Assembly: GCA_964519015.1 (NCBI GenBank) | Contig: CAZFHZ010000003.1 | Coordinates: forward strand, 13,371-77,370 | Length of the DNA: 64,000 nucleotides | Source of the DNA: an uncultured Gemmatimonadota bacterium | GTDB lineage: Bacteria; Blakebacterota; Blakebacteria; Blakebacterales; CAYUVJ01 | Direction of reading: 5' to 3' | In this document: positions 1-64,000 of the stretch, in pieces | Layout: each line of letters begins with the position of its first letter | Position numbering within the stretch: position 1 is the stretch's first letter | The notes under the pieces: model-generated | Seen by the model: the letters and a program-made list of their open reading frames with translations, nothing else | Databases searched by the model: none | Told to the model about the DNA's origin: nothing | Position numbers and translations under genes: made by a program

Positions 1-416
1 TCCAGGTAGCGGGCGCGCGCCACCGCGCCGGCGACCAGGTCCATCGCCTTGCGGGTCGCCGCGGCGCGGTCATTCGGGTGCACCCAGGCGCAGTGCTCGC
101 GCAGGTTGGCCATCTCCATGAGATAGGGATTCAGCCCCGCCTCGGCCACGCACTGTCGGAAGGTCGGCTCGTGCTGCCGCGGCGTGCATGAGGCGACCAC
201 CACCCGGTTGAGCTGGTGCACCCGGATCGCCTTCTTGATTTCATTCTGCCCCGGATCGGCGCACGTGTACTTGTTGCGCACCGCACACGCCACGTCGGGC
301 AGTGTCTCCGCGTATTGAGCGACTGCGCCGCAGTCCACCGCTCCCGCGATGTTCAGCCCGCAGTCGCACACGAAGACACCGATCCGGAGTGTGTCATCGG
401 TCTGCTTCGGGACCAT
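1..416 (-). CDS. HdrA-like protein, partial. Only the N-terminus (MVPKQTDDTLRIGVFVCDCGLNIAG...) is in the window; it has an MvhD-like Cys motif and strong similarity to the internal MvhD-like domain of the big HdrA at 2289..5387
   Basis: Start ATG at 414-416 with upstream AAGGGTGGG. Translation is paralogous to residues ~390-520 of the 2289..5387 product. Runs off the window start. Confidence 0.55.
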   Translation of the reverse strand, partial: MVPKQTDDTLRIGVFVCDCGLNIAGAVDCGAVAQYAETLPDVACAVRNKYTCADPGQNEIKKAIRVHQLNRVVVASCTPRQHEPTFRQCVAEAGLNPYLMEMANLREHCAWVHPNDRAAATRKAMDLVAGAVARARYL

Positions 417-560
417 CGGTGCCCACCCTTGGTCTCGGCGACCATCCCCCGGTGATCCACCCGCAGGACGGTTACCGTTCTAGGTCAGCGCTTCCGCGGC
501 CAGTTCGGCCACATCGCGCATCTCCATCCCGATCACCTCGTGGAGATCGGGGTCTCGCAT

Positions 561-1694
561 CTAGATCCCTATCTGGTCGCCCATTTCGGGGTCCTTCATT
601 GATAAAAGGAAATGGATCCGGCAATTGGGGCAGGCCGTCACCATGACCTGCGCCCCCGTGGACCGCGCTTCCTTCAGCCGGTCCACCTGGATGTTCTTGG
701 CGAAGCGGTCGCAGTTCGACCAGGTACCCCCGGCGCAGCAGACTGCGCCGGGGCCGTTCCGACCCATCTCGACCAGTTCGATGCCGGGGAGGGCCTCCAG
801 TACCCGCCGGGGAGCCTCGTAGACGCCGAGGTGCCGGCCCAGCCGGCAGGGGTCCTGGTAGGTCACCCGCCGCGGCTGCTCCCGCAGGTCCAGCCCGTCC
901 ATCCGGTCGGCCAGCCACTCGCTGATGTGGACCATCTCGGGCGGTCTTCCGCTCCAGAACGGAGCGTAGTCGATCCGCCAGGTGCGCAGGCACTCGGCGC
1001 AGGAGGTCACCAGCGTCTTCGCCCCGCTGGCCTCGACCAGTTCCACGTTGTGCCGGGCCAGCCGCTCGAAGTTCGCCCGGTCGCCGTTCCAGAGCAGGTC
1101 GTGCCCGCAGCAGCGCTCACGGGGGGAGACCACCGGGACCACTCCCAGCCGGTTCATCAGCCGGACCGCGGCTCGGGTGCCGGCCAGGGTGTCCATTTCC
1201 AGGTGGGGGAAAAGGGCGTCGTAGTACATCGTGCAGCCGGTCCAGTAGAAGACCTCCCCCTGTCCGGGCACGCACTCCAAATCCTTCTCCAGCCAGCCCA
1301 ATCGGTCCTGCTGGGTCCCCCCGGTCGCCATCATCCGCATCAGCGACTGGATCGCCCCTCCGTGCGGGCAGTGCGGCTCCAGGCCAGCGGTGTGGGCCAC
1401 CGCCCTCAGGTTCATCACTAGGGTGGTGTAGTCGACCTGGGCCGGACAACGCTGGCTGCACTGGCGGCAGGTCAGGCAGCTGAAGAGGTCCTCGCTCGCG
1501 AGCAGGGCCTGCACATCCCCCTGTACCGCGCTCAGCACGTGACGGCGCGGGCTGAGCGAGCCGCCCCCCCGGGCCACCGGACAGGAGGCGGTGCACTTGC
1601 CGCAATCGTAGCAAGCCCAGGCCCGGGCTTTCCGGACGGCCTCCAGGAGCCCTTTCACCCCTTCGCTCGCCATCGCCTCACCCCGCCCTGGCAC
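561..1694 (-). CDS. HdrD/GlpC-like iron-sulfur oxidoreductase: two 4Fe-4S ferredoxin motifs plus two CCG (Cys-rich, HdrB-like) domains
   Basis: CYDCGKCTASCP and CLTCRQCSQRCP motifs, followed by CCGHD... and CCAGG... CCG-domain signatures. Overlaps the upstream mvhD stop, consistent with operon coupling. Confidence 0.75.
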   Translation of the reverse strand: MPGRGEAMASEGVKGLLEAVRKARAWACYDCGKCTASCPVARGGGSLSPRRHVLSAVQGDVQALLASEDLFSCLTCRQCSQRCPAQVDYTTLVMNLRAVAHTAGLEPHCPHGGAIQSLMRMMATGGTQQDRLGWLEKDLECVPGQGEVFYWTGCTMYYDALFPHLEMDTLAGTRAAVRLMNRLGVVPVVSPRERCCGHDLLWNGDRANFERLARHNVELVEASGAKTLVTSCAECLRTWRIDYAPFWSGRPPEMVHISEWLADRMDGLDLREQPRRVTYQDPCRLGRHLGVYEAPRRVLEALPGIELVEMGRNGPGAVCCAGGTWSNCDRFAKNIQVDRLKEARSTGAQVMVTACPNCRIHFLLSMKDPEMGDQIGI

Positions 1695-2292
1695 CGGCCA
1701 GGGGGCTCTGACCGAGCGCCCGCACCTGGTCGGTGAACTCGTTTATGACCTGCGCGAACCGCGACCCTTCGGCGGCGCTGATCCACTCCAGACGCAGGCG
1801 CCCTTCCTCCAGCCCGAGCATCCGGACCAGCTGGCGGGTGATTTCGTATTGCTCTACCGCCCGCTCATTGCCCGAGATGTAGTGGCAGTCGCCGAAATGG
1901 CAGCCGGAGACGAGCACCCCGTCGGCCCCCTTCTCGAAGGCCCGCAAAACGAACGATGGCTGCACCCTTCCCGAACACATCACCCGGATGATCCGGAAGT
2001 GGGGCTGGTGCTGGATCCGGGAGACCCCCGCCGTGTCGGCCCCGGCATAGGAGCACCAGTTGCAGGCGAAGACCACGATCCGGGGATCCCCATTCGGGAA
2101 GGGACGGGGCTCCGATCCGCTGGAGCCCGGCGCCCGCTTCGCCGTGCGCTTCTTCCCCGCCCCTTGCTTCGTCACGCGATTCTTCCCGGTCCCCTGCCTG
2201 GCCGGTGTCTTCTTCGCCACGGCCTTCTTGGCCGCCCGTTTCTTCGGACCACTACCGGCGGCCCGCTTCCTTGATCCAGCCGGGGCGGTCAT
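1678..2292 (-). CDS. mvhD: MvhD-type (methyl-viologen-reducing hydrogenase delta-like) electron-transfer subunit with a Lys/Ala-rich N-terminal tail
   Basis: IVVFACNWCSYAGADTAGVSRIQHQPHFRIIRVMCSGRV...GCHFGDCHY is the MvhD signature. ATG at 2290-2292 overlaps the hdrA TGA stop (ATGA). The first ~75 aa are KKRAAKKAVAKK-type low complexity. Confidence 0.75.
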   Translation of the reverse strand: MTAPAGSRKRAAGSGPKKRAAKKAVAKKTPARQGTGKNRVTKQGAGKKRTAKRAPGSSGSEPRPFPNGDPRIVVFACNWCSYAGADTAGVSRIQHQPHFRIIRVMCSGRVQPSFVLRAFEKGADGVLVSGCHFGDCHYISGNERAVEQYEITRQLVRMLGLEEGRLRLEWISAAEGSRFAQVINEFTDQVRALGQSPLAGARAG

Positions 2293-5200
2293 GGTCCCTC
2301 CTCGGCCAGCACGGCATCGATCATCGCAACCATCTGGCGTTCGGTGAAGTGGCGGGCGGTGATGGCTCCCGAGGGGCACCAGGTGGCACAGGTGCCGCAT
2401 CCCTTGCAGAGGGAGGCGTTGACCTGCGCGGAACGTTGTCCGGGTGCGACCTCGAAGAGAGTGGCCGCGTGGTAGGGGCAGACCTCGGTGCAGGTTCCGC
2501 ACGCCCGGCAGAGGTCGATATCCACAACCGCCACCGCCGGGTTCTGGCGCACCCGGTCCCAAGCGAGCAGCACGGAGGCCTTGGCCGCCGCCGCCGAAGC
2601 CTGGGCGACCGTGTCCACAATGTCCTTCGGGCCCTGCACGGTGCCGGCCAGGAAGACCCCCTCGACCGCCGTCTCCACCGGGGCCAGCTCCGGGTGACGC
2701 TCCAGGAAGAACCCGTCCGAACCCAGGCTCGTCTTGAGCAGGTCGTGGAAGTGACGGGTATCCTCCGCGCGCGGCTTCATGCCCACCCCCAGCACGACCA
2801 GGTCGGCCGGGGCCTCGACCGTCACCCCCAGCAGCTCGTCACGGCACCGCACCGCGACCGCGCGGTCGCGGCCGATCACCTCCGGCTTCTCCCCTGATGG
2901 GATCCGTACGAAGAGGACCCCCGCGGCCCGCGCCTCCCGGTAGAGTTCCTCGGCGCCGGTCGAGATGGTTCGGATGTCCCGGTAGAAGACGGTGCAGTCG
3001 ATGCCACCGCTGGCCAGGTTGAGGGCCTGCTTGATGGCCGTCGGACAGCAGTAGCGCGAGCAGCCCGGGTAGGCTTTGGGATCGCGCGAACCCACGCAGA
3101 GGATGAAGGCGGCACTCTTCGGACGTCCCCCCTCCGAGTTGAGCGGGTCGAGGATGCTGCAGAAGAGCCGCTCCAGCTCCTCGTTGGTGATGACGTTGTG
3201 GAACTTCCGGTAACCGTACTCGGCGATGGGTTCGTAGAGGTCGGCGCCGAAGGCGAGCACGATCGCCCCCACCGCGAGCTCCCCCGCCCCCACCCCCTTC
3301 AGGATCACCCCGAAGTTGCCCATGAATCCGTCGATCGAGGCCACCTCGGTATCGAGCAACACCTGCGCGCCGCTCGCCCGGAGGCGGGCGATCTTCTCCG
3401 CCAGCACCTCGGCGGCGGAGCGCATGTTAGGATAGAGCAGCTTCAGGTCGGGACCGAGCAGCCGGCCTCCCAGCCGGCCGGTCTTCTCGACCAGGGTGAC
3501 CGGGAATCCCTGGACGGCCAGGTCGGTGGCGGCCTGGATGCCGGCGATCCCGCCGCCGACCACCAGCGCGGCCCGCGTCATGGGCATCTCCCCCGCCTCG
3601 AGCGGCTCCAGGTGCCGGGCCCGGGCCACTCCCATGCGGATCAGGTCCCGCGCCTTCAACTGGGCCTGTTCCCGGTGGGTGGCATGCACCCAGGTGCACT
3701 GGTCGCGGATGTTGACCATCTCGAAGAGGTAGGGGTTGAAACCGATCCGCTCGAGGGTCTGGCGGAAGATCGGTTCGTGGGTCCGGGGGGTGCAGGCGGC
3801 GACCACGACCCGGTTGAGCCGGTGCTCACCGATCATCGCGACCAGTTCCTCCTGCCCGGTCGAAGAGCAGGCGAAGAGGTGGGTCCGGGCGACCTCGACG
3901 CCCGGCAGACCGGCCGCATATTCAGCCAGCGCCTCGCAGTCCACCACCCCGCCGATGTTCACCCCGCAGTTGCAGACCATCACCCCGATGCGGGGTGTTC
4001 CCGACAGATCGAGCGGGGTAACCGTCTCCGGTTCCTCCTCGATCCGCTCCCCACAGAGGAAGAGTCCGGCCCGGGCGGCTGCCGCCGAAGCCTGGGCCAC
4101 CGCGTCGGGGATGACCTGCGGTCCCACCGCGCTGCCGCAGACGAAGATCCCCTCACGGGCCGTCTCCACCGATGAGACAGCCGGATCGCGGGGGGCGACG
4201 AAGCCGTAGCGGTCGGTCTCGATGCCCAGGATCCCGGCCAGCTCGGCTGCTCCATCGTTCGGCGCGGCCGCTACCGAGAGGACGACCAGGTCGGCCGGTA
4301 TCCTCATCTGCTCGCCGTTAAGGGTGTCCTCCACGTGGACGAGCAGAGTGCCGTCCTCGGGGACCGTCTCGATCTTGGCCGGCCGCCCCCGAATGTACCG
4401 GGCGCTCTCTTCCTCGTAGGAGCGGCGGACGAAATCATCGAAGCCCTTCCCAAAAGCGCGCAGGTCGGTGTAGAGGATGGTTACATCCTCGATGGCGGGA
4501 TCGTGCTGGCGCACCAGCATCGAGTCCTTGACCGCGTTCATGCAGCAGAAGCGGCTGCAGTAGGGACGGCCCCCCTCCCCCCGGGCCCCCACGCACTGGA
4601 CGAAGACCATCCGCTTCGGAGTCTTCCGGTCGGAGGGACGCACCACGTGGCCGCGGGTGACCCCCGAGGCGTTCAGCATCCGTTCCAGCTCCAGGCTGGT
4701 CACCACGTCGGGGTAGCGCCCGTAGCCGTAGTTGCCCAGGACCCGGGCGTCGAACTCCTGGAACCCGATGGCCACCAGGATTGCTCCCACGTTCCGCTCG
4801 AGCAGCTCCGGCTGCTGATCGAAGTCGATCGCTTCGACGTCGCAGACGCTCAGGCAATGGTTGCAGACCAGGATCTTCTTGTTCAGGCACGACTCCCGGT
4901 CGATGACGTAGGCGGCCGGGACCGATTGGGGGAAGGGGCGGTAGATCGCTTTGCGGGCCTTCAGGCCGACGTCGAACTCGTTTCCCCCCACCTGCGGGCA
5001 CGCCTCCTCGCATAGCCCGCAGGCCACGCACACGTCCTCCTTCACGAAGCGCGGATTCCGGCGCACCTGTACCCGGAAGCCGCCGGCCTCGCCTTCACAG
5101 CCGACCACTTCGGCATTGGTGACCAGCTCGATCAGTGGATGCCGACCGGCATCCATGGCCTTAGGCCCCAGGATTCATATCGAGCAGTCCATGGTGGGGA

Positions 5201-5387
5201 AGGTCTTGTCGAGTTGGGCCATGCGTCCGCCCAACGACGGCGACTTCTCCACCAGGGTCACCGGTATGCGCGCGTCGGCCAGATCGAGGGCCGCCTGGAT
5301 GCCGGCGATACCACCGCCGATGACCAGGGCTCGGTCTCCCCGCAACTCTTCGACGAGCTCGATGATGTCCTCAGGTTCCTGATCCAT
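2289..5387 (-). CDS. hdrA: Heterodisulfide reductase subunit A-like giant fusion protein (HdrA FAD/Fe-S module, MvhD-like domain, second FAD/ferredoxin module). Candidate selenoprotein: in-frame TGA at 5175-5177
   Basis: N-terminal exon-like ORF 5178..5387 (MDQEPED...[16 protein letters not shown]...[16 protein letters not shown]) ends at TGA and continues in the same frame ([23 protein letters not shown]...) into ORF 2289..5156. The HdrA family consensus here is TFPTxDCSxC-ILAPK, so the TGA sits where Cys normally is. RBS AAGAGGA lies upstream of the ATG at 5387. Downstream there is a second GGGIAG FAD motif, several CxxCxxCxxxCP motifs and an MvhD-like block. Confidence 0.7.
5136..5155 (-). 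promoter_or_regulatory. SECIS-like hairpin in the mRNA, 20 nt downstream of the in-frame UGA of hdrA: 8-bp stem UGGAUGCC/GGCAUCCA with apical loop GGUC
   Basis: Perfect 8-bp inverted repeat read from the sequence. Spacing from the UGA is in the range used by bacterial SelB-dependent SECIS elements. Confidence 0.4.
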
Positions 5388-5437
5388 GCCCCATCCTCTT
5401 GCATTGCCGGGGAGGACAGACCCTCTCCGGATACCGC

Positions 5438-6034
5438 TCAGTCGCTCTTGGCCGGGGTGGCGGCCACTTCGGCCTCCTCGCCCGTGGTCCCACCTCCGTA
5501 CGTCTTCTGCCAGTGCTCGTAACCGGCGTCGAAGGCTCTCAGATTGAGCTTCTCGGTCCCCTCTGGGACCGACTCGGCCACCGCCTGGCGCATCAGATCC
5601 GGATCGATGATGCCGGTGACTCCGGCCATGAAGCCCAGCATCACGATGTTCTGGACGATGACTCGGCCCAGATCCTCGGCGATGCGGGTCGAGGGGACCC
5701 CGTAGGCCTTCTGCTTCTTGGCCGGGTCGGGGGTGACCAGGTCACTCTCGTAGATGAGGGCACCGTCCTCGGCCAGCTCGTCCTTGTACTTGTCGTAACC
5801 CTCACCGGACATGATGACGAAGTAGTCGGGGCGGCGGATGTAGGGGTAGAGCACCTCCTCTTCTGAGAGCACCAGGGTGGCGCTGCAGGCGGACCCCCGG
5901 GCTTCCGGTCCGAAGCTCTGGATCATCGTGGCATGGTGGCCGGCGTTGATGGAGTAGGCCCGGCCCAGGATATAGCCCAGCAGGACCGACCCCTGGCCGC
6001 CCAACCCGGTGATGCGGAATTCGGTCTTAGCCAC
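5438..6034 (-). CDS. korC: 2-oxoacid:ferredoxin oxidoreductase, gamma subunit
   Basis: GTG start preceded by [17 protein letters not shown]...[12 protein letters not shown]... is the PorG/KorC family signature. Confidence 0.8.
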
Positions 6035-6923
6035 GGAGGTATCCTCCTTCCGGGGGCATCGGCACGAAATCGTCCCCGAGCTTGCTCCGATGCTGCTCGT
6101 GGTTGAGCTTGATCCAGTCGGGCTTCTCCTCGTCCACGAACTTCCCGCAGACGATCTTCTCCTGGAACTCAATGGCCACTTCCCGGGTGTCGGCCCCGTG
6201 CCGGATCTCCGCGTTGTCGTGGTAGTACTGCATCAGGTTGAGCCCGGTACCGAGCTTGTTGCGTCGGGCATAGAGCGTCGAGCAGGGTGTGATCACCTCG
6301 ATCAGGCGCAGTCCCTTCTTGGGCAGTGCCTCCAGCATCGACTTGGTGAGCCGCCGGATGTGCAGGCAGGTCCAGCGGGCCACATAGGTTGCCCCGCACG
6401 AGGCCACCAGGTGCGGCAGGTTGAAGGGGGGTTCGTAGCTGCCGTAGGGCATGGTCGAGGAGATGGAGGTCATCGGCGAGGTGGGAGCGTTCTGGCCTCC
6501 CGTCATGGCATCGGTGAAGTTGTTCACCAGGATGACCAGCAGGTCCATCTGCCGGCGGCAGGCATGGATCAGATGGTTGCCCCCGATACCCGAGAGGTCG
6601 CCGTCCCCGGAGAAGACCGTGACATTCAATTCGGGGCGACCGAGCTTGAGCCCGGTGGCGAAGGGGATGGCCCGTCCGTGGGTGGTGTGGAAGGCGTCCA
6701 GTTTCATGTAGCCGGCCACCCGGCCGGTACAGCCGATCCCGGAGACGATGGCCACTTTGTCCAGGTCGAGGTGGGATTGTTCCAGGGCCGTGGCATAACA
6801 CTTCACCACCGTCCCTATCCCGCAGGTCGGACACCAGATGTGCGGCATCCGGTCCATGCGGATGAAGGGAGCGATCGGGTGCTCTTCGGCCCGCGGCTGG
6901 GACTGCTCGACGGTCGCGCTCAT
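6027..6923 (-). CDS. korB: 2-oxoacid:ferredoxin oxidoreductase, beta (TPP-binding) subunit
   Basis: PHIWCPTCGIG...GIGCTGR...GDGD...GGNHLIHA TPP/Fe-S motifs. Confidence 0.85.
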   Translation of the reverse strand: MSATVEQSQPRAEEHPIAPFIRMDRMPHIWCPTCGIGTVVKCYATALEQSHLDLDKVAIVSGIGCTGRVAGYMKLDAFHTTHGRAIPFATGLKLGRPELNVTVFSGDGDLSGIGGNHLIHACRRQMDLLVILVNNFTDAMTGGQNAPTSPMTSISSTMPYGSYEPPFNLPHLVASCGATYVARWTCLHIRRLTKSMLEALPKKGLRLIEVITPCSTLYARRNKLGTGLNLMQYYHDNAEIRHGADTREVAIEFQEKIVCGKFVDEEKPDWIKLNHEQHRSKLGDDFVPMPPEGGYLRG

Positions 6924-8079
6924 TTGACGGCTCCCATGATGGCGTCACAGATGTCCTGCGGGTCGTGGACCCCGCCTCCGGCGTGCGGCACCCCGATGGC
7001 GGCGCACTTCCCGGCGGCGCAGCGTTCGACCTCCAGTACGTACTGGCCCAGGTTGATCTCCGGGACCACGAAGGCCTTCACCTTCCCGGCCAGTTCCCGG
7101 ATGCGCTTCTCCGGGAAGGGCCAGATCACGATCGGCCGGATATAGCCCACCTTGACCCCCTTCGTGCGGGCCATGGAGATGCCCATCCGCGCCACCCGGG
7201 CGGTGATCCCGAACGCGATGACGACCACCTCGGCGCCGTCGGTTTCTTCCTCGTCGAAGCGGACGATCGCCTCGGCGTTCTTCCGGATCTTGTCCACCAG
7301 TCGGGGCACGAGCTCCTTCTGGGCTTGCTCGCTCATGACCGGATAGCCGCGGTAGTCGTGGGTCAGTCCGGTGGTGTGGAAACGGTAACCGTCGCCGGCC
7401 CGGGCGAAGTCCGGGATCAGGCCGCCGTTGAGCTGGTAGGGCCAGTACTCCCCGGGTTTCCGGTCGGTCAGCCGGCGGGGCACCACCTCGATGGCGTCGG
7501 CCTCGGGGATGACCACCTTCTCCGTCATGTGGCCCACGCATTCGTCGAGCAGGAGCTGGACGGGCACACGGTACTGCTCCGCGAGGTTGAAGGAGTCGAT
7601 GGCCAGGTCGAAGGCCTCCTGGGGGGACTTCGGGCTGAGGGCGATGATCTCATAGTCCCCGTGGGAGCCCCAGCGGGCCTGCATGATGTCCCCCTGCCCG
7701 GTCATGGTCGGCAGCCCGGTGGAGGGTCCGCCCCGCTGGACGTTCACCACCACGCAAGGGGTCTCCATCATCGCCGCCAGACCGATGTTCTCCATCATCA
7801 GGGAATAGCCGGGGCCGCTGGTGACCGTGGCCGACTTGGTGCCGGTCCAGGCGGCACCCACTACGGCGGCCATGCTGGCCAGCTCGTCCTCCATCTGGAT
7901 GAAGGTGCCCCCCATGGTGGGGAAGCGGCGGGCGATCCGTTCGACGACCTCGGTGGAGGGGGTGATCGGATAACCGGCGGTGAAACGGCAGCCGGCGGCC
8001 ATCATCCCCTCACTGCAGGCGAAGTCACCATCCAGGTAATGGGCGCCGGTCAGTACGCCCGCGGGATCGGCTTTCAAGT
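6920..8079 (-). CDS. korA: 2-oxoacid:ferredoxin oxidoreductase, alpha subunit
   Basis: GYPITPSTEV...FIQMEDELAS...TSGPG motifs. Start chosen at TTG 8077-8079 behind AAGGAGGAG; the longer ORF to 8179 has no RBS. Confidence 0.8.
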
Positions 8080-8126
8080 TCTCTCCTCCTTCTCCACAGG
8101 TCTGTCCCTGGGCCGGGACCGTCCGC

Positions 8127-8408
8127 CTAGTGGGCCTGCTCGGCCGCCCCAGCGGGCAGCGAGACGCTGAAGATCGCAAAATCGGGACAGATCATCTCGC
8201 ACAGCGTACAGTTCACGCACTCCCCCTCCTTGACGATCTTCGGGGGATGGTATCCTTTCCGGTTGAACGCCTCGGAGACGGCCAGCACCCCCTTGGGGCA
8301 GTACTCCACGCAGAAGCCGCACCCCTTGCACTGGTCCTCGATGATCCGGACCGTGCCGTGCGGGATCCGTACCTGATCGGCATCCAGCGGTGTGCGCCAG
8401 TACTTCAT
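8127..8408 (-). CDS. korD: 2-oxoacid:ferredoxin oxidoreductase delta subunit (2x[4Fe-4S] ferredoxin)
   Basis: CKGCGFCVEYCP and CVNCTLCEMICP motifs. ATG at 8406-8408 overlaps the marR stop (ATGA). Confidence 0.75.
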   Translation of the reverse strand: MKYWRTPLDADQVRIPHGTVRIIEDQCKGCGFCVEYCPKGVLAVSEAFNRKGYHPPKIVKEGECVNCTLCEMICPDFAIFSVSLPAGAAEQAH

Positions 8409-8971
8409 GTCGGAATCCCCTTCCCGGAGACCGTTGCACGGTCCTTGATGAACGGACATCCCCCCCGCACCTCCCCAACCCGGCAATCGACCGAGAGGTA
8501 GGCGGCGCAACGCAGGCAGGGGCCGCCGCTCTCCGGATCGAGGTCGAGCAGGGAGAGGGAGATTCGCTCCAGCAGGTCGGCGAACGCATCGAGCTCGCCG
8601 ACGTCGAACCGGTCGAGCAGGGGATAGAGCCGCGCCGACTTGAGTTCCTCGTAGTTCAGGACGATGCGCCGCCCGACCGGGCTCAAGGAGAGGACCGTGG
8701 ATCGGCGGTCGTCGGGAGCCGGGGCTCGCACCACCAGCCCGTGTCGCTCCAGTTTGTCGATGTTCTTGGTGGCGGCCGGGGTCGAGACCCCCAGGAAAGC
8801 GGCGATGTCCCCGACGTGGTGCTCGCCGTTAAGGGACATCAGCTTGAGCAGGTGGAACTGGGAGAGGGTGAGCGGAAAGGGACAGACCTCCCGGATCAAC
8901 CGGGTCTCCAGGATATCCCGCACCGCCGAGGCGAAGATATGGCTGTTGCGGAGCAGCCGGAGGTAGTCCAT
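8405..8971 (-). CDS. MarR-family transcriptional regulator with a C-terminal Cys-rich extension (CLRCAAY...C...C)
   Basis: Winged-HTH MarR core (LTLSQFHLLKLMSLNGEHHVGDIAAFLGVSTPAATKNIDKLERHGLV). Translationally coupled to korD. About 40-aa tail with four Cys. Confidence 0.8.
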   Translation of the reverse strand: MDYLRLLRNSHIFASAVRDILETRLIREVCPFPLTLSQFHLLKLMSLNGEHHVGDIAAFLGVSTPAATKNIDKLERHGLVVRAPAPDDRRSTVLSLSPVGRRIVLNYEELKSARLYPLLDRFDVGELDAFADLLERISLSLLDLDPESGGPCLRCAAYLSVDCRVGEVRGGCPFIKDRATVSGKGIPT

Positions 8972-9037
8972 CCGCCTCTCCCCCGGTTCACCCGGGGGAC
9001 CTCCCTGCGGGTCATGAACAGGTCGAGAAGCGCATCC

Positions 9038-9067
9038 TTAACCCGGTTAACTGTTAACCCGGTTAAC
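9038..9067. promoter_or_regulatory. Two copies of a perfect 13-bp palindrome TTAACCCGGTTAA (9038-9050, 9054-9066), 70-100 bp upstream of marR and in the divergent promoter region for the plus-strand gene at 9338. Candidate MarR operator
   Basis: Seen directly in the sequence: GTTAACCCGGTTAACTGTTAACCCGGTTAAC. Position and symmetry are typical of MarR autoregulatory sites. Confidence 0.4.
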
Positions 9068-9337
9068 GATCGACCCGAGACTAGCCATCCGCTCCAAACC
9101 CTGTCAAGCAAAACTGAGGTAGATTTGGCCGCAGCGATACCTTGCGCCCGAACAACACGTTAGGAGTACTAATTAGGGACCCCTCGACCAGGGCCCGGCA
9201 GCCGCCTCCGGGATCGGCCGGAGACAGCACCGGGAGGAGCCCGCGAGCCGCCCGAACCCCGCTTGACCACCCCCCTCCCGGTACATAGACTGCACCTGCA
9301 GGCACGACACCCATCGCATCACATCGAGGTTCGCGTC

Positions 9338-9877
9338 ATGAGTGATCGGTACGAAGTACGGCTGAGCGGCGCAGGTGGCCAGGGGCTCATCCTGGTCGGC
9401 AAGATCCTCGCCGAAGCCGCTGCCATCTACGACAACAAGAACGCCACCCAGAGTCAGTCCTACGGACCGGAAGCCCGAGGCGGAGCCAGCCGTTCGGAAG
9501 TGATCATCAGCGACGGGGACATCGATTACCCCAAGGCGACCCACATCGATCTGCTGCTCGCGATGACCCAGGAAGCTGCGGACAAGTACGCCCAGGACGT
9601 CAAGCCGGGAGGCGTGATCATCGTCGACACCTCCTACGTCGAGCGGGCGCCGGCCGGTGAGTTCTCAGTCCACGCCTATCCGATCACCAAACTCGCGGAA
9701 GAGCAGGTGGGACGGGCCATCGTCGCCAATATCGTGGCGCTCGGCATGATCCAGAAGATCTCCGGTATCGTGAGTGAGGATGCTATCCTGACGGCTATCC
9801 GTTCCCGGGTCCCCAAGGGCACCGAGGAACTAAACATCAAGGCGTTCCGGATCGGTCAAGAGCAGGCCGCACAGTAG
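9338..9877 (+). CDS. 2-oxoacid:ferredoxin oxidoreductase gamma subunit (second copy)
   Basis: MSDRYEVRLSGAGGQGLILVGKIL...QSQSYGPEARGG... is a PorG/KorC paralog of 5438..6034. Possible sigma70 promoter TTGACC-17-TAGACT upstream. Confidence 0.75.
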   Translation: MSDRYEVRLSGAGGQGLILVGKILAEAAAIYDNKNATQSQSYGPEARGGASRSEVIISDGDIDYPKATHIDLLLAMTQEAADKYAQDVKPGGVIIVDTSYVERAPAGEFSVHAYPITKLAEEQVGRAIVANIVALGMIQKISGIVSEDAILTAIRSRVPKGTEELNIKAFRIGQEQAAQ

Positions 9878-9898
9878 CCGGCCGGGGCACCCGACCCG

Positions 9899-12880
9899 AT
9901 GGATCCCCTGACCACCATCGAGACCCGGGTCGAAGCGCTCGGCAACCACTACCGCAAGTATGTCGAGGTCATTCGCCGTCACGGGGAGGGCCTCTTGTCG
10001 GCTCTGGAAGCCGACGGCAGCCTGATGCAGGTGCACCTGTGGGGCTCCTCCTCGTCACCGGAGGAGGAGATGCGCGGGATTGTGCATCTCCCGGGGGACG
10101 TGCCGACCCGTATCCGCCGGTTGAGCTGTTACTACGCCGCACAATACCTCCACATGCACTTCCGGCATCTCGACATCCTCTCCCTGGAGCGGACCTCGGG
10201 AGATCCCATCCAGGGGGCCTACTTGCGGTTCATGCGCGATATCGGCAACGATTTCCGGCAGCTCACCAAGGGGTACATGGAGAACGTGCTGGAACTCTAC
10301 CTGGTCGAGGTCGAACGGCCGGAGTTCTTCATCTGCTCGGTCGGGACCCGGGCCGATCAGGATGATATCGACGTCGGTATCATCACCTCCGGCGAGGGGG
10401 ATGACGGCGCCCTCAACCGCGCCGTACAGCGCCTGACCCAGCACATGCTGGTGTACGCCACTCCTCTCCACCTCTATCTGTCCGAACACGTCGGGAATGA
10501 GCTCTATACGAGCACCATCGCGGAGTACGACGACTTCCTGGATCGCCAGATCGGTGACGTCGTGATCCTCTCCGAACTGGTCAACGCCAAGATGATCCTG
10601 GGGAGCGAGCGGCTCTTCGAACGGTTCCAGCGGGAGATCATCGCCCGTTACTTCCACGGGACCGGCTGGGACGGACGTTACCACGAGGGTTTCCTGCGCG
10701 GCATCATGGGGGAGGCCCGTGCCCTGCTGGTCAGTCCCCTCCGGTCCGAATCGGTCGCGCCCAAAGAGGACGCCCTCCGGATCATCAAGCATCTGCTCTA
10801 CGCCAAGAAGGCCCGATACGCCCTGCCCGAGGTGAACGCCTGGGACATCATGGCCGCGCTCTCCGCCCGGGAGCCCCGGCTCGTGCTCCAGTATGAGCAG
10901 CTCCACCGATCGACCACCTTCCTGGAGATGTTCAAGTTCCAGCTGCAGATGTATGTGGCCCAGGAGGACCTCTTCCGCCTCGAGGAGATCGATCCGGGGC
11001 AACGCACCCGCATCGCCGAACAGATGGGGTACGGCTCCATAGGGAAGGTCGGGGCCTGGGAGCAGCTGGTCATCGACTACTACCGTCATGTCACCGAGTC
11101 GCGTTCCATCTGTGAGTACCTGTTGCGTGACCTCACCGGGCATCTGAGTGCCGTCTCCATCTTCACCGGTATGTTCCGGGCCCGTGCCGTGCCGGGACCG
11201 GACGGGGAAACCCGGGATGTCCTGGCCCGGGACTTCATCCACACCGCCCGCTTCTTCACCGGGACCCGGTATTGGGAGGATGTCCTCCACCGGCTGGAGA
11301 CCGACCACGCCCTCCTGGACGACTTCATCGACAGCTTCGAGCGGATGGACGAGGAGGAGGCTGCCGGCACGATCGAGGAGTACGTCGGCTGGACTGAGCA
11401 CACCCCGATGACCATCATCCGGCTGATCACCCTGCTCGGCCGGCACCAGGAGAACGTGCTCGGGGAGTCTGTCTTCCAGCGCATGGTGGACTGTTTCATC
11501 GACCAGCTGGAACACATCCCCTACATCGGCGATCGTCTGAGCCGGGTCTACGGCCACTTCCCCGAATACCTGCACCGGTTCCTCAACCACCTCCCCGAAC
11601 GACACTTCGAACGGCTGGAGTCCCTGCTCGCCCGGCCCCTCATTGACAACAGCCTCAACGAGTCCCGCCGGCACCTGGGGGAGCTCTGCGATATCCACCG
11701 CTGGTCGAGCCAGTACTTCCATCGTTTCTTCGTCCGGGTGATCGCCAACCACCCCGAGTACCTGACCGCCCTCCCCTACCCCGAACAGCTGCGGACCATC
11801 TCCTCGGGGCTGCTGGCCAAGGTCGATCTCCACACCGACCTGACCCTGAAGAAGGAGGTACTGGGCGACTACTACGACCTCGAGTTCCTGCGGGTCGGGA
11901 TCGGTACGCTGCAGGGGGTGGACCTGGCCGCGACCAACCGGGAGTTCACCCTCTTCTGCGACCATTACATCCAGAAGCTCTTCGACGTCTGCTGCGAGGA
12001 GGTGGAACGGGAGAGCGGAGCCCGGGCCCCCAGTACGGACACCTTCGCCCTGCTGGCGGCCGGTGGACATGCCCGCGGACAAGCCTACGACGACGATTAC
12101 GATCTCATCGCGATCGCCCATACGGACGACGAGCAGCTGCTCGGTTATGCGACCAAGGTCATCGTCCGGATGAACCGGGAGATCCTGAGACGGGGTGTGC
12201 TCCCCCACCATCGACTGGGGGACATCCTGGGTGGCTTCGTCAGCCCCGTTTCCCAGATCGTCACCTATCTCGATTCCGGCGACGAGGAGTGCTTCATCGA
12301 CCTCTCCCAGCTGCTCGGGGCCCGGATGCTGGTCGGGAGCGGGAACATGCAGACGGTGCTCCAGGAGAAGGTGCTCGCCCCCTTCGTCGTCCAGCGTCGC
12401 CGGGAATACCTGGAGTGCATGCTGGAAGAGATCCTCCAGCGCCAGGACGAGGAACCCTCCTGCGAGAAGGGAGAGGCCTGTAACATCAAGGAGACGCGGG
12501 GGGGACTCCGGGACATCGAGGCGACCATGCTGGTGCTGAAAGCATGGCTCGGCATCACCGAACCGATAACCGAGGACGCCTTCCACGAGCTGGAGAGACG
12601 GCTGCCCGACCTCGCCGGGATCCTGCGGACGCTCCACGGCGCCATGGACGAGTTGCGTACCGTGCGTGACCTCTACCGGCTGACGGTGGCCGCCGAGGAC
12701 ACCATCATCCCGGGTTACCTGGAGCGGATCGACCGCGTCCGTCGCCTGGCCGACCCGGGCCTCGATGCGATCACGGTGGAGGGGCTCCGGCGGACCCTGG
12801 AGGCATCGGCCGGGGCCTGCGGCGCGGTGATCGAGTACCTGCGCGGTCTGCTGGCTGCCCCCGAGGCAGCCGGAGCCTGA
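9899..12880 (+). CDS. Large (993 aa) tandem nucleotidyltransferase protein, GlnE/GlnD-like (two NTase-fold motifs). Function unknown
   Basis: Two GS/GlnD-type NTase signatures: ...ICSVGTRADQDDIDVGII... (N-terminal) and ...LLAAGGHARGQAYDDDYDLIAIAH... (C-terminal, a good match to GxxxRGExxxxSDxDL). Size and bipartite layout resemble GlnE (about 950 aa). No closer recognition is possible by eye. Confidence 0.4.
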   Translation: MDPLTTIETRVEALGNHYRKYVEVIRRHGEGLLSALEADGSLMQVHLWGSSSSPEEEMRGIVHLPGDVPTRIRRLSCYYAAQYLHMHFRHLDILSLERTSGDPIQGAYLRFMRDIGNDFRQLTKGYMENVLELYLVEVERPEFFICSVGTRADQDDIDVGIITSGEGDDGALNRAVQRLTQHMLVYATPLHLYLSEHVGNELYTSTIAEYDDFLDRQIGDVVILSELVNAKMILGSERLFERFQREIIARYFHGTGWDGRYHEGFLRGIMGEARALLVSPLRSESVAPKEDALRIIKHLLYAKKARYALPEVNAWDIMAALSAREPRLVLQYEQLHRSTTFLEMFKFQLQMYVAQEDLFRLEEIDPGQRTRIAEQMGYGSIGKVGAWEQLVIDYYRHVTESRSICEYLLRDLTGHLSAVSIFTGMFRARAVPGPDGETRDVLARDFIHTARFFTGTRYWEDVLHRLETDHALLDDFIDSFERMDEEEAAGTIEEYVGWTEHTPMTIIRLITLLGRHQENVLGESVFQRMVDCFIDQLEHIPYIGDRLSRVYGHFPEYLHRFLNHLPERHFERLESLLARPLIDNSLNESRRHLGELCDIHRWSSQYFHRFFVRVIANHPEYLTALPYPEQLRTISSGLLAKVDLHTDLTLKKEVLGDYYDLEFLRVGIGTLQGVDLAATNREFTLFCDHYIQKLFDVCCEEVERESGARAPSTDTFALLAAGGHARGQAYDDDYDLIAIAHTDDEQLLGYATKVIVRMNREILRRGVLPHHRLGDILGGFVSPVSQIVTYLDSGDEECFIDLSQLLGARMLVGSGNMQTVLQEKVLAPFVVQRRREYLECMLEEILQRQDEEPSCEKGEACNIKETRGGLRDIEATMLVLKAWLGITEPITEDAFHELERRLPDLAGILRTLHGAMDELRTVRDLYRLTVAAEDTIIPGYLERIDRVRRLADPGLDAITVEGLRRTLEASAGACGAVIEYLRGLLAAPEAAGA

Positions 12881-12952
12881 AGACACCGACGGCCGGGCGG
12901 TTGTGCCTGCCCGGCCGTGGTCCTGCCCGGAGTGCCCGGGGTCGACGGCGGT

Positions 12953-13822
12953 TCAGGCGACGGCGGCCGTCTCCTCCCCGACCTCCTCGGCGACCGTAGC
13001 CGGGTAGCGGACCTCGCCCCCCAGCTGGCGGATCAGTTCCTGGTAGCGGGCCGCATACTCCGGCCGGCGCTCGTTGTGGAGGACGCCGGTGACGATCTTC
13101 CCCTCCAGCTCCTCGGGACCCATCCTGGCCGCCTTGGCCACGTCCACTGAGTTCTCCTTCTGCCACCGGAGCATATCGGCGGGAGTCCCCATCTTGTTGA
13201 GTTTCCCGTAGATGGTCGGGCAGGCGACGGTGACCTCGACCAGGCTGAAGCCGGGGTTGAGCAGTGCGTCGCGGATCAGTTTCTCCAGCCGGCGGGCATG
13301 GAAGGCGGTCCCCCGGGCCACGTAGGTGGCTCCGGCCGCGATGGCCAGCTTCGGGATGTCGAAGGCGGGGTCGAGTTGACCATAGGGTGCGGTGGTGGCC
13401 TTGGAGCCCAGCGGGGTAGCCGGGGAGACCTGTCCCCCCGTCATCCCGTAGATGTAGTTGTTCACCATCACCACGGTGAGGTCGAGATTGCGGCGGGCGG
13501 CATGGATGAGGTGGTTGCCGCCGATGGCCGCGGCATCGCCATCACCGGTCAGGATCACCACCCGCAGGTCGGGACGCTGGAGCTTCACGCCGGTGGCGAA
13601 GGGGATGGCCCGACCGTGCAGCGAATGGATGGTCTGGAAATCGACGTAGCCGGTCACCCGGGAGGAGCATCCGATACCACTGACCATGCAGATCCCGTCC
13701 TTCGACCAGCCGAGTCCATCGATAGCGCGCAGGAGCGATTTGAGCATGATGCCGTCCCCGCAACCGGCGCACCAGATATGCGGGAACTTGTCGACGCGCA
13801 GGTACTTCTCGTAGTCGAACAT
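12953..13822 (-). CDS. 2-oxoacid:ferredoxin oxidoreductase beta subunit (second set)
   Basis: PHIWCAGCGDG...GIGCSSR...GDGD...GGNHLIHA. ATG at 13820-13822 behind GGAAGGTAGGGGG. Confidence 0.85.
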   Translation of the reverse strand: MFDYEKYLRVDKFPHIWCAGCGDGIMLKSLLRAIDGLGWSKDGICMVSGIGCSSRVTGYVDFQTIHSLHGRAIPFATGVKLQRPDLRVVILTGDGDAAAIGGNHLIHAARRNLDLTVVMVNNYIYGMTGGQVSPATPLGSKATTAPYGQLDPAFDIPKLAIAAGATYVARGTAFHARRLEKLIRDALLNPGFSLVEVTVACPTIYGKLNKMGTPADMLRWQKENSVDVAKAARMGPEELEGKIVTGVLHNERRPEYAARYQELIRQLGGEVRYPATVAEEVGEETAAVA

Positions 13823-13826
13823 CCCC

Positions 13827-15020
13827 CTACCTTCCGTTCTTCCCGTTCTTGGGGTCACTCTCGAGGTTCTGGACCGTCAGCAGGATCTCCTGGGGGGTGA
13901 TCGGTTCACCGTCCACCCGGCCCTTGTGCCGGACCGGCAGGTCGCGTCCGGCCACCCGTCGTACCTCACGCACGATCATCCCCTGGTTCATCTCCGGGAC
14001 CACGATCCCGTGCAGGTGTCCCAGGTGGCGCTCGATCGCCCGGTCGGGGAAAGGCCAGAGGGTCAGCGGCTGAAGCAGTCCTACTCGCAGGCCCTGCTCG
14101 CGTCCCAGCCGCACCGCCGCGCGGGCGGACCGGGCCGTCGAGCCGTAGGCGAAGATCATGTACTCGGCGTCCTCCAGCAGGTACTCCTTGACCTTGACAA
14201 TCTCTTCCTCATAGCGCACCAGCTTGCGCTGCAGCCGCTCCAGATTGGCCGTTACCTCGACCGGTTTGCCGGTCGGGAACCCGGTCGGGTCGTGGGTCAG
14301 TCCGGTGACGTGGAAACGGTAGCCCTCCCCGTAACCGGCCATGGGCGGGATGTCCGACTCCACGGGTTCGAAAGGGCGGTAGTGGGCCGGATCGGCCACC
14401 GGTTTCGGCCGGCTCCTCACTTCCACCCGCTCGGGGATGACGAGAGACTCTTCGGTGTGTCCCACGATCTCATCGAGCAGGAGCACCACCGGGATTCTGA
14501 AGTGCTCGGTGAGGTCGAAGGCCCGGACCGTCTCATCGTAGGTCTCTTCGACCGTCGAGGGGATCAGCACGATCACAGCATGGTCGCCATGGGGCCCCCA
14601 CCGGGCCTGCATGACGTCCCCCTGCGAGGGAGAGGTCGGCATGCCCGTGGAGGGCCCGCCGCGCATGACATCGACCACGACCACCGGGATCTCGTTCATG
14701 CAGGCGTACCCGAGGATCTCCTGCTTCAAGCTGAAGCCGGGACCGCTGGTGGCGGTCAACGACCGCGCCCCGGCGATCGAGGCCCCGACCGCAGCGCCGA
14801 TGGAGGCGATCTCATCCTCCATCTGGATGAAGGTGCCTCCCCGCTTAGGGAGTTCCTCCGCCATATGTTCAGCGATCTCGCTGGATGGAGTGATCGGGTA
14901 GCCCGCATAGAAGTCGCAGCCCGCGGCCAGGGCCGCTTCGGCGCAGGCTTCGTTCCCGGCCATGAAACGCCGGGTCCCCTTACGGATGGTCCCGGCCGGT
15001 GCAGAGGATCTGTCGTTCAT
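13827..15020 (-). CDS. 2-oxoacid:ferredoxin oxidoreductase alpha subunit (second set)
   Basis: GYPITPSSEI...FIQMEDEIAS...TSGPG, paralogous to korA at 6920..8079. Confidence 0.85.
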   Translation of the reverse strand: MNDRSSAPAGTIRKGTRRFMAGNEACAEAALAAGCDFYAGYPITPSSEIAEHMAEELPKRGGTFIQMEDEIASIGAAVGASIAGARSLTATSGPGFSLKQEILGYACMNEIPVVVVDVMRGGPSTGMPTSPSQGDVMQARWGPHGDHAVIVLIPSTVEETYDETVRAFDLTEHFRIPVVLLLDEIVGHTEESLVIPERVEVRSRPKPVADPAHYRPFEPVESDIPPMAGYGEGYRFHVTGLTHDPTGFPTGKPVEVTANLERLQRKLVRYEEEIVKVKEYLLEDAEYMIFAYGSTARSARAAVRLGREQGLRVGLLQPLTLWPFPDRAIERHLGHLHGIVVPEMNQGMIVREVRRVAGRDLPVRHKGRVDGEPITPQEILLTVQNLESDPKNGKNGR

Positions 15021-15047
15021 GTGGGTACTCCGCGGGATGTCGTCGTC

Positions 15048-15257
15048 TCAGGTCACCGTGATGGCAAAATCAGGGCAGAGCAGTTCGCACTGGAGACAGC
15101 CTGTGCAGGCGGCTTCGTCGACCACGACGGCGACGAGACCTCTCATGTCCAGGACCCCGGGTTTGCAGAACTCGACGCAGATCCGGCAGCCCTTACACCA
15201 GTCCTCCCGGATCTCGATAACATGTTTACTTGCCTTGGTCGTCGTGCTCTCCGGCAT
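15048..15257 (-). CDS. 2-oxoacid:ferredoxin oxidoreductase delta subunit / 2x[4Fe-4S] ferredoxin (second set)
   Basis: CKGCRICVEFCKP and CTGCLQCELLCP motifs. 69 aa. Confidence 0.75.
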   Translation of the reverse strand: MPESTTTKASKHVIEIREDWCKGCRICVEFCKPGVLDMRGLVAVVVDEAACTGCLQCELLCPDFAITVT

Positions 15258-15349
15258 GGTGGACTCCCCCGAAATAGGTTGCCTGAGCGCAATATGGGAG
15301 GCCGTATCGACGAACGACAGCGGATAACGGACAAGAACGCCTTTTTTTA

Positions 15350-15369
15350 CACCTGTCGTGTAACAGGTG
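15350..15369. promoter_or_regulatory. Inverted repeat CACCTGT-N6-ACAGGTG preceded by a T7 run, about 90 bp upstream of the second korD. Candidate operator or atypical terminator
   Basis: Read directly from the sequence (ctttttttaCACCTGTcgtgtaACAGGTGc). Confidence 0.3.
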
Positions 15370-15392
15370 CTTCTCCCGGCCCGGCCGGGGGC

Positions 15393-15611
15393 TCAGACCT
15401 CTTCGATCGGACGGTGGTGGGGACTGATCGAGAAGGGGAACTCCTCTTCCTCGCCCAACGCCCATTCGAGCGTCCGGACGACCGCTACCAGGGTGGCGAG
15501 ACCGGAGATATCCAGGCCGGCCAGACCCCCCTGGCTGACCTGCAGCGTCGTATCCTGCAACGCTTTGCGCGCCTTTTCCAGGCGGTCACGAAGCTCGTTT
15601 TCGCCGCGCAT
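15393..15611 (-). CDS. Small hypothetical protein (72 aa, acidic C-terminus)
   Basis: ATG at 15609-15611 immediately preceded by AAGGAGGAG and placed directly after the stop of the upstream small gene. No recognisable family. Confidence 0.35.
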   Translation of the reverse strand: MRGENELRDRLEKARKALQDTTLQVSQGGLAGLDISGLATLVAVVRTLEWALGEEEEFPFSISPHHRPIEEV

Positions 15612-15624
15612 GCTCCTCCTTCGC

Positions 15625-15822
15625 CTATTCGTAGAGCACCAGGGCCGTGACCGTGTAGTCTCCCGTCCCGCCAACACCGCCCCACCCCGCCAACTGGATC
15701 TGGCGGACCACCGGCGGGGAAGAGCTGCCCGAGCGGAGCCAGGCGTTCATATCCCGCTCCAGAACGGCGACATTGGCACTGGCGAACAGTTTGACCTTCT
15801 GGGGGCGCTGCACCTGTGGCAT
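15625..15822 (-). CDS. Small hypothetical protein (65 aa)
   Basis: ATG (MPQVQRPQKVKLF...) behind GGAGA. The remaining 160 aa of the 225-aa ORF lie upstream of this ATG and have no RBS, so they are treated as non-coding. Translationally coupled to the next small gene. Confidence 0.3.
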   Translation of the reverse strand: MPQVQRPQKVKLFASANVAVLERDMNAWLRSGSSSPPVVRQIQLAGWGGVGGTGDYTVTALVLYE

Positions 15823-15896
15823 CGTCTCCACGTACGGACTCCTGTCGAGGGGATTCGTATCGGGTGAGGCCAGTATAGGGGGGGGCGGTGCGGGGC

Positions 15897-16502
15897 TCAA
15901 CCCCGAGCCGTCACCACCCGGCGACGGCGCTGGAGAAGGAGACGGGCGGCCAGCAGGACCAGCAGCACACCGGCATAGACCGCCGGTTCCCGGATGTCCT
16001 TCTTGACCGACCACCAGAAATGGATCACCCCCGCCGAGGCCGCCAGGTAGACCAGCCGGTGCAACCGTGTCCAGTTCCGGCCCAGCCGGGTCACCCAACC
16101 CCGGGTGGAGGTCACCGCCAGCAGAAGCAGGCAGAGCCAGCCGAGCATACCGATGTTGATGAAGGGGCGCTTGGTCAGGTCCTGCAGCAGGATGGGCAGG
16201 TCGAAGAACTGGTCGAGCCCGACATAGGCCAGCAGATGGAGGGAGCCATAGGTGAAGGCCGTCAGCCCGAGCAGGCGCCGGTAACGGACGAGAGTGTTCC
16301 ACCCGGTCAGCCGACGGAGCGGCGTGACGGCCAGGGTGAGCAGGAGGGTGCGGAGCGTCCAGAGGCCGAGCCGGTGGAGCACCTCCTCGATCGGGTTGGG
16401 TCCCAATCCACCGGTGACGAGCTGGAACGCCATCACTCCGATGGGCGTCAGCAACGCCGCCAGCAGAAGCACCTTCGTCAGGCGGAGGGAGCCGGGGCTC
16501 AC
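15897..16502 (-). CDS. msrQ: Protein-methionine-sulfoxide reductase heme-binding membrane subunit MsrQ (YedZ family)
   Basis: Six-TM ferric-reductase-like b-heme protein (conserved His in TM segments). Adjacent to msrP. Confidence 0.8.
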   Translation of the reverse strand: MSPGSLRLTKVLLLAALLTPIGVMAFQLVTGGLGPNPIEEVLHRLGLWTLRTLLLTLAVTPLRRLTGWNTLVRYRRLLGLTAFTYGSLHLLAYVGLDQFFDLPILLQDLTKRPFINIGMLGWLCLLLLAVTSTRGWVTRLGRNWTRLHRLVYLAASAGVIHFWWSVKKDIREPAVYAGVLLVLLAARLLLQRRRRVVTARG

Positions 16503-16503
16503 C

Positions 16504-17481
16504 TCAGTAGTTCTTCCTCAGGTCCATCCCGGCATAGAGCGACCCGACGTGGTCGGCGTAGCCGTTGAAGAGTAGGGTCGAACGGCGGAAGAACTCCCCG
16601 ATCCGTCGCTCCTTGGCCTGGCTCCAGCGGGGATGGTCGACCTTAGGGTTGACGTTCGCGTAGAAACCGTACTCCTGGGGTAAGGAGCGGTTCCAGGAGG
16701 TCGGTGGCTGGCTGCGGGTGAAGCGTATCTGCACGATCGACTTGATGCTCTTGAAGCCGTACTTCCACGGCACCACCAGGCGCAGGGGAGCCCCGTTCTG
16801 ATTGGGGAGCACCTCCCCGTAGAGTCCGACCGCCAGGATAGTCAGCGGATGCATTGCCTCGTCCATCCGGAGTCCTTCCACGTAGGGCCAGTCCAGTACT
16901 CGGGCCCGCTGTCCGGGCATCTGACGGACATCCTCGAGGGTGGTGAAGGCCACGTAGGAGGCATTGCCGTTGGGTTCGAAGCGGTTCAGCAGGGCCGAGA
17001 GCGGGAAGCCGACCCAGGGGATGACCATCGACCACGCCTCCACGCAGCGCAGCCGGTAGATCCGTTCCTCCAGCGGGAAGGCTTTAAGGAGGTCCTCGAT
17101 ACCGATCTCCCCCGGCCGGGCACACTCACCGTCCACCCGGACGGTCCACGGACGGGTGACCAGAGTCCCGGCATTGCGCCCCGGGTCGGCCTTGTCGGTC
17201 CCGAACTCATAGAAGTTGTTGTAGGTGGTGACCCCGGTGTAGGGAGTGGCGTCTTCGTCAGTATCGAAGGCACTCGGTCTCTTCACCCCCGGCAGCCGGG
17301 GGCGGGGAGTATCCTGAGCGAAGCCCTCCCCCTGACCCAGGAGGGGTCCTGCCAGCGAGCCCGCGACGGCCAGGGCGAGCGTGCCGGCAGCCTGGCCCAT
17401 GAATTCGCGCCGTCTCAGGTAGATCTCCCGGGGGGTGATCTGGGAGGCGGGCAGCTCTTTCGGTCGCTTCACGGGCATCAA
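16504..17481 (-). CDS. msrP: Protein-methionine-sulfoxide reductase catalytic subunit MsrP (YedY, molybdopterin)
   Basis: Tat signal ([11 protein letters not shown]) and YedY/sulfite-oxidase-fold conserved blocks ([35 protein letters not shown]). Confidence 0.85.
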
Positions 17482-17490
17482 CGGCCCCTT

Positions 17491-18051
17491 TCAGTGTCCC
17501 AGGACCTCGTCCACGGCCGCCTGGAACCGTTCATACGTCTGACGCCCCGTGAGCGAACGGGCGATCCGGCCGGAACGGTCGTAGATGAAGGTCTGCGGGA
17601 TGCCGCCGGACCAATCGTCGGACAGCTTATAGAGGAAGTCGTCGTTGGCGGCCATGTCCATCAGGAAGGCCGCACCGGTGGTCCGGTGGGCGAAGAGGAA
17701 GGGTTTGATCCCGCTCTCCAGCACCTCCGGCTCATCCACCGAGATGGTGACCAACCGCACTCCGCGCGTCCAGTTCTCTTCCTGCAGGCGGACCAGCTCG
17801 GGGAACTCCTCCACACAGGGCCCGCACCAGGTCGCCCAGAAATTGACCACGACGATGTGTCCCTGCGCCGCCTGGTCGGCCACCAGCCGCCGGTAGGCCT
17901 CGATCCCCAGGGTCGGTACGTCCACCTCCTCCGCCGAGCCGGCCCGGAAGGTCTGGATGAAACCTCCCATCCCGTCCTCGAGAGCGCGACCGCATCCGCC
18001 GGCCGCCGACACCAGCAGCGCGAGGATCAGGGCTGCGCTAGCGCCCCGCAT
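17491..18051 (-). CDS. TlpA/ResA-like thiol:disulfide oxidoreductase lipoprotein (thioredoxin fold, WCGPC)
   Basis: Lipoprotein signal (LVSAAGGC) and VVNFWATWCGPC active site. Confidence 0.75.
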   Translation of the reverse strand: MRGASAALILALLVSAAGGCGRALEDGMGGFIQTFRAGSAEEVDVPTLGIEAYRRLVADQAAQGHIVVVNFWATWCGPCVEEFPELVRLQEENWTRGVRLVTISVDEPEVLESGIKPFLFAHRTTGAAFLMDMAANDDFLYKLSDDWSGGIPQTFIYDRSGRIARSLTGRQTYERFQAAVDEVLGH

Positions 18052-18649
18052 GACCGGTCCCCCCGATCACCCTCGTAATGGTGCATCCGAAAGCCCGCGT
18101 CTCGGTCGTGGGCGGTTGGCTTCCCTTCAACAACGCCTCGAGGGCAGCGGTCAGGTCCTTCTGGATGCTCTTGTCGTTACCGCGTGAGATCAGCCCGCCA
18201 TGGAAGCGGGCGGTGCCGGTGGCATCGAGGATCCACACCTCGGGAGTGAACTGGGCATCAAACCGGTCGGCCACCACGTTGCGATCATCTTTCAGGACCG
18301 GGAAGCCGAACCCGGCCCCGGCCGCATGGTCACGGACCTGATCGAGCGTCTCGGTATCGTTGCTGTTGACGGCCAGCAGGGCCACCCCCCGGCCGGCGTA
18401 CTCGGTCTGGAGTCGCTTGTAGTCCTCATTGCACGCGTTCGAGAAGGGGCATTCGACCCCGATCCAGAGCACCACCGTGAGCCGGGCGGAGGCAAGCACC
18501 TTGGTGAGCGTGACCGGGCTGCCGTCACGCACATCCCGCAGGGTGAAATCGGGCGCCTTCTCCCCGACCTTGAGCGGCTGCGGCGGCCCCGAGACCGGCA
18601 GCAGCAAGATCGCACTGAGCAGAAGGGCCGGGCTGAGTTTCGATCCCAT
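18038..18649 (-). CDS. Secreted redoxin/AhpC-TSA-like thioredoxin-fold protein (CPFS variant active site)
   Basis: Signal peptide. LWIGVECPFSNAC in a thioredoxin-like context. Confidence 0.65.
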   Translation of the reverse strand: MGSKLSPALLLSAILLLPVSGPPQPLKVGEKAPDFTLRDVRDGSPVTLTKVLASARLTVVLWIGVECPFSNACNEDYKRLQTEYAGRGVALLAVNSNDTETLDQVRDHAAGAGFGFPVLKDDRNVVADRFDAQFTPEVWILDATGTARFHGGLISRGNDKSIQKDLTAALEALLKGSQPPTTETRAFGCTITRVIGGTGHAGR

Positions 18650-18742
18650 AGAGTGTCCCGAGTCAGTCGTGGCGAAGCGGTCTCATCAGCTTTACGACGC
18701 CCGAGGTCGGTGGGGCGTTCCCGCCCCAGCCCCTGACAGACA

Positions 18743-18770
18743 GGGCCTGTCCGCAGGTACGGACAGGCCC
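18743..18770 (-). terminator. Perfect 11-bp stem hairpin (GGGCCTGTCCG-cagguac-CGGACAGGCCC) downstream of the 18817..19422 gene. Likely a U-tract-less terminator, as is common in high-GC genomes
   Basis: Inverted repeat seen in the sequence. There is no T-run, hence low confidence. Confidence 0.3.
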
Positions 18771-18816
18771 TCACCCGGGCCGGGGAGGTCCCCGGCCGCT
18801 GCTCACTTCGCCCTTC

Positions 18817-19422
18817 TCAGCGCTTGTCGGCGCGGATATCCACGAGCTTCTTTCGCTCGTCGAAGATCAGGAAGGCCTTCTTGTCCGCCTCGTAGCGCCA
18901 CTGCCAGCGCTCGCCCAGCGAAGTGCTCTCCAGGATCTTCGTGTCGTAGGGCTGTCCCCAGGCATCCCTCACCTGGTCCATGGTGAACCCGATGTCGATC
19001 TGGTGGTTGAGGATCTTCTGCACGATGGCGATGTCACTGTATTTGGCCAGGAGTGCACCCTCGCGTTCGGTATCAGCCTCGGCCGCCACGTCTTGCGTAG
19101 CTGCCACCTCGGCCATCGGGTCGGTCTCGGAGAGGTAGTGGATGTGGGCATAGAGCCCGGTATCGGTCTTGTACCAATACTTGTTGTAGAGCTGGTCGGT
19201 CAGGACCTTGATCTGGGTGCCCGGCAGGACCTTTTCCATCGTCTTACCGAGCGGATCGGGCTTGTCGTAGAGGCGGACGACCAGGACCGTGCCTCGCCCC
19301 ACCGCATACATCGTCTTGGCCTCTGCCTGCGCGCTCGCATCGGGTGCGGACGCAAGCATGAAGGCGACGGTCAGCACGAGCGCGACCGGGGCCGTCCAGC
19401 CTGTGTTCCAACAGTGCTTCAT
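18817..19422 (-). CDS. Secreted hypothetical protein (signal peptide; SH3b-like beta-rich region)
   Basis: MKHCWNTGWTAPVALVLTVAFMLASAPDASAQA signal sequence. No family recognised. Confidence 0.45.
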   Translation of the reverse strand: MKHCWNTGWTAPVALVLTVAFMLASAPDASAQAEAKTMYAVGRGTVLVVRLYDKPDPLGKTMEKVLPGTQIKVLTDQLYNKYWYKTDTGLYAHIHYLSETDPMAEVAATQDVAAEADTEREGALLAKYSDIAIVQKILNHQIDIGFTMDQVRDAWGQPYDTKILESTSLGERWQWRYEADKKAFLIFDERKKLVDIRADKR

Positions 19423-19557
19423 GTCAGACTCTCTCCTGCTGGTGGGGCCCCTGCGATCGGCCAACCTCGCAGCCGGCTTCTTCCCGGGGCCGGTTGAACA
19501 CGAATCCATCACCCTACAAGTTACGCGGCCGTCCGGGAGGTGTCCAGCCGCTTGCGG

Positions 19558-20079
19558 TCAGAGCCGCAACAGAACATGGAAGGGGAGGTCGTCCAATCCC
19601 TCCCGACCTTTCAATCCCTCCAGTTCGATCAGCAGCGCGAACCCGGCCACTTCGGCGCCGAGCCGCTCCATCAGACGCCGGGCTGCCCGCAGCGTCCCCC
19701 CGGTGGCGACCAGGTCATCCACGATCAGGACCCGGTCGGACGGGCCCACCGCATCCTGGTGCACCTCCACTGCATCGCTCCCGTACTCCAGGGCGTAGGT
19801 CATCGTGACCTTGGCCGAGGGGAGTTTGCCCGGCTTGCGGAGCATCACCAGGCCGGCCCCCAGCTCCAGCGCGATCCCGGCGGCGAAGAGGAACCCCCGG
19901 GCCTCGATCCCGGCCACCCGGCTGACGCCTGAGTCCCGGTAGGGTTCGGCCAGTCGCTCCACGGCGCTCCGGAACGCTTCCGGGTCGGCCAACAGTGGGG
20001 AGATGTCCTTGAACTGAACCCCCGGGACCGGGAAGTCGGGGATGTTCCGGATGAACGCCCCGAGTTCGCCCGATCCCAT
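19558..20079 (-). CDS. apt: Adenine phosphoribosyltransferase
   Basis: IRNIPDFPVPGVQFKDISPLL...VLIVDDLVATGGTL PRTase motifs. Confidence 0.85.
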   Translation of the reverse strand: MGSGELGAFIRNIPDFPVPGVQFKDISPLLADPEAFRSAVERLAEPYRDSGVSRVAGIEARGFLFAAGIALELGAGLVMLRKPGKLPSAKVTMTYALEYGSDAVEVHQDAVGPSDRVLIVDDLVATGGTLRAARRLMERLGAEVAGFALLIELEGLKGREGLDDLPFHVLLRL

Positions 20080-20089
20080 CCCCTCCTCC

Positions 20090-20440
20090 TCACCGGATCG
20101 TGAAGGCATCGCTCCCCTCCGGGACACGGTGTTCGGTGGTCACCTGCTCCACCCGGGCACCGACAGGACCACGGTTGAGATCGACCAGGAAGGCCTGGAC
20201 CTGTCCGGCGGGGCCCTCGACCTCGGTCTCGACACTGCCGTCCGGCCGGTTGCAGACCCAACCTCCCAGCGCTCGCGAGCAAGCGGCCCGCTGGCAGAAC
20301 CAGCGGAATCCGACGCCCTGCACCCGGCCTGTCACCCGGGCATACAGCCGGACCCGAGCGCTCCCTTCAGTCCTTTCCGCAGCTTCTCGCCCGGGACGGC
20401 CAACGGGCTCCCGGCTCCCGATCGGGGTCACAGGCCGCAA
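20090..20440 (-). CDS. acyP: Acylphosphatase
   Basis: VTGRVQGVGFRWF signature. The true start may be the internal GTG (about 20353). Confidence 0.7.
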   Translation of the reverse strand: MRPVTPIGSREPVGRPGREAAERTEGSARVRLYARVTGRVQGVGFRWFCQRAACSRALGGWVCNRPDGSVETEVEGPAGQVQAFLVDLNRGPVGARVEQVTTEHRVPEGSDAFTIR

Positions 20441-21924
20441 CGCCTGGCGTAGCGTTCGATCCGCTCCAGCATCGGTCCCGGTTGAGTCTCCTCCCAGCCG
20501 AGGCCGGAGGCCAGTTCCTGGCCCGACTGGCCGCTCCCGACCGCCCAGAGGAAGCGCAGGTCCCCGGACACAGAAGCGTGCGCGAACCAGGGGGAACCGT
20601 GCTCGGCGTCGAGATGACGGTCGAGCATCGCCTCGAGCTGCCAGGCGCGGAAGTAATCGGCCGAGTAGAAGTACGGATCGACGTCCAGCAGATAGCGGGC
20701 GGCGTCGAGCTCGTTGAACTCCAGGCCGGTCGCCTCCTGTTGCAGGCTGCGGTAGCGATCCTTGGCCTGGGCGGACCCTTGGTGGAGCTCCAGTTCGTAG
20801 AGCAGCTTGGCGGCATAGCGACGGATGAGAAAGAGCTTCTGGAACACGGTCAGGGTCAGGTAGCCCTCCAGGGTCTCACCGGAGAGCCCCATCCGACCGG
20901 CCAGGAAATCGGGATGTTCCAACATCCCCTCGAATAAAGACGCATAGGCTTCCGTGGTCGTGTAGCTGCCCAGATAGCGGAACTCGAAATAGGGGGTGGT
21001 GGTGTGGAGGAAATGCTGGGCATGTCCCATCTCGTGGAAGAGCGCCCGATAATCCATGGCGCCGCCCACCGGTTTGACCGACAGCCGGATATCACCGGGG
21101 ACCTCGATGGGGAAGCAGACCGCCCGGGGATTCTTGGTCCGGTGGTCATCCAGATGGAGCTTGAGCCCGTCCTGCTCCTCCATCCGGATGCCGATCCCCG
21201 CCAGAAATGAGGTGACCGTCTCGAGCAGACGGTCGGCCGGGAAGTCCTCCTCGAAACCTCCCCCCTTGAAGAGCCAGGGGAGGTCACATCCCTGCAAGTG
21301 CCCGTCCTTCTCCCCGATCAGGGGGGCGGCCGCCTGACGGCTGCGTCGGTAGAGCCCGTCGGTGCGGTCGAGCAGATGCCGGGCCTGGACGGCCAGTGCA
21401 GGCAGATCGGCCTGGCGGAGCTCTGCGGACAGCCTGGTGTAGCTCCAGCCAAGTCCCTCGGCTGACTTCCGGCAGCGGGCGAGCTTGTCGGCCAGCAGGG
21501 GATTGAGCCGGTCCAGCACCGGGGCGGCGGAATCGGACAGTCGGCGGCGGCGGGCGGCATCGGGCTCGTTCGCGATCAGGGTGTTGAGTTGGCGGAAGGG
21601 GATGCTCCCGCTATCCGTTTCGACCACAGCAGCGGCCTGGAGGTTGACGATCCGGTCCTCCAGCTCGGCGACCTCCAGCGCGATCCGTTCGACCAGCAGG
21701 TGGTTTCGGAGGCTGCGCAGCGCCACCGACTCGACACCTTCGGCCGCCCTCAGCGCCTCTTCGACCCGCTCGATCGTCTCCGTGGAGAAGAGCCCCTCGT
21801 GACCCCGGTAGGTCCCGGCGACCTCCAGAGGGGCGCCCTGGACCCAATTAGCCCACTGGGCCTCGTACTGCCGCCGCAACAGGGTCTCGGCTTCTTCTCG
21901 AACTCGCTCGACCTGGCTGAACAT
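20428..21924 (-). CDS. HExxH zinc metallopeptidase, M3 / oligoendopeptidase-F-like
   Basis: FHEMGHAQH motif within a roughly 500-aa soluble protein. The family call is tentative. Confidence 0.45.
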   Translation of the reverse strand: MFSQVERVREEAETLLRRQYEAQWANWVQGAPLEVAGTYRGHEGLFSTETIERVEEALRAAEGVESVALRSLRNHLLVERIALEVAELEDRIVNLQAAAVVETDSGSIPFRQLNTLIANEPDAARRRRLSDSAAPVLDRLNPLLADKLARCRKSAEGLGWSYTRLSAELRQADLPALAVQARHLLDRTDGLYRRSRQAAAPLIGEKDGHLQGCDLPWLFKGGGFEEDFPADRLLETVTSFLAGIGIRMEEQDGLKLHLDDHRTKNPRAVCFPIEVPGDIRLSVKPVGGAMDYRALFHEMGHAQHFLHTTTPYFEFRYLGSYTTTEAYASLFEGMLEHPDFLAGRMGLSGETLEGYLTLTVFQKLFLIRRYAAKLLYELELHQGSAQAKDRYRSLQQEATGLEFNELDAARYLLDVDPYFYSADYFRAWQLEAMLDRHLDAEHGSPWFAHASVSGDLRFLWAVGSGQSGQELASGLGWEETQPGPMLERIERYARRCGL

Positions 21925-22113
21925 CCACGTTTCCTGTCGGGGGCGATGGGAGCCCACCAGGGGGGCTCGACGTCGAACCCTACCCAGACCCCGGTCCAGG
22001 TGTCAAGAGCGGTGCATCGGGCTTTCCCCTTACCCCGCATGACGTTATGGTTCCAGCCGGCCACCTCGGCCGTCCTGCTCATGCAGGTGAACTTCTTCCG
22101 ACCGGAGGGGCAG

Positions 22114-22740
22114 ATGGGATTCTGGGAACGCCTCAAGGGTTTTTTCCGGTCACCGGCGCGGGGCCGGCGTAGTCTGCGCGACCTCGATGAGGAGCAGATC
22201 CACGACCTGGTGACCGACAGTCTGGAGGAGACCGAGGCGACCGCCGAGGTGGTCGCTCGGGCCCGGGACGCTCACGAGCGGGCCCGCGATCTGATGCGCC
22301 AGGGACTCTATCAGGAATCCCTAGATCGGTTCCAGGAGGCACTCCAGGCCTGGGAGGAACAGTCACGCATCTGCCGGGAGCATGGGTACCGCAACCTCTG
22401 GCGGGGTCGGGCCGAACGGATCGGGCGCGAGATGGAGAATCTGCGGATCGACCACCTCGACGTGCTCGATCCGGACAGTTTCCGGTGGCTGCACCGGCGC
22501 GCCCAGCTCCGTCTCGAGGGACTCCAGCGGGTGCTGGCGATGGGACGCGCTTCGGACGGGACCGGGGAGAGCGAGGTCTTCACCTCCTTCCCGGACCATC
22601 AGCGTGAGGAGGTCGGCTCACTCCTCTATCACGCCCAGCAGCGCGGCTGGCTCGTCCGGCGGACCCACCAGGGGCGCTGGCGGCTTTTCACCCAACCGGA
22701 AGCCCCCGCTCCACCCGGGGGACAGGGGGAGGCCGGCTGA
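22114..22740 (+). CDS. Hypothetical protein (charged, helical)
   Basis: ATG behind GGAGGGG. No family recognised. Confidence 0.4.
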   Translation: MGFWERLKGFFRSPARGRRSLRDLDEEQIHDLVTDSLEETEATAEVVARARDAHERARDLMRQGLYQESLDRFQEALQAWEEQSRICREHGYRNLWRGRAERIGREMENLRIDHLDVLDPDSFRWLHRRAQLRLEGLQRVLAMGRASDGTGESEVFTSFPDHQREEVGSLLYHAQQRGWLVRRTHQGRWRLFTQPEAPAPPGGQGEAG

Positions 22741-22741
22741 C

Positions 22742-23614
22742 TCAGCTGCCCGCTACGGTGGTGTCCTCGAAGAGTTCGGTGCGGTCCCGTCCTTTCCCCT
22801 TGGCCTGGTAGAGGGCAGCGTCGGCGGCCGCCAGCAGGTCCTCGGGGCGCTGGAAGTTGCTGTTCACCGTGGACACCCCCACCGAGACGGTCACCTGGAT
22901 GAACGTCCCCTCGCCCGCTTCCGTACCGGAGCGCCCGGCCGGTTCGAAGCCGCCCGATTCCAGCGGCCGGAAGCGCAGGTCGCGCACGAAGCCGCGGATG
23001 CGCTCCCCGGTGATGAGCGCCCCATCCAGCGGTGTCGAGGGGAGGACGCAGAGGAACTCTTCCCCCCCGTAGCGGCCGACCACGTCGATCTTTCGCAGTC
23101 GCTCTTTCAGGGTCGCCGCCACCTCGTGGAGCACCACGTCGCCGGCCAGGTGTCCCCACCGGTCGTTGACGTCCTTGAAGCGGTCGAGGTCGACCATGGC
23201 CAGGCTGAGCGGGAAACCGAACCGGCGCGCCTTCCAGAACTCCTCCTCGAGCAGGCGCATGACGGCGCGGCGGTTGAAGAGTCCGGTCAGTTCGTCGGTG
23301 TTGGCGAGCTGCTCCATCTCCTCCAATCGCATGATCTCGTGGATGGTGCGGTAGGAGAAACGGACCACCAGCAGGATGAAGATGGCCGAGAGGAAGAAGA
23401 CCTCGGCGGCTATCAGGTCCCGGTCGAAGGGTTGGTCGAGGACCAGGAAGACCAGGTAGACCGCGTACCCGACGGCGAAGAAGGCGATGAGGTTGCGGAG
23501 CGAGGGCCAGGGCCCCTGCTCCCTGAGCATGTCGACGAGCCGCCCCGCCCGGCCGTAGGCGAAGAGCAGCAGGAGGAACCCCAAGGCGATGAGCAGCGCC
23601 GGGACTGTGAACAC
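22742..23614 (-). CDS. Membrane-anchored GGDEF diguanylate cyclase
   Basis: Three N-terminal TM helices, then GGDEF domain with RYGGEEF active site and RxxD I-site-like residues. Confidence 0.85.
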   Translation of the reverse strand: MFTVPALLIALGFLLLLFAYGRAGRLVDMLREQGPWPSLRNLIAFFAVGYAVYLVFLVLDQPFDRDLIAAEVFFLSAIFILLVVRFSYRTIHEIMRLEEMEQLANTDELTGLFNRRAVMRLLEEEFWKARRFGFPLSLAMVDLDRFKDVNDRWGHLAGDVVLHEVAATLKERLRKIDVVGRYGGEEFLCVLPSTPLDGALITGERIRGFVRDLRFRPLESGGFEPAGRSGTEAGEGTFIQVTVSVGVSTVNSNFQRPEDLLAAADAALYQAKGKGRDRTELFEDTTVAGS

Positions 23615-23741
23615 CAGGCTCTCCTACCCCCCGGAGGGAGCCGATCTACGCTGGGATGTCCGGCCGGGAGGCCGGACCGCTCAGTGACGCCTGACAGTGT
23701 ACTCAGCCCGTCCGACGCCGCAAGGCAGGATCACGGATCGA

Positions 23742-23906
23742 TCAGCTGGCCCGGACCTCGGCCGGCACCTCTTCCCACTCCTCGCACTCCCGGTCGCGGC
23801 ATTCCAGCGCCGGGGGGTGCTTCATGCATTCGCCCAGGCCGGCCTCGGGCGTGTAGAGCGGGACCCACCAGTAGCAGGTTTCGCAGGTATGCTCGACGCG
23901 CTTCAT
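23742..23906 (-). CDS. Small Cys-rich protein (54 aa; CxxC...C...C...C), not in the ORF track because it is under 60 aa
   Basis: MKRVEHTCETCYWWVPLYTPEAGLGECMKHPPALECRDRECEEWEEVPAEVRAS, translated by hand. A perfect 8-bp hairpin (23658-23677) follows it. Confidence 0.3.
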   Translation of the reverse strand: MKRVEHTCETCYWWVPLYTPEAGLGECMKHPPALECRDRECEEWEEVPAEVRAS

Positions 23907-23916
23907 CACGCCCCCT

Positions 23917-24096
23917 CTACTGCGGTCTGGGTTTCGCCCGGCCGTCCCGGTGCTCCCGCTCCAGGTAGGCTCGGACTTCCTCCTCCTCGTACAGCTTCAC
24001 GGAACCGGGTCCCGGGTCGACCGCCGGCTGAATATGACCGGCCTTGACCAGATAGTGGATATGCTGCCGGGTCACCCCGAACTTCCGCGAGAGCAT
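23917..24096 (-). CDS. Small HTH DNA-binding protein (59 aa, excisionase/MerR-type helix-turn-helix)
   Basis: MLSRKFGVTRQHIHYLVKAGHIQPAV... is the only credible part of the 430-aa antisense ORF 23917..25209. Confidence 0.4.
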   Translation of the reverse strand: MLSRKFGVTRQHIHYLVKAGHIQPAVDPGPGSVKLYEEEEVRAYLEREHRDGRAKPRPQ

Positions 24097-24306
24097 ACGG
24101 CTCGTGACCAGTCCCACTCGGTATCCTCCCGCCCTGCTCGTCCTCGTCGGTGCGCCCGGTCCCGGCCGGGTGGAGGGCTCCGGGTTCGTACGGCGCACGC
24201 TCGATCCAGGGAACCAGCAAGTTGAGGATACCATTATCCGTTTACGTCTGTCAAGGAGCGGGGTAGAATGCCGTCGGGACCGGGAGCGGTGATCAAGGAG
24301 GCGGGT

Positions 24307-25578
24307 ATGGATCCGACGAAGCGGATCGAGGAGAGCTACCGGCTGGCCCGGGAGCGTTACGCGATGCTCGGAGTGGACACCGAGGACGCACTCCGGCGGC
24401 TGGCCCGCCTTCGGGTCTCCCTTCCCTGCTGGCAGGGGGACGATGTGGGCGGATTCGAGCGCCCCGGGGGGACGCTGGAAGGCAGCGGCCTCTTCGCCAC
24501 CGGTGGTTATCCGGGTCGCGCCCGTACCGTGGAGGAACTGCGGAGCGATCTCGACCGGGCGCTCCGTCTGCTCCCCGGCCGCCACCGGGTGAACCTGCAC
24601 GCCTGCTATCTGGAGAACGGCGGTCGGTTCGTGGAGCGGGATGCGATCGGCCTCGAGCACTTCCAGGGCTGGATCGACTGGGCCGGTGAACGCGGCCTGG
24701 GGCTCGACTTCAATCCCACCTTCTTCGCCCACCCCAGGGCCGCCGACGGATTCACCCTCAGCCACCCCGATCCCGGGATCCGCGGATTCTGGATCGCCCA
24801 CGGTGTGGCCTGCCGTCGGATCGCGGCCGGGATGGGGGTGCAATTGGGCACACCCTGTGTCATGAACGTCTGGGTCCCGGACGGCTGGAAGGACACCCCC
24901 GTGGACCGCCGGGGCCCACGGGAACGGCTGACGGTCTCCCTCGACACGCTCTTCACCGAGCCGTTCGGGACCGACCGGCTGAAGGACTCGGTCGAATCGA
25001 AACTCTTCGGTCTCGGTTCGGAGAGTTATGTGGCCGGTTCCTGGGAGTTCTATCTCGGCTACGCCATCACCCGCCGTAAACTGCTCTGCATCGACACCGG
25101 TCACTTCCACCCGACCGAGGAAATCCCGGACAAGCTCAGCGCGGTCCTGGGCTGCCTGGACGAGGTCCTGCTGCATGTGAGCCGGGGAGTACGGTGGGAC
25201 AGCGACCATGTCGTGACCTTCTCCGACAGCCTGCGATCACTGACCGGTGAACTCGTGCGCGGGGATTACCTGGAGCGCGTCCACCTCGGGCTCGACTACT
25301 TCGATGCCAGTATCAACCGGGTGGCGGCCTGGGTGATCGGTTCCCGCAACCTGCTCAAGGCCCTGTTGGCCGCGCTGCTCGAACCGCAGACCCGCCTGCG
25401 GACCCTGGAGGAGGAGGGAGACCTGACCGGGCGGTTGGCCCTGCTCGAGGAACTCCCGACCCTGCCTCTGGGTGCGGTCTGGGACCACTGGTGCCGGCGC
25501 AATGAGGTGCCGGTCGGGGCCGACTGGCTGGAGGAGGTGCGGGCCTACGAGCGGGATGTGATGGCACGACGCGGGTGA
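24307..25578 (+). CDS. rhaA: L-rhamnose isomerase
   Basis: Near full-length match to E. coli RhaA blocks ([69 protein letters not shown]). Confidence 0.9.
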
Positions 25579-25717
25579 CACCCCCCTACGCGTCGATCAA
25601 CGGATCATCTCGAACGACCCTGTTGTGCTCGTGATACAGGGGCGGCGAATCCAGTCTATCAGAAAATGTAAGCTCCCACTCGCAATCCGGCGGACGGCGG
25701 GTGGGAGCGATCGATCC

Positions 25718-25794
<77 letters not shown>

Positions 25795-25869
25795 ACGATA
25801 CAGAGCTAACTAATCTAAGCGACCAACGGTCCCGCGCCACTACTACTCCTGGTTTCCCGGGGCGTGACT

Positions 25870-27078
25870 TCAGGCGTTGTCCGCCTCCACGGCCGCCACG
25901 AGCTGCTCCTGGATCTCGGGCAGGGCATCGGCCACCCGGTTCCAGTTCGGGATCTGGGCGCCGCCGGTCGGCTCCGCCATGAAACCTTCCCCGCCCAGAC
26001 GCAGACCCTGCAGGAAGGTCTCCACCGCCAACCCCTCGGCGTGACGGTCGAATTTCAGCCCGTTGATGGCCGCATCCCCGGCGTATTTGACGATCGTGTC
26101 CTGGGCGGTTCGCAGGTAGGCCACTTCCAGGCTGCGGAAGAAACCGTCCCCGAAGACGATCCCTTCGCTGGCCAGGGTGTGGAAGATGCTGCCCGAGATG
26201 TCGATGCACATCTTCAACAGACCCTTCTTCGGATCGTCGGGCGAGAGCGGCTGGTGCTTGTGCTCGTAGTTCACCGCCAGGTCGACCTGGCAGACCCGCT
26301 TGGGGCTCGTGTTCCGGTAGACCTCGGCCAGGGTGCCGACCTCCAAACCCCAGCCGGCCGGGATACGGTTCAGCCTCGCCAGGTCGGTGGTCAGGGCGAT
26401 CTCCCCCGAGAGGGGATACCGGAAGTCGTCCAGGTAGACCAAAAAAGGCTCATGACCGATCAGCTCGATCAGGGCGCGGATCAGGGGGGAGACGAAGAGC
26501 CGGGTGACCCGCCCGTACATCCGGTCGGTGATCCGCGCGTAGTAGCCCTTCGAGAACTCGAAGGCGAGATGAAGGTCCATGAGCGGATAGGCGAGCCGGG
26601 CGAGCAGACCCCGCTCATAGCTGAGGATGTCGCAGTCGTGGACCGCGATCACATCCGAGGTCCCACGCCCCAGGACGTAGCCATAGGCCAGCCAGACCGA
26701 GCGCCCCTTGCCGTCCTCACCGACGTACAGGTCGTTTCCTTCCATCGTGCGGAGCACATCCTGGACGCCCGGGGAGTCCACCCAGAGGATGTTGACCGGT
26801 TCCGGCAGCCGGCGCATGACGTCGCGGGCGGCCTGGAACTGGGTCCGGTCGGCCCGCCCGAGCACCAGCACGATGTCGTGCAGATACCTCACCCCTTCGA
26901 GCTCCGCCACGATCCGGGGAAGGGCCTTCCCTTCGAATTCCGCGTAGAGCGCCGGCAGCACCAGACTCAGTCGCTGATGCCGGGCCAGGTGTTCGAGACT
27001 CTTCTCCAGCTCCGGCAGGGCGATGGTGTCGTGCCAGTGGAACGTGGAGATCACGTTGCTCTGGTAGAAATCTCCCAC
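25870..27078 (-). CDS. Mannosyl-3-phosphoglycerate (or glucosyl-3-phosphoglycerate) synthase-like glycosyltransferase
   Basis: GTG start behind AAGGAGG. About 400 aa, GT-A fold with DxD-like VHDCD. Adjacent HAD phosphatase of the MPGP type. Family assignment made by eye, so moderate confidence. Confidence 0.55.
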   Translation of the reverse strand: MGDFYQSNVISTFHWHDTIALPELEKSLEHLARHQRLSLVLPALYAEFEGKALPRIVAELEGVRYLHDIVLVLGRADRTQFQAARDVMRRLPEPVNILWVDSPGVQDVLRTMEGNDLYVGEDGKGRSVWLAYGYVLGRGTSDVIAVHDCDILSYERGLLARLAYPLMDLHLAFEFSKGYYARITDRMYGRVTRLFVSPLIRALIELIGHEPFLVYLDDFRYPLSGEIALTTDLARLNRIPAGWGLEVGTLAEVYRNTSPKRVCQVDLAVNYEHKHQPLSPDDPKKGLLKMCIDISGSIFHTLASEGIVFGDGFFRSLEVAYLRTAQDTIVKYAGDAAINGLKFDRHAEGLAVETFLQGLRLGGEGFMAEPTGGAQIPNWNRVADALPEIQEQLVAAVEADNA

Positions 27079-27157
27079 GACAGGCCTCCTTGAGGGGGCG
27101 GATAAGTAGAATGACAGGCCCGCAGCGGGATGTTCAAGGAAAACCGGGTCTGGAGGA

Positions 27158-28021
27158 TCAGTCGGGCAGGCGAGCCAGGACCGCTTCGTTCCACCCGGCC
27201 GGGCCGATACCGGAGGTCCGCTCCAGTCCGGCCACATCGTCAATGGGAGCCCAGGTCCCGTCGTGACGGCGGACCAGCACCCCCTCGTCGGCGGCGGCGA
27301 GCATCTCGCGGTCGTTGAGCGAATCCCCCAACGCCACACTCCGCCAGCCTCCCTCCCCGGCACCCGGGGCGGTCTGCTGCACCAGCCGGAGAGCGTCTCC
27401 CTTGGTATGCTCCCCCTGCAGATGGAAGAAGCGGTCGCCGAGGGTGAACTGCATTCCCCCCTCTTCCGCCGCGGCCGCCCGGAAGGCGGCGAGTAGGGCG
27501 AGCCTGCCCTCCTCACCCCCCTCGGCTCCGGTCACCACGAAGGGTTCGGAGAAGGTACGGGCCTGCGCCTGACGGGCCTGGGACTCGGTCAGACCCGTCC
27601 GCACCACCACCTCGGCGATCGGCATCTCGGCCAACCCCCGCACCCGGATATCCAGCCGGGCGGCCAGGTCGGCCAGCCGCGCGATGAGTTCGGTCCGCGG
27701 GCGTCCCAGGATGACGCCCACCCGGCCGCCTTCCTCCTCCCGAAGCGGCCGGCCCTCCTCCACCGCCCACTGCCGTAACCCGGCGGCGAAGGGATGGTCT
27801 CCCGGCACGAAGATGGCGGCGCCGTTCTCAACGATACCGGGTCCCTCCAGTCCGAGGCGGTCCATGATCGGAACCAGTTCCTCGAGGGCCTTGCTGGTGG
27901 CCGGGATGACCGGCACCCCGATCCGGCGGCAGCGCTCCAGCGCAGGGGCGGCCGCCGCCGCACTGTAGTCGTGGTAGTCGAGCAGGGTGCCGTCGAGGTC
28001 GGTGAAGAGGAGCAGTCGCAT
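27158..28021 (-). CDS. HAD-IIB phosphatase, mannosyl-3-phosphoglycerate phosphatase (MpgP/YedP)-like
   Basis: LLFTDLDGTLL motif I, ...GDSLNDREML motif IV. Confidence 0.65.
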   Translation of the reverse strand: MRLLLFTDLDGTLLDYHDYSAAAAAPALERCRRIGVPVIPATSKALEELVPIMDRLGLEGPGIVENGAAIFVPGDHPFAAGLRQWAVEEGRPLREEEGGRVGVILGRPRTELIARLADLAARLDIRVRGLAEMPIAEVVVRTGLTESQARQAQARTFSEPFVVTGAEGGEEGRLALLAAFRAAAAEEGGMQFTLGDRFFHLQGEHTKGDALRLVQQTAPGAGEGGWRSVALGDSLNDREMLAAADEGVLVRRHDGTWAPIDDVAGLERTSGIGPAGWNEAVLARLPD

Positions 28022-28026
28022 CGTGC

Positions 28027-28500
28027 TCAGACCGGGCGGGTGAACAGGCGCAGGCCGCCGATCACGCCGAGGGCGGCCAGGGTCACCACCACCCCGGCAA
28101 TCGCCACCCCGGCCATGATGGCCGGCAGGGCGTAACGGCGGCGGATCTTGAACAGGTAGGCGGCCACACAGCCGGTCCAGGCACCGGTGACCGGTAAGGG
28201 CACGGCCACGAAGAGCATCAGGCCGAGGGCTTCGTAGCGCTCCACCAGGGCGCTGCGGCTCCGCGTGCGCTCGAACAGCCAGGTGAAGAAGCGGTCCATG
28301 AGCGGCCACCGCCGGAGCAGCCGTTCGAGCGGTCCGAGCAGCCAGAGGATGGGTAGCACCGGGATGAGGTTCCCGAGCACCGCCAACAGATAGGCGGTGC
28401 TCCAGTGAAGTCCCCCGACCCAGAGCGCCCAGGGGATGGCCCCGCGCAGCTCGCTCACCGGCAGCATTGCGATCAGCACGGTCAGCAGGGCAGGCGACAT
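28027..28500 (-). CDS. Small integral membrane protein (putative small multidrug-export / DUF-type, 4 TM)
   Basis: Hydrophobic profile. Start position uncertain (28500 or 28527). Confidence 0.45.
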   Translation of the reverse strand: MSPALLTVLIAMLPVSELRGAIPWALWVGGLHWSTAYLLAVLGNLIPVLPILWLLGPLERLLRRWPLMDRFFTWLFERTRSRSALVERYEALGLMLFVAVPLPVTGAWTGCVAAYLFKIRRRYALPAIMAGVAIAGVVVTLAALGVIGGLRLFTRPV

Positions 28501-28501
28501 C

Positions 28502-29176
28502 TCAGCCGTTCTCCGAAGGCCAGCCATGCCGTCCAACCAGCGGGACGAAGGTGCAGCCCACATCATCCCGGGCGCTGATCGCCGCTCCCTGGCGGGTCAC
28601 GATCTTGAGCTGCTGGAACTCGGCTCCTCCGACCGGGATGACCAGTCTTCCCCCCTCGGGGAGGAGCTGATCACTGAGCGGCTGGGGGATCTCCGGGCTG
28701 CCGGCCGTCACCACGACGGCATCGAAGGGGGCGAAGGCGCTCCAGCCAATGGTCCCGTCGCCGATCCGCAGGGCGATGTTGTGGATGCCCAGCTCCTCCC
28801 AGACCCGGCGGGCCTTCATGGCCAGGGCGGGATGGCGCTCCACGGTGAAGACATTGCGGGCAATCCGGGCCAGAACGGCGGCCTGGTAGCCCGAGCCGGT
28901 CCCGATCTCGAGTACCTTCTCCCCCCCCTTCAGGGCCAGGCACTGGGTCATGAGCGCGACCATGTAGGGTTGGCTGATGGTCTGACCGTTACCGATAGGA
29001 AGGGGATGGTCGCCGTAGGCGCGCGGGGCCAGCGCCTTGTCGACGAAGAGGTGTCGGGGTACCTCCCGCATCGCCTGGAGCACCTTGAAGTCGGTGATGC
29101 CGCGCTTGAGGAGCTGCTCCTCCACCATGCGCTCCCGGTCGAGCGCGAAACGGTCGGTGCCGGCCGGACCGGTCAT
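28502..29176 (-). CDS. pcm: Protein-L-isoaspartate O-methyltransferase
   Basis: VLEIGTGSGYQAAVLA SAM motif and ISQPYMVA block. ATG overlaps the surE stop (ATGA). The N-terminal 94 aa of the ORF-track model are a spurious extension. Confidence 0.85.
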   Translation of the reverse strand: MTGPAGTDRFALDRERMVEEQLLKRGITDFKVLQAMREVPRHLFVDKALAPRAYGDHPLPIGNGQTISQPYMVALMTQCLALKGGEKVLEIGTGSGYQAAVLARIARNVFTVERHPALAMKARRVWEELGIHNIALRIGDGTIGWSAFAPFDAVVVTAGSPEIPQPLSDQLLPEGGRLVIPVGGAEFQQLKIVTRQGAAISARDDVGCTFVPLVGRHGWPSENG

Positions 29177-30009
29177 CCGCCCGCGGTGTCGCCGCCGGCC
29201 TGCGGCGGCCCGAGACGTTCCAGATCCCAGCTGCGCACTCGTTCCAGATCCCAGCTGCGCACTCGTTCCAGTCCCTCCTCGTGGGTCCAGTCGAGCCGCA
29301 GGGGGGCGACGCTGATGAAACCGTCTTCGATAGCCTGGAAATCGGAATCCGCCCCACCCTCCCAGGTCGGGTCCTGACCGCCGATCCAGTAGTAGGGGCG
29401 TCCCCGCGGATCGGTGTTGTGGAAGATCCCTTCGCGGAAGACCCGACGGCCGAGCCGGCACACCCGGATGCCGCGGGCCGACCCGGGCATACCGGCGGGC
29501 ACGTTCACATTGAGCAGGTAGCCCCCCATCCCCTCCTCGGCCAGCATCCGTTCCACCACGGTGACCGACACTTCGGCTGCCTGGCGGAAATCGAACGCCC
29601 CATCGGCGTCCGGGGCCAGGCTGATCGCCACCGAACGGGCGCCCAGCAGGGTGCCCTCCACGGCGGCGGCCACCGTCCCGGAGTAGATGACGTCGTCCCC
29701 CAGGTTGCTCCCCTGGTTGATCCCGCTCACCACCACATCCGGCCGGCGGGGGAGCAGCCCGTGCATGCTGAGCATCACACAGTCGGTGGGAGTGCCGTCG
29801 ACGGCGAATCGCCCCGCTCCCATCGGTACCATCCGCAACGGATGATGGAGCGTGAGGGCGTGACTGGCCGCCGACTGTTCCCGGTCGGGGGCGACCACGA
29901 CTGTCCCCCAGTGGGCGGAGAGCGCTTCCTCGAGGGCGAGCAGACCGGTGGCGTGGATGCCGTCGTCATTGGTGAGGAGGATGAGGATATCGGAGGCTGT
30001 GCGGCTCAC
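29173..30009 (-). CDS. surE: 5'/3'-nucleotidase SurE
   Basis: ILILLTNDDGI..., GINQGSN blocks. GTG start at 30007-30009 behind GGGGGAG. The ORF-track extension runs through the tRNA and is rejected. C-terminal tail contains the ERVRSWDL duplication. Confidence 0.8.
   Translation of the reverse strand: MSRTASDILILLTNDDGIHATGLLALEEALSAHWGTVVVAPDREQSAASHALTLHHPLRMVPMGAGRFAVDGTPTDCVMLSMHGLLPRRPDVVVSGINQGSNLGDDVIYSGTVAAAVEGTLLGARSVAISLAPDADGAFDFRQAAEVSVTVVERMLAEEGMGGYLLNVNVPAGMPGSARGIRVCRLGRRVFREGIFHNTDPRGRPYYWIGGQDPTWEGGADSDFQAIEDGFISVAPLRLDWTHEEGLERVRSWDLERVRSWDLERLGPPQAGGDTAGG
29217..29271. repeat. 24-bp tandem direct repeat (GTTCCAGATCCCAGCTGCGCACTC x 2.3) inside the surE 3' end
   Basis: Read directly from the sequence. 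Confidence 0.8.
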
Positions 30010-30107
30010 GGGACCTGTCTCCCCCGGTCGGGGGAATGGAAAAGGGCGCGATCCGCGGGGACCTGGAAGCCCACCGGGGACCCGCCCTGCAAGGATTGCA
30101 AGAATTG

Positions 30108-30212
<105 letters not shown>

Positions 30213-30224
30213 AATCCGCAAGTC

Positions 30225-30662
30225 CTAACGGCCCTTCAGGCCGGTGCCGGTGGCGCCCCGGGCACGCCGACCCCGCCCCCCCCCTTTCTCGACCGGCAGG
30301 ACGTCTCCCGGCAACTCGTCCACCATGCGGATGACATCCCGGATGTCCTCCCGGACACTCCGGAGCAGGTCGAGGATCCGGACCTCTTCGAACCCCAGTT
30401 CGAGCTGTTCGAGATAGGATTCCGAGGCCTGCAGGAGCTGGCGGCGCGCTCCTTCGATGGTGAAGCGGTCGTGATACAGGAGCTTCTTGATGAGGAAGAG
30501 GAGCTTGATGTCCTTCTCCCGGTAGGCGCGGTTCCCCCCCCGGTTCTTCATGGGCCGGAGCACCCCGAACTCCGTCTCCCAGTAACGGAGCACGTGAGGT
30601 TCCAGACCGGTGATCTCGGCCACCTCCGAGATGCTGTAGTAGACCTTGCCGACCTTGGTCAC
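30225..30662 (-). CDS. MerR-family transcriptional regulator
   Basis: YSISEVAEITGLEPHVLRYWETEFGVLRPMKNRGGNRAYREKDI is the MerR HTH. Confidence 0.75.
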   Translation of the reverse strand: MTKVGKVYYSISEVAEITGLEPHVLRYWETEFGVLRPMKNRGGNRAYREKDIKLLFLIKKLLYHDRFTIEGARRQLLQASESYLEQLELGFEEVRILDLLRSVREDIRDVIRMVDELPGDVLPVEKGGGRGRRARGATGTGLKGR

Positions 30663-30665
30663 GCC

Positions 30666-31679
30666 CTACCCCCTGTGGTGCTCCAGCTCGGGCTTCAGGT
30701 CACGGGTCATGAGTTCCCGGACCGCCTCGGCGGCGCTCTTGGCTTCGAACAGGACCTGGTACATCGCCTCCGTGATGGGCATTTCGATCCCGTGTTTCTG
30801 AGCCAGTTCGCGGGCGCTCTGGACCGTGTTCACCCCCTCGGCCACCATGACCATCCCCGCCAGGGTCTGTTCGAGGGTCTTCCCCCGGCCGATCTGCTCC
30901 CCCACATGGCGGTTGCGCGAATGCCGGCTGATGCAGGTCGTGATGAGGTCCCCCATGCCCGAGAGCCCGGCGAAACTGCGGGGATCCGCACCCAGGTGAA
31001 CGCCCAGTCGCGCGATCTCGGCCAGTCCCCGGGTGAGCAGGGCCCCCTTGGTGTTGTCCCCGAAGCCGAGACCGTCGAGCACACCGGAAGCGACCGCGAT
31101 GACGTTCTTGAGCGAGCCGGCCAGTTCCACCCCGACCTGGTCGGGATTGGTGTAGACCCGGAAGGTCTCGGTGGCGAAGGCCTGCTGCACCACCTCGGCC
31201 GCCGTCCGGTCGGGGCTGGCGGCCACCACCGCGGTGGGGATCCGGCGGCTGACCTCCTCGGCATGGCTCGGCCCGGAGAGGGTGACGGTATGCCCCCGGA
31301 AGCGATCGGGGAGTTCCTGTTCCAGGATCTGGCTGACCCGCAGGCCGCTCCCCCGCTCGATCCCCTTGGCGGCGTTGACCACCACCGGGGTGCCGTGCAG
31401 ATGCGGGGCGGCACTGCGGGCGGTGGCACGCACATGCACGGTGGGGACCACGAAGAGCACCAGTTCCGGGTCGGCCAGGGCGGCGGCCATATCGTTGGTG
31501 ATGGCGATCGATTCCGGGATCGGGATCCCGGGGAGCATCGGCACGTTCTCACGCCTGGTCAGGAGCTGTGCGACCGCTTCCGGGAAGTACTCCCACAGGC
31601 TCACGGCATGGTCTCGCCCGTCGAGGAGTACCGCCAGAGCGGTACCCCAGGAACCTCCTCCCAGCACCGTGATCCTCAT
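30666..31679 (-). CDS. gpsA: NAD(P)H-dependent glycerol-3-phosphate dehydrogenase
   Basis: ITVLGGGSWGTALA Rossmann motif, ...TNPDQVGVELAGSLKNVIA block. Confidence 0.9.
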   Translation of the reverse strand: MRITVLGGGSWGTALAVLLDGRDHAVSLWEYFPEAVAQLLTRRENVPMLPGIPIPESIAITNDMAAALADPELVLFVVPTVHVRATARSAAPHLHGTPVVVNAAKGIERGSGLRVSQILEQELPDRFRGHTVTLSGPSHAEEVSRRIPTAVVAASPDRTAAEVVQQAFATETFRVYTNPDQVGVELAGSLKNVIAVASGVLDGLGFGDNTKGALLTRGLAEIARLGVHLGADPRSFAGLSGMGDLITTCISRHSRNRHVGEQIGRGKTLEQTLAGMVMVAEGVNTVQSARELAQKHGIEMPITEAMYQVLFEAKSAAEAVRELMTRDLKPELEHHRG

Positions 31680-32368
31680 CGCTCCCCCTCCATCCCGGCG
31701 CCCTTGTCCCCTCCCCCGTCCCCCGCCCGTTCCAGACTCCCGCCCCGGCCCAACCGGGGTTCCACCCCCTTAAGCAGCCGCCCGATGTTGGTGCGGTGGG
31801 TGTAGAAGATGAAGAGGGCGATGACCGAGGTGAAGAGCACCAGCTCGATCGAAGTGCTCCCATCGGGCCGGGTCTGCCAGAGCCAGCTCACCAGTGGGAG
31901 GGTCAGAGCGGCGGCCAGACTCGCCACGCTCATGATCCGGACCGTCAGCAGAAGCACGATCCAGACCATCAGGGCGATGGCCACCGCTTTGGGCGCCACC
32001 GCGGCCAGCGCTCCGATCGTGGTGCCGACCCCCTTCCCTCCGTGGAAGCCGGCGAAGACCGTCCAGACGTGCCCTACCACCGCAGCCCCCCCGGCCAGCA
32101 GCTGGAGCAGCAGGGGGGAGAGGGGCGCCGGCGGTCCGAGTCCGATCCGGGTAGCCAGCAGGACGGCTCCCAGCCCCTTGCCCACGTCCACCAGGACGAC
32201 GATCACCGCGGGGCCGAGTCCGAGGACCCGGTAGACGTTGGTCGCCCCGGCGTTCCCCGACCCGTGACGGCGGATGTCGATCCCCGCCTTGAGGCGTCCC
32301 ACGATGATCGCGGTCGGGATGGATCCGAGCAGATAAGAGAGCAGCAGTACGGCCAGCAGCGTTGTCAC
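31676..32368 (-). CDS. plsY: Glycerol-3-phosphate acyltransferase PlsY
   Basis: GSGNAGATN..., FKGGKGV-like HGGKGVGT motifs. Membrane protein. Confidence 0.85.
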   Translation of the reverse strand: MTTLLAVLLLSYLLGSIPTAIIVGRLKAGIDIRRHGSGNAGATNVYRVLGLGPAVIVVLVDVGKGLGAVLLATRIGLGPPAPLSPLLLQLLAGGAAVVGHVWTVFAGFHGGKGVGTTIGALAAVAPKAVAIALMVWIVLLLTVRIMSVASLAAALTLPLVSWLWQTRPDGSTSIELVLFTSVIALFIFYTHRTNIGRLLKGVEPRLGRGGSLERAGDGGGDKGAGMEGER

Positions 32369-32438
32369 AATCGCAGGCCTCGCGACAGGGAGGAACGATC
32401 GATCGGCGGCCGGATGTTAGGTCCGTGGACCCGGGCTG

Positions 32439-33866
32439 TCAAGACCGCCCGCGGAAACGCAAACGAAGGGGGGTCCCCTTGAAGCTAAACTGTTCTCGGA
32501 TACGACGTTCGAGGAACCGCTTGAAGTTCGGCTTGACCTTCTCCGGAGCGTTCACAAAGAAGAGGAAGGTCGGGGGTTCGATACCGGCCTGGACCCCATA
32601 GTAGATCCGGGCCTCGCCGAGCGCCGGCGTGATCGCCTCCTGCCCGTGGACCACACCATCCATGAAGGTGTTGAAGACGGAGGTGGTGACCCGGCGACGT
32701 CGTGCCTGGCCGGCCGCCACCGCCAGCTCGAGTGCCCGCACCACCCGCTGGCGGTTGGTCGCCGAGATGAAGACCACCGGGATGTAGGGAGCGAAGGGGA
32801 TCTGGCGACGCAGCTCCTTCTCGTACGCCTCGGCGGTGCCGGTCTCCTTCTCGATCAGGTCCCACTTGTTGACGGTGACGACCGCCCCCTTCCCCCGCGC
32901 CAGGATCCGTTCCAGTATGCGTATGTCCTGGTCGCTGATACCGGACACCGCGTCGGTCAGCAGGAGCGCCACATCGCAGCGGTCGAGACTCTGGAGGGCC
33001 CGCAGGGCGCTGTAGTACTCCACGCTTTCCTTCACCCGGGTGCGCCGGCGCAGACCGGCCGTATCGATCAGTACCAGCGGCCGCCCCGCCAGATCGACCT
33101 CGATGTCGGAGGAATCCCGGGTGGTGCCCGACTCCGGGCTGGTGATCACCCGCTCCCGCCCGACCACCGCGTTCACGAAGGAGGATTTCCCGACGTTGGG
33201 TCGCCCGAGCACGGCGATCAGCAGCGGCGGTCCTTCGGCCTCCCCGGGACTCGCTTCCGCATGACCGGCGGTCCGAACCCGGGCCGCGCGGCGAGCGGTC
33301 TCGTCGAGCGCCGCCCGGGCCACCTGTTCCTGGAGGGCGAGGGCCTCACCCGCCTCCCGATCCGGAGCGGGGAGCGCTTCCATCAGGGCATCGAGCAGGT
33401 CTCCGCTGCCGCGTCCCGACATGGCCGAGACCGCCAGGGGCATGCCCAGGCCGAGGGCGTGGAACTCGTGGATGTCCAGGACCTGGCCGGCGTCATCCAC
33501 CTTGTTCACGGCCAGCACCACCGGACGGTGGGATCGGCGCAGGAGGTGGGCGACCGCCTGGTCGAGGGTGGTCAGTCCGGCCGTCACCTCGACCACGAAG
33601 AGCACGACGGCGGCTTCCTCGACCGCCACCATGGCCTGTGCCCGGACCGCGCTCTCCATCGGGTCTTCCGAGCCGGGGACCAGCCCGCCCGTGTCGACCA
33701 GCCGGAACCGGACCCCCGACCACTCGGTGTGGGCGTAGACGCGGTCGCGGGTCACGCCGGGCATATCGTCGACCACCGCCTGACGCCGTCGGACGAGGCG
33801 GTTGAAGAGAGTCGACTTGCCGACGTTGGGCCGGCCGACGATGGCGATCAGGGGGGGGAGAGTCAT
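32439..33866 (-). CDS. der: Ribosome-biogenesis GTPase Der (EngA), two GTPase domains
   Basis: Two GRPNVGKS P-loops, DTGG/DTAG and NKxD motifs. Confidence 0.9.
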   Translation of the reverse strand: MTLPPLIAIVGRPNVGKSTLFNRLVRRRQAVVDDMPGVTRDRVYAHTEWSGVRFRLVDTGGLVPGSEDPMESAVRAQAMVAVEEAAVVLFVVEVTAGLTTLDQAVAHLLRRSHRPVVLAVNKVDDAGQVLDIHEFHALGLGMPLAVSAMSGRGSGDLLDALMEALPAPDREAGEALALQEQVARAALDETARRAARVRTAGHAEASPGEAEGPPLLIAVLGRPNVGKSSFVNAVVGRERVITSPESGTTRDSSDIEVDLAGRPLVLIDTAGLRRRTRVKESVEYYSALRALQSLDRCDVALLLTDAVSGISDQDIRILERILARGKGAVVTVNKWDLIEKETGTAEAYEKELRRQIPFAPYIPVVFISATNRQRVVRALELAVAAGQARRRRVTTSVFNTFMDGVVHGQEAITPALGEARIYYGVQAGIEPPTFLFFVNAPEKVKPNFKRFLERRIREQFSFKGTPLRLRFRGRS

Positions 33867-35197
33867 GACGGAGTCGAAGTCGCCCGGGCAGCCGCGATCA
33901 GGTCGGCGGCCAGGTCGTAGCTTCCCCGGCGGGTCGGACAGGGGCGGGCGGCGGCGAAGGCCTCCAGGGTAACATCGTCCAGGAAGAGCCCCTCCTCGTT
34001 GGTACAGTTACCGGGCAGGAGCAGCAGGTCGACCCCGGTCAGGTCGATGCCTTCCAGCGCCTGCTCGAGGCAGCGACTGGTCAACAGACCGGCCGTGGTG
34101 ATGGCCGGACCGAAGAAGGTGTTGGTCACCGTGAGCAGGCGCAGTTCCAGGCCGGGTAATCCCTCCAGATCGGAGAGCAGGTGCCGGCGGAAGAGCTCGG
34201 CCCCCATCACCCCGGTCGCGGACACCACGCGCAACGGCCGGCGGCTGGCCGCCGCCCGCCGGGCGAGTGCCCGCTGGAGTTCCCCCTGCCCCCGGGCAAA
34301 ATCGGTCACGAAGGAGGCCGCCATACCCACCCCGTTCTCCAACTGGTCTAGCTCCTCGTACCAGTCCAGCCCGGGCAGAGGGAGGCCGGAAGCGAGGAAG
34401 AACTCGTCGGCCGGGAAGACCAGGCCGGTCCCCAGTCGTTGCTGGAAGCGGGCGCGCCAGCGCTCGCAGGCCGCTACCACCCCGCGCATCTCCTCACCGG
34501 TGAGCCCGCGCAGATGGGTCAGCCCCCGGCGATGGGCGGTCAGTCCGACCGGCACCAGGGCCACCGTGCGCACCCCGGGATGTCGCCCGGCCAGGTCGTG
34601 GACCGTCTTCTCCAGCTGGTCACCATCGTTCCAGCCGGGGACCACCACCACCTGGGTATGGACCTGGATACCGGCATCGAGCAACCGCTGCAGCCGTTCC
34701 AGGATCTCCCCGGAGTGTCGGCCGCGCAGCATCCGGCGGCGCAGTTCGGGGTCGGTGGCGTGCACCGACACGTACATCGGGCTCAACCGTTGTTCCATGA
34801 TCCGACGGAAGTCGTTCTCGCTCAGGTTGTCGAGGGTGATGTAGTTGCCGTGCAGGAAGGAGAGGCGGAAGTCCTCGTCCTGCACCATCAGCGAGGCCCG
34901 CACGCCGTCGGGGTTCTGGTGGACGAAACAGAAGACACAGTCATCACCACACCAGCGGGTCTCCAGGGGGTCGAAATCGAGTCCCAGATCCTCCCGGTAG
35001 CCCTTGGTCAGCCGGTGCTCGGTGATCTCTTCCGCCCGCTGCACGCGCACCACCGGATCCTCCTCCGCCCCGTGGAAGAGCAGGTCGAGGTGGTCGCGCA
35101 CCGGTTGGTTGTTGATGGCCAGCAGACGATCCCCGGCCTGGATCCCGGCCCGGTCGGCCGGGCTCTCCGGCCGGATCCCCCGAACGGTCAGGCTCAT
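33863..35197 (-). CDS. PDZ domain plus radical-SAM-like (CxxxCxxC) protein, DUF512 family
   Basis: N-terminal PDZ (GIQAGDRLLAINNQPV), then CGDDCVFC cluster motif. Confidence 0.55.
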   Translation of the reverse strand: MSLTVRGIRPESPADRAGIQAGDRLLAINNQPVRDHLDLLFHGAEEDPVVRVQRAEEITEHRLTKGYREDLGLDFDPLETRWCGDDCVFCFVHQNPDGVRASLMVQDEDFRLSFLHGNYITLDNLSENDFRRIMEQRLSPMYVSVHATDPELRRRMLRGRHSGEILERLQRLLDAGIQVHTQVVVVPGWNDGDQLEKTVHDLAGRHPGVRTVALVPVGLTAHRRGLTHLRGLTGEEMRGVVAACERWRARFQQRLGTGLVFPADEFFLASGLPLPGLDWYEELDQLENGVGMAASFVTDFARGQGELQRALARRAAASRRPLRVVSATGVMGAELFRRHLLSDLEGLPGLELRLLTVTNTFFGPAITTAGLLTSRCLEQALEGIDLTGVDLLLLPGNCTNEEGLFLDDVTLEAFAAARPCPTRRGSYDLAADLIAAARATSTPS

Positions 35198-35278
35198 GGG
35201 ACGGCCTCTTCGATCCCCGGCACCGCCGGGACGGGAACGGCCAAGGGGCGCCGGGCACCCTTTGGCCGTCGGGTGGGA

Positions 35279-35354
35279 TGGAGCGGGCGACCGGGCTCGA
35301 ACCGGCGACCTGCAGCTTGGGAAGCTGCTACTCTACCAACTGAGTTACGCCCGC
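35279..35354 (-). tRNA. tRNA-Gly (anticodon CCC)
   Basis: Acceptor GCGGGCG/CGCCCGC, anticodon loop UUCCCAA, T-loop TTCGAGC. Confidence 0.85.
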
Positions 35355-35446
35355 TTCAGAGCGTCTCAAAATATGCGGGGGCGCCCCGGACGGTGTCAAC
35401 CCCCGCTACGGGCGGAAAGGGGCGGCCCGGCGACGTGATCCGATCC

Positions 35447-35590
35447 GGGGGGGGGGGGGGGGGGCAAAAAAAAACCCCCGGGGGGGGGGGTAAAACCAGG
35501 TTGGGGGGGGGGACCCCCGCCCCCCCCCCCCCCCCGCGGGGGCCCCGGCCCCGCCCGCCGCCGCGCCCCCCGGCGGGGGGGGGGCGGCCG
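35447..35590. repeat. Anomalous homopolymer tract: G18, A9, C5, G11, G10, C16, G10 runs within about 145 bp
   Basis: Read directly. Natural bacterial genomes almost never carry such runs. Pattern is typical of poly-G read artifacts or a collapsed assembly junction. Confidence 0.8.
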
Positions 35591-35592
35591 CC

Positions 35593-35628
35593 TTGACACT
35601 CCCCCGGGGGGGTCGGATACTCCCTGGT
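35593..35628 (+). promoter_or_regulatory. Candidate sigma70 promoter TTGACA-17-GATACT for the gene at 35680
   Basis: Consensus-like hexamers with a 17-nt spacer. GGGGAG RBS before the ATG. Confidence 0.35.
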
Positions 35629-35679
35629 GAGGGGGAGCTCCACCGGCCCCCTGACCCACCCCCGCCGGGGAGCCTGAGC

Positions 35680-36234
35680 ATGGACCGGAATCTGCGCCTG
35701 AGCGGCTCATCGCTCCTGCTGCTGGGCGTACTGCTGGTGGCTCCCGCCCCGGTCCGGGCCCAGCGGGACGTCCGAGAGATCTCCCGTGATCATTCCACGA
35801 CCATGAACGCGGGCGATCTCAACATCACCTTCATCTACCTCCACCGGGACAGCACCGAAGTAGCCCAGCTCGTGCTCACCACCGAGGAGTATCAGCGCTA
35901 CGACCGGGAGCGCCGGCTCCTCCCCAAGAAGGGTTCCCTGCTGGCGGTTCGGATCAGGGCCTACCGCGACACCCGCTTCGACCCCACCCAGATCGTGCTC
36001 ACCCAGCGGGAGGCCACCCAGATGGTGGGCTTCCAGGACGTGGTGGACGTGCAGGGGATGTTCACCAGCACGATCCGCCGGGGAGACACCGCTTCCGGTT
36101 TCATCAAGGTGAAGGAGCAGATCGACTTCCGCCGCTCCGTCACGCTGCGCTACGAGATGACGCGGAACGAGTTCCTGCTGCCGCTCAAATGGCGGCAGAA
36201 GTACTTCCAGTTCCTCGACGCACCGGGGCGCTGA
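35680..36234 (+). CDS. Secreted hypothetical protein (signal peptide)
   Basis: MDRNLRLSGSSLLLLGVLLVAPAPVRAQ signal. No family recognised. Confidence 0.5.
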   Translation: MDRNLRLSGSSLLLLGVLLVAPAPVRAQRDVREISRDHSTTMNAGDLNITFIYLHRDSTEVAQLVLTTEEYQRYDRERRLLPKKGSLLAVRIRAYRDTRFDPTQIVLTQREATQMVGFQDVVDVQGMFTSTIRRGDTASGFIKVKEQIDFRRSVTLRYEMTRNEFLLPLKWRQKYFQFLDAPGR

Positions 36235-36259
36235 ACCGCCGACCCACCCCCCACCCCGC

Positions 36260-37225
36260 TCAGGAGTCCAGGAAACGCTCCCAGGCCCGCAGCACGGCCG
36301 CCGCGGTTTCGGTCGGTCCGTCCCCCGCTCGCAGCTTCAGCCGGACCACGTCCGGCAGGGGACGGAACCAGGTGAGCTGACGCTTGGCGAAGTTGCGGTG
36401 CTCCCGGCGGATCTCACGCCGGGCCTCATCGAGCGTGATCTCCCCGGCCAGCACGTCGAAGAGCCGGGCGTAGCCCAGTCCGGTCAAGCCCGGGACCCCA
36501 GGGGACACCCCCGCCTGCCTCAAGACCCGGGCCTCCTCCAGCCAGCCGGCTTCCAGCAGGCCGTCCACCCGCTCCTCGATCCGCCGGTAGAGGTCGCCCC
36601 GCTCGCGCTCGAGCACGATCCGGCACCAGCGGGCTTCGATCGGAGCGGGGGAGGTGCCTCCGGCCTGCAGGGAGGAGAGGGGGATCCCGTGTACTTCCAG
36701 CACCTCCAGGCCCCGCAGGATGCGCTGCGTGTCGGTGGCGGGGACCGACCCGGCCCAATCGGGGTCACGCGCGGCCAGCTCGGCCCGCAGGGCGGCGATA
36801 CCTTCCTCCCGCAGCCGCTGCTGCAGTCCGGCGCGCACCCGGCGGCGCCGCCGGGGGTCGCTCGCCGGTTCAAGGAAGAGCCCTTCGGTGAGCGCCTTGA
36901 GGTAGAGCCCGCTCCCTCCCACCACCATCGGCTGCCGTCCTCGCCCCCGGATGGCCTCGATCAACGCTCCCGCCCGGAAGGCGAAGGCACCGGCCGACCA
37001 GGGCTCCTCCACCTCGAGTACTCCGACCAGATGATGGGGGATCCTGGCCAGGAGGGCCGGCGGGGGGGCGGCGGTGCCGATGGCCAGGCCCCGATAGACC
37101 TGCCGCGAGTCGGCCGAGACGATCTCGCCGTCCAGGCGCTCGGCCACGAGCACGGCCGCCTCACTCTTGCCGACCCCGGTGGGGCCGGTGATCAGGAGTA
37201 CCGCGGGGGGAGCGTGGCCGGCCAC
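36260..37225 (-). CDS. miaA: tRNA dimethylallyltransferase
   Basis: ITGPTGVGKS P-loop, ...SADSRQVYRGL..., mutL-miaA synteny. Confidence 0.9.
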   Translation of the reverse strand: MAGHAPPAVLLITGPTGVGKSEAAVLVAERLDGEIVSADSRQVYRGLAIGTAAPPPALLARIPHHLVGVLEVEEPWSAGAFAFRAGALIEAIRGRGRQPMVVGGSGLYLKALTEGLFLEPASDPRRRRRVRAGLQQRLREEGIAALRAELAARDPDWAGSVPATDTQRILRGLEVLEVHGIPLSSLQAGGTSPAPIEARWCRIVLERERGDLYRRIEERVDGLLEAGWLEEARVLRQAGVSPGVPGLTGLGYARLFDVLAGEITLDEARREIRREHRNFAKRQLTWFRPLPDVVRLKLRAGDGPTETAAAVLRAWERFLDS

Positions 37226-37233
37226 GGACGGCC

Positions 37234-39033
37234 TCAGCGCCCGAAACGCCGGTCGAGTTCGTCGAGGGTCAGCACGAAGTGGGTGGGCCGCCCGTGGGGA
37301 CAGACCTGCGGCCGTTCGCAGGCGAAGAGCCGGTCCACCAGGGCGCGCCGTTCGTCCGGGTCGAGCCGGTCCCCGAAACGGACCGCGGCGTGGCAGGCCA
37401 GGCTGGCGGCGATCTTCTCCTGGACCCCGCTTCCCTGCGAACCACGTTCGAGCAGATCGTCGAGCAGGGCCAGCAGGACCTCCTCCTCGCGCCCGGCCCG
37501 CTCCACCTCAGGGGGGACCGCTTCGATGGAGAGGGTGTTGCCGCCGAAGGGACGCACCGTGAAGCCCACCCGCTCCAGCAGCGGCCCCAGCTCATCCACC
37601 AGGGCGTACTGCTCCCCGCTCACGTCGAGCACGTGGGGGAAGAGGAGTTGCTGGCAGGATGCGGGAGTGCCGGTCAACCGGGCCAGCACCTCCTCGAACA
37701 GGATCCGCTCGTGCGCCGCATGCTGGTCGAGCACCAGCAGCCCCCCTTTGATCGGGGCGAGCAGATAGCGGCCGTGCACCTGCCAGATGACCGGCTCCAG
37801 GGGCACTTCGGCGCCCTCCCCGGCGACCGCGCCTCCCGGAGATGAGCCCTCCTCCCCCTCGGTCCCGAGGTAGGGGGCGAAGAGTTCCAGTGCGGCCTGC
37901 CGGGCCTGCTCCCCATCCTTCCCGAAGAGCGGGTCGTACCGCCAGGGATGGCCCTCGAGGACGCCGCTTCCTGCTCCCGGTCCGCCTCTTCCCTCCGGCC
38001 GGCGGTAGTCCCCGGCCGGAGCCAGCCGCAGCGGACGGGCGCCCAGTTCCCGGCTGAGGGCATCCCGCACCGAACCCAGGAGGAAGTCCCGCACGCCCGA
38101 CTCGTCGCTGAAACGGACCTCCCGCTTGGCCGGATGAACGTTCACATCCACCTGTCCGGCCCCCAGCTCCAGGAAGAGACAGGCGAAGGGATAGTGGCCG
38201 GCGGGGAGCAACTCGCCGTAGCCGGTATAGAGCGCGTAGGAGAGACCGCGGTGGGCGATCGGACGCCCGTGTACGAAGAGATGGACCCCCTGCGAGGTGC
38301 GCCGGGCCGCCGTTGGGGCCCCCAGCAGGCCGTGCAGACGCCGGCCGCCCGAGGCGGCCGCCAGGGTGACCGCACCTTCCAGGGTGCGCCGGCCGAAGAG
38401 GGCCTGCGCGCGTTCCTTCAGCCCCTGCCCCGGCGGCAGGTCGAAGACCTCCCGCCCCTCGTGCTCCAGCCGGAAGCCGGTCTCCAGGCAGGCCAGCGCA
38501 GACTCGGAGACACTGCCGAGGACGTGACGGTATTCGGTCTGCGGGGCGCGCAGGAACTTGCGACGGGCGGGCACGTTGGCGAAGAGGTGCTCGACGCGGA
38601 CCGTGGTCCCCCGCACCCGGGCCAGCGGCTCCTCCCCCCGGGGGAGCCCCCCCTCCACGATGAGCCGCACGCCCGGGCCCTCCCCCTCCCCCGTCTCCAG
38701 GACCAGGCGGCTGACGGCGGCGATACTGGGCAGGGCCTCCCCTCGGAAACCGAAGGTGTCCAGGGTCTCCAGGTCGCTCTCGCTGGCGATCTTGCTGGTG
38801 GCGTGGCGACGGAGGGCCAGGCGGGCTTCTTCGGGGCTCATCCCGCTGCCGTCGTCGGTCACCTCGATCCGGTCGCGACCCCCCGCGGCCAGCCGGACCT
38901 CCACCCGGTGCGCGCCGGCATCCAGGGCGTTCTCGATCAGTTCCTTCACCACCGAGGAGGGCCGCTCGACCACCTCGCCGGCGGCGATCTTATCCACGAC
39001 CGGGTCGGGGAGGATGTGGATCCGCACGTTCAT
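37234..39033 (-). CDS. mutL: DNA mismatch repair protein MutL
   Basis: IAAGEVVERPSSVVKELIENALDAGA GHKL ATPase N-terminus. C-terminal dimerisation domain. Confidence 0.9.
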   Translation of the reverse strand: MNVRIHILPDPVVDKIAAGEVVERPSSVVKELIENALDAGAHRVEVRLAAGGRDRIEVTDDGSGMSPEEARLALRRHATSKIASESDLETLDTFGFRGEALPSIAAVSRLVLETGEGEGPGVRLIVEGGLPRGEEPLARVRGTTVRVEHLFANVPARRKFLRAPQTEYRHVLGSVSESALACLETGFRLEHEGREVFDLPPGQGLKERAQALFGRRTLEGAVTLAAASGGRRLHGLLGAPTAARRTSQGVHLFVHGRPIAHRGLSYALYTGYGELLPAGHYPFACLFLELGAGQVDVNVHPAKREVRFSDESGVRDFLLGSVRDALSRELGARPLRLAPAGDYRRPEGRGGPGAGSGVLEGHPWRYDPLFGKDGEQARQAALELFAPYLGTEGEEGSSPGGAVAGEGAEVPLEPVIWQVHGRYLLAPIKGGLLVLDQHAAHERILFEEVLARLTGTPASCQQLLFPHVLDVSGEQYALVDELGPLLERVGFTVRPFGGNTLSIEAVPPEVERAGREEEVLLALLDDLLERGSQGSGVQEKIAASLACHAAVRFGDRLDPDERRALVDRLFACERPQVCPHGRPTHFVLTLDELDRRFGR

Positions 39034-39034
39034 C

Positions 39035-39877
39035 TCAGCCGATCAGCACAGCGGCCAGCCCGACCGGCATGTCCCATTTCAGGACCCGGGCCAGTTCTCC
39101 GTACTCGTCGTGGGTGAGCGTTCGGGTGAGCCGGATCAGGACGTAGAGCACCGGGACCCCCACCCCGGCCAGGGCGACCAGGGCGTAACCGAGCCCCAAC
39201 CAACCCAACAGGTGGGGGAGCGGCAGCGCGATCAGCAGCAGGACCAGGGTCAGCCGCACCGTCCGGCGGGCGGCCGTGGTACCGGCAGCGATCGGGAGGG
39301 TGCGTCGGCCGGCGGTGCGGTCGGCCGGTTCATCCTGCAGGTCCTTGACCACCTCCCGGGCCAGATGCATGAGGAAGGCCAGCCCCCCCGGGATCGCGCC
39401 GAAGAGACCCGTCCCGGCCGCCAGCCCCCCGAAGGGGAAGACCAGGCCGGAGACCACGGCCACGATCAGGTTCCCGACCAGCGGGATGCGCTTCCCCCAG
39501 AGGTCGTAGAAGACCACCCCGGCCACCGCCCCGAGGACGATCCAGCGGCAGACGGTGGGGAGCGGCCGGGCCGAAGCGAGCGCCCCGGCCAGCAGCAGCG
39601 CCCCCCAGAATCCCGCCAGGCCGGTCGGCACCAGGCCGCGCGGCAGGGGGCGGTGCGGTTTGTTCACCCGGTCGATGGCCACATCGGTCACGTCGTTGAG
39701 CACATTGCCACCGGCCGTTACCAGACCCGCGGCCAGGGCCGCCCAGCCCAGGCTGTGGGGAGCGAGGATCGGCCGGGGTCCGACCAGGGCTCCGACCCCG
39801 GCCGAGAGGGCGGCCAGCAGGACGTTGCCCGGTCGGATCAGCTGCAGCAGGGCGGAGATGCGGACCGGACCCCTCAT
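39035..39877 (-). CDS. UbiA-family prenyltransferase (membrane)
   Basis: NVLNDVTDVAIDRVNKPHRPLP (NDxxDxxxD) motif. Multi-TM. Confidence 0.7.
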   Translation of the reverse strand: MRGPVRISALLQLIRPGNVLLAALSAGVGALVGPRPILAPHSLGWAALAAGLVTAGGNVLNDVTDVAIDRVNKPHRPLPRGLVPTGLAGFWGALLLAGALASARPLPTVCRWIVLGAVAGVVFYDLWGKRIPLVGNLIVAVVSGLVFPFGGLAAGTGLFGAIPGGLAFLMHLAREVVKDLQDEPADRTAGRRTLPIAAGTTAARRTVRLTLVLLLIALPLPHLLGWLGLGYALVALAGVGVPVLYVLIRLTRTLTHDEYGELARVLKWDMPVGLAAVLIG

Positions 39878-40728
39878 CCCCCGATCCCCCCTGGTGGCAC
39901 CACCGGCCCGATCGGACGCCGGCGGGCGTTGGGTGGGACCGGCAGATGAAAATCATCCGCTCCCCCCCCGGGGCGGAAGTCGCGGCGGACCACATCGAAG
40001 AGCACCTCCAGCCCGGTCCCGGGGTAGGAGACCTCGATGCTGCCGGGCAGCAGCACCCCGTTCTGACGTCGCCATCCGGTGTAGCGGCTCTGCCAGAGCA
40101 TCTGGTCGAGGGGGTCGAGAAAGGCGGCACTGCGGAAGAGCATGTCCTCACCGAGGATGAGCAGCAGGTGGTTGCCGTCGGGCATCCGCACCCCGATCAC
40201 GACCCGGCCGTTCCCGACATCGAACCGGTCGATCCCGTCGTAGAGGCGCGTCCAGTCCCGGCCGAGGGCGGGACCGAGCACCCATTCGCGGATCATGGAA
40301 GGATGGAGCGGGAAGCCGTTGATCGAGAGCATGGCGTCCGGATCGATCCGCCCCTCCAGTACGGTCTGCTCGGACGGGACCCAGATCCGGGCCTGCTCCC
40401 CGGTCAGGACCGCCTGGGTCACCGTCACCCCCATGAAGGCGGTGATATCGAAGCGGAAGGAATCGGGGGCGGCGTAGCGCACGACCACGTTCCCGGAGAG
40501 CGAACCCCCGTCGAGGCGGACCTGCAGGGTGCCGGTGGTCCGCATCCCGGTGACCGTTCCGGTCCGGGCGGTCGCCTCGCGGAGTACCCCCACCGGACCG
40601 AGTTCGAGCAGGTCTGGGGGAGGTACGTTCCGATACGGACGACCGGCACAGGCCGGGAGGATCAGGAGCGGGAGGAGCCGGTGGAGGATCGCCGGCAACG
40701 GGCCGCGGGAGAGGGCCGGAGCGGACAT
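39874..40728 (-). CDS. Hypothetical lipoprotein (DUF4292/LolA-like)
   Basis: Lipobox LPACAG. Overlaps the ubiA start by 4 nt. Confidence 0.45.
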   Translation of the reverse strand: MSAPALSRGPLPAILHRLLPLLILPACAGRPYRNVPPPDLLELGPVGVLREATARTGTVTGMRTTGTLQVRLDGGSLSGNVVVRYAAPDSFRFDITAFMGVTVTQAVLTGEQARIWVPSEQTVLEGRIDPDAMLSINGFPLHPSMIREWVLGPALGRDWTRLYDGIDRFDVGNGRVVIGVRMPDGNHLLLILGEDMLFRSAAFLDPLDQMLWQSRYTGWRRQNGVLLPGSIEVSYPGTGLEVLFDVVRRDFRPGGGADDFHLPVPPNARRRPIGPVVPPGGIGG

Positions 40729-40764
40729 GGAAGGAATATACCCCCGGCTCCCGGGCTCACCAAG

Positions 40765-43700
40765 TCATGGGACCGGTGGCGGTCCGGGCCCCGGCCGGAA
40801 GCGTCCCGAGCCGAGCTGGTTGTCCAGTTCGACCAGCCAGAAGGCGGCCACCGTGTTGCGGGGATCGACCCGGTAGGCACTGCGGAAGGTCTCGCGGGCC
40901 TGATCGATGAGGCCGACCTCGAACTGGGTCCGGGCCAGGTAGACCAGCACGTTACCCGGGGGGGTGCGTGGATCGGTGACGGGGACGAGCGACTTCCCCT
41001 GCTCCGGGGACAATCGGGAGAGGATCTGCCGCAGTGCGGTCGGGTCGGCGGCCAGCCCGAGCAGTTGCCGGGTCTGATCCAGGGAGGCCAGGGCGAGGTC
41101 GTAACGTCCCTGGTCGTAGGCGACCTGGCCGTGCAGGTAGTGGTAGTAGCCCCGGTTCGAGACCAGCCGGTCGGCCGCCGCCGGCAGTACCTCCAGGAGC
41201 TGACCCGCCAGGTCGGAGGCATCGTAGAAGGCGGAACGGAGGGTGGCGTAAGCCTCGGTCAGCAGGTCGATGTAGGTGACGGTCCGGAGGGAATCGTCCG
41301 GTGTCCGGCGCCAGAGGCGGGCCGCCTCCTCCACCGCCGCCCGCTGTGCCACGACCCCGAAGCGCAGGGCGCGGTCGGCAGCGTGCGCATCGGCCGGAGC
41401 CGAGGTGCTCCAGGCCGCCGCCACGGAAGCGTGCAGGCGCGGCAGCGACTCTCCGCTCCCTTCCAGGTACTCATCCAGGTCGGTCAGTTCCCGGACGGTC
41501 GGGACTCGCCCGTCGAGATAGTCTTTCAGCGCCAGTCGTGTATTCCGCAGCGTCCGGTTCCGCTCGTCGAAACGCACATGCAGGGTGGCCTGGCGGTCGA
41601 GGAAGAAGGCGCGGGGCGCCCGGTATTCGAGGAAGGGGTGGTCGTCGGTGTTGATCCATCCCCCCAGGCTGTTGGCCTCGCCGACGCGGAGCGGACTCAT
41701 GAGCTGCCGGCTGAGCAGCGTGAAGAGGCCGCGCAGGCCGATCCGGGCCAGGTCTCCGGCGACCGCCTCCCGTTCGAGGGCCTCGGCCGCCCGCGGGAAG
41801 TCCCAGACCGGGGGCTGCCGGGTGCCGACCAGCAGCAGGTCGGCGTTGCTCATGCTCCAGACGGTGACGAAGGGGAACACCTCGCCGAAGGTCAGCAGCA
41901 CACAGGCGAGTGTCTCGTCGTCCTGCTCGTAGGCGTGGATCCACTGGGCGACCGCCCCGCCCGGTTCCAGCCGGTCGCGCAGGGTCCGGAAGTACTCAAG
42001 CGAAAAGAGACCGCCGATCCCGGCGATCCACGGGTTGCTCGGCTCCGAGAGGATGAGGTCGTACCGCGCGTCGGGACGGGTCAGCAGGAAGGTCTTGGCG
42101 TCCTGGGTGGCCAGCTCGGTCCGCGGGTCATCCAGCGGCCGGCCGTTGATGTGGTCGAAGAACCGGCTGGCGGCCACGACCCCCGGGGAGATCTCCACCA
42201 CCTCGACCCGCTCCACCGGGTAGTGGAGCAGGTGGCCCGCCGTCTGGCCGCTCCCCAGTCCCACCACCAGCGCCCGACGGGCATCCGGTACCATGGCTGC
42301 GGGGATGGCGGCGATGAGTGTCTGGGTGATCTGGTCGTTGCGGAAGGTGCTCGCGTCCGCCTTCCCGTTCACCACCAGCGAGACCTCCTGCCCGGTGCGC
42401 AGCACGGCCACCGTGCCGTTGACATCCTCGGTGTAGAAGGCCACGTCGATCCGCTCCAGCTCCTCGCGGAAGCGCTCCGGCGTCACCTCCTCGCTCTGGT
42501 GCCACCGGAAGACCCCGGAAGCCAGGGCCCGCCGGTCCCAGGCGGGAGCGGCCACCAGGTAGAGCAGGAAGAGGAGGGCCATTGCGACCCCGATCCGCCT
42601 CAGCCGGAGGCCCCCCACCGCCGGATGGAGGGCCAGCAGACCGATCCCCACCGCCAGGTTGACCAGGATGCCGCACTCCATGGTCAGGCGCACGCCCAGC
42701 AGCGGGAGCATCACCAGGCCGCCCAGCAGTGCGCCCAGGATGGTACCGGCCGTGTTGACCGCGTAGACCTGTCCGACCGGCCAGCCCACCCGCTGCTGCA
42801 GCCGGGCTGCGACATCGGTGGCCAGCGGGAGCGCCGCCCCGGAGGCGATGGTGGGCGGCATCATCAGGAGCAGGCAGAAGAGGTACTTGAGCAGTTCATG
42901 GAGGTTGTAGCCGCCCGGCGTGCGCGCCACCATCTGCTGCAGGTCGAGGAAGAGATAGGGAAGCCGGGCATAGAGCGGCAGCGTGACCAGCAGCGCGACC
43001 CCGATCGCGGTCTGGGCGAGGGCGAACCAGAAAAAGGGCCGTCCCCCCCGGGCCAGCCGGCGGGCCAGCAGCGAGCCGAGCGCAATCCCGGTTATGAAGG
43101 CCGCCAGCATCAGGGTGAAGGAGTAGGTGCTGGAACCGAGGATGGTCGAGAGCAGACGGATCCAGGCGACCTCGTAGATCATCACGATGAAGCCGGAGAA
43201 CCCCGCCCCCAGCACGGCCAGCCGGGCCAGCTGCAGCGTCCGCTCCGGTCCGATCCCGGGGAACTCCGAGAGCAGGAGGTCGGGAGTGGGGACCGGTCCG
43301 GTCCGGGGCGCCTCCCCCTCCGGCCCGGTGGCCGGGCGGACCAGGGCGCCGAAGCGCCAGGCCCCCAGCAGGCCCACCGCCACCACTTCGTTGATGAGGG
43401 CGGCGACGGTGAGGGTGGCCGCCAGTCCGAGCGCCGGGACCAGGAAGAAACCGGTGGCCAGGGCGCCGGTCACCGCGCCCAGACTGTTGATGAAGTAGAG
43501 GCCGGCCACCCCGCGACCGACCCGTTCGGGAAGCGCCACCGCCCCCCGGACCAGCAGCGGCAGCGTGCCCCCCATCAGGAACGTCGAAGGGCCCAGGAGC
43601 AGACCCGCCACCACCAGCTTGGCCAGGGTCCCCCCCACCCCATCGGCCCCCACCATAGAGGTCAGGCCGATGTAGAGTCCGCTCCCCAGCCGGAAGAGAA

Positions 43701-43992
43701 GGGGGAAGGCGAGCCCCCACAGTCCGATGGCCATCTCCAGGTAGGTGTAGAGCACCACCGGGTCGCGCACCCGGTCGACGATCCGCCCGAACGTCCAGGA
43801 GCCGAGCGCCAGTCCGCCCATATAGGCGGCCAGTACCAGTACGTGGGCCCAGGCGGTCCCGCCCACCACCAGGGTCAGGTAACGGGCCCACACGACCTCG
43901 TAGACCAGTCCCGCCGCCCCGGAGAGGAAGAAGGCGGTCCAGAGGGCCGGCAGGAACCAGCGGGTCGGGACGGTGGATCGGAGTGTATCCAT
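40765..43992 (-). CDS. Fused polytopic membrane domain, spermidine-synthase-like SAM-dependent domain and TPR-like C-terminus (1075 aa)
   Basis: About 12 predicted TM helices, then SEPSNPWIAGIGGLFSLEYF and GGAVAQWIH spermidine-synthase blocks, then TPR-like repeats. Confidence 0.65.
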   Translation of the reverse strand: MDTLRSTVPTRWFLPALWTAFFLSGAAGLVYEVVWARYLTLVVGGTAWAHVLVLAAYMGGLALGSWTFGRIVDRVRDPVVLYTYLEMAIGLWGLAFPLLFRLGSGLYIGLTSMVGADGVGGTLAKLVVAGLLLGPSTFLMGGTLPLLVRGAVALPERVGRGVAGLYFINSLGAVTGALATGFFLVPALGLAATLTVAALINEVVAVGLLGAWRFGALVRPATGPEGEAPRTGPVPTPDLLLSEFPGIGPERTLQLARLAVLGAGFSGFIVMIYEVAWIRLLSTILGSSTYSFTLMLAAFITGIALGSLLARRLARGGRPFFWFALAQTAIGVALLVTLPLYARLPYLFLDLQQMVARTPGGYNLHELLKYLFCLLLMMPPTIASGAALPLATDVAARLQQRVGWPVGQVYAVNTAGTILGALLGGLVMLPLLGVRLTMECGILVNLAVGIGLLALHPAVGGLRLRRIGVAMALLFLLYLVAAPAWDRRALASGVFRWHQSEEVTPERFREELERIDVAFYTEDVNGTVAVLRTGQEVSLVVNGKADASTFRNDQITQTLIAAIPAAMVPDARRALVVGLGSGQTAGHLLHYPVERVEVVEISPGVVAASRFFDHINGRPLDDPRTELATQDAKTFLLTRPDARYDLILSEPSNPWIAGIGGLFSLEYFRTLRDRLEPGGAVAQWIHAYEQDDETLACVLLTFGEVFPFVTVWSMSNADLLLVGTRQPPVWDFPRAAEALEREAVAGDLARIGLRGLFTLLSRQLMSPLRVGEANSLGGWINTDDHPFLEYRAPRAFFLDRQATLHVRFDERNRTLRNTRLALKDYLDGRVPTVRELTDLDEYLEGSGESLPRLHASVAAAWSTSAPADAHAADRALRFGVVAQRAAVEEAARLWRRTPDDSLRTVTYIDLLTEAYATLRSAFYDASDLAGQLLEVLPAAADRLVSNRGYYHYLHGQVAYDQGRYDLALASLDQTRQLLGLAADPTALRQILSRLSPEQGKSLVPVTDPRTPPGNVLVYLARTQFEVGLIDQARETFRSAYRVDPRNTVAAFWLVELDNQLGSGRFRPGPGPPPVP

Positions 43993-44165
43993 GGGGTGGG
44001 AGTATGCTACGGCGGCGCCCGGCTGCAAACCCCCGGATGGGGGCCGGTGTTACCGTTCTCCCTGTACGCACCGCGCGCCGGCGGTGTAGTCCTATCCTTC
44101 GGACGGGTCGTGTCGGCCCGCCACGACACCGCCGACGGCCACTCCCGTGACGTATGGAGGACGAC

Positions 44166-45686
44166 ATGGCACTCATCATCGACGGAACCCATCTGACGGT
44201 CGACCAGGTCGTCGCCGTGGCCCGCCATGGAGAACCGGTGGCCCTAGATGAGGCCTCCGAGGAGCGGATCCGGGTCTGCCGGAAGATGATCGAACGCAAG
44301 CTCGCGGCCCGGGAGATCATATACGGCGTCAACACCGGCATCGGGGAGTTCTCCGAGACGGTGCTGAACGAGGAGGAGGTCCGCCAGTTCCAGCGCTACC
44401 TGGTCTACAACCATGCCGCCGGGATCGGGGAGCCCGCTCCCGCCGAGCACGTCCGGGCGGCCATGCTCAGCCGGGTCAACGTGCACGCCAAGGGGTGCAG
44501 CGCCATCCGGCTCGAGATCCCCCGCCTCTACCTCGAGATGCTCAACCGGGGGGTGACCCCCTACGTCTGCCGGAAAGGCTCGGTGGGGGCCAGCGGCGAC
44601 CTCGCTCCCATGTCACAGATCGCGCTCTGTGCGATGGGGGAGGGTCAGGCCTGGTACCAGGGAGAGCTGCTGCCCGGCGCCGAAGCGCTCCGGCGGGCCG
44701 GTCTGGAACCGGTGGTCCTTCAGGCCCGGGATGGGCTGGCCGCCATCAACGGCTCCAACATGCTCAACGGCATGAACGCCCTCCATCTCTACGACATGGA
44801 CCGCTGGTTGCGGCAGGCCGAGATCGCCGCCGCCATGACGCTCGAGGCGCTCGACGCCAACATGAAGCCGTACGACGAACGCCTTCACCGAGCGCGCGGC
44901 TTCGCCGGCGCGGTGCGCAGCGCCCGCTCCCTCCTGCGTTGTCTGGAGGGGAGCGAGACGCTCGAGGGGGGGAAGAAGAAGGTCCAGGACGCCTACTCGA
45001 TGCGCAGCACCCCCCAAGTGATCGGGGCGGCCCACGACGCGGTGGCCTGGGCGCGCAGCCAGGTGGAGATCGAACTCAACGGTGTGGGGGACAATCCCAT
45101 CTTCCTGGCCGACCAGGACACCGTTCTGACCGGCGCCAACTTCCAGGGCAGTCCGGTCTCTCTCCCCATGGACCTGGCCGGCACCGCCGTCACGATGGTC
45201 TCGGTGTTGAGCGAGCGCCGTCTCAACCGCCTGCTCAACCCCGCCCTCTCGGTCGGGCTCCCCCCCTTCCTGGCCGAGAAACCGGGTCTGTTCAGCGGCA
45301 TGATGCTGAGCCAGTACACCGCCGGGACCCTGATCGTGGAACAGCGCATGCTCTCCGCCCCCGCTTCCTGCGCCTCCATCCCGGCCGCCGCCGACCAGGA
45401 GGACTTCGTCAGCATGGGAATGAACACCGCCCTCAAGAACGAGCAGATCCTGGAGAACGCCTGCGGGATACTGGGGATCGAGTTCATGGCCGCCGCCCAG
45501 GCCCTCGACCTGCGGGGGCGGCGTCTGGGCCGAGGGACCGCGGCCGCCCGCGAAGTGATCCGCCGTCACGTGACGCACCTCGGGGAGGACCGTCCCCTCT
45601 ACCCGGACCATACCGAAATGGCCGCCCTGGTCGCTTCCGGCGAGATCCTGGAAGCAGTCGAAGCGGCGGTGGGTCCGCTTCTCTGA
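44166..45686 (+). CDS. hutH: Histidine ammonia-lyase (MIO-dependent aromatic/His ammonia-lyase family)
   Basis: GSVGASGDLAPMS (the ASG triad forms MIO). ATG at 44166 behind GGAGGA. Confidence 0.85.
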   Translation: MALIIDGTHLTVDQVVAVARHGEPVALDEASEERIRVCRKMIERKLAAREIIYGVNTGIGEFSETVLNEEEVRQFQRYLVYNHAAGIGEPAPAEHVRAAMLSRVNVHAKGCSAIRLEIPRLYLEMLNRGVTPYVCRKGSVGASGDLAPMSQIALCAMGEGQAWYQGELLPGAEALRRAGLEPVVLQARDGLAAINGSNMLNGMNALHLYDMDRWLRQAEIAAAMTLEALDANMKPYDERLHRARGFAGAVRSARSLLRCLEGSETLEGGKKKVQDAYSMRSTPQVIGAAHDAVAWARSQVEIELNGVGDNPIFLADQDTVLTGANFQGSPVSLPMDLAGTAVTMVSVLSERRLNRLLNPALSVGLPPFLAEKPGLFSGMMLSQYTAGTLIVEQRMLSAPASCASIPAAADQEDFVSMGMNTALKNEQILENACGILGIEFMAAAQALDLRGRRLGRGTAAAREVIRRHVTHLGEDRPLYPDHTEMAALVASGEILEAVEAAVGPLL

Positions 45687-45701
45687 ACCGGGAGGCCCGT
45701 G

Positions 45702-46361
45702 ATGCCGGACGATCCGTTCGCCCTCTTCATAATCGTCCTGGTCGCCCTCGTCATCTTCTCCATCTTCTGGGCGATCCAGCAGGGCAAAGCCCGCCAGGTC
45801 GCCATCAAGGCGCTGGCCGGCCATCTCGGTTTCGAGTTCACTCCCGCGTGCGCCGGCGCTCCCGACCCGGAACTGGCCGGGTTCCGGCTCTTCGACCAGG
45901 GGCACTCCCGCCGCAGTTTCAACATCCTGCGGGGGGTCCTCGGCCGGGAGCAGGCCCTCATCTGCGACTACCAGTACACCACCGGCGGGGGGAAGAGCCG
46001 CCAGACCCACTCCTATGTCGTGACCGCTTTCCAGCTGGAGGGCCGCCGGCTGCCGCGCTTCGAGCTGCGCCCGGAGAACGTCTTTCACCGCATCGGTCAG
46101 GTGTTCGGCTACCAGGACATCGACTTCCAGGAGGACGAGGCGTTCTCGAAGATGTATCTGCTGCGGGGAGAGGATGAGCAGGCCGTGCGGGCGCTCTTCA
46201 AGAGCTACGTGCTGGACCACTTCAAGCGATCGGGAGGCTGGCATCTGGAGGGGAGTGACCGCTGGCTTATCGTCTGGAAGTCGGGGCGTCGGCCTCGACC
46301 GGAGGAACTGCGCGGGCGTCTGGAAGAGGCCCACGCGATCTGTGAGCTGCTCCGGACGTGA
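45702..46361 (+). CDS. Hypothetical N-terminally membrane-anchored protein
   Basis: GGGAGG RBS. One TM helix, then a soluble domain. No family recognised. Confidence 0.45.
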   Translation: MPDDPFALFIIVLVALVIFSIFWAIQQGKARQVAIKALAGHLGFEFTPACAGAPDPELAGFRLFDQGHSRRSFNILRGVLGREQALICDYQYTTGGGKSRQTHSYVVTAFQLEGRRLPRFELRPENVFHRIGQVFGYQDIDFQEDEAFSKMYLLRGEDEQAVRALFKSYVLDHFKRSGGWHLEGSDRWLIVWKSGRRPRPEELRGRLEEAHAICELLRT

Positions 46362-46391
46362 CCTGAGTGCAGGGGTGGGCCGCCGTTCGGC

Positions 46392-49300
46392 TCAGGCGGC
46401 GGCCTCCTCCTCCCCGAAGCGCACCCCGACCACCTTGCTCACCCCCGGCTCCTCCATGGTGATGCCCAGGAAAGTGTCGGAAGACTCCATGGTCCGCTTG
46501 CTGTGCGTGATCAGGATGAACTGGGTGGTCTCCCCGAACTGTTCGAGTACCCGCAGGAAACGGCCGATGTTGGCCTCGTCCAGGGGTGCGTCCACCTCGT
46601 CCAGGATGCAGAAGGGGCTCGGCTTCACCAGGTAGATGGCGAAGAGCAGAGCGACCGCGGTCAGCGCCCGCTCCCCCCCCGAGAGGGCGGTCATGTTCTT
46701 CAGGATCTTCCCCTTCGGTCGGGCCACGATCTCGATGCGCGACTCGAGCGGGTCGGCCTCATCCCCCAGGTAGATGTCGGCCTCGCCCCCTTCGAAGAAC
46801 TGCGAGTAGGTGCGCCGGAAGTTGGCCCGGATCGCCTCGAAGGTGGCCGTGAAGCGATTGCGGGCGGTCTTGTTGATCTTACGGATGGTCTGCTGCAGGT
46901 CGTCCCGGGCCGCCACCAGGTCGTCCCGCTGGACGGTCAGGAAGTCGAACCGTTTCTTCTCACTCTCGTATTCCTCCAGGGCGAGCAGGTTGACCGGGCC
47001 GAGCTTGTCGAGCCGCTCCTTGAGGGTGCGCACCTCCTCGTCGAGCGCCTCGTATTCCGGGGGTTCCTCCCCTTCGGCCAGCAGCTGCGACTCCTCGACG
47101 GCGGCCAGGTCGATGTCGTACTCCTCGCGGATGCGTTCGGCCAGATGTTCCCGTCGCCCGTTCAGGTCGTGCAGGCGCAGCTCCAGGGAGTGGATGCGCT
47201 CCTGCTGTTCCTCCCGGTCACGACGTTCCCGTCGCAGCTCCTCCTCCATCTCGGCCAGGCTGTTCCGATGGGCGTAGAAGGCCGATTCCCGTTCCGAGAG
47301 ATCGGCCTCCAGCCGGAGCCGGACTTCGCGGCGGCCGGCCAGGTCCCCTTCCTTCTCTTCCATGACCCGGGTCAGGCCGGCGGCCGCGGCCTCCGACTCC
47401 TCCGCTTCGCCCCGTCGCCGCACCGCGGCCTGGTCGAGTTCGTCGGCGCTCTCCAGCAGCCGGTGCCGTTCCCGTTCCAGTCCTTCGATCCGGTGCTCCG
47501 CCCGGACCCGGCCCAACCGGACCTCCTGCTGCATCTGGCGGTCGCGGTCACGCTCCCCGGTCAGGATCCGCACGGTCCGGGTCTGCGCCTCCATCTGTCC
47601 GCCCAGCTGCCCGCTCTCCTCGAGCGCCTGGGTCAGCAGCGGGCTCAACTTCTCCAGCTCGGTGACGTCCTCCCCCAGCTCGGTCTCCTCGTCGGTGATC
47701 CGCACCCGCAGGTCCTCGGCCCGCTCTTTCAGCCCGACGTGCCGCGACTGGGCGTTCCCCTGAGCCCGTTCCTGTTCGTGCAGGAGCTCATCCAGCCCCT
47801 CCAGGTCGGTCCGGACCGCGGTCGTGCGCGCCTTCAGGGTCTCCAGCCGGTCCAGTTCCGAGGTCAGCGCCTCTTCCGCCTCCCGCAGCGCCCGGCGCAG
47901 CCGTTCCTGTTCCTCCTCCAGCGACTGCAGCCGGCGCCGGCGGGCGAGCAGGCCCTCGTCGGCTCCGTGTTCGGCCGCCCGGCCCGCCCGCACTACTCCG
48001 GCCGGCGCGACCATCTCCCCGGCCGGGGTCACCAGGGTCCAGCCGACGACACCGGCCCGGGAGGCCAGGGCCAGGGCCCGGCCCAGGTCGGTCACCAGCA
48101 GAACCCGTCCGAGCAGCCGGCGGGCCACTCGCGCTTCCATCCCCTCCCCGCGCACCGCTTCGGCCAGCGGTCGCAGCACTCCCTCCTCCGGGCCGGCCCA
48201 GGCCGGCGGATGGAAGGTCCGCGGTGTGGCCAGGTGCGCCGCCAGCATCACCGCCCGCCCGCCCCGATCCAGCCCATCCAGTCGCGCCACCGCCCGTTCG
48301 AGGGCGGACTGGTCGGCAACCAGCAGTCCTTCGAGGGCGGGTCCGAGTGCCGCTTCGACCGCCGTCACGGCGTCCGGTTCGACCTGGAGGGTCTCGGCCA
48401 GCAGTCCCGCGATCCCCTCCCCCCCCTCCGTCCTCAGACGGCGGGCGGCCTCCCCCACCCCCTCCAGCCGCTCGAGCAGACCGCGGACCACGTCCCCTTC
48501 CGCCAGGGCGGCTTTCAGGCTGCCTTCCAGCTCGGCCCGCTGGTCGCCCAGGCGACGCAGCTCCCCGGAGCAGGTCTCCCGCAGCCGGTCGACCTCCTCA
48601 CGCTCTTCCACCAGGGTGGCGCGGCGCTCCCGGATCTCACGCAGGCGCTGACCGATCGCCGCGCTCTCCCGTTCCGACTGCTCGGCTTCGGTCAGCGCCT
48701 CCACCTGCTGAAGCCGCAATCCCTCCAGCCGGCGCCGGCGCTCGCTGACCTTGTACTGGAGGAACTCCGCGCGCTGGGCCTCGTCCTGATAGTAGTGACT
48801 GGCCCGGGCATGACGGTCGGTCAACTCGTCCAGTCCGCGCTGGGTATCCGCCAGCCGTTCCTCCACCACCGCCAGCGAGGCGCCCACCTGTTCTTCCCGC
48901 TCCCGATGTTCCTCCAGGTCGGTCCGCGCCTGGGCGATCTCACTGGTCAACCGCTCGCTCTCCGAGAGGGCATGCTGCCGGCGGCGGTCCATCTCCTCGG
49001 CTTCGCTGCGTCCACGCCGCGCCGACTCCTCGGCCGCCGTCCGCCGTTCGCGCAGGGCGATCAGTTCCGTCTCCACCTGGCGCGCCGCTTCCCGGGCCTG
49101 GTCCACCTCCAGCTGGAGGGCGGATAGGGCCTTCTCCAGGTCGAGGGCCTGCCGGTGCGCCTCGGCCACCGCGGCCTCCTTCTGAGCGAGCCCGGCCCCC
49201 GTCCCCTGCCGGGTGTCGCGCAGCAGGCGGATCTCCTCACGCAGTGGTTTCATCTCCTCGTCGATACGGCGGTCGCGCAGCAGGCCCAGGTGGACCTCGG

Positions 49301-49973
49301 CGATCGAGAGCCGGTCGCGGGTCTTCTGGAACCGCCGGGCCCGGCTCACCTGACGCTGCAGGCTGCGGACGTTCTTCTCCACCTCGGCGATCACATCCCC
49401 CAGGCGGAGCAGGTCCTGCTCGGTGTTCTTCAGCTTCCCCTGAGTCTCGCGGCGACGGCTCTTATACTTCTGGATGCCGGCGGCCTCCTCGAAAAGCAGG
49501 CGCCGTTCTTCCGCCTTGTCGCTGATGATGATGTCGACCATCTCCTGCTGGATCACCGAGTAGGCGTTGTTGGACACCCCGGTGTCCATGAAGAGGTCGT
49601 GGATGTCGCGCAGGCGGCTGGGCTGCCGGTTGATCAGGTACTCCCCCTGCCCGTCCCGGAAGACGCGGCGGGTGATGGTGACCTCGGGGCTGTCGATGGG
49701 CAGGCGCCCCTCGGCGTCCTCGACGGTCAGGGAGACCTCGGCGAAGGAGAGCGGCTTGCGCTCGGCCGACCCGTTGAAGATCACGTCCTCCATCGTCTTG
49801 CCGCGGATTGCGGTGGGCTTCTGCTCCCCCAGCACCCACTTGATCGCGTCGACGACGTTGGTCTTCCCGCACCCGTTCGGGCCCACCACGGCGGTCATGC
49901 CCGGAGCGAAGGGGATCTCCACCTTGTCGGCGAAGGACTTGAATCCGAAGATGCTCAACTTGGAGAGACGCAA
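46392..49973 (-). CDS. smc: Chromosome segregation protein SMC
   Basis: FKSFADKVEIPFAPGMTAVVGPNGCGKTN Walker A, long coiled coils, LSGGE signature, Walker B ILDEVDAPLD. Confidence 0.9.
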   Translation of the reverse strand: MRLSKLSIFGFKSFADKVEIPFAPGMTAVVGPNGCGKTNVVDAIKWVLGEQKPTAIRGKTMEDVIFNGSAERKPLSFAEVSLTVEDAEGRLPIDSPEVTITRRVFRDGQGEYLINRQPSRLRDIHDLFMDTGVSNNAYSVIQQEMVDIIISDKAEERRLLFEEAAGIQKYKSRRRETQGKLKNTEQDLLRLGDVIAEVEKNVRSLQRQVSRARRFQKTRDRLSIAEVHLGLLRDRRIDEEMKPLREEIRLLRDTRQGTGAGLAQKEAAVAEAHRQALDLEKALSALQLEVDQAREAARQVETELIALRERRTAAEESARRGRSEAEEMDRRRQHALSESERLTSEIAQARTDLEEHREREEQVGASLAVVEERLADTQRGLDELTDRHARASHYYQDEAQRAEFLQYKVSERRRRLEGLRLQQVEALTEAEQSERESAAIGQRLREIRERRATLVEEREEVDRLRETCSGELRRLGDQRAELEGSLKAALAEGDVVRGLLERLEGVGEAARRLRTEGGEGIAGLLAETLQVEPDAVTAVEAALGPALEGLLVADQSALERAVARLDGLDRGGRAVMLAAHLATPRTFHPPAWAGPEEGVLRPLAEAVRGEGMEARVARRLLGRVLLVTDLGRALALASRAGVVGWTLVTPAGEMVAPAGVVRAGRAAEHGADEGLLARRRRLQSLEEEQERLRRALREAEEALTSELDRLETLKARTTAVRTDLEGLDELLHEQERAQGNAQSRHVGLKERAEDLRVRITDEETELGEDVTELEKLSPLLTQALEESGQLGGQMEAQTRTVRILTGERDRDRQMQQEVRLGRVRAEHRIEGLERERHRLLESADELDQAAVRRRGEAEESEAAAAGLTRVMEEKEGDLAGRREVRLRLEADLSERESAFYAHRNSLAEMEEELRRERRDREEQQERIHSLELRLHDLNGRREHLAERIREEYDIDLAAVEESQLLAEGEEPPEYEALDEEVRTLKERLDKLGPVNLLALEEYESEKKRFDFLTVQRDDLVAARDDLQQTIRKINKTARNRFTATFEAIRANFRRTYSQFFEGGEADIYLGDEADPLESRIEIVARPKGKILKNMTALSGGERALTAVALLFAIYLVKPSPFCILDEVDAPLDEANIGRFLRVLEQFGETTQFILITHSKRTMESSDTFLGITMEEPGVSKVVGVRFGEEEAAA

Positions 49974-49988
49974 ACGCTGCTCCCGGTC

Positions 49989-51443
49989 CTATCGTTTGAC
50001 GGCGGCCCGCTTCACCGCCCGGGCCACCAGAGCGGGCAGACGGCGCTCCTGGTCGGGCAGAACCGACCGGAGCTCCAGGATGACTTCTTCCTCCGACACG
50101 CGCGCGATCACCGGGGGGGAACCGGCCCGGAGGGCCCGCTCCAGCCGGGCGGCGGTCACGCCACCCCCTTGTGGTGTCAGGACGATGCCCCAGCCCGGCA
50201 GGGTCACCTCCGGGCTGGAGCCCCCGCCCAGAGCCCCCCGGGTGGCGGCGGTCCGCACGCGCACCATCCGGCCCGCGCCCGCTTCCCGCAGGGCCTCCGG
50301 CAGCGCCCGGGCGAGGGCCCGGGCCCGCGCCTTCAATTCCCCCTCCGGCGTCCGGGCCAGCCGGCGCACGGGCACTTGCATGTCCTCTTCCCCGGTCAGG
50401 TAGAGACGCAGGGTCGCTTCCAGGGCGGCGATCTGCAGTTTCTCGAGCCGCACCGCCCGGGCCAGCGGGTTGACCTTCAGACGGGCCACCCACTCCTCTT
50501 CCCCCAGCACGATCCCGGCCTGGGGGCCGCCCAGCAGCTTGTCCCCGCTGCAGGTCACCAGGGTCACCCCCGCCTCCAGCGAGGCGGCCACGGTCGGCTC
50601 GTCGGGCGCTCCCAGCGACCCCGGATCCTCGAGCACCCCGCTCCCCTGGTCGTCGAGCACCGGGACGCCGCGGCGGCGGCCGAGTTCGGCCAGATCGGCC
50701 AGCGGGACCTGGTGCACGAACCCCTGCTGGAGGAAATTGCTCTGGTGGACATGGAGGATGAGCGCGGTGCGCCGTCCGATCGCCCGCTCGTAGTCCTTCA
50801 GGTGGGTCTTGTTGGTGGTCCCCACCTCGACCATGCGGGCCCCGCTGCGGGCCATGATCTCGGGCATGCGGAAGGATCCGCCGATCTCGATCAGGTGGCC
50901 GCGGCTGACGATCACCTCCCGTCCCTCGGCCAGGGTGTTGAGCGCCAGCAGCACCGCGGCGGCGTTGTTGTTGACCGCCAGGGCGGCCTCCGCCCCGGTG
51001 AAGACGGTCAGGAGTTCCTCCAGCCGGGCCAGCCGGCTCCCCCGGGTACCCGCCGTCAGGCCGTATTCCAGGTCGGTGTAGCCGGCGGCGGCCCGGACCA
51101 AGGCCTGCACGGCCTCCCCGGCCAGCGGGGCACGCCCCAGGTTGGTGTGCAGCAGTACCCCGGTAGCGTTGATCACCGGACGGGGATGCGGTTCGAGCAG
51201 GCGCTTGGCGGCGGCCGCCGCCTCCCGGCGGGCCCGGGCCGAGGCCTCCGCGCGGTCGGTCGGGCGCCATCGGCCGGCCTCGATGTCCGCGCGCAGACCG
51301 GCCAGCACCCTTCGGACCAGGTTCGTCCGGGCGGCCCCGCTCAGACGGGCACCCGGGCCGGAGGTAAGCACCGCCAGCACCTCGTCGGTCGGCGGCAGAT
51401 GCCGCAGCAGGGTCCGTGGATCCTTGTTCGAGGGCCTGCTCAT
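49989..51443 (-). CDS. selA: L-seryl-tRNA(Sec) selenium transferase (selenocysteine synthase)
   Basis: VINATGVLLHTNLGRAPL, PLP-lysine block CSGDKLLGGPQAGI. Size about 484 aa. Confidence 0.8.
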   Translation of the reverse strand: MSRPSNKDPRTLLRHLPPTDEVLAVLTSGPGARLSGAARTNLVRRVLAGLRADIEAGRWRPTDRAEASARARREAAAAAKRLLEPHPRPVINATGVLLHTNLGRAPLAGEAVQALVRAAAGYTDLEYGLTAGTRGSRLARLEELLTVFTGAEAALAVNNNAAAVLLALNTLAEGREVIVSRGHLIEIGGSFRMPEIMARSGARMVEVGTTNKTHLKDYERAIGRRTALILHVHQSNFLQQGFVHQVPLADLAELGRRRGVPVLDDQGSGVLEDPGSLGAPDEPTVAASLEAGVTLVTCSGDKLLGGPQAGIVLGEEEWVARLKVNPLARAVRLEKLQIAALEATLRLYLTGEEDMQVPVRRLARTPEGELKARARALARALPEALREAGAGRMVRVRTAATRGALGGGSSPEVTLPGWGIVLTPQGGGVTAARLERALRAGSPPVIARVSEEEVILELRSVLPDQERRLPALVARAVKRAAVKR

Positions 51444-51537
51444 ACCCGGAAGGTAACCGTGCGAACCGACAGGAATACGGGGAAATTCAGGGTTGCCTCC
51501 CGCTCCTCCATCCTGCAAACTCTATAGTCCCTGACGG

Positions 51538-51613
51538 GCGAGAGTAGCTCAGCTGGTAGAGCTTCACGTTGCCAACGTGAGGGTCGCGGGTTCGAGTCCC
51601 GTCTCTCGCTCCA
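51538..51613 (+). tRNA. tRNA-Gly (anticodon GCC)
   Basis: Acceptor GCGAGAG/CTCTCGC, anticodon loop UUGCCAA, T-loop TTCGAGT. Confidence 0.85.
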
Positions 51614-51620
51614 AAATGAA

Positions 51621-51653
51621 GCCCGGAGGCCAGGTGGCCTCCGGGCTCTTTTC
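51621..51653 (+). terminator. Rho-independent terminator (GCCCGGAGGCC-aggu-GGCCTCCGGGC + UCUUUUC)
   Basis: Perfect 11-bp stem and T-tract directly after the tRNA-Gly. Confidence 0.75.
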
Positions 51654-51737
51654 ATCCCCAACTCCTCCCCGGGGGCCGGCGAGCCGGCTCCCCCCGGTCG
51701 CCGGTTATCCGGTTCCGACCGGTCACTCCTTCGCCGT

Positions 51738-53357
51738 TCAGCGCCCCCGGCCGATGCGCTGCCCGCGCTGGGTCACCTCGGGGTTCTTGTCCAGCTTGAC
51801 CATGGCCGGCATGTTCCCCAGTTCGATCGCGCTGGCATAGACGAACTTGACCACCCGAGTCATCTTGTCGAAGTCGCACAGGGCGATCTCGTCGGCCGGC
51901 GTGTGCAGCTCCTCGGTGATGTCGGAGAAGAAGAAGGTGGCCGGGATGCTGTAACTATGGAAGGCGTAGTGGTCGCTCTGACCGTGGTAGTTCCCCCTCA
52001 TCTCCGGATCGTTGTACTTGTCGTCGATCTTGATGAATCCGAGCCGGTCGGCCACCCGGCGGTGGGCGGCGTCGAGTTCCGACGAGTAGAAATGGGAGCC
52101 GATCAGGCAGATGCTGGCCGGGTCGTTGCGCGAGATCATGTCCATCTGGAGCATGGCGTCGATCTGCTCCAGCGGCACCGGGGAGTGCTCCACGAAGTAG
52201 TACGATCCCCGCAGTCCCTTCTCCTCCCCGGCCCACCAGGCCAGGATGACCGAGCGCTTCGGCCGGTTGATCGTCAGCGCCTGGGCGATCTCGAGCAGGG
52301 CCACCGCGCCCGAGCCGTTGTCGTCCGCCCCGTTGCAGATGCTGTCGGGGTAGGCCCCGCGGCGGATGCCGATGTGGTCGTAGTGGCCGCCGATGACGAT
52401 GTACTCGTTCTTCAGCACCGGGTCGGAACCTTCCACCAGGGCCACCACGTTCTGGGTGTGCTCGGGAGCGGTGACCGACTTCAGGTCAATCTGGGCCTGC
52501 CGGCCGGTCAGCACCCGGCCCGGCACCCGCTCCCCCTGGGCGAGTTGAGCGAACATGGCGTCCAGTTCGGTCTTCGGGATCCCCAGGACCGCCGTGGCCG
52601 TGGCCTGCCGCAGGCTCAGCATGGGCACGCCTCCCCCACCGAAGCCGCCCCCGCCCCCGGGGCGGGCCGCCTGCCCCTCCCGGGCCGGCCAGGTCACGCT
52701 TTCCGGGGTCGGGAAGGAGGCCCCGGCCGCCGCCATACGGGCCTCATCGGCCGGTGAGATGACCGAAAGCACGGCCACCGCTCCCTGCCGGGCCGGGGTC
52801 ATGGCCCGGGCCATTCCGGCCATCCCGCGCCGGCCCTGCTGCCCGCTCCGCAGCGGGTGGTCGGCGGGCAGTTCGCCGTTGAGCAGCACGACCACCTTCC
52901 CCTGCAAGTCGAGCCCCGCGTAGTCGTCCCACCCCTGGTCGGGGGCGCTCAGGCCCAGCCCGACCAGGACCAGCTCCCCGGAGACCGAGGCGGCGGTGGC
53001 CCCGCTGGCCCCGAAGTCGGCCGGATAGCGGAAGGTACGCCCGCCCACCTGCAGGGTCGAAGCCGGGGAGAGGGAGACTTTCTGCAGCGGGATGGTCTGG
53101 AAAAAGGAACCGCCGGGCATCATCGGCTTCAGCCCGTAGCTCTCGATCCGGGTAGCGAAGTAGGCGGCCGAGGCGTTGAGCCCGGGGGAAGGAGTGTCGC
53201 GTCCCATCAGGGCGTCGGAGGCGATGAAGCTCAGGTGGAGCTTGAGTTCACCGGCCGTGATCGAATCGAGGGCCTGCTGCTGAGCGAACAGGGTCGAAGG
53301 GAGCAGGAGCAGCAACGCCAGGGCGGCGAATAATAAGTGCGGGGATCGACGGGACAT
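51738..53357 (-). CDS. Secreted M28-family zinc aminopeptidase with PA domain
   Basis: Signal peptide. HYDHIG...DDNGSG...EEKGLRGS metal-ligand blocks. Confidence 0.7.
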   Translation of the reverse strand: MSRRSPHLLFAALALLLLLPSTLFAQQQALDSITAGELKLHLSFIASDALMGRDTPSPGLNASAAYFATRIESYGLKPMMPGGSFFQTIPLQKVSLSPASTLQVGGRTFRYPADFGASGATAASVSGELVLVGLGLSAPDQGWDDYAGLDLQGKVVVLLNGELPADHPLRSGQQGRRGMAGMARAMTPARQGAVAVLSVISPADEARMAAAGASFPTPESVTWPAREGQAARPGGGGGFGGGGVPMLSLRQATATAVLGIPKTELDAMFAQLAQGERVPGRVLTGRQAQIDLKSVTAPEHTQNVVALVEGSDPVLKNEYIVIGGHYDHIGIRRGAYPDSICNGADDNGSGAVALLEIAQALTINRPKRSVILAWWAGEEKGLRGSYYFVEHSPVPLEQIDAMLQMDMISRNDPASICLIGSHFYSSELDAAHRRVADRLGFIKIDDKYNDPEMRGNYHGQSDHYAFHSYSIPATFFFSDITEELHTPADEIALCDFDKMTRVVKFVYASAIELGNMPAMVKLDKNPEVTQRGQRIGRGR

Positions 53358-53551
53358 CGGAGGCCTCCGGGGGTCGATGTGACGGGTCTGTTCCTCTCCT
53401 TATACGACACCCGGCCCGGGGGGGATATTGCGATATTCAATCCGGAACGTAGCACGGGGGGTCGCGTCGGCTCCGGACCCGGGAAGTGTGAGCGTTCCAG
53501 AAGCCGGGGACATTTCCCCTCATCTGTCGGGCCTGATATGATGAGCCGGCC

Positions 53552-55144
53552 ATGATCGTCCCCCGCACGCCCGAACCCGTTCCCGCCCTGGCCGCTCCCG
53601 ACCCGGCCCTCGAGGTCATGGGCCCGCGCCGGCGCTTCGGCCTGTTCGCCGGTCCCCTCCTCTTCACACTGGTCCTGGCCGTGCCCATCGGAGGCCTCGA
53701 CCGGGCGGCCCAGGGGGTGCTGGCGGTGGGCTGCCTGATGGCCGTCTGGTGGCTGACCGAGGCACTCCCCCTGGCCGCCACCTCGCTGCTGCCCATCCCC
53801 CTCTTCCCCCTGCTGGGGATCAAGAGCACGGCCGCCACCACTCCCGCCTACATGGACCGCAATATCGTCCTCTTCATGGGGGGGTTCTTCATCGCCATGG
53901 CCATGCAGCGCTGGCGGCTCCACCGGCGCATCGCCCTGCGGATCGTCTCGGCCGTCGGCACCGGCGGGCGGCGGCTGGTGCTCGGATTCATGGTAGCCAC
54001 CGCCTTCCTGAGCATGTGGATCTCTAACACGGCAACCGCGATGATGATGCTCCCGATCGCCCTGGCCGTGATCCTGGAGATCGCCCCCGACCTGCACGAG
54101 CCCCACCCGGAAAAGGGACTGCGGAGCGTCAGTGAGGACCCGACCGCGGCCGCCCTGCTGCTGGGCGTCGCCTACGCCGCCAGCATCGGCGGGATCGCCA
54201 CCCTGGTCGGGACGCCCCCCAACATCGTCTTCGCCACCGCCCTGACCACCCTCTACCCCGGCGCCCCCCCGGTGGGCTTCTTCCAGTGGATGATGGTGGG
54301 ACTGCCCCTGTCGGCGCTCTTCCTCTTCCTGGGCTGGCTCTACCTGACCCGCATCGCCTGGAAGGTGCCCCGGGAAGCGGTCAGTCAGGGAAGCGTGGAG
54401 AGTCTGAGGGAGCAGCGGCTCGCCCTGGGGCCGCTCAGCCGGGGGGAACTGGGTGTGGCGGTCATCTTCCTGCTCACCGCCGTGGCCTGGGTCTGGCGGG
54501 CCGACCTGGAGTTCGGGGTGGTGACCATCCCGGGCTGGACGACCCTGCTCCACCTCGAGGGGGTGGACGATGCCACGGTGGCCGTCGCCGCCGCCATCCT
54601 CCTCTTCGCCCTCCCGACCAGTCTGAAGGAAGGACACTTCCTGCTCGACTGGCACTGGGCCCGGCGCATCCCCTGGGGGGTGCTGCTCCTCTTCGGCGGC
54701 GGGATCGCCCTGGCCGGGGGCTTCGCCGAGACCGGCCTGGCCGCCTGGGTGGGCACCCGGCTCCAGGTGCTCGGTCGGGTCCCCATCCTGGTCATGGTGA
54801 TCCTGGTCTGCACCCTGATCACCTTCCTGACCGAGGTCACGAGCAACACCGCGACCGCCACCGTCTTCATGCCGGTGATGGCGGCCACCGCCGTGGCCCT
54901 GGGACAGAATCCCCTCCTGCTGATGATCCCGGCGGCCATCTCGGCCTCCTGCGCCTTCATGCTGCCGGTAGCCACCCCACCCAACGCCATCATCTTCGGC
55001 TCCGGGCGCATCACCCTGCCCGAGATGGCCCGGACGGGTTTCGCCATGAACTGGCTGGGGGTGGTGCTCATCACGATCCTGGTCTACCTGATCGCCATCC
55101 CCGTCTTCGGGATCGTGCTGGGCGCCCTCCCCCCCTGGGTCTAG
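53552..55144 (+). CDS. DASS/SLC13-family anion (sulfate/di-tricarboxylate):sodium symporter
   Basis: Two inverted repeat halves with SNTATA (and SNTATAT) re-entrant loop motifs. About 14 TM. Confidence 0.75.
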   Translation: MIVPRTPEPVPALAAPDPALEVMGPRRRFGLFAGPLLFTLVLAVPIGGLDRAAQGVLAVGCLMAVWWLTEALPLAATSLLPIPLFPLLGIKSTAATTPAYMDRNIVLFMGGFFIAMAMQRWRLHRRIALRIVSAVGTGGRRLVLGFMVATAFLSMWISNTATAMMMLPIALAVILEIAPDLHEPHPEKGLRSVSEDPTAAALLLGVAYAASIGGIATLVGTPPNIVFATALTTLYPGAPPVGFFQWMMVGLPLSALFLFLGWLYLTRIAWKVPREAVSQGSVESLREQRLALGPLSRGELGVAVIFLLTAVAWVWRADLEFGVVTIPGWTTLLHLEGVDDATVAVAAAILLFALPTSLKEGHFLLDWHWARRIPWGVLLLFGGGIALAGGFAETGLAAWVGTRLQVLGRVPILVMVILVCTLITFLTEVTSNTATATVFMPVMAATAVALGQNPLLLMIPAAISASCAFMLPVATPPNAIIFGSGRITLPEMARTGFAMNWLGVVLITILVYLIAIPVFGIVLGALPPWV

Positions 55145-55181
55145 GATCGGGCACCACCACCTGGTATCCGGAGGAGTTTGC

Positions 55182-56462
55182 ATGCCTCGCGAAACACGTA
55201 ACCGCCGTCGCACCGGCCTGCTCGGGGCCGGTCTCATCAGTACCGTTCTCTTCCTCTTCTCCTCTTTCGGACCGGCCCGGCGTGGTCTCACCACCTCCTT
55301 CCCGCCCGGTAGCGCCGCGGTCGAGGAGTGCACGGTCGGGGTCGCGACCGGCCGGGCCACCCGCGACGGCCGCCCCATGATCTGGAAGACGCGCGATGCC
55401 CCCGGCACCGACAACGAGGTGGTCTGGGTGACCTCCGCCCCGATCCATTACCTGGCCGTGGTGGACGCCGGTTCCCCTTCCGCCTGGATGGGGCTCAACG
55501 AGCGGGGATTCGCCATCCTGAACTCCGCCTCCTCCGACCTGCCCGGCGGCCGCGGTACCGGCAACGGCCAGGTGATGAGTCAGGTGCTGGGCACCTGCTC
55601 ATCGGTGGCGGAGTTCGAAGCCTACCTGGAGCGCACCAACACCACCGGCCGCAGCACCCAGGCGAACTACCTGGTCCTGGATGCCGGCGGAGCGGTGGCG
55701 ATCTACGAGACAGCCGGGAACGCCTACTGGAAGTACGACGCCAACGACCCCCAGACCGCCCCCTACGGCTACTTGGTCAAGACCAACTTCGCCTTTCACG
55801 GCGGCGGTCAGGGGGGGATCGAGCGCTACCATCGCACCTCGCGGCTGGTGCCGGGCTACCACGCCGCCGACCGGCTCGAGCCCCGCAGCATCCTGCGGCA
55901 GCAGATGCGCGACTTCGCCCGGCCGACCGGGGAATCCCTGCCGGTGCCGTTCGAGGGGAGCTGGGAACCGGACCGACCGGCCGGCTACATCCACGTGGAC
56001 AAGAGTATCTGCCGGACCAGTTCGGTCTCGGCGGCCGTCATGCAGGGGGTGAAGCCGGGGGAGCCGCCCACCCTCTCCACCTTCTGGGTCATGCTGGGCC
56101 AGCCGGCGGCTTCGATCGCCCTCCCCTACTGGCCGGTGGGGGCCACGCCCCCCGAGGCGGACGGCGCCCGGACTGCCCCGCTCTGCGATGCCTCCAAGCG
56201 GATCCGCGACCTGCTCTTCGACCTCCCGGGAGCCGGCAACCAGCACTTCCTGGACACCCGCAAGTTGCGGGACGGGCACGGTGGCGGGCTGTGGAGCCTC
56301 ACCCTGGCGGCCGAGGACTCGATATGGACGGCCGCGGAGGCGCATCTGAGGGAATGGCGCCGCATCCAGCCGACGGCCTCGACCATCCTCCAGGCGGAGG
56401 GGGCCCTGGCCAGGTATGCCCTGGGAATCCTACAGAACGGGTATTCCACCCTGAAGCGCTGA
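55182..56462 (+). CDS. Secreted Ntn-hydrolase, choloylglycine hydrolase / penicillin-V-acylase (C59) family
   Basis: Signal peptide, then CT nucleophile (EECTVGVATGRATRDGRPMIWKTRD; compare the family CTxx...GRNxD pattern). Confidence 0.5.
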   Translation: MPRETRNRRRTGLLGAGLISTVLFLFSSFGPARRGLTTSFPPGSAAVEECTVGVATGRATRDGRPMIWKTRDAPGTDNEVVWVTSAPIHYLAVVDAGSPSAWMGLNERGFAILNSASSDLPGGRGTGNGQVMSQVLGTCSSVAEFEAYLERTNTTGRSTQANYLVLDAGGAVAIYETAGNAYWKYDANDPQTAPYGYLVKTNFAFHGGGQGGIERYHRTSRLVPGYHAADRLEPRSILRQQMRDFARPTGESLPVPFEGSWEPDRPAGYIHVDKSICRTSSVSAAVMQGVKPGEPPTLSTFWVMLGQPAASIALPYWPVGATPPEADGARTAPLCDASKRIRDLLFDLPGAGNQHFLDTRKLRDGHGGGLWSLTLAAEDSIWTAAEAHLREWRRIQPTASTILQAEGALARYALGILQNGYSTLKR

Positions 56463-56547
56463 GGCCAGCGCCGCAGAAAGCCGGCTCCGCTGACGCAGGC
56501 CAGGATCGGACGATCCTCCGCCGGGAATGCGTCCGCCGTCTGTTGGT

Positions 56548-57437
56548 TCAGCGTCCCCGGTGGGGATTGTCGATCAGGGAACGCACCAGGAGGGGATGGT
56601 CGGTTACCAGGCCCCGGACACCCACCTGCAGCAGCCGGATATACTCCGCCTCGTCGTCCTCGATATCGGCATCCTCGAACCAGGCGATGATCGGATAGCC
56701 CTCGTAATAGTCGAGGTGGGTCGCATCGGTCCAGCCGGTGAAGGGGACCACCGCATCGGTCATCGACCAGTCCACGAACCGGTGGGAGTCGGCGTACCAG
56801 GGAAGCTCGGGGCCGGTGATGAGACCGGTCAGCAGACCGGGATGTTCGTTCTCGACTCGTTTGATCCGGAAGGGATTGAACGAGGTGATGATGGTACGGT
56901 CCTGCATCTCCCTGGCGATGATGAGCTTGGTGACCTCTTCTTCGAGTCCTTCGGTGGTAGCGCCCTCCCCTTTCAGCTCGATGTCCAGGAGGGTTTCCCC
57001 GGGGAGCGCATCGATGACCTGCACGAGGGTCGGGATGGGAGCCGTATCAGTGAAGTCGCCCCGGTAGTCGTAGGTAAGAGCCTGCAGCTCGGTCAGCGTC
57101 ATCTCAGTGACCGTCCCGGTGCCGTCAGTCAACTCGTCCACCTGGTAGTCGTGGAAGACGACCACCTCGCCTGTCCGGCAGCGCTGGACGTCCATCTCCA
57201 CCCCATGGGCGCCGTTTGCTAGCCCCCACTGGAAGGCCGGGATGGTGTTCTCCGGGTAAGGGCTCAATCCCCCCTTGTGGGCGAGGACCAGCGGGGCGAG
57301 ATCCCAGAACGGATGCCCGGTATCCGGCTCGAAGGGCTGTCCGCAGCCGGCGGCCCCGAGCAGCAGGCTGGTCCCCAGTACCAGGGACAGGAGGGCCGCC
57401 CACCACCACCGCCTCTGATACCGGCCGGCAGACTTCA
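56548..57437 (-). CDS. Glycerophosphodiester phosphodiesterase family lipoprotein
   Basis: Signal peptide and lipobox. HKGG...ENT...E.D GDPD motifs (VLAHKGGLSPYPENTIPAF, GVEMDVQ). Confidence 0.7.
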
Positions 57438-58040
57438 TCGTCCGCCTCCGATCCGCCAGCCCATTCCGCAGACCACCACCCACTCGTCCCGGTTCCAGAG
57501 GTCGCGGGCACCGGCGGCCAGGTAGAGTCGCAGCGGCCGGCCGGTGTTCCACTCCACCCCCAGGTAGCCCTCCTGGCGGGTCCGGTCGTCCAGGTCGAAG
57601 GTCAGGCGGTGCAGCAGGAGGGGACTGAAGCGGCCCAGGTCCAGACTCACTACCTGGCTGGTGTGAAGGAAGACTCCGGGATCGAGCAGGTAGGCACCGA
57701 TCCCGATTCCGACACCGAGGTGGAGGGGTGCGGGTAGCGACAATCGACCGAGTCGGACACCGCCCGGCAGGGCCTGGAACCATTCCCCGTCCACTCCCGG
57801 CTCGTCCCGGGCGCCGGCCAGGCCGGCCAGACTCAAGGTCAGGTCGCCGTTCGACGTCATCCCCCGGGTGAGGCTGAGGGCACCCAGGTAGGGTGGCGGA
57901 GCGATGAACGCGCTCTGCGCCCGCAGTGCCCAGACACCCGGACCGGTGGACCGGGCCGAGCGGAGGGTGAGACAACCATCGAGCAGGAAGGCGGGAGCGA
58001 GGAGGATAACCGTCAGGAGGATGCCTCGGGACCATCGCAT
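57435..58040 (-). CDS. Hypothetical lipoprotein / beta-rich envelope protein
   Basis: Signal peptide with Cys. Overlaps the GDPD start. Confidence 0.4.
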   Translation of the reverse strand: MRWSRGILLTVILLAPAFLLDGCLTLRSARSTGPGVWALRAQSAFIAPPPYLGALSLTRGMTSNGDLTLSLAGLAGARDEPGVDGEWFQALPGGVRLGRLSLPAPLHLGVGIGIGAYLLDPGVFLHTSQVVSLDLGRFSPLLLHRLTFDLDDRTRQEGYLGVEWNTGRPLRLYLAAGARDLWNRDEWVVVCGMGWRIGGGR

Positions 58041-58198
58041 GCGGGCGAGGATACCAGACGATCGCCCGAGTCACCATGCAGAAGACCGGGATTAAAAGTA
58101 GATGAATCCCGTGGCCTCCGGCCCGATTTGATTCCGACCGGCCAAGCTCTTAGACTCATTGACTAGTTGAGCCAAACCCATATCCACGGAGGTCGGCG

Positions 58199-58510
58199 AT
58201 GCCTATCTACATCCTCATGACCCGTCTGGGACCGGATGCCATGAAGGACCCGCGGGGACGGCGGGCCGTCGGACGCGAGTGGATCAAGAAAGTGAAGGAA
58301 CTCTCCCCCGGGGTACGCTTCCTGGCCCATTACGCTATCCTCGGCCCCTACGACTTCATGGACATTTACGAAGCGCCGAACGAACGGGTCGCCCACGAGG
58401 TTTCGATGCTGTCCCGCTCGGAGGGAGCCGCCAACGCCGAGAGCTGGCAGGCCCTGCCCTACGAGGACTACCTGCCCCTGGTCGAGGCGGTCGAGAAGGT
58501 CACCGGATAG
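58199..58510 (+). CDS. GYD-domain protein
   Basis: MPIYILMTRL...GVRFLAHYAILGPYDFMDIYEAP pattern. GGAGG RBS. Confidence 0.55.
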   Translation: MPIYILMTRLGPDAMKDPRGRRAVGREWIKKVKELSPGVRFLAHYAILGPYDFMDIYEAPNERVAHEVSMLSRSEGAANAESWQALPYEDYLPLVEAVEKVTG

Positions 58511-58579
58511 ACCGAAAACCGTTGTCGGATGGGCACCGGACGCCCATCTTGGACATCCCGCGCAGCAGTCCGCATACGA

Positions 58580-58655
58580 GGCGGCATAGCCAAGTGGCTA
58601 AGGCGGAGGTCTGCAAAACCTCTATTCCCCGGTTCGAGTCCGGGTGCCGCCTCCA
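58580..58655 (+). tRNA. tRNA-Cys (anticodon GCA)
   Basis: Acceptor GGCGGCA/TGCCGCC, discriminator U, anticodon loop CUGCAAA. Confidence 0.85.
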
Positions 58656-58685
58656 GTCTTGATCTTCTCATCCTGAATAGTCACC

Positions 58686-58720
58686 GGAGGGCCGATTCAG
58701 TAGTACAGCCCTCCTCTTGT
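58686..58720 (+). terminator. Hairpin GGAGGGC-N15-GCCCTCC followed by TCTTGT
   Basis: Seen directly after the tRNA-Cys. Confidence 0.4.
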
Positions 58721-58852
58721 ATCCGTCTTCACCAACACGATACGTCAAGTTGATCAAACACTCCTGCACGTCCAGGTGAACGGTGCCATTGCGGAACCCG
58801 TCATCCTATCGAACAACGGAAACTGACAGCAGACAGGTCTTGATGGTGCCAC

Positions 58853-60046
58853 ATGGTCTTGTCGCGGACCAATACGATTCATCTCTTGCTCTTGGTTGCC
58901 CCTGCTTTCTTGTCTTCTTGCGGTTTGTTGTCACCAGAAAGCGATGGGCCAGGGTCCATCGAATGGTCTCTCGAATTCCGTCACTGGGCAGGGTCTCCAT
59001 CAATAAGCACCCCTGGAACGATATATGTCCCCGCGATATCTCTATTCTCGGTTTCACGAGATGGCCAAACCCAGTGGGAGATTCATCTTGGTCGAATGGC
59101 GGATGGGAGTTCCATCGCATCAGATGGTACCATTTATGCCTGTTTCGCAGACAACGTCATCTCCGCCATCCAACCAGATGGTACTATCCTATGGACCCGT
59201 TCTGATCTGTTTCACGGCATGACGCCGGCCCAGTCTGGCCAGGGCAGTGTGTATCTAGCCGCAAGTAACGCACTAGTCGCCGTCGATTCATTTGGATCAA
59301 CGCAATGGGAGATCCATTTCGACGCATATGTAATACATTCGCCTGCCATCGACCAAAGAGGCACCATCTTCATGCCGACTAGCGCCGGATTGTATGCCAT
59401 TGATCCGGATGGTGAAATTCAATGGCAATTCACATCTCAAGGGTCCCCCTGTTCTTCACCTGCGATCGGCTTCGACAATGCCATCTATGCCGCATTTGAC
59501 GACGGTTTGCTCTACTGCCTGGAGCCCGATGGAAGTGTGCGATGGTATTTCTCCTTGGGCTATTTGGGTAGCAATGGATCACCTGTCATCGGTTATGGAG
59601 AGGTAATCTACATTTGCTCAAGGTTGAACAGGCTCTATGCAATCACATGGTGGGGTGATCTCTATTGGTTCTACGACTTGGATCCCTATCCTAAAGGCAC
59701 CCCACTCGTCGCAGCGGACAGTACACTGTTTGTCAGTGGCGAAGGGAAGATTGACGCGCTGAGCTGGACCGGGGATCTCAAATGGAGACGCAATCTCGGT
59801 GCCCCATTTTGGGCCTCCGATCCAAACATCTCCGATGACGGGATCCTCTACGTATCTTGTGATAAGACGTTGTTCGCAATTCGCACCGAAACCGGTGGTC
59901 TGGCCAACACAAGTTGGCCAAGGTGCAATGCCGATCAATCCGGATCCTGTCGAGTCAGAACAATGACATATGAAGGCGGGACGAGATCCATCTTTGATGG
60001 TGTCAGATTCCAGAAGATAGCTGTGGATAATACCGGCCTGCATTGA
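58853..60046 (+). CDS. PQQ-like beta-propeller repeat lipoprotein (BamB-like fold), in a low-GC segment
   Basis: Lipobox LSSCG. Repeated DG(T/S)IxW and AxDxxGxxxW motifs. Local GC about 50% against a window background of about 69%. Confidence 0.55.
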   Translation: MVLSRTNTIHLLLLVAPAFLSSCGLLSPESDGPGSIEWSLEFRHWAGSPSISTPGTIYVPAISLFSVSRDGQTQWEIHLGRMADGSSIASDGTIYACFADNVISAIQPDGTILWTRSDLFHGMTPAQSGQGSVYLAASNALVAVDSFGSTQWEIHFDAYVIHSPAIDQRGTIFMPTSAGLYAIDPDGEIQWQFTSQGSPCSSPAIGFDNAIYAAFDDGLLYCLEPDGSVRWYFSLGYLGSNGSPVIGYGEVIYICSRLNRLYAITWWGDLYWFYDLDPYPKGTPLVAADSTLFVSGEGKIDALSWTGDLKWRRNLGAPFWASDPNISDDGILYVSCDKTLFAIRTETGGLANTSWPRCNADQSGSCRVRTMTYEGGTRSIFDGVRFQKIAVDNTGLH

Positions 60047-60260
60047 ACTAACAGGGGTGAGTTCTTTGGCCGGTCATTACACCCCCATCACACCCCGTTC
60101 AAAGAGAATACAGCACGGGATGAGACCAACGACCCGGACCAGGGTAACGTCGGCCGGGATGGAGGTGCCCAGGGCAACGAGGTCGACCGCCACATATGAT
60201 TTTGATTAGTATTCTCCCCGATCCCGCAGGTGAGACTCATCCGGGCAGGATGGAATCAGA

Positions 60261-60818
60261 ATGGCGTCCGCGGATACGATAGGACAGGTTCCGAGCAACC
60301 GGATGGAGCGCAGGAGCGGTGGTGGCCTGCTCATAGTCTTCGGGCTGCCCTTCCTGGCTGCCGGATTGTTCATGCTGCTCACGGCCCTGCAGATAAGCGG
60401 GGTGCCGATGGATGAGGACATCTCACCTCTCTTCCTCTTCATTCTCGGTCTCCTATTCGGCGCAGTCGGTACGGGCCTGATGTTCGGGCGTTCGGGTGTC
60501 ATCATCGATCGGACCACCATGACAGCCGCGAAGTGGTGGGGGCTCATGGTGCCGATGAAGGTCACCCGTTATGACCTGGCCGGCTTCGACAGGGTCACGG
60601 TGGGGAAAGAAGTCCGGCGTGACAGCAATTCGGCCAAGTTCGTGTTCCCGGTCTGTCTGGCCGCGAGCCGGGGGGGCAAGGAGATCGAGTACGATGCCCC
60701 GACCGATTACCCGTCGGCGCGTAGTCTGAGCGAGGATCTGGCCCGTTTCCTCGGCCGCGACATCGAGGATCTGACCAGCGGTCGGACAGTCCGCCGTCGG
60801 CCCTGGGAACGCGACTAG
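60261..60818 (+). CDS. Hypothetical 2-TM membrane protein
   Basis: ORF with plausible hydrophobic helices. No family recognised. Confidence 0.35.
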   Translation: MASADTIGQVPSNRMERRSGGGLLIVFGLPFLAAGLFMLLTALQISGVPMDEDISPLFLFILGLLFGAVGTGLMFGRSGVIIDRTTMTAAKWWGLMVPMKVTRYDLAGFDRVTVGKEVRRDSNSAKFVFPVCLAASRGGKEIEYDAPTDYPSARSLSEDLARFLGRDIEDLTSGRTVRRRPWERD

Positions 60819-60962
60819 TCGCTCAGGGAAGAGATGCTCCGGATCGGAGCGCGGGTCTGCCGACTTCTCCTCACGCCGACAGGTTGTTCCTCATTACACC
60901 CCTGTCACACCCGCAGCACTTGCTCACATCTGCTCGCATTGGTCGTAAGTGGGCGCAGGACG

Positions 60963-60976
60963 GGGTGCCGCCTCCA
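60963..60976 (+). repeat. 14-bp exact direct repeat (GGGTGCCGCCTCCA) of the tRNA-Cys 3' end (58642-58655). Candidate attR-like scar
   Basis: Exact match in the same orientation 2.3 kb downstream of the tRNA. The intervening DNA has lower GC. Confidence 0.45.
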
Positions 60977-61042
60977 TCCTCATCTCTTGGACATGCCGGA
61001 TAGGACCTCGGCGGTCGTCGTTTCCCGCTCAGAACAGCGACG

Positions 61043-62224
61043 TCACAGATCACGTACCGCCTTCAGGATGTAATAGCTGAGTACCACTTCGGGGGCATTG
61101 TGGGCGTCCCCGCATTGATAGCCGCCTCCTGTGCAACCGAAGGCCACGACCACCAGGTCAAGGGTGGGGATCACGAACAGTTTCTCTCCTCCATACCCAC
61201 TGGCCATGACGATACCGTTCCGATCCGTCCTTTGTCCTGTCCGGGGCAGATCGTACATCCACCACTGGTAGCCATAACGCGTCCGGCGCTGGTCTGATGG
61301 TGTCCAGGGGTAGAAGGATGCCTCGATCCACTCCTGCGGGATGATCCTCTCTCCATTCCACATCCCGCCCTGCAGGCTTAACTGTCCCAACTTCGCCAGG
61401 TCACGCCCCCGCATGTAGAGCCCACCGTCGGAGTCGGCGAGACCATCCGCCATGTGATTCCAGGTATAGTCGTTGATCTCAAGGGGACCGAAAAGCACCG
61501 CATCGGCATAGGCATCGGCCTGGAGACCGCTCACGTTACGGACGATCGCGGAGAGAAGTGCCGAGCAGCCTCCGGAGTAGAGGAACTTCGTCCCCGGTAC
61601 GTTCACCAGCGGCTTCGTGAGGACGTAACGGGCCGCATCGTTCGCTTGAAGGAGATGGATACCATCTCGATCGCGTTCGCTTGGGTCCTTCTGGTCCCAT
61701 TCCAGGCCGGCGGTCATCGTCAGCACGTGATGAAGTGTGATGGTCTGCTTATCCGGTTCACGCTGGAAGATGTCGGCATGTTCGGGGAAGAAGTCCATCA
61801 GCGGTTGTTCGTCATCGAGGATAAGCCCTTGTTCGACGGCAGCGCCCACCAGCAATGACATCACACTCTTGGTGGCCGAGGCGAGGAAGTGTGGAGTCTC
61901 CACCCCGGTGCCGGATACGTAGTATCCCTCGAAGACGAGCGTCCCATGACGGACGATGAGCAAGGCATCAACCCCGTCGATATCCCTCTCTCTCAGTTGG
62001 TAGTCGAGGAGGGCGAGGTGATCCAGGTCGAAACCGTGATCCGTCGGGGAACCCACCGCCCACCCGTCATCGAGAAGTGCCGGGGTGGCCGGTGCTTCCA
62101 TGTCCGGCCATACGGCTTCTTGGGTGCAGGCACACACGACCATCACGAGGATGAGTGCCGCCAGCCGACCCGGAGGTGCGCTTCGGCGCAGTCGGGCTGC
62201 ACGTTTGCTGTCCAGCGAAGGCAT
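61043..62224 (-). CDS. Beta-lactamase-family serine hydrolase (secreted/lipoprotein)
   Basis: SATKS (SxxK) active-site motif. Lipobox-like CAC. Confidence 0.65.
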   Translation of the reverse strand: MPSLDSKRAARLRRSAPPGRLAALILVMVVCACTQEAVWPDMEAPATPALLDDGWAVGSPTDHGFDLDHLALLDYQLRERDIDGVDALLIVRHGTLVFEGYYVSGTGVETPHFLASATKSVMSLLVGAAVEQGLILDDEQPLMDFFPEHADIFQREPDKQTITLHHVLTMTAGLEWDQKDPSERDRDGIHLLQANDAARYVLTKPLVNVPGTKFLYSGGCSALLSAIVRNVSGLQADAYADAVLFGPLEINDYTWNHMADGLADSDGGLYMRGRDLAKLGQLSLQGGMWNGERIIPQEWIEASFYPWTPSDQRRTRYGYQWWMYDLPRTGQRTDRNGIVMASGYGGEKLFVIPTLDLVVVAFGCTGGGYQCGDAHNAPEVVLSYYILKAVRDL

Positions 62225-62226
62225 GA

Positions 62227-62882
62227 CTATTGAGATCTCCGCGACAGGAGGTACCCGAGCGATATCCGGATCGACAATCGCCGGGCAGGACCGGGAGGCA
62301 GGATATCCTTCTTGATATCCCGCAGACCCAGGCCGAGTACCAGGTCGAATTCCAACCTGCCCGTCCCGACCGGGAGACCAACCCCCAGGCCGGCAAGTAC
62401 ACCATAGTCCGAGGATCTCCAGTCGGTGCCGACCAGCGGGTCGTCCAAGCTTGTCTCGCCAACGATCGCCACACCGGTCATCCGCCCCTGCACCAGATAT
62501 CCGGCCGAGAGTCCTGCTATAAGACAGGGTGAGATCCTGGTCGGCAAACGAAGCCTGAGGACGATCGGAACATCGAGGTAATCCAGCTCGACATTGCCGG
62601 GATGGGCACTCCTGGCGTTGTATCCATACTGACCGAGTAACAGGGAAGCTTCCGCCGAGAGAAACCTGTTGAACGCGACTGCTGCACTCACACCCGCGTG
62701 AAGCCCGGGTCTGATATTCACAGCGGACGCGGAGGGGTCATCGAACAGAACAGCCGAGAGGTTCAGCCCGATCCGGGGACCGATCGAGACGGGCTGAGCC
62801 GTCGCGGTGGAGGCGCACACGACCATCAAGAATCCAGCCAAGGCAACCGGACGGAAACTTCTGTTTCGGGGAAGGCATTTCA
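62227..62882 (-). CDS. Outer-membrane beta-barrel protein (OmpW/porin-like)
   Basis: Signal peptide, alternating amphipathic strands, C-terminal aromatic-rich end. The upstream part of the 380-aa ORF is treated as non-coding. Confidence 0.45.
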
Positions 62883-63026
62883 TGCCCGTCCAGCCACTCA
62901 TTCCAGTGCCCCCCACCCCCCCAAGGAGATGAACATCGGCCCGAGGAGTTCGATCGGTCGAACATCGTTGCTCGATAGCTGGTGATACGGGGTTATCGAG
63001 GAAGAGTTCGAGAGAGGACTTGACTT

Positions 63027-63059
63027 GAACAGTGTTCGGTATTATCCTGAACAGTGTTC
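63027..63059. promoter_or_regulatory. Two copies of the palindrome GAACAgTGTTC (63027-63037, 63049-63059) overlapping a TTGACT...TATTAT promoter-like region upstream of the tetR gene. Candidate TetR operators
   Basis: Read directly: cTTGACTtGAACAGTGTTCggTATTATcctGAACAGTGTTCgg. Confidence 0.45.
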
Positions 63060-63070
63060 GGAGATGACTC

Positions 63071-63769
63071 ATGGCTAAACCAACGAACAGACCGCTCGGC
63101 ATCCGCGCGCAGCGCCGCGCCCGCAAGCAGGCCCGCATCCTGGCCGCGGCCCGCGCCCTCTTGCGCCGGCACGGACACGAGCGTCTCTCCCTGCGCCACG
63201 TCGCCCGCCGCGCCCGGATGAGCCCGGCCGGGATGTACGAGTTCTTCAAGAACCGGGAGCACCTGCTCGACACTTTGGCCACCGAGGCCAACGAGACGCT
63301 CCTCACCGCGCTCCGTGGCGCCTCCGCCGACGTGGCGGACCCGGTCGAGCGCCTGGTCAGGCTGGGCATCGCCTACATCGGTTTCGCCCAGGAGCGCCCC
63401 ACGGACTTCCAGCTCCTCTTCGGTCGGCGCTCGACGCGTCGCTCACTGGCCGAGGACATTCCCGCGGACTCCGAGTACGCGGTGATACGCACCGCTCTCG
63501 CCGACCTCGTGAGCGCAGGGAAGTCCGGTGAGACGGACCCGCGGTACCTCGAGATACTGGCTTACGGCTTCTGGTCGATGATCCACGGGATGGCTGTGCT
63601 GCAGCTCACGCACCTCTCCGATTTCGGCGCCGACTTCGCCACCGCACACCGTCTGCTGCTCGAGAGCACGGCCCGCTCGTGGCAGCGCATGGCTGGGACC
63701 AGGGTCCCTTGCTCCCCTGCCCCTGGCGGCAGTACCCCCCCTCCGGAGCCCAAGCCGGGTAGGCCCTGA
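63071..63769 (+). CDS. TetR/AcrR-family transcriptional regulator
   Basis: N-terminal TetR HTH (LSLRHVARRARMSPAGMYEFFKNREHLL). Confidence 0.8.
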   Translation: MAKPTNRPLGIRAQRRARKQARILAAARALLRRHGHERLSLRHVARRARMSPAGMYEFFKNREHLLDTLATEANETLLTALRGASADVADPVERLVRLGIAYIGFAQERPTDFQLLFGRRSTRRSLAEDIPADSEYAVIRTALADLVSAGKSGETDPRYLEILAYGFWSMIHGMAVLQLTHLSDFGADFATAHRLLLESTARSWQRMAGTRVPCSPAPGGSTPPPEPKPGRP

Positions 63770-63854
63770 GGCCGAGTCGACAGTAGCTGAGCGACTCGGA
63801 CCGGAGTTGCCGACCGCACAAGTACACTGCGCTGTTACAGGAGACCGATGACCA

Positions 63855-64000
63855 TGGACTTCATCACGAAGATTCGCGAAGGGATCACCCGCCCTCGAGT
63901 GGCCATCTACTTGAAGGTCGTGGCTGTCTTCACGCTTCTGGGTGCCCTATCCCATCTCTCCAGCATCATGGGCTTCATCGGGGGTCCCTGGGTGGACAAG
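63855..64000 (+). CDS. Hypothetical membrane protein, 5' partial at the window end
   Basis: ATG-initiated hydrophobic N-terminus. Truncated. Confidence 0.25.

Follow-up and report, generated by a model that had tools for sequence, protein, structure and literature searches.

The minus strand of positions 1-8971 of the window, the whole stretch of 64,000 nucleotides that was analysed, carries marR, korD, korA, korB, korC, hdrA1, mvhD, an hdrD-like gene and the 5′ part of hdrA2. Domains were assigned by Pfam and NCBIfam profile searches, and all nine genes listed in an earlier note on this DNA were present and matched the expected families. The marR and korD genes abut or overlap, korD and korA are 49 nt apart, korA overlaps korB by 4 nt and korB overlaps korC by 8 nt, a gap of 50 nt separates korC from hdrA1, the start of mvhD lies over the stop of hdrA1 (4-nt overlap), and mvhD overlaps hdrD by 17 nt or, if the alternative hdrD start is used, is followed by a 4-nt gap. 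Thus, overlaps or gaps of at most 50 nt, which the earlier note claimed throughout, hold from marR to hdrD but not at the hdrD/hdrA2 junction, where the gap is 144 nt owing to a lesion at the 3′ end of the window's hdrD. The minus strand of positions 1-9400 shows no terminator-like site; this interval includes the korC/hdrA1 junction, where a break between transcription units had been considered. As previously noted, hydrogenase and formate dehydrogenase genes are absent in cis: a scan of about 45 ORFs spanning the 64 kb found none, and neither enzyme is a recurrent neighbour in 78 related loci.

The product of marR (8405-8971, minus strand, as are all cluster genes below; Pfam MarR, 55 bits), the gene that opens the cluster in most loci, has a C-terminal tail of four cysteines (C152, C155, C163 and C172) that are invariant in 40 homologues. 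Sequence reading found the palindrome TTAACCGGGTTAA in two tandem copies (9054-9066 and 9038-9050), just downstream of a promoter-like pair, TTGACA (9102-9107) and TAGTCT. Of 42 related loci, 38 have a match to TTAAC-N3-GTTAA with at most two mismatches at 80-110 nt upstream of marR, compared to 2% of random 140-nt windows. The palindromes (9038-9066, no strand assigned) are a candidate MarR operator, and the MarR control of the cluster proposed earlier is plausible. With the invariant four-cysteine tail and a candidate operator at the promoter, expression would probably be limited to suitable redox conditions.

The four kor genes encode the subunits of an oxidoreductase. KorD (8127-8408; alternative start 8459) is a delta subunit of the 2x[4Fe-4S] ferredoxin-like type (Fer4 families), in which 8 of 8 cysteines are invariant among 48 sequences and for which the best NCBIfam matches, OGOR_delta and OorD, are both under cut-off. 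The alpha subunit gene korA (6920-8077; POR_N and PFOR_II) has a TTG start with AGGAGG ahead of it; its product scores 545 bits against NF006412 (cut-off 411), has 1yd7 and 8ys5 as its nearest solved structures, and is 77-92% identical to more than 120 database clusters, each of 385 aa, with 77-82% identity across phyla. KorB (6027-6923; TPP_enzyme_C) is the TPP- and [4Fe-4S]-containing beta subunit, and the solved structure nearest to it is chain C of 8ys5, the beta subunit of a 2-oxoglutarate:ferredoxin oxidoreductase. KorC (5438-6034; PF01558, 122 bits) is the gamma subunit. The 2-oxoglutarate-specific NCBIfam models scored under their cut-offs. KorDABC (KOR) is a four-subunit 2-oxoacid:ferredoxin oxidoreductase (OFOR), probably of the 2-oxoglutarate type. 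The couple of such an enzyme lies at about -500 mV. A second OFOR, of conventional type, adjoins the cluster at 9263-15020 on both strands (Pfam; same layout in L079, a contig encoding an HdrA1 protein with 97% identity to that of the window) and consists of gamma′ (9263-9877, plus strand), korB′ (12953-13858, minus strand) and korA′ (13827-15020, minus strand), with a GlnE-like gene (9899-12880, plus strand) between gamma′ and korB′. In about 10 acidobacterial loci, marR is immediately preceded by a two-subunit korA′B′.

The hdrA1 gene (2289-5387) encodes a protein of 1032 aa that scores 1053 bits against NCBIfam HdrA2, the top-matching model for both HdrA proteins, and that is 63-73% identical across phyla. 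A three-piece alignment to methanogen HdrA (5odc_A) gave the order TrxR-like unit 1, which bears a Cys-x-x-Sec pair and an inserted ferredoxin domain, HdrA N-terminal domain, divergent TrxR-like unit 2 and C-terminal ferredoxin domain. An HdrA-MvhD-HdrA fusion, as the protein had been described, is ruled out: residues 464-636 align with residues 3-175 of methanogen HdrA, the middle domain is 52% identical to the N-terminal domain of HdrA2 (E 1e-52) but matches MvhD at E 0.026 only, and Pfam returns no FlpD match. By its sequence, hdrA1 is a fused HdrA dimer. The in-frame TGA (5157-5159, inside TMDCSI*ILGPK) falls at the conserved Cys of FPTxDCSIC-ILxPK and aligns to a Cys in methanogen HdrA. 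TGA is found at all 125 of the 125 homologous motif sites in 78 loci. A SECIS-like hairpin predicted by folding (GGAUGCC-GGUC-GGCAUCC, 5119-5136) begins 23 nt after the U of UGA; it matches no Rfam family. The GGUC-loop hairpin is kept at 124 of 126 sites, its core pairs are 98-100% paired, and compensatory changes replace C-G with U-A in 6 distinct sequences and G-C with C-G in 9. The window also carries selA (49989-51518, minus strand; Pfam SelA, 431 bits), the product of which, L-seryl-tRNA(Sec) selenium transferase, is part of the Sec machinery needed by both HdrA selenoproteins. The TGA is therefore read as selenocysteine, given its conservation, the conserved hairpin and the presence of SelA, and the candidate Sec of the earlier note is borne out.

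MvhD (1678-2292; FlpD, 178 bits) is a [2Fe-2S] adaptor protein with five invariant cysteines; its N-terminal extension, about 60 aa long, is rich in lysine and alanine. The hdrD-like gene (561-1694; likely start ATG 1673) is of the HdrC+HdrB fusion type, with two cubane-cluster motifs and two CCG domains (2 Fer4 and 2 CCG; CCG 95 bits); its top NCBIfam match, TfrB, is under cut-off. In 67 relatives, 21 cysteines of HdrD are invariant. Comparison with L079 and 11 other HdrD C-termini revealed a lesion at the 3′ end (480-608), in which a 48-nt low-GC patch (561-608) replaces the R-C-A codons, removes the invariant Cys357 and introduces a TAG, beyond which the normal C-terminus continues in frame at 480-560; the window's hdrD thus lacks one invariant Cys and the last 27 codons. 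The hdrA2 frame (1-416, N-terminal domain) runs off the window start. The full genes read in L001 and L079 show that hdrA2 in relatives encodes a fused HdrA-MvhD protein (about 815 aa) and has a Sec codon too; next come a Zn-ribbon gene of 52 aa, hdrC and hdrB. Going by these relatives, the unit is larger than the nine genes: it extends past the window start to a Sec HdrA-MvhD fusion, Zn-ribbon protein, HdrC and HdrB.

The arrangement korDABC-hdrA1-mvhD-hdrD-hdrA2/mvhD-Zn ribbon-hdrC-hdrB is kept in about 78 genomes of at least eight phyla, namely Planctomycetota, Acidobacteriota, Gemmatimonadota, Latescibacterota, Zixibacteria, Eisenbacteria, Myxococcota/'Deltaproteobacteria' and Chloroflexota. 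The carriers are uncultured sediment bacteria, and their phyla are mostly heterotrophs. Among the 62 hdrA1 copies with enough upstream sequence, 54 have korA and korB directly upstream, and those that do not are all second copies; hdrC and hdrB lie downstream of hdrA1 in 52 of 58 cases. The synteny also extends to dozens of metagenome contigs with interleaved gene orders. Five related loci have korC relocated to the far end, after hdrB, and in a sister version korA and korB are separated by a Flx module that binds NAD(P)H: hdrA-flxD-flxBC-flxA occupies this position in 9 of 9 metagenome loci that extend far enough to either side, and in roughly 20 loci in total. From the KOR side, hdr genes follow a KorA homologue in 3 of 3 sampled long contigs. 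All Fe-S ligands of the cluster proteins are invariant among relatives. The linkage of KOR and Hdr is, on these comparisons, far beyond chance, and the proposal that the two form a single functional unit is strongly supported.

Related arrangements have been described, so the earlier impression of an uncharacterised cluster holds for its biochemistry but not for its recognition. In the rTCA cluster of tubeworm symbionts, korABCD is interspersed with flxABCD-hdrABC and tfrAB (Rubin-Blum et al. 2019, PMC6315080); hosts include Ca. Endoriftia, the Escarpia symbiont and Thioflavicoccus mobilis (PMC6315080; PMC11636981), the genes are co-expressed as one operon in Endoriftia (Mitchell et al. 2024, PMC11636981), and Hdr-based bifurcation was hypothesised to give OFOR low-potential electrons directly (PMC6315080). 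By description, both clusters embed a four-subunit OGOR among HdrA/HdrBC-type genes, with a second, dimeric KorAB elsewhere or nearby. Compared to the symbiont cluster, the window lacks the Flx NAD(P)H module, tfrA, ATP-citrate lyase, other rTCA genes, pntAB and rnf, and adds the fused-dimer Sec-HdrA, a free MvhD and HdrD, while its version further adds the second Sec-HdrA-MvhD fusion and the Zn-ribbon protein; the hosts are sediment Planctomycetota, Acidobacteriota, Gemmatimonadota and others rather than sulfur-oxidising Gammaproteobacteria. FlxABCD-HdrABC itself is, as summarised in PMC6315080, the NADH dehydrogenase/heterodisulfide reductase of Desulfovibrio (Ramos et al. 2015). As far as that summary goes, sister clusters (L081, L084, L089, L098 and others) resemble it in carrying Flx-like genes (MvhD-like FlxD, sulfhydrogenase-beta-like FlxB/C and sulfhydrogenase-gamma-like, NAD(P)H-binding FlxA) that adjoin HdrA and a CCG protein; they differ in that KOR replaces free ferredoxin as the presumed low-potential partner, and the window's version differs in having no Flx genes.

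Compared to class II benzoyl-CoA reductase (BCRII) of Geobacter metallireducens, several features are alike by described architecture. BamE is reported to be an HdrA dimer fused into one chain, with an inserted ferredoxin domain that passes electrons to BamC/BamB (bioRxiv 10.64898/2026.04.10.717634). HdrA1 shares with it a Cys-x-x-Cys/Sec pair in the N-terminal unit only, together with one N-terminal, one inserted ferredoxin and one C-terminal ferredoxin domain, and is followed, as in BamDEF, by an MvhD-like adaptor and an HdrD/HdrBC-fusion protein; the BCRII output of low-potential electrons to a separate Fe-S/catalytic module may likewise have its counterpart in the KOR-Hdr cluster. In contrast to BamDEF, the cluster lacks the BamB/BamC tungsten enzyme and BamGHI, its MvhD has neither Sec nor the BamF extension, and its Sec is in HdrA itself. 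The second module has the subunit layout (HdrA-MvhD fusion, HdrC and HdrB) of HdrA2B2C2 of Methanosarcina acetivorans, which carries out ferredoxin-dependent heterodisulfide reduction (Yan, Wang, Ferry 2017, PMC5296606), but the score against the HdrA2 model (1053 bits) is below the cut-off of 1100, the hosts are bacterial and offer no F420 or CoM/CoB context, Sec is present in the protein, and a Zn-ribbon gene lies between hdrA2 and hdrC. In outline accounts of the methanogen Hdr-Mvh/Fdh-Fmd supercomplexes, Fmd obtains low-potential electrons from Hdr, and the proposed likeness is a CO2-reducing or -fixing enzyme fed directly by a bifurcating HdrA; within the scope of those accounts, the partner here differs in being a TPP/Fe-S OFOR rather than formylmethanofuran dehydrogenase, with no hydrogenase or Fdh in cis.

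The explanation that we favour, with a confidence slightly above even for the whole of it, is that the stretch running from marR past the window start is one conserved transcription unit in which KorDABC swaps electrons directly with HdrA-type flavin-based electron-bifurcating modules. From gene order alone, we infer that KOR and Hdr may form a physical complex. KOR would be the low-potential arm (about -500 mV) of a reversible system, with KorD wired to the inserted ferredoxin domain of HdrA1 in the way that the polyferredoxin of formylmethanofuran dehydrogenase, or BamC, is wired in known complexes. The high-potential arms would be the CCG proteins HdrD and HdrB (with HdrC), acting on a putative disulfide-type substrate, and a mid-potential two-electron partner would feed or drain the flavin via MvhD. 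That partner would be NAD(P)H in the sister versions, bound by the sulfhydrogenase-gamma-like Flx subunit; the window's cluster holds no gene for one, and the partner could be a hydride carrier at HdrA2, like F420H2 in Methanosarcina HdrA2B2C2, or equally an enzyme encoded elsewhere. The net reversible reaction would be 2 XH2(mid) + acyl-CoA + CO2 + RS-SR′ <-> 2 X + 2-oxoacid + CoA + RSH + R′SH. It had been suggested that KOR is the input that docks MvhD; this is unlikely, since its couple fits the low-potential arm and Flx is the obvious mid-potential partner in the sisters. Given the second, conventional OFOR next to the cluster, we lean towards reduction, with synthesis of the 2-oxoacid, but oxidation is equally possible, as the window shows no rTCA genes alongside the cluster and heterotrophs predominate in the host phyla. 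If true, the scheme would couple central carbon metabolism, through a CO2-releasing or CO2-fixing 2-oxoacid enzyme, to energy-saving electron bifurcation. Several observations count against it: this version has no mid-potential partner of its own, the canonical role of MvhD is docking hydrogenase or formate dehydrogenase, possibly encoded elsewhere, and the window's hdrD is damaged.

KOR could instead be a plain electron donor, with electrons passing downhill from 2-oxoacid through KorD and HdrA/MvhD to the CCG sites and no bifurcation, a reading that we consider unlikely but worth weighing. Such a 2-oxoacid:disulfide oxidoreductase might act in thiol homeostasis or for a disulfide carrier of respiration, and would be analogous to the route from CO through CODH, ferredoxin and HdrA2B2C2 to heterodisulfide in Methanosarcina. 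It is consistent with the reduction of heterodisulfide with ferredoxin by an HdrA-MvhD fusion plus HdrB2C2 (Yan et al., PMC5296606), with the lack, in the window's version, of any cis-encoded module for NAD(P)H, H2 or formate, with plausible control by a Cys-rich MarR, with MsrPQ and peroxiredoxin-like genes 7-10 kb from the cluster, and with hosts that mostly oxidise 2-oxoacids as heterotrophs. However, it would waste about 350 mV and leave unexplained why there are three flavins, two HdrA units with Sec and two distinct CCG sites; furthermore, the NAD(P)H module of the sister clusters points to a three-terminal device, and the conventional OFOR next door is already available for ordinary oxidation.

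It is improbable that Hdr works with a hydrogenase or formate dehydrogenase encoded elsewhere, with KOR coupled through the soluble ferredoxin pool rather than in a complex and co-transcribed only as a user or source of the ferredoxin that Hdr oxidises or reduces, a situation analogous to methanogens with unlinked mvh and hdr. In Thauera, korAB lies beside benzoyl-CoA reductase genes, which we take to be purely a ferredoxin-regenerating arrangement. MvhAG and FdhAB have MvhD as their canonical adaptor, and Hdr genes and those of their partners are frequently unlinked in genomes (PMC6085437), but the cluster has no free ferredoxin gene and a tight KorA clade lies beside hdr in every context sampled. 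The splitting of kor around hdr/flx in many loci, and the placement of korC behind hdrB elsewhere, is hard to explain for enzymes merely sharing a soluble carrier. The synteny of about 78 genomes and the metagenome contigs, with its interleaved gene orders, opposes an incidental juxtaposition of two adjoining operons with unrelated functions, for which the 50-nt korC/hdrA1 gap might speak. No terminator-like site interrupts the minus strand there, the korC-hdrA gap is 3-30 nt in other cluster versions, and the comparative data effectively refute this scarcely credible reading.

The GC content of the window is approximately 67%, so long spurious ORFs are plentiful, and the nine-gene list of the earlier note was borne out by reading frames of high GC3 together with domain scans. 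All nine genes lie on the minus strand. marR (8405-8971, identified by domain scan) is followed by korD (8127-8408), korA (6920-8077), korB (6027-6923), korC (5438-6034), hdrA1 (2289-5387; 1032 codons, with a TGA at 5157-5159 within the frame), mvhD (1678-2292), an hdrD-like gene (561-1694; two ferredoxin-type motifs and two CCG domains, the HdrB/HdrD type) and the first 138 codons of hdrA2, which run from 416 to the window edge. The junctions include four overlaps of 4-17 nt and gaps of 49, 50 and, at the last, 144 nt; the earlier description of gaps of 50 nt or less thus holds for all but the last. A promoter/terminator scan called no terminator-like site on the coding strand of the cluster, the korC-hdrA1 junction included, as expected from the single transcription unit proposed previously.

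KorDABC (KOR) has the complete make-up of a four-subunit 2-oxoacid:ferredoxin oxidoreductase (OFOR). The alpha subunit, KorA, carries POR_N and PFOR_II domains (241 and 74 bits in Pfam) and scores 545 bits with model NF006412 against a cut-off of 411; the beta subunit, KorB, has the TPP domain, the gamma subunit, KorC, matches PF01558, and the delta subunit, KorD, contains two 4-Cys motifs. Models for 2-oxoglutarate enzymes are among the best NCBIfam matches, all of them below cut-off (OorA 365 against 579, OorB 213 against 364 and OGOR_delta 65 against 125), and the nearest solved structures are 1yd7 and 8ys5, the latter a 2-oxoglutarate enzyme. The KorA family is very tight (385 aa, 77-92% identity, more than 120 database clusters, all uncultured), and in three of the three homologues looked up on long contigs the hdr genes come next.

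A scan with HdrA1 of one genome per GTDB species yielded 196 relatives, and the best 80 of the 196 gave 78 loci for comparison. By their MAG taxonomic labels, taken as given, these belong to Planctomycetota/Phycisphaerae, Gemmatimonadota, Latescibacterota, Zixibacteria, Eisenbacteria, Anaerolineales, Acidobacteriota (Thermoanaerobaculia, Holophagae, Sulfomarinibacter), Myxococcales/'Deltaproteobacteria' and one Pseudomonadota. The nearest GTDB locus (L046, labelled Gemmatimonadota) is 85-89% identical to the window, and the nearest metagenome contig (L079) encodes an HdrA1 97% identical; looking up the exact HdrD and KorB sequences of the window gave no match. The dominant gene order is [marR] korD korA korB korC hdrA1 mvhD hdrD hdrA2 znr hdrC hdrB, in which znr is a Zn-ribbon gene. 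The KOR-HdrA neighbourhood that the earlier note suggested looking for is therefore recurrent: 54 of the 62 hdrA1 copies with room for them have korA and korB immediately upstream, the other eight being second hdrA1 copies, and hdrC and hdrB follow downstream in 52/58. Five loci have korC relocated to the far end, past hdrB, and three are without hdrD and hdrA2 but still have hdrA1-mvhD-znr-hdrC-hdrB. Across these many phyla HdrA1 is 63-73% and KorA 77-82% identical, which suggests that the cluster has spread laterally as a unit.

The related contigs L079 and L001 show what lies beyond position 1. There hdrA2 encodes an HdrA-MvhD fusion of approximately 815 aa with its own selenocysteine (Sec), followed by a 52-aa CxxC...CxxC Zn-ribbon gene, hdrC, hdrB and then unrelated genes. 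The PF09723-like Zn-ribbon protein has four invariant Cys, and its gene is found between hdrA2-mvhD and hdrC in 48 of the 78 loci (for example, 16830-16988 in L079 and 20287-20445 in L080) and is retained even in the reduced clusters that have neither hdrD nor hdrA2. In four loci (L025, L065, L067 and L071) a second hdrA1 copy after hdrA1 has within it about 1.4 kb of unrelated DNA, perhaps an insertion element. The recurrent flanking genes are a second, two-subunit korA'B' and a GNAT acetyltransferase of about 230 aa, which was found in 21 of the 78 loci within approximately 400 nt of either cluster end and on either strand (19883-20578 in L075); no such acetyltransferase adjoins the cluster in the window.

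The giant HdrA1 had been read as an HdrA-MvhD-HdrA fusion. Its alignment with Methanothermococcus HdrA (5odc_A, 713 bits) falls into three pieces: residues 18-390 match HdrA 144-511, covering the thioredoxin-reductase-like core and the ferredoxin domain inserted in it; residues 464-636 match HdrA 3-175, covering the N-terminal [4Fe-4S] domain and the beginning of another core; and residues 890-1026 match HdrA 514-649, the ferredoxin domain at the C-terminus. Between the middle piece and the N-terminal domain of HdrA2 the identity is 52% (E 1e-52); the match of this piece to MvhD has an E value of 0.026, and Pfam detects no FlpD domain in it. Since the middle piece is an HdrA N-terminal domain, the MvhD-containing fusion was ruled out and HdrA1 is a fused HdrA dimer. 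All four HdrA elements (the TrxR-like FAD domain with the FPTxDCSIC(U)ILxPK motif, the N-terminal [4Fe-4S] domain, and the inserted and C-terminal ferredoxin domains) are present, spread over the fused dimer, and the C-x-x-Sec pair occurs only in unit 1. HdrA1 scores below all HdrA equivalog cut-offs of NCBIfam (1053 against 1100 for HdrA2, 795 against 1400 and 708 against 1300), so that by these models it is a relative of methanogen-type HdrA and not an equivalog member.

The candidate Sec of the earlier note gained strong support. The HdrA1 TGA (5157-5159) aligns where methanogen HdrA has the Cys of FPTNDCSICILAPK, and across the 78 related loci TGA occupies that site in all 125 occurrences of the motif T-x-D-C-x-x-?-[ILVM][ILVM]-x-P-K, hdrA1 and hdrA2 taken together. 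A hairpin, GGAUGCC-GGUC-GGCAUCC, begins 23 nt after the U of UGA and was found at 124 of 126 sites, with 98-100% pairing in its core. Compensatory changes from C-G to U-A occur in six distinct sequences and from G-C to C-G in nine, and at the Asp-Ala-Gly-Arg-His codons the synonymous positions are held fixed between phyla. No Rfam family matches this SECIS-like hairpin. The window encodes SelA (49989-51518, minus strand; tRNA-Gly(GCC) follows on the opposite strand at 51538-51613), and neither tRNA-Sec nor selB was seen within the 64 kb. Collectively, these results establish the TGA as Sec as far as sequence can. Public gene calls cut both HdrA selenoproteins at the TGA, into 70 + 955 aa and 202 + 549 aa; thus, the family is systematically mis-annotated.

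The cysteines expected to bind cofactors are conserved throughout the remaining subunits. Among 48-67 homologues the invariant ligands number eight in KorD (8/8 in 48 sequences), eight in HdrC, five in MvhD (FlpD domain, 178 bits), four in the Zn ribbon and ten CCG cysteines in each of HdrD and HdrB. The ten CCG-motif cysteines of HdrD, five in each of two domains, are all there in the window and invariant in 67 relatives, and the HdrB of relatives keeps all ten. Since these ligands are invariant, both CCG sites look catalytically competent. At the 3' end of the window's hdrD, a 48-nt low-GC patch (561-608, minus strand) stands in place of three codons; it deletes the invariant Cys357 and brings an in-frame TAG 27 codons early, and the usual C-terminal 26 codons resume in frame past it, at 480-560 (minus strand). 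The patch codes for MKDPEMGDQIGI, which is nearer the consensus of other phyla than that of its own lineage, and may represent a real lesion, a gene conversion or an assembly chimera. The MvhD of the window (1678-2292, minus strand) bears a Lys/Ala/Arg-rich N-terminal extension of approximately 60 residues (1-60). The MvhD proteins of L080 and L082, at 151-159 aa, are without this basic extension, and a similar basic tail is found in L001 at the C-terminal end of the HdrA2-MvhD fusion.

Sister clusters connect the same KOR to a second type of Hdr module. In one related locus (L081), korDABC is accompanied by only one HdrA (670 aa), an MvhD-like protein of 452 aa, an Fe-S protein resembling sulfhydrogenase beta, an NAD(P)H/FAD protein resembling sulfhydrogenase gamma and a GlpC/HdrD-like CCG protein; by its gene content this set is a module of the Flx-Hdr type. 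When metagenomes were scanned with the long MvhD-like protein of this locus, 80 more loci came up. In approximately 20 of them the order is korD-korA-[hdrA-flxD-flxBC-flxA]-korB-korC-hdrD, with the hdr/flx genes inserted between korA and korB, and others have korDABC and then the Flx-Hdr module. Fourteen loci have enough sequence on both sides; nine of these show the inserted form, and four more (L096, L098, L114 and L154) represent the end of a long form, hdrA1-mvhD-hdrD-hdrA2-znr-hdrC-hdrB-hdrA3-flxD-flxBC-flxA-hdrD' in L098, which also occurs in six acidobacterial genome loci. KOR therefore occurs with the window's hdrA1-to-hdrB set (module I), with the Flx-Hdr set (module II) or with both. 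It is difficult to explain why the genes of one enzyme should be split around those of a second unless the two make up one functional unit. A further locus (L111), at first taken as kor with fused-dimer hdrA1 and flx, was dropped as a deletion remnant in which hdrA1 residues 1-140 are joined to hdrB 51-291.

Compared to published systems, the cluster of the window combines familiar parts in a different way. In class II benzoyl-CoA reductase, BamE is a fused HdrA dimer accompanied by MvhD-like BamF and HdrD/HdrBC-like BamD (bioRxiv 10.64898/2026.04.10.717634). In BamE as in HdrA1, only the N-terminal TrxR unit of the fused dimer has the redox-active Cys pair, and HdrA1 thus extends the BamE architecture beyond aromatic-ring reduction. 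However, bamB/bamC (W-AOR and ferredoxin) and bamGHI have no counterpart in the window's cluster, BamF is extended and contains Sec whereas the window's MvhD has Cys, and most BamD have a disrupted distal cluster while the HdrD cysteines are intact in relatives. With Methanosarcina HdrA2B2C2, the cluster type shares the layout of its second module, an HdrA-MvhD fusion, here with Sec, together with HdrCB. Closest among published clusters is that of the rTCA genes in tubeworm symbionts and in Thioflavicoccus mobilis (PMC6315080), for which operon co-expression was reported in the tubeworm symbionts (PMC11636981). There, too, kor is contiguous or interleaved with hdr, but FlxABCD and the rTCA genes (aclAB, tfrAB) are absent from the window and L079, and the window's cluster is also without TfrA, ACL, PntAB and Rnf and has instead the BamE-like fused HdrA dimer, the Zn ribbon and a Cys-tailed MarR. 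A literature search for Kor-Hdr clusters returned nothing relevant beyond these reports, and a paper on Sulfomarinibacter, a carrier lineage, names only 'electron-bifurcating heterodisulfide reductase complexes'. This kind of cluster is therefore already known, as a hypothesis only, and that of the window differs from it in composition and context.

The redox potentials constrain how such a unit could work. The couples of 2-oxoacids with acyl-CoA and CO2 lie near -500 to -520 mV, NAD(P)H at -320 mV and the methanogen heterodisulfide at about -140 mV. Since NAD(P)H thus sits at the mean of -500 and -140, a device with three terminals, KOR, NAD(P)H and a disulfide-type acceptor, would operate near equilibrium and be reversible. 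The previous proposal that KOR docks onto MvhD as the input to be bifurcated fails on these grounds, as the acceptor would have to lie near -800 mV or lower and no such acceptor is encoded. In solved complexes MvhD-like proteins deliver mid-potential electrons, and the low-potential branch leaves through the inserted ferredoxin domain of HdrA, to BamC in the case of BamE (bioRxiv 10.64898/2026.04.10.717634) and to the Fmd polyferredoxin in methanogens. These routes would place KorD/KOR on the low-potential arm, with HdrD and HdrC/HdrB as the probable high-potential arms. Here we infer complex formation, substrates and direction alike. In the module II versions the mid-potential partner would evidently be NAD(P)H. 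That of the window's version is not encoded in its cluster: no MvhAG or FdhAB partner for MvhD, and in agreement with the earlier note no hydrogenase or formate dehydrogenase at all, was found among the approximately 45 ORFs scanned over the whole 64 kb, and neither these nor any NADH-dehydrogenase-like gene recurs on either side of the 78 loci. A hydride carrier could react at HdrA2 itself, in the way of F420H2 at Methanosarcina HdrA2 (PMC5296606), an unlinked hydrogenase or formate dehydrogenase could feed in via MvhD or, more speculatively, one of the two thiol/disulfide sites could serve.

For KOR on the low-potential arm, we lean towards 2-oxoacid synthesis as the possible role of this isoenzyme, since a conventional OFOR and a GlnE-like gene adjoin the cluster and since the Hdr-linked OGOR of Endoriftia, with its four subunits, is expressed together with the rTCA gene cluster while the dimeric KorAB is located and regulated separately (PMC6315080, PMC11636981). 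Against this, most of the host phyla are heterotrophic and the cluster has no rTCA genes beside it. A bolder and rather improbable reading is a self-contained two-stage bifurcation cascade, in which two Sec-HdrA in series and two intact CCG sites would use one thiol/disulfide couple as two-electron donor and another as high-potential acceptor, with no NAD(P)H, H2 or formate module. If true, heterotrophic sediment bacteria would drive reductive carboxylation by an OFOR from thiol-level reductants or, in reverse, harvest the excess energy of 2-oxoacid oxidation, and stacked Hdr modules would form a new kind of CO2-fixing, energy-coupling supercomplex. With KOR simply as the low-potential arm, the cluster would be the second case, after methanogen Fmd-Hdr, of bifurcation feeding a CO2-fixing enzyme directly, and both the cost of reductive carboxylation and the gain from 2-oxoacid oxidation in anoxic sediments would have to be revised. 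Present in about 200 species-level genomes (the 196 relatives of the GTDB scan) of abundant uncultured sediment phyla, the cluster offers a compact and highly conserved test case for the function and substrates of bacterial HdrABC homologues outside methanogens, one in which the enzyme at one end of the electron path is already known, as is its redox couple.

The control by MarR proposed in the earlier note is supported by conservation. marR is the first gene in most loci, and the MarR C-terminal tail C-x2-C-x7-C-x8-C is invariant in 40 sequences. Two tandem copies of TTAACCGGGTTAA lie upstream of marR at 9054-9066 and 9038-9050, and a palindrome TTAAC-N3-GTTAA (at most two mismatches), a putative operator, occurs 80-110 nt upstream of marR in 38/42 loci compared to 2% of control windows. 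Ahead of the tandem copies, manual reading finds TTGACA (9102-9107), an 18-nt spacer and TAGTCT, below the threshold of the promoter scan, which called nothing on the coding strand of the cluster. In the interleaved form with hdr/flx between korA and korB, an Rrf2-family regulator and a hemerythrin stand upstream of korD instead of MarR (4276-5385 in L089), and their families suggest redox or O2 sensing.

Several other features were observed in the window. The conventional OFOR comprises gamma' (9263-9877), which adjoins the GlnE-like gene, korB' (12953-13858) and korA' (13827-15020). gamma' is apparently co-transcribed with the gene for this 993-aa GlnE/GlnD-like adenylyl/uridylyltransferase, and korA'B' is convergent (9263-15020 overall). 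L079 has the same layout, and a two-subunit korA'B' lies directly upstream of marR in about ten acidobacterial loci. Next, 7-10 kb from the cluster, genes for an MsrQ-like ferric-reductase membrane protein, an MsrP-like molybdopterin oxidoreductase and two AhpC/TSA-redoxin proteins stand in a row (15897-18649, minus strand), a set for oxidative-damage repair. At 58001-62000 the GC content falls from about 0.68 to 0.55-0.60 right after tRNA-Cys (58580-58655); this stretch, with PQQ/beta-propeller and beta-lactamase-fold proteins, may be an island integrated at the tRNA gene. A 1416-aa ORF at 39946-44196 (plus strand), with no Pfam match and situated where the GC content is unusually high (0.70-0.73) and the AT skew strong, may encode a low-complexity or repetitive protein.

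Follow-up and report, generated by a model that had tools for sequence, protein, structure and literature searches.

Sec-HdrA, the selenocysteine (Sec)-containing HdrA of Methanococcales, belongs to a CxxU family (NCBIfam NF040770; table of PMC13188914), and in the Methanococcus maripaludis protein Sec197 takes part in a Cys–Sec bridge beside the FAD that has been seen by cryo-EM (PMC13518236). In bacteria, Sec-HdrA genes have been found in Deltaproteobacteria and Clostridia (Syntrophobacter, Syntrophus, Moorella, Carboxydothermus and others), and hdrA–hdrA fusions were noted among them in 2006 (PMC1794560). BamE of Geobacter metallireducens, a subunit of the class II benzoyl-CoA reductase (BCR) BamBCDEFGHI, is a fused HdrA dimer (bioRxiv 10.64898/2026.04.10.717634), and a BamE containing a UGA and a SECIS element has been reported from Desulfococcus multivorans (PMC5109826). 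The kind of selenoprotein that we describe here is thus already known, since both Sec-HdrA and Sec-BamE have been published.

We analysed a 64-kb stretch of bacterial DNA (the window) that contains a fused hdrA gene interrupted by an in-frame TGA (Table 1). An ATG at 5387 on the reverse strand opens an ORF of 70 codons that ends with MDCSI and a TGA (5177–5175). Beyond this TGA the frame stays open to a stop at 2289, which gives 1,033 codons including the TGA and corresponds to 1,032 residues. The UGA occupies the second Cys of the DCSxC motif and aligned with residue 197 of two HdrA proteins, a Cys in Methanothermococcus (5ODC) and a Sec in M. maripaludis (9SFI, an 'X' at chain position 197): DCSI-UGA-ILGPK in the window was matched by DCSICILAPK (5odc), DCAMXILAPK (9sfi) and DCSICIEAPK (Chloroflexota orthologues). 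Translation and alignment therefore agree with an earlier note on this DNA, which had claimed that the frame continues past the UGA into a 955-residue ORF and that the UGA replaces a conserved HdrA Cys. The first 70 codons encode the GxGxxG FAD-binding β–α–β element, and the 955-residue ORF by itself lacks the start of the Rossmann fold; because the GxGxxG piece is encoded before the UGA, the upstream codons are needed. TGA is the stop codon of 29 of the 39 Pfam-supported genes in the window, which argues that the genetic code is standard and not reassigned. A scan of the window found no other in-frame TGA flanked by coding-like sequence; a TGA at 17493, considered as a second selenoprotein candidate, was rejected as two adjacent genes sharing one frame. 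We conclude that the hdrA gene with the UGA almost certainly encodes a genuine selenoprotein, and we estimate the probability that UGA 5177–5175 is a Sec codon with its own recoding hairpin at about 0.9.

Table 1 Features of the hdrA locus, and the selA gene, in the 64-kb window
Feature	Position	Strand	Basis
Second, canonical HdrA, 5' part, N-terminal [4Fe-4S] domain	3..479	-	Translation
Fused HdrC/HdrB-like protein, 2x[4Fe-4S] and two CCG domains, BamD/TfrB-like	561..1694	-	Pfam CCG, Fer4; NCBIfam TfrB, HdrC
MvhD/FlpD-like [2Fe-2S] adaptor, immediately downstream of the fused HdrA, BamF-like position	1678..2286	-	Pfam FlpD E=2.9e-52; NCBIfam VhuD, HdrA2 C-terminus
Fused double-HdrA selenoprotein, full read-through gene	2289..5387	-	Translation, Pfam/NCBIfam, PDB alignments; 1,032 residues and stop
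Putative bacterial SECIS hairpin, 8 bp and GGUC loop	5136..5155	-	Fold energies, codon fixation, covariation, pair counts, RNAalifold
UGA, probably read as selenocysteine, residue 71	5175..5177	-	Alignment to 5odc_A Cys197 and 9sfi_A X197; codon counts
Cys68 codon, CxxU partner of Sec71	5184..5186	-	Motif DCSI-U
korDABG-type 2-oxoacid:ferredoxin oxidoreductase (KOR), directly upstream of the fused HdrA	5438..8459	-	Pfam POR_N, PFOR_II, TPP_enzyme_C, POR
kor subunits (longest ORFs)	delta (ferredoxin) ~8127-8408; alpha 6920-8179; beta 6027-6923; gamma 5438-6172	-	Pfam; KorD translation
selA, L-seryl-tRNA(Sec) selenium transferase	49989..51518 (longest ORF)	-	Pfam SelA E=4.8e-129; TIGR00474

Judged from its sequence, the predicted product resembles BamE in being a fused HdrA dimer. 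Residues 17–447 make up the first TrxR-like module (module 1), which carries the C68-x-x-U71 pair and has a ferredoxin domain inserted. This segment matched 5odc_A over HdrA ~143–568 (phmmer, E=2.9e-136), and as in the solved HdrA chains, which it matched end to end, it includes the inserted ferredoxin domain. Residues ~460–600 form an HdrA N-terminal-like domain, residues ~604–940 a TrxR-like module 2 with neither a Cys pair nor an inserted ferredoxin, and residues ~950–1012 a C-terminal 2x[4Fe-4S] domain. The second half matched 8rvu_a (E=2.4e-140); here residues 452–1032 align with HdrA 11–655 minus ~242–325, with N-M-R-S-A-A in place of the Cys pair. By alignment, then, Cys68-x-x-Sec71 of module 1 takes the position of Cys194/Sec197 in methanogen HdrA, and module 2 has lost its pair. 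The best profile was NF040770 (HdrA2), whose 1053 bits fall just under the cutoff of 1100, so we regard the protein as a member of the HdrA family and not as an equivalog of methanogen HdrA/HdrA2.

The fused gene lies within a conserved operon in the order korDABG, Sec-hdrA, mvhD, a fused hdrCB-like gene and a second Sec-hdrA that is cut by the window edge. The kor alpha subunit scored 544.5 bits against the NCBIfam 2-oxoacid:acceptor oxidoreductase alpha profile (cutoff 411). The kor gene order is the same in most related loci, including L080, whose HdrA is 97% identical; mvhD has the same position in nearly all related loci of sufficient length, and the position of the HdrC/HdrB-like fusion gene is also conserved. 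The second HdrA ends at the start of the window, ~120 nt short of its own Sec codon. In L080 this paralogue continues to DCSI-TGA, followed by GAT GCC GGT CGG CAT, and has an MvhD fused to its C terminus; the second TGA lies ~5.2 kb downstream of the first in most related loci. The kor–hdrA operon is widespread in public metagenome-assembled genomes (MAGs) and is not special to the window.

Compared with the described systems, this arrangement has both shared and distinct features. As in M. maripaludis HdrA (9SFI), Sec has the identical alignment position, as the second residue of a C-x-x-C/U pair in a TrxR-like FAD domain. Unlike Methanococcales HdrA, the window protein lacks the HdrA N-terminal domain before its first module and continues into a second HdrA copy without the Cys pair; its putative SECIS element lies in the coding sequence just past the UGA, whereas the archaeal element lies in the 3'-UTR; it is encoded with KOR, MvhD and an HdrCB fusion instead of Vhu/Fdh with separate HdrB and HdrC; and the host is bacterial, nothing in the window pointing to CoM/CoB metabolism. 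With the bacterial Sec-HdrA genes (PMC1794560) it shares the UGA with a downstream in-frame SECIS, the hdrA–hdrA fusion and the frequent clustering with mvhD/frhD and a GlpC/HdrD-like Fe-S protein. However, the Deltaproteobacteria and Clostridia operons are hydrogenase-linked (hdrA-frhD-frhG-frhA) and often carry Sec in FrhD and GlpC, whereas the window operon is KOR-linked and its MvhD and HdrCB-like proteins lack a UGA. The host lineages also differ, the Sec form here being found in Planctomycetota, Acidobacteriota, Zixibacteria and others. The resemblance to BamE, by its published description, extends to a length of ~1,000 residues, a TrxR1 with the N-terminal pair, a TrxR2 without bifurcation features, and inserted and C-terminal ferredoxin domains; as in the Bam cluster, an MvhD-like adaptor comes next (BamF) and an HdrBC-fusion subunit is present (BamD). 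The redox pair is Cys59–Cys62 in BamE but Cys68–Sec71 in the window protein, and Geobacter has its Sec in BamF. We found no genes for BamB/BamC (tungsten AOR) or BamGHI/NuoEFG-like proteins in the window or in the L080 operon; a four-subunit KOR and a second HdrA-MvhD and HdrC/HdrB set are present instead. Given the adjacent KOR and the lack of AOR/NuoEFG-like genes, the protein has a BamE-like build but is not a BCR subunit.

A hairpin, UGGAUGCC-GGUC-GGCAUCCA, starts 19 nt after the TGA, within the coding sequence (5155–5136, reverse strand). It has 8 Watson–Crick pairs and a 4-nt loop, with a minimum free energy (MFE) of −13.7 kcal/mol for the 22-nt fold. We compared it with the bacterial SECIS consensus of the Zhang & Gladyshev model, as summarised in PMC13188914 (Fig. 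2), which describes a loop of 3–9 nt, an upper stem of 4–16 bp, a distance of 16–37 nt from UGA to loop, an MFE of −7.5 kcal/mol or lower, and a loop in which position 1 or 2 or both are G, most often as GG or GU. The hairpin agrees with this model in every sequence and fold feature, namely its coding location, GGUC loop, 8-bp stem, 27-nt spacing and MFE. In a single window sequence, it is not rarer than chance: the window (67% G+C) contains 31 perfect 8-bp hairpins with loops of 3–9 nt, ~8 of them with some TGA 16–37 nt upstream, and the z-score of the 86-nt fold was only −2.2. The significance of the hairpin therefore rests on comparison with relatives. No SECIS family in Rfam matched it, either in a scan of the whole window at the gathering threshold or in 5050–5250 at E-values up to 10. 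The Rfam scan returned a single match, a chance one to atpB. A small GGCC-UAA-GGCC hairpin just after the UGA (5166–5156) was rejected as part of the SECIS element because it forms only when codons +5/+6 are AAG GCC and is missing in the subset with AAR ATG.

Among 79 related loci, the codon at the UGA position was TGA 116 times, TGC or TGT 19 times and TAA or TAG never. Of the TGA sites 114 are bacterial, spread over two paralogues and many phyla, and 105 distinct TGA sites were used for hairpin statistics. The hairpin sequence GAUGYC-GGUM-GRCAUC comes 21 nt after every bacterial TGA, with near-complete codon fixation against the background usage: GAT at 104 of 105 sites (background 30%), GYC at 104, GGT at 103 (background 16%) and CAT at all 105 (background 28%). 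The codon at the arginine position is CGG, CGA or AGG and never CGC (background 41%). The codons adjacent to these five (+8 to +12) differ freely at synonymous sites; conservation of the amino acids D-A/V-G-R-H-P accounts for some of the nucleotide conservation. The UGA lies 27 nt from the first loop base at every one of the 105 sites, a distance that spans alignment columns 4–30 and has zero indels. Of the loops, 103 are GGUC or GGUA and the remaining two are GGCC or GGCA, with columns G31 and G32 invariant. Covariation support comes from a single stem pair (C–G 70, U–A 19, U–G 16, mismatch 0), most stem positions being invariant; at the codon level the pairings are GCC/CGG 69, GTC/CGA 19, GTC/CGG 6, GTC/AGG 10 and GCC/CGA 0. 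The RNAalifold consensus is exactly the 6-bp helix formed by the inner pairs (5153–5148 with 5143–5138), and the conserved core in the window is GAUGCC-GGUC-GGCAUC (5138–5153, apical loop 5144–5147). This 16-nt core has an MFE of −8.2 kcal/mol; the U–A and U–G variants reach only −6.1 and −6.3 kcal/mol alone, and thus depend on flanking pairs. The earlier note had proposed an 8-bp SECIS-like hairpin at a spacing suited to SelB. The hairpin and its spacing held up, and all 8 bp pair in the window, but the outer two, paired in only 38% and 74% of sites, were rejected as part of the conserved element.

The Cys orthologues lack the GAUGYC-GGUM-GRCAUC hairpin. The Cys forms, from Chloroflexota, Rokubacteria and Nitrososphaeria, occur in the same kor-hdrA-mvhD-hdrCB operon, which makes this a true Cys/Sec orthologue pair. 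TGA copies from Asgard archaea likewise lack the hairpin. Archaeal SECIS elements lie in the 3'-UTR, so its absence from these copies is expected. Every site that the motif search found keeps the DC of the motif; one site, in locus L022, reads YCST-TGA.

We considered whether the TGA might be a true stop, in which case the locus would either be a pseudogene or encode two polypeptides, an FAD-binding stub of 70 residues and a protein of 955 residues that begins with MDAGRHP. For every relative, gene callers and the NCBI annotation divide the gene like this, and an in-frame ATG lies seven codons past the TGA; the 120 best database homologues (69–97% identity) are all called from MDAGRHP or a few residues later, just past the UGA codon. 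An exact look-up of the 955-residue product itself returned no record. However, gene decay or fission would not be expected to split a gene at one conserved Cys, always with TGA, at so many bacterial sites in two paralogues and many phyla. The ATG is not universal, codon +7 being ATC, ATT, ATA, CTG or others at many sites, and it is the hairpin that is conserved at synonymous sites, instead of a Shine–Dalgarno-like spacing. The N-terminal stub could not form a Rossmann fold by itself. A true stop is thus most improbable. Still less can be said for a sequencing or assembly error. TGA differs from TGC or TGT by one base and the window is one unverified sequence, but the same TGA is present in more than 60 independent genome and metagenome assemblies, including those with HdrA 97%, 95% and 84% identical, and it is always accompanied by the SECIS hairpin that Cys orthologues lack. 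This reading is effectively refuted.

Alternatively, the UGA could be read without selenium, by near-cognate Trp or Cys or as a sense codon, with the hairpin stimulating read-through or pausing and not binding SelB. Downstream RNA structures can stimulate stop-codon read-through in other systems, and selB, selC and selD were not seen in the window: Pfam and NCBIfam scans of its ~50 ORFs found neither selB nor selD, and ARAGORN found no tRNA-Sec in the window or in 60 related loci. Yet TGA terminates most genes here and has no other in-frame candidate. Moreover, SelA is encoded in the window, as the earlier note had reported, and scored 501.7 bits against the TIGR00474 equivalog (cutoff 267.9); its true start is probably nearer 51443. 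To our knowledge, the sole role of SelA is the synthesis of Sec-tRNA(Sec). In addition, the site is the known Sec position of a characterised HdrA (PMC13518236) and the hairpin loop carries G-G/U, a signature of bacterial SECIS elements (PMC13188914). We therefore consider selenium-free decoding very unlikely and favour Sec insertion at the UGA.

By the established bacterial pathway, SelB carrying Sec-tRNA(Sec), made by the window-encoded SelA, would bind GAUGCC-GGUC-GGCAUC and deliver Sec to the UGA upstream of the loop, so that one full-length protein would be made and not a 70-residue stub. If M. maripaludis HdrA and Geobacter BamE are taken as a guide, Cys68 and Sec71 may cycle between the selenol/thiol and selenylsulfide states and so pass electrons between the bifurcating FAD in module 1 and a [4Fe-4S] cluster next to it. 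Gene order suggests that the fused HdrA may partner with the co-operonic MvhD and HdrCB-like subunits, and that it probably exchanges redox equivalents with the upstream 2-oxoacid:ferredoxin oxidoreductase.

The earlier note had also held that a KOR-linked, fused Sec-HdrA was unseen. This claim was overstated, since fusions (PMC1794560) and a Sec-containing BamE (PMC5109826) have been reported; the KOR linkage itself we found in no paper. Searches of the open-access literature returned no specific description of a KOR–Hdr operon, or of Sec-HdrA in Planctomycetota or Acidobacteriota, which is weak evidence of novelty. Tentatively, the operon of korDABG, fused Sec-hdrA, mvhD, the hdrCB fusion, Sec-hdrA-mvhD, hdrC and hdrB could specify an undescribed flavin-based bifurcating or confurcating complex, with KOR in place of BamBC or a hydrogenase.

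These results bear on the annotation and on the study of HdrA-type enzymes. All public records that we examined show the hdrA gene and the paralogue downstream of it either split or cut short at the UGA, so that metabolic reconstructions based on many Planctomycetota, Acidobacteriota and Zixibacteria MAGs include an HdrA that is broken and lack two selenoproteins for each operon. The SECIS element UGA-N21-GAUGYCGGUMGRCAUC is unusually uniform across phyla and two paralogues; it could be used as a simple motif for searches, and its natural variants could be used to test how SelB recognises its target. The Cys–Sec pair beside the bifurcating flavin is a mechanistic question in HdrA enzymes (PMC13518236) that could be studied with the naturally occurring Sec and Cys orthologues of this conserved operon. 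The linkage to KOR suggests that HdrA-type electron bifurcation has a partner not yet studied. If the proposed KOR–Hdr complex exists, it would have a Sec form in Planctomycetota, Acidobacteriota, Zixibacteria and others and a Cys form in Chloroflexota, Rokubacteria and Nitrososphaeria, and its role could be to link the oxidation of 2-oxoacids, or reductive carboxylation, to a disulfide or high-potential acceptor.

The reading frame of the fused Sec-HdrA opens with an ATG at position 5387 and runs for 70 residues to a TGA, past which it stays open down to 2289 for a total of 1033 codons, TGA counted. Re-reading the window sequence confirmed the ORF, TGA and hairpin as the earlier note had located and described them. 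The FAD-binding GxGxxG motif lies in the 70 codons that precede the UGA, so the 955-residue downstream ORF is incomplete on its own. Profile matches identified the read-through product as an HdrA-family flavoprotein with two thioredoxin-reductase-like FAD modules. Residues 17-447, which include an inserted ferredoxin domain, match HdrA chains (approximately 143-568) end to end (E = 2.9e-136 to 5odc_A), and residues 452-1032 match whole HdrA (8rvu_a, 11-655) without the inserted ferredoxin domain and with the Cys pair changed to N-M-R-S-A-A. In the alignment, the UGA is the second Cys of DCSxC, opposite DCSICILAPK in 5odc_A and opposite X (chain residue 197) of DCAMXILAPK in 9sfi_A, which bears out the proposal that it replaces a conserved HdrA Cys and puts it at a known Sec position. 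The 9SFI structure, of the Methanococcus maripaludis Hdr-Vhu-Fwd complex, shows Sec197 and a neighbouring Cys as a probable selenylsulfide between FAD and a [4Fe-4S] cluster (PMC13518236).

Features of the window discussed here (window positions)
Feature	Coordinates	Strand	Remarks
selA	49989-51518	-	SelA equivalog; TIGR00474 501.7 bits, cutoff 267.9
MsrQ/MsrP-like pair and adjoining redoxin genes, second stretch	17491-18649	-
MsrQ/MsrP-like pair and adjoining redoxin genes, first stretch	15897-17481	-
Second oxidoreductase set, alpha	13827-15020	-
Second oxidoreductase set, beta	12953-13858	-
993-residue protein	9899-12880	+
Second oxidoreductase set, gamma	9263-9877	+
MarR	8971-8405	-
KorD-like ferredoxin	~8408-8127	-
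KorA	8179-6920	-
KorB	6923-6027	-
KorG	6172-5438	-
Fused Sec-HdrA	5387-2289	-
UGA codon	5177-5175	-
GGCC-UAA-GGCC hairpin	5156-5166	-
GGUC-loop hairpin	5155-5136	-
MvhD	2286-1678	-
HdrC/HdrB fusion	1694-561	-	two CCG domains
Second, canonical HdrA	479-3	-	5' end only; runs off window

A reassigned genetic code would also explain an in-frame TGA. It is excluded, since TGA terminates 29 of the 39 Pfam-supported window genes and we found no other in-frame TGA candidate in the window; the code is otherwise standard. The selA gene that the earlier note had reported is indeed present, and no tRNA-Sec, selB or selD was found within the 64-kb window. The mRNA hairpin, UGGAUGCC-GGUC-GGCAUCCA, begins 19 nt past the TGA and has 8 Watson-Crick pairs, a 4-nt loop and an MFE of -13.7 kcal/mol. 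By itself it is unexceptional: the window (67% G+C) contains 31 perfect 8-bp hairpins with loops of 3-9 nt, about 8 of which have some TGA 16-37 nt upstream, and the 86-nt region folds 2.2 SD better than shuffles, no more. The case must therefore rest on relatives. A smaller hairpin directly 3' of the UGA, GGCC-UAA-GGCC, is probably incidental, because it forms only in relatives with AAG GCC at codons +5/+6 after the UGA and is missing in the AAR ATG subset.

All of the best 120 database homologues (69-97% identity), from MAGs labelled Phycisphaerae, Planctomycetota, Acidobacteriota, Verrucomicrobia and Thermoanaerobaculales, are called from MDAGRHP or a few residues later, and so are truncated just past the UGA codon. 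At the DNA level, species-representative genomes gave 597 matching stretches, and 79 loci were compared. The codon at the UGA position was TGA in 116 cases, TGC/TGT in 19 and TAA/TAG in none. Every bacterial locus of the clade at 49% identity or more had TGA; by record titles these span Planctomycetales, Phycisphaerae, Terriglobia, Holophagae, Thermoanaerobaculia, Zixibacteria, Gemmatimonadota, Myxococcales, Fibrobacteraceae, Ignavibacteria, Cytophagia, Eisenbacteria and Desulfobacteraceae. Cys codons were found in 41-47%-identical orthologues from Chloroflexota, Rokubacteria, Nitrososphaeria and Asgard archaea, the first three in the same operon as the Sec forms. The two forms make up a true Cys/Sec orthologue pair, which is the usual test for a selenoprotein that does not depend on its SECIS (PMC13188914). 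Three related loci, L025 (10210, 13432, 20271), L053 (10210, 13530, 20190) and L034 (6985, 11610, 17022), carry a tandem duplicate of the fused gene, giving three Sec-UGA sites per operon with a SECIS hairpin at each.

Among 105 distinct bacterial TGA contexts, 66 nt aligned without indels, and codon choice was compared with background usage in the same genes. Codon +8 was GAT in 104/105 (background 30% of Asp), +9 GCC or GTC in 104/105 (background not applicable), +10 GGT in 103/105 (16% of Gly) and +12 CAT in 105/105 (28% of His); +11 was CGG in 76, CGA in 19, AGG in 10 and CGC/CGT in none (CGC is 41% of background Arg). The flanking CCN codons (+4, +13) use all four synonymous forms. The fixed third positions are exactly those needed by a GAUGYC/GRCAUC helix with a GGUM loop. 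Codons +9 and +11 combined as GCC...CGG (69), GTC...CGA (19), GTC...CGG (6) and GTC...AGG (10), never GCC...CGA; one stem pair thus shows compensatory change (pair counts C-G 70, U-A 19, U-G 16, unpaired 0), and the other five core pairs form in 104-105 of 105 sites. An independent RNAalifold run predicted only this 6-bp core; the outer two pairs of the 8-bp stem seen in the window are present at only 38% and 74% of sites. In the Zixibacteria-type loci L031-L034, L037 and L057 the loop is GGUA, because AGG replaces CGG, always with the U-G pair; this is a lineage-specific variant that keeps G-G-U.

Published criteria for a bacterial SECIS ask for a 3-9-nt loop above a 4-16-bp stem, a G as the first or second loop base with G or U after it, a UGA-to-loop distance of 16-37 nt and an MFE of at most -7.5 kcal/mol (PMC13188914, Fig. 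2). The window element, 27 nt from UGA to loop, agrees with all four, so the suggestion of a suitably spaced SECIS-like hairpin holds, as a conserved 6-bp helix under RNA-level selection. Rfam gave no family match. As negative controls, the Cys orthologues lack the GAUGYC-GGUM-GRCAUC hairpin, and two Asgard (Promethearchaeota) HdrA paralogues with TGA at the same position (L064:4132, DCAI-TGA; L069:4187, DCSI-TGA) have no local hairpin, consistent with an archaeal 3'-UTR SECIS. The fused HdrA copy beside each paralogue has Cys.

The window's gene order recurs in nearly all 79 loci, with Sec and Cys forms alike. Across many phyla the operon comprises MarR, korD, korA, korB, korG, fused HdrA, mvhD, hdrCB fusion, HdrA-MvhD, (Zn-ribbon), hdrC and hdrB. 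One large bacterial clade has the Sec form of it, and Chloroflexota, Rokubacteria and Nitrososphaeria have the Cys form. The window ends approximately 120 nt ahead of the second HdrA's own Sec codon. In L080, a relative with 97% identity in the fused HdrA, this gene (14337-16799) reads DCSI-TGA and then repeats the GAT GCC GGT CGG CAT hairpin; it has a fused C-terminal MvhD domain, and downstream of it come a Zn-ribbon gene, hdrC and hdrB. Both HdrA genes of L080 were cut at TGA by the gene caller. Most related loci also carry this second TGA, some 5.2 kb further downstream. Elsewhere in the window, the genes of a second 2-oxoacid:ferredoxin oxidoreductase set lie on both sides of a 993-residue protein, whose GlnD/GlnE-type nucleotidyltransferase match is weak; L080 and several related loci share this arrangement. 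An MsrQ/MsrP-like pair, made up of a ferric-reductase-like membrane protein and a molybdopterin oxidoreductase, adjoins two adjacent AhpC/TSA-redoxin genes, neither with an in-frame TGA.

As a selenoprotein family, marked by a CxxU motif, HdrA is already established; it is known from Methanococcales, Methanopyrus, Asgard archaea, Deltaproteobacteria and Clostridia (PMC1794560, PMC13188914), and bacterial hdrA-hdrA fusions have been on record since 2006 (PMC1794560). In its fused build the protein agrees with what has been published on Geobacter BamE, which serves class II benzoyl-CoA reductase as its HdrA-type bifurcating subunit. BamE is described as a fused HdrA dimer: TrxR1 holds the bifurcating FAD together with a Cys59-Cys62 relay for the low-potential electron, TrxR2 is structural, and the partners are BamF (MvhD-like) and BamD (HdrBC-fusion) (bioRxiv 10.64898/2026.04.10.717634). 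A BamE with UGA/SECIS is reported from Desulfococcus multivorans (PMC5109826). However, BamB, BamC and BamGHI are missing and a 2-oxoacid:ferredoxin oxidoreductase (KOR) is adjacent instead, so the window protein is BamE-like in build and not a benzoyl-CoA reductase subunit.

We put the probability at about 0.9 that the UGA is truly a selenocysteine codon, served by a bacterial SECIS, in a fused HdrA of BamE-like build. As is established for Sec decoding in bacteria, SelB carrying Sec-tRNA(Sec) would bind the GGUC loop and decode the UGA. If the protein works like M. maripaludis HdrA and Geobacter BamE, Cys68 and Sec71 would form a redox-active selenylsulfide relay beside the bifurcating FAD of module 1; more speculatively, electrons might pass directly between the Hdr-like subunits and the adjacent KOR. 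Open-access literature yielded no published account of the KOR-Hdr operon and no published Sec-HdrA in the TGA-bearing phyla. The protein belongs to a known selenoprotein family, and gene callers and public annotation systematically split or truncate it; the main interest lies in its carrier, an uncharacterised and widely conserved KOR-Hdr operon.
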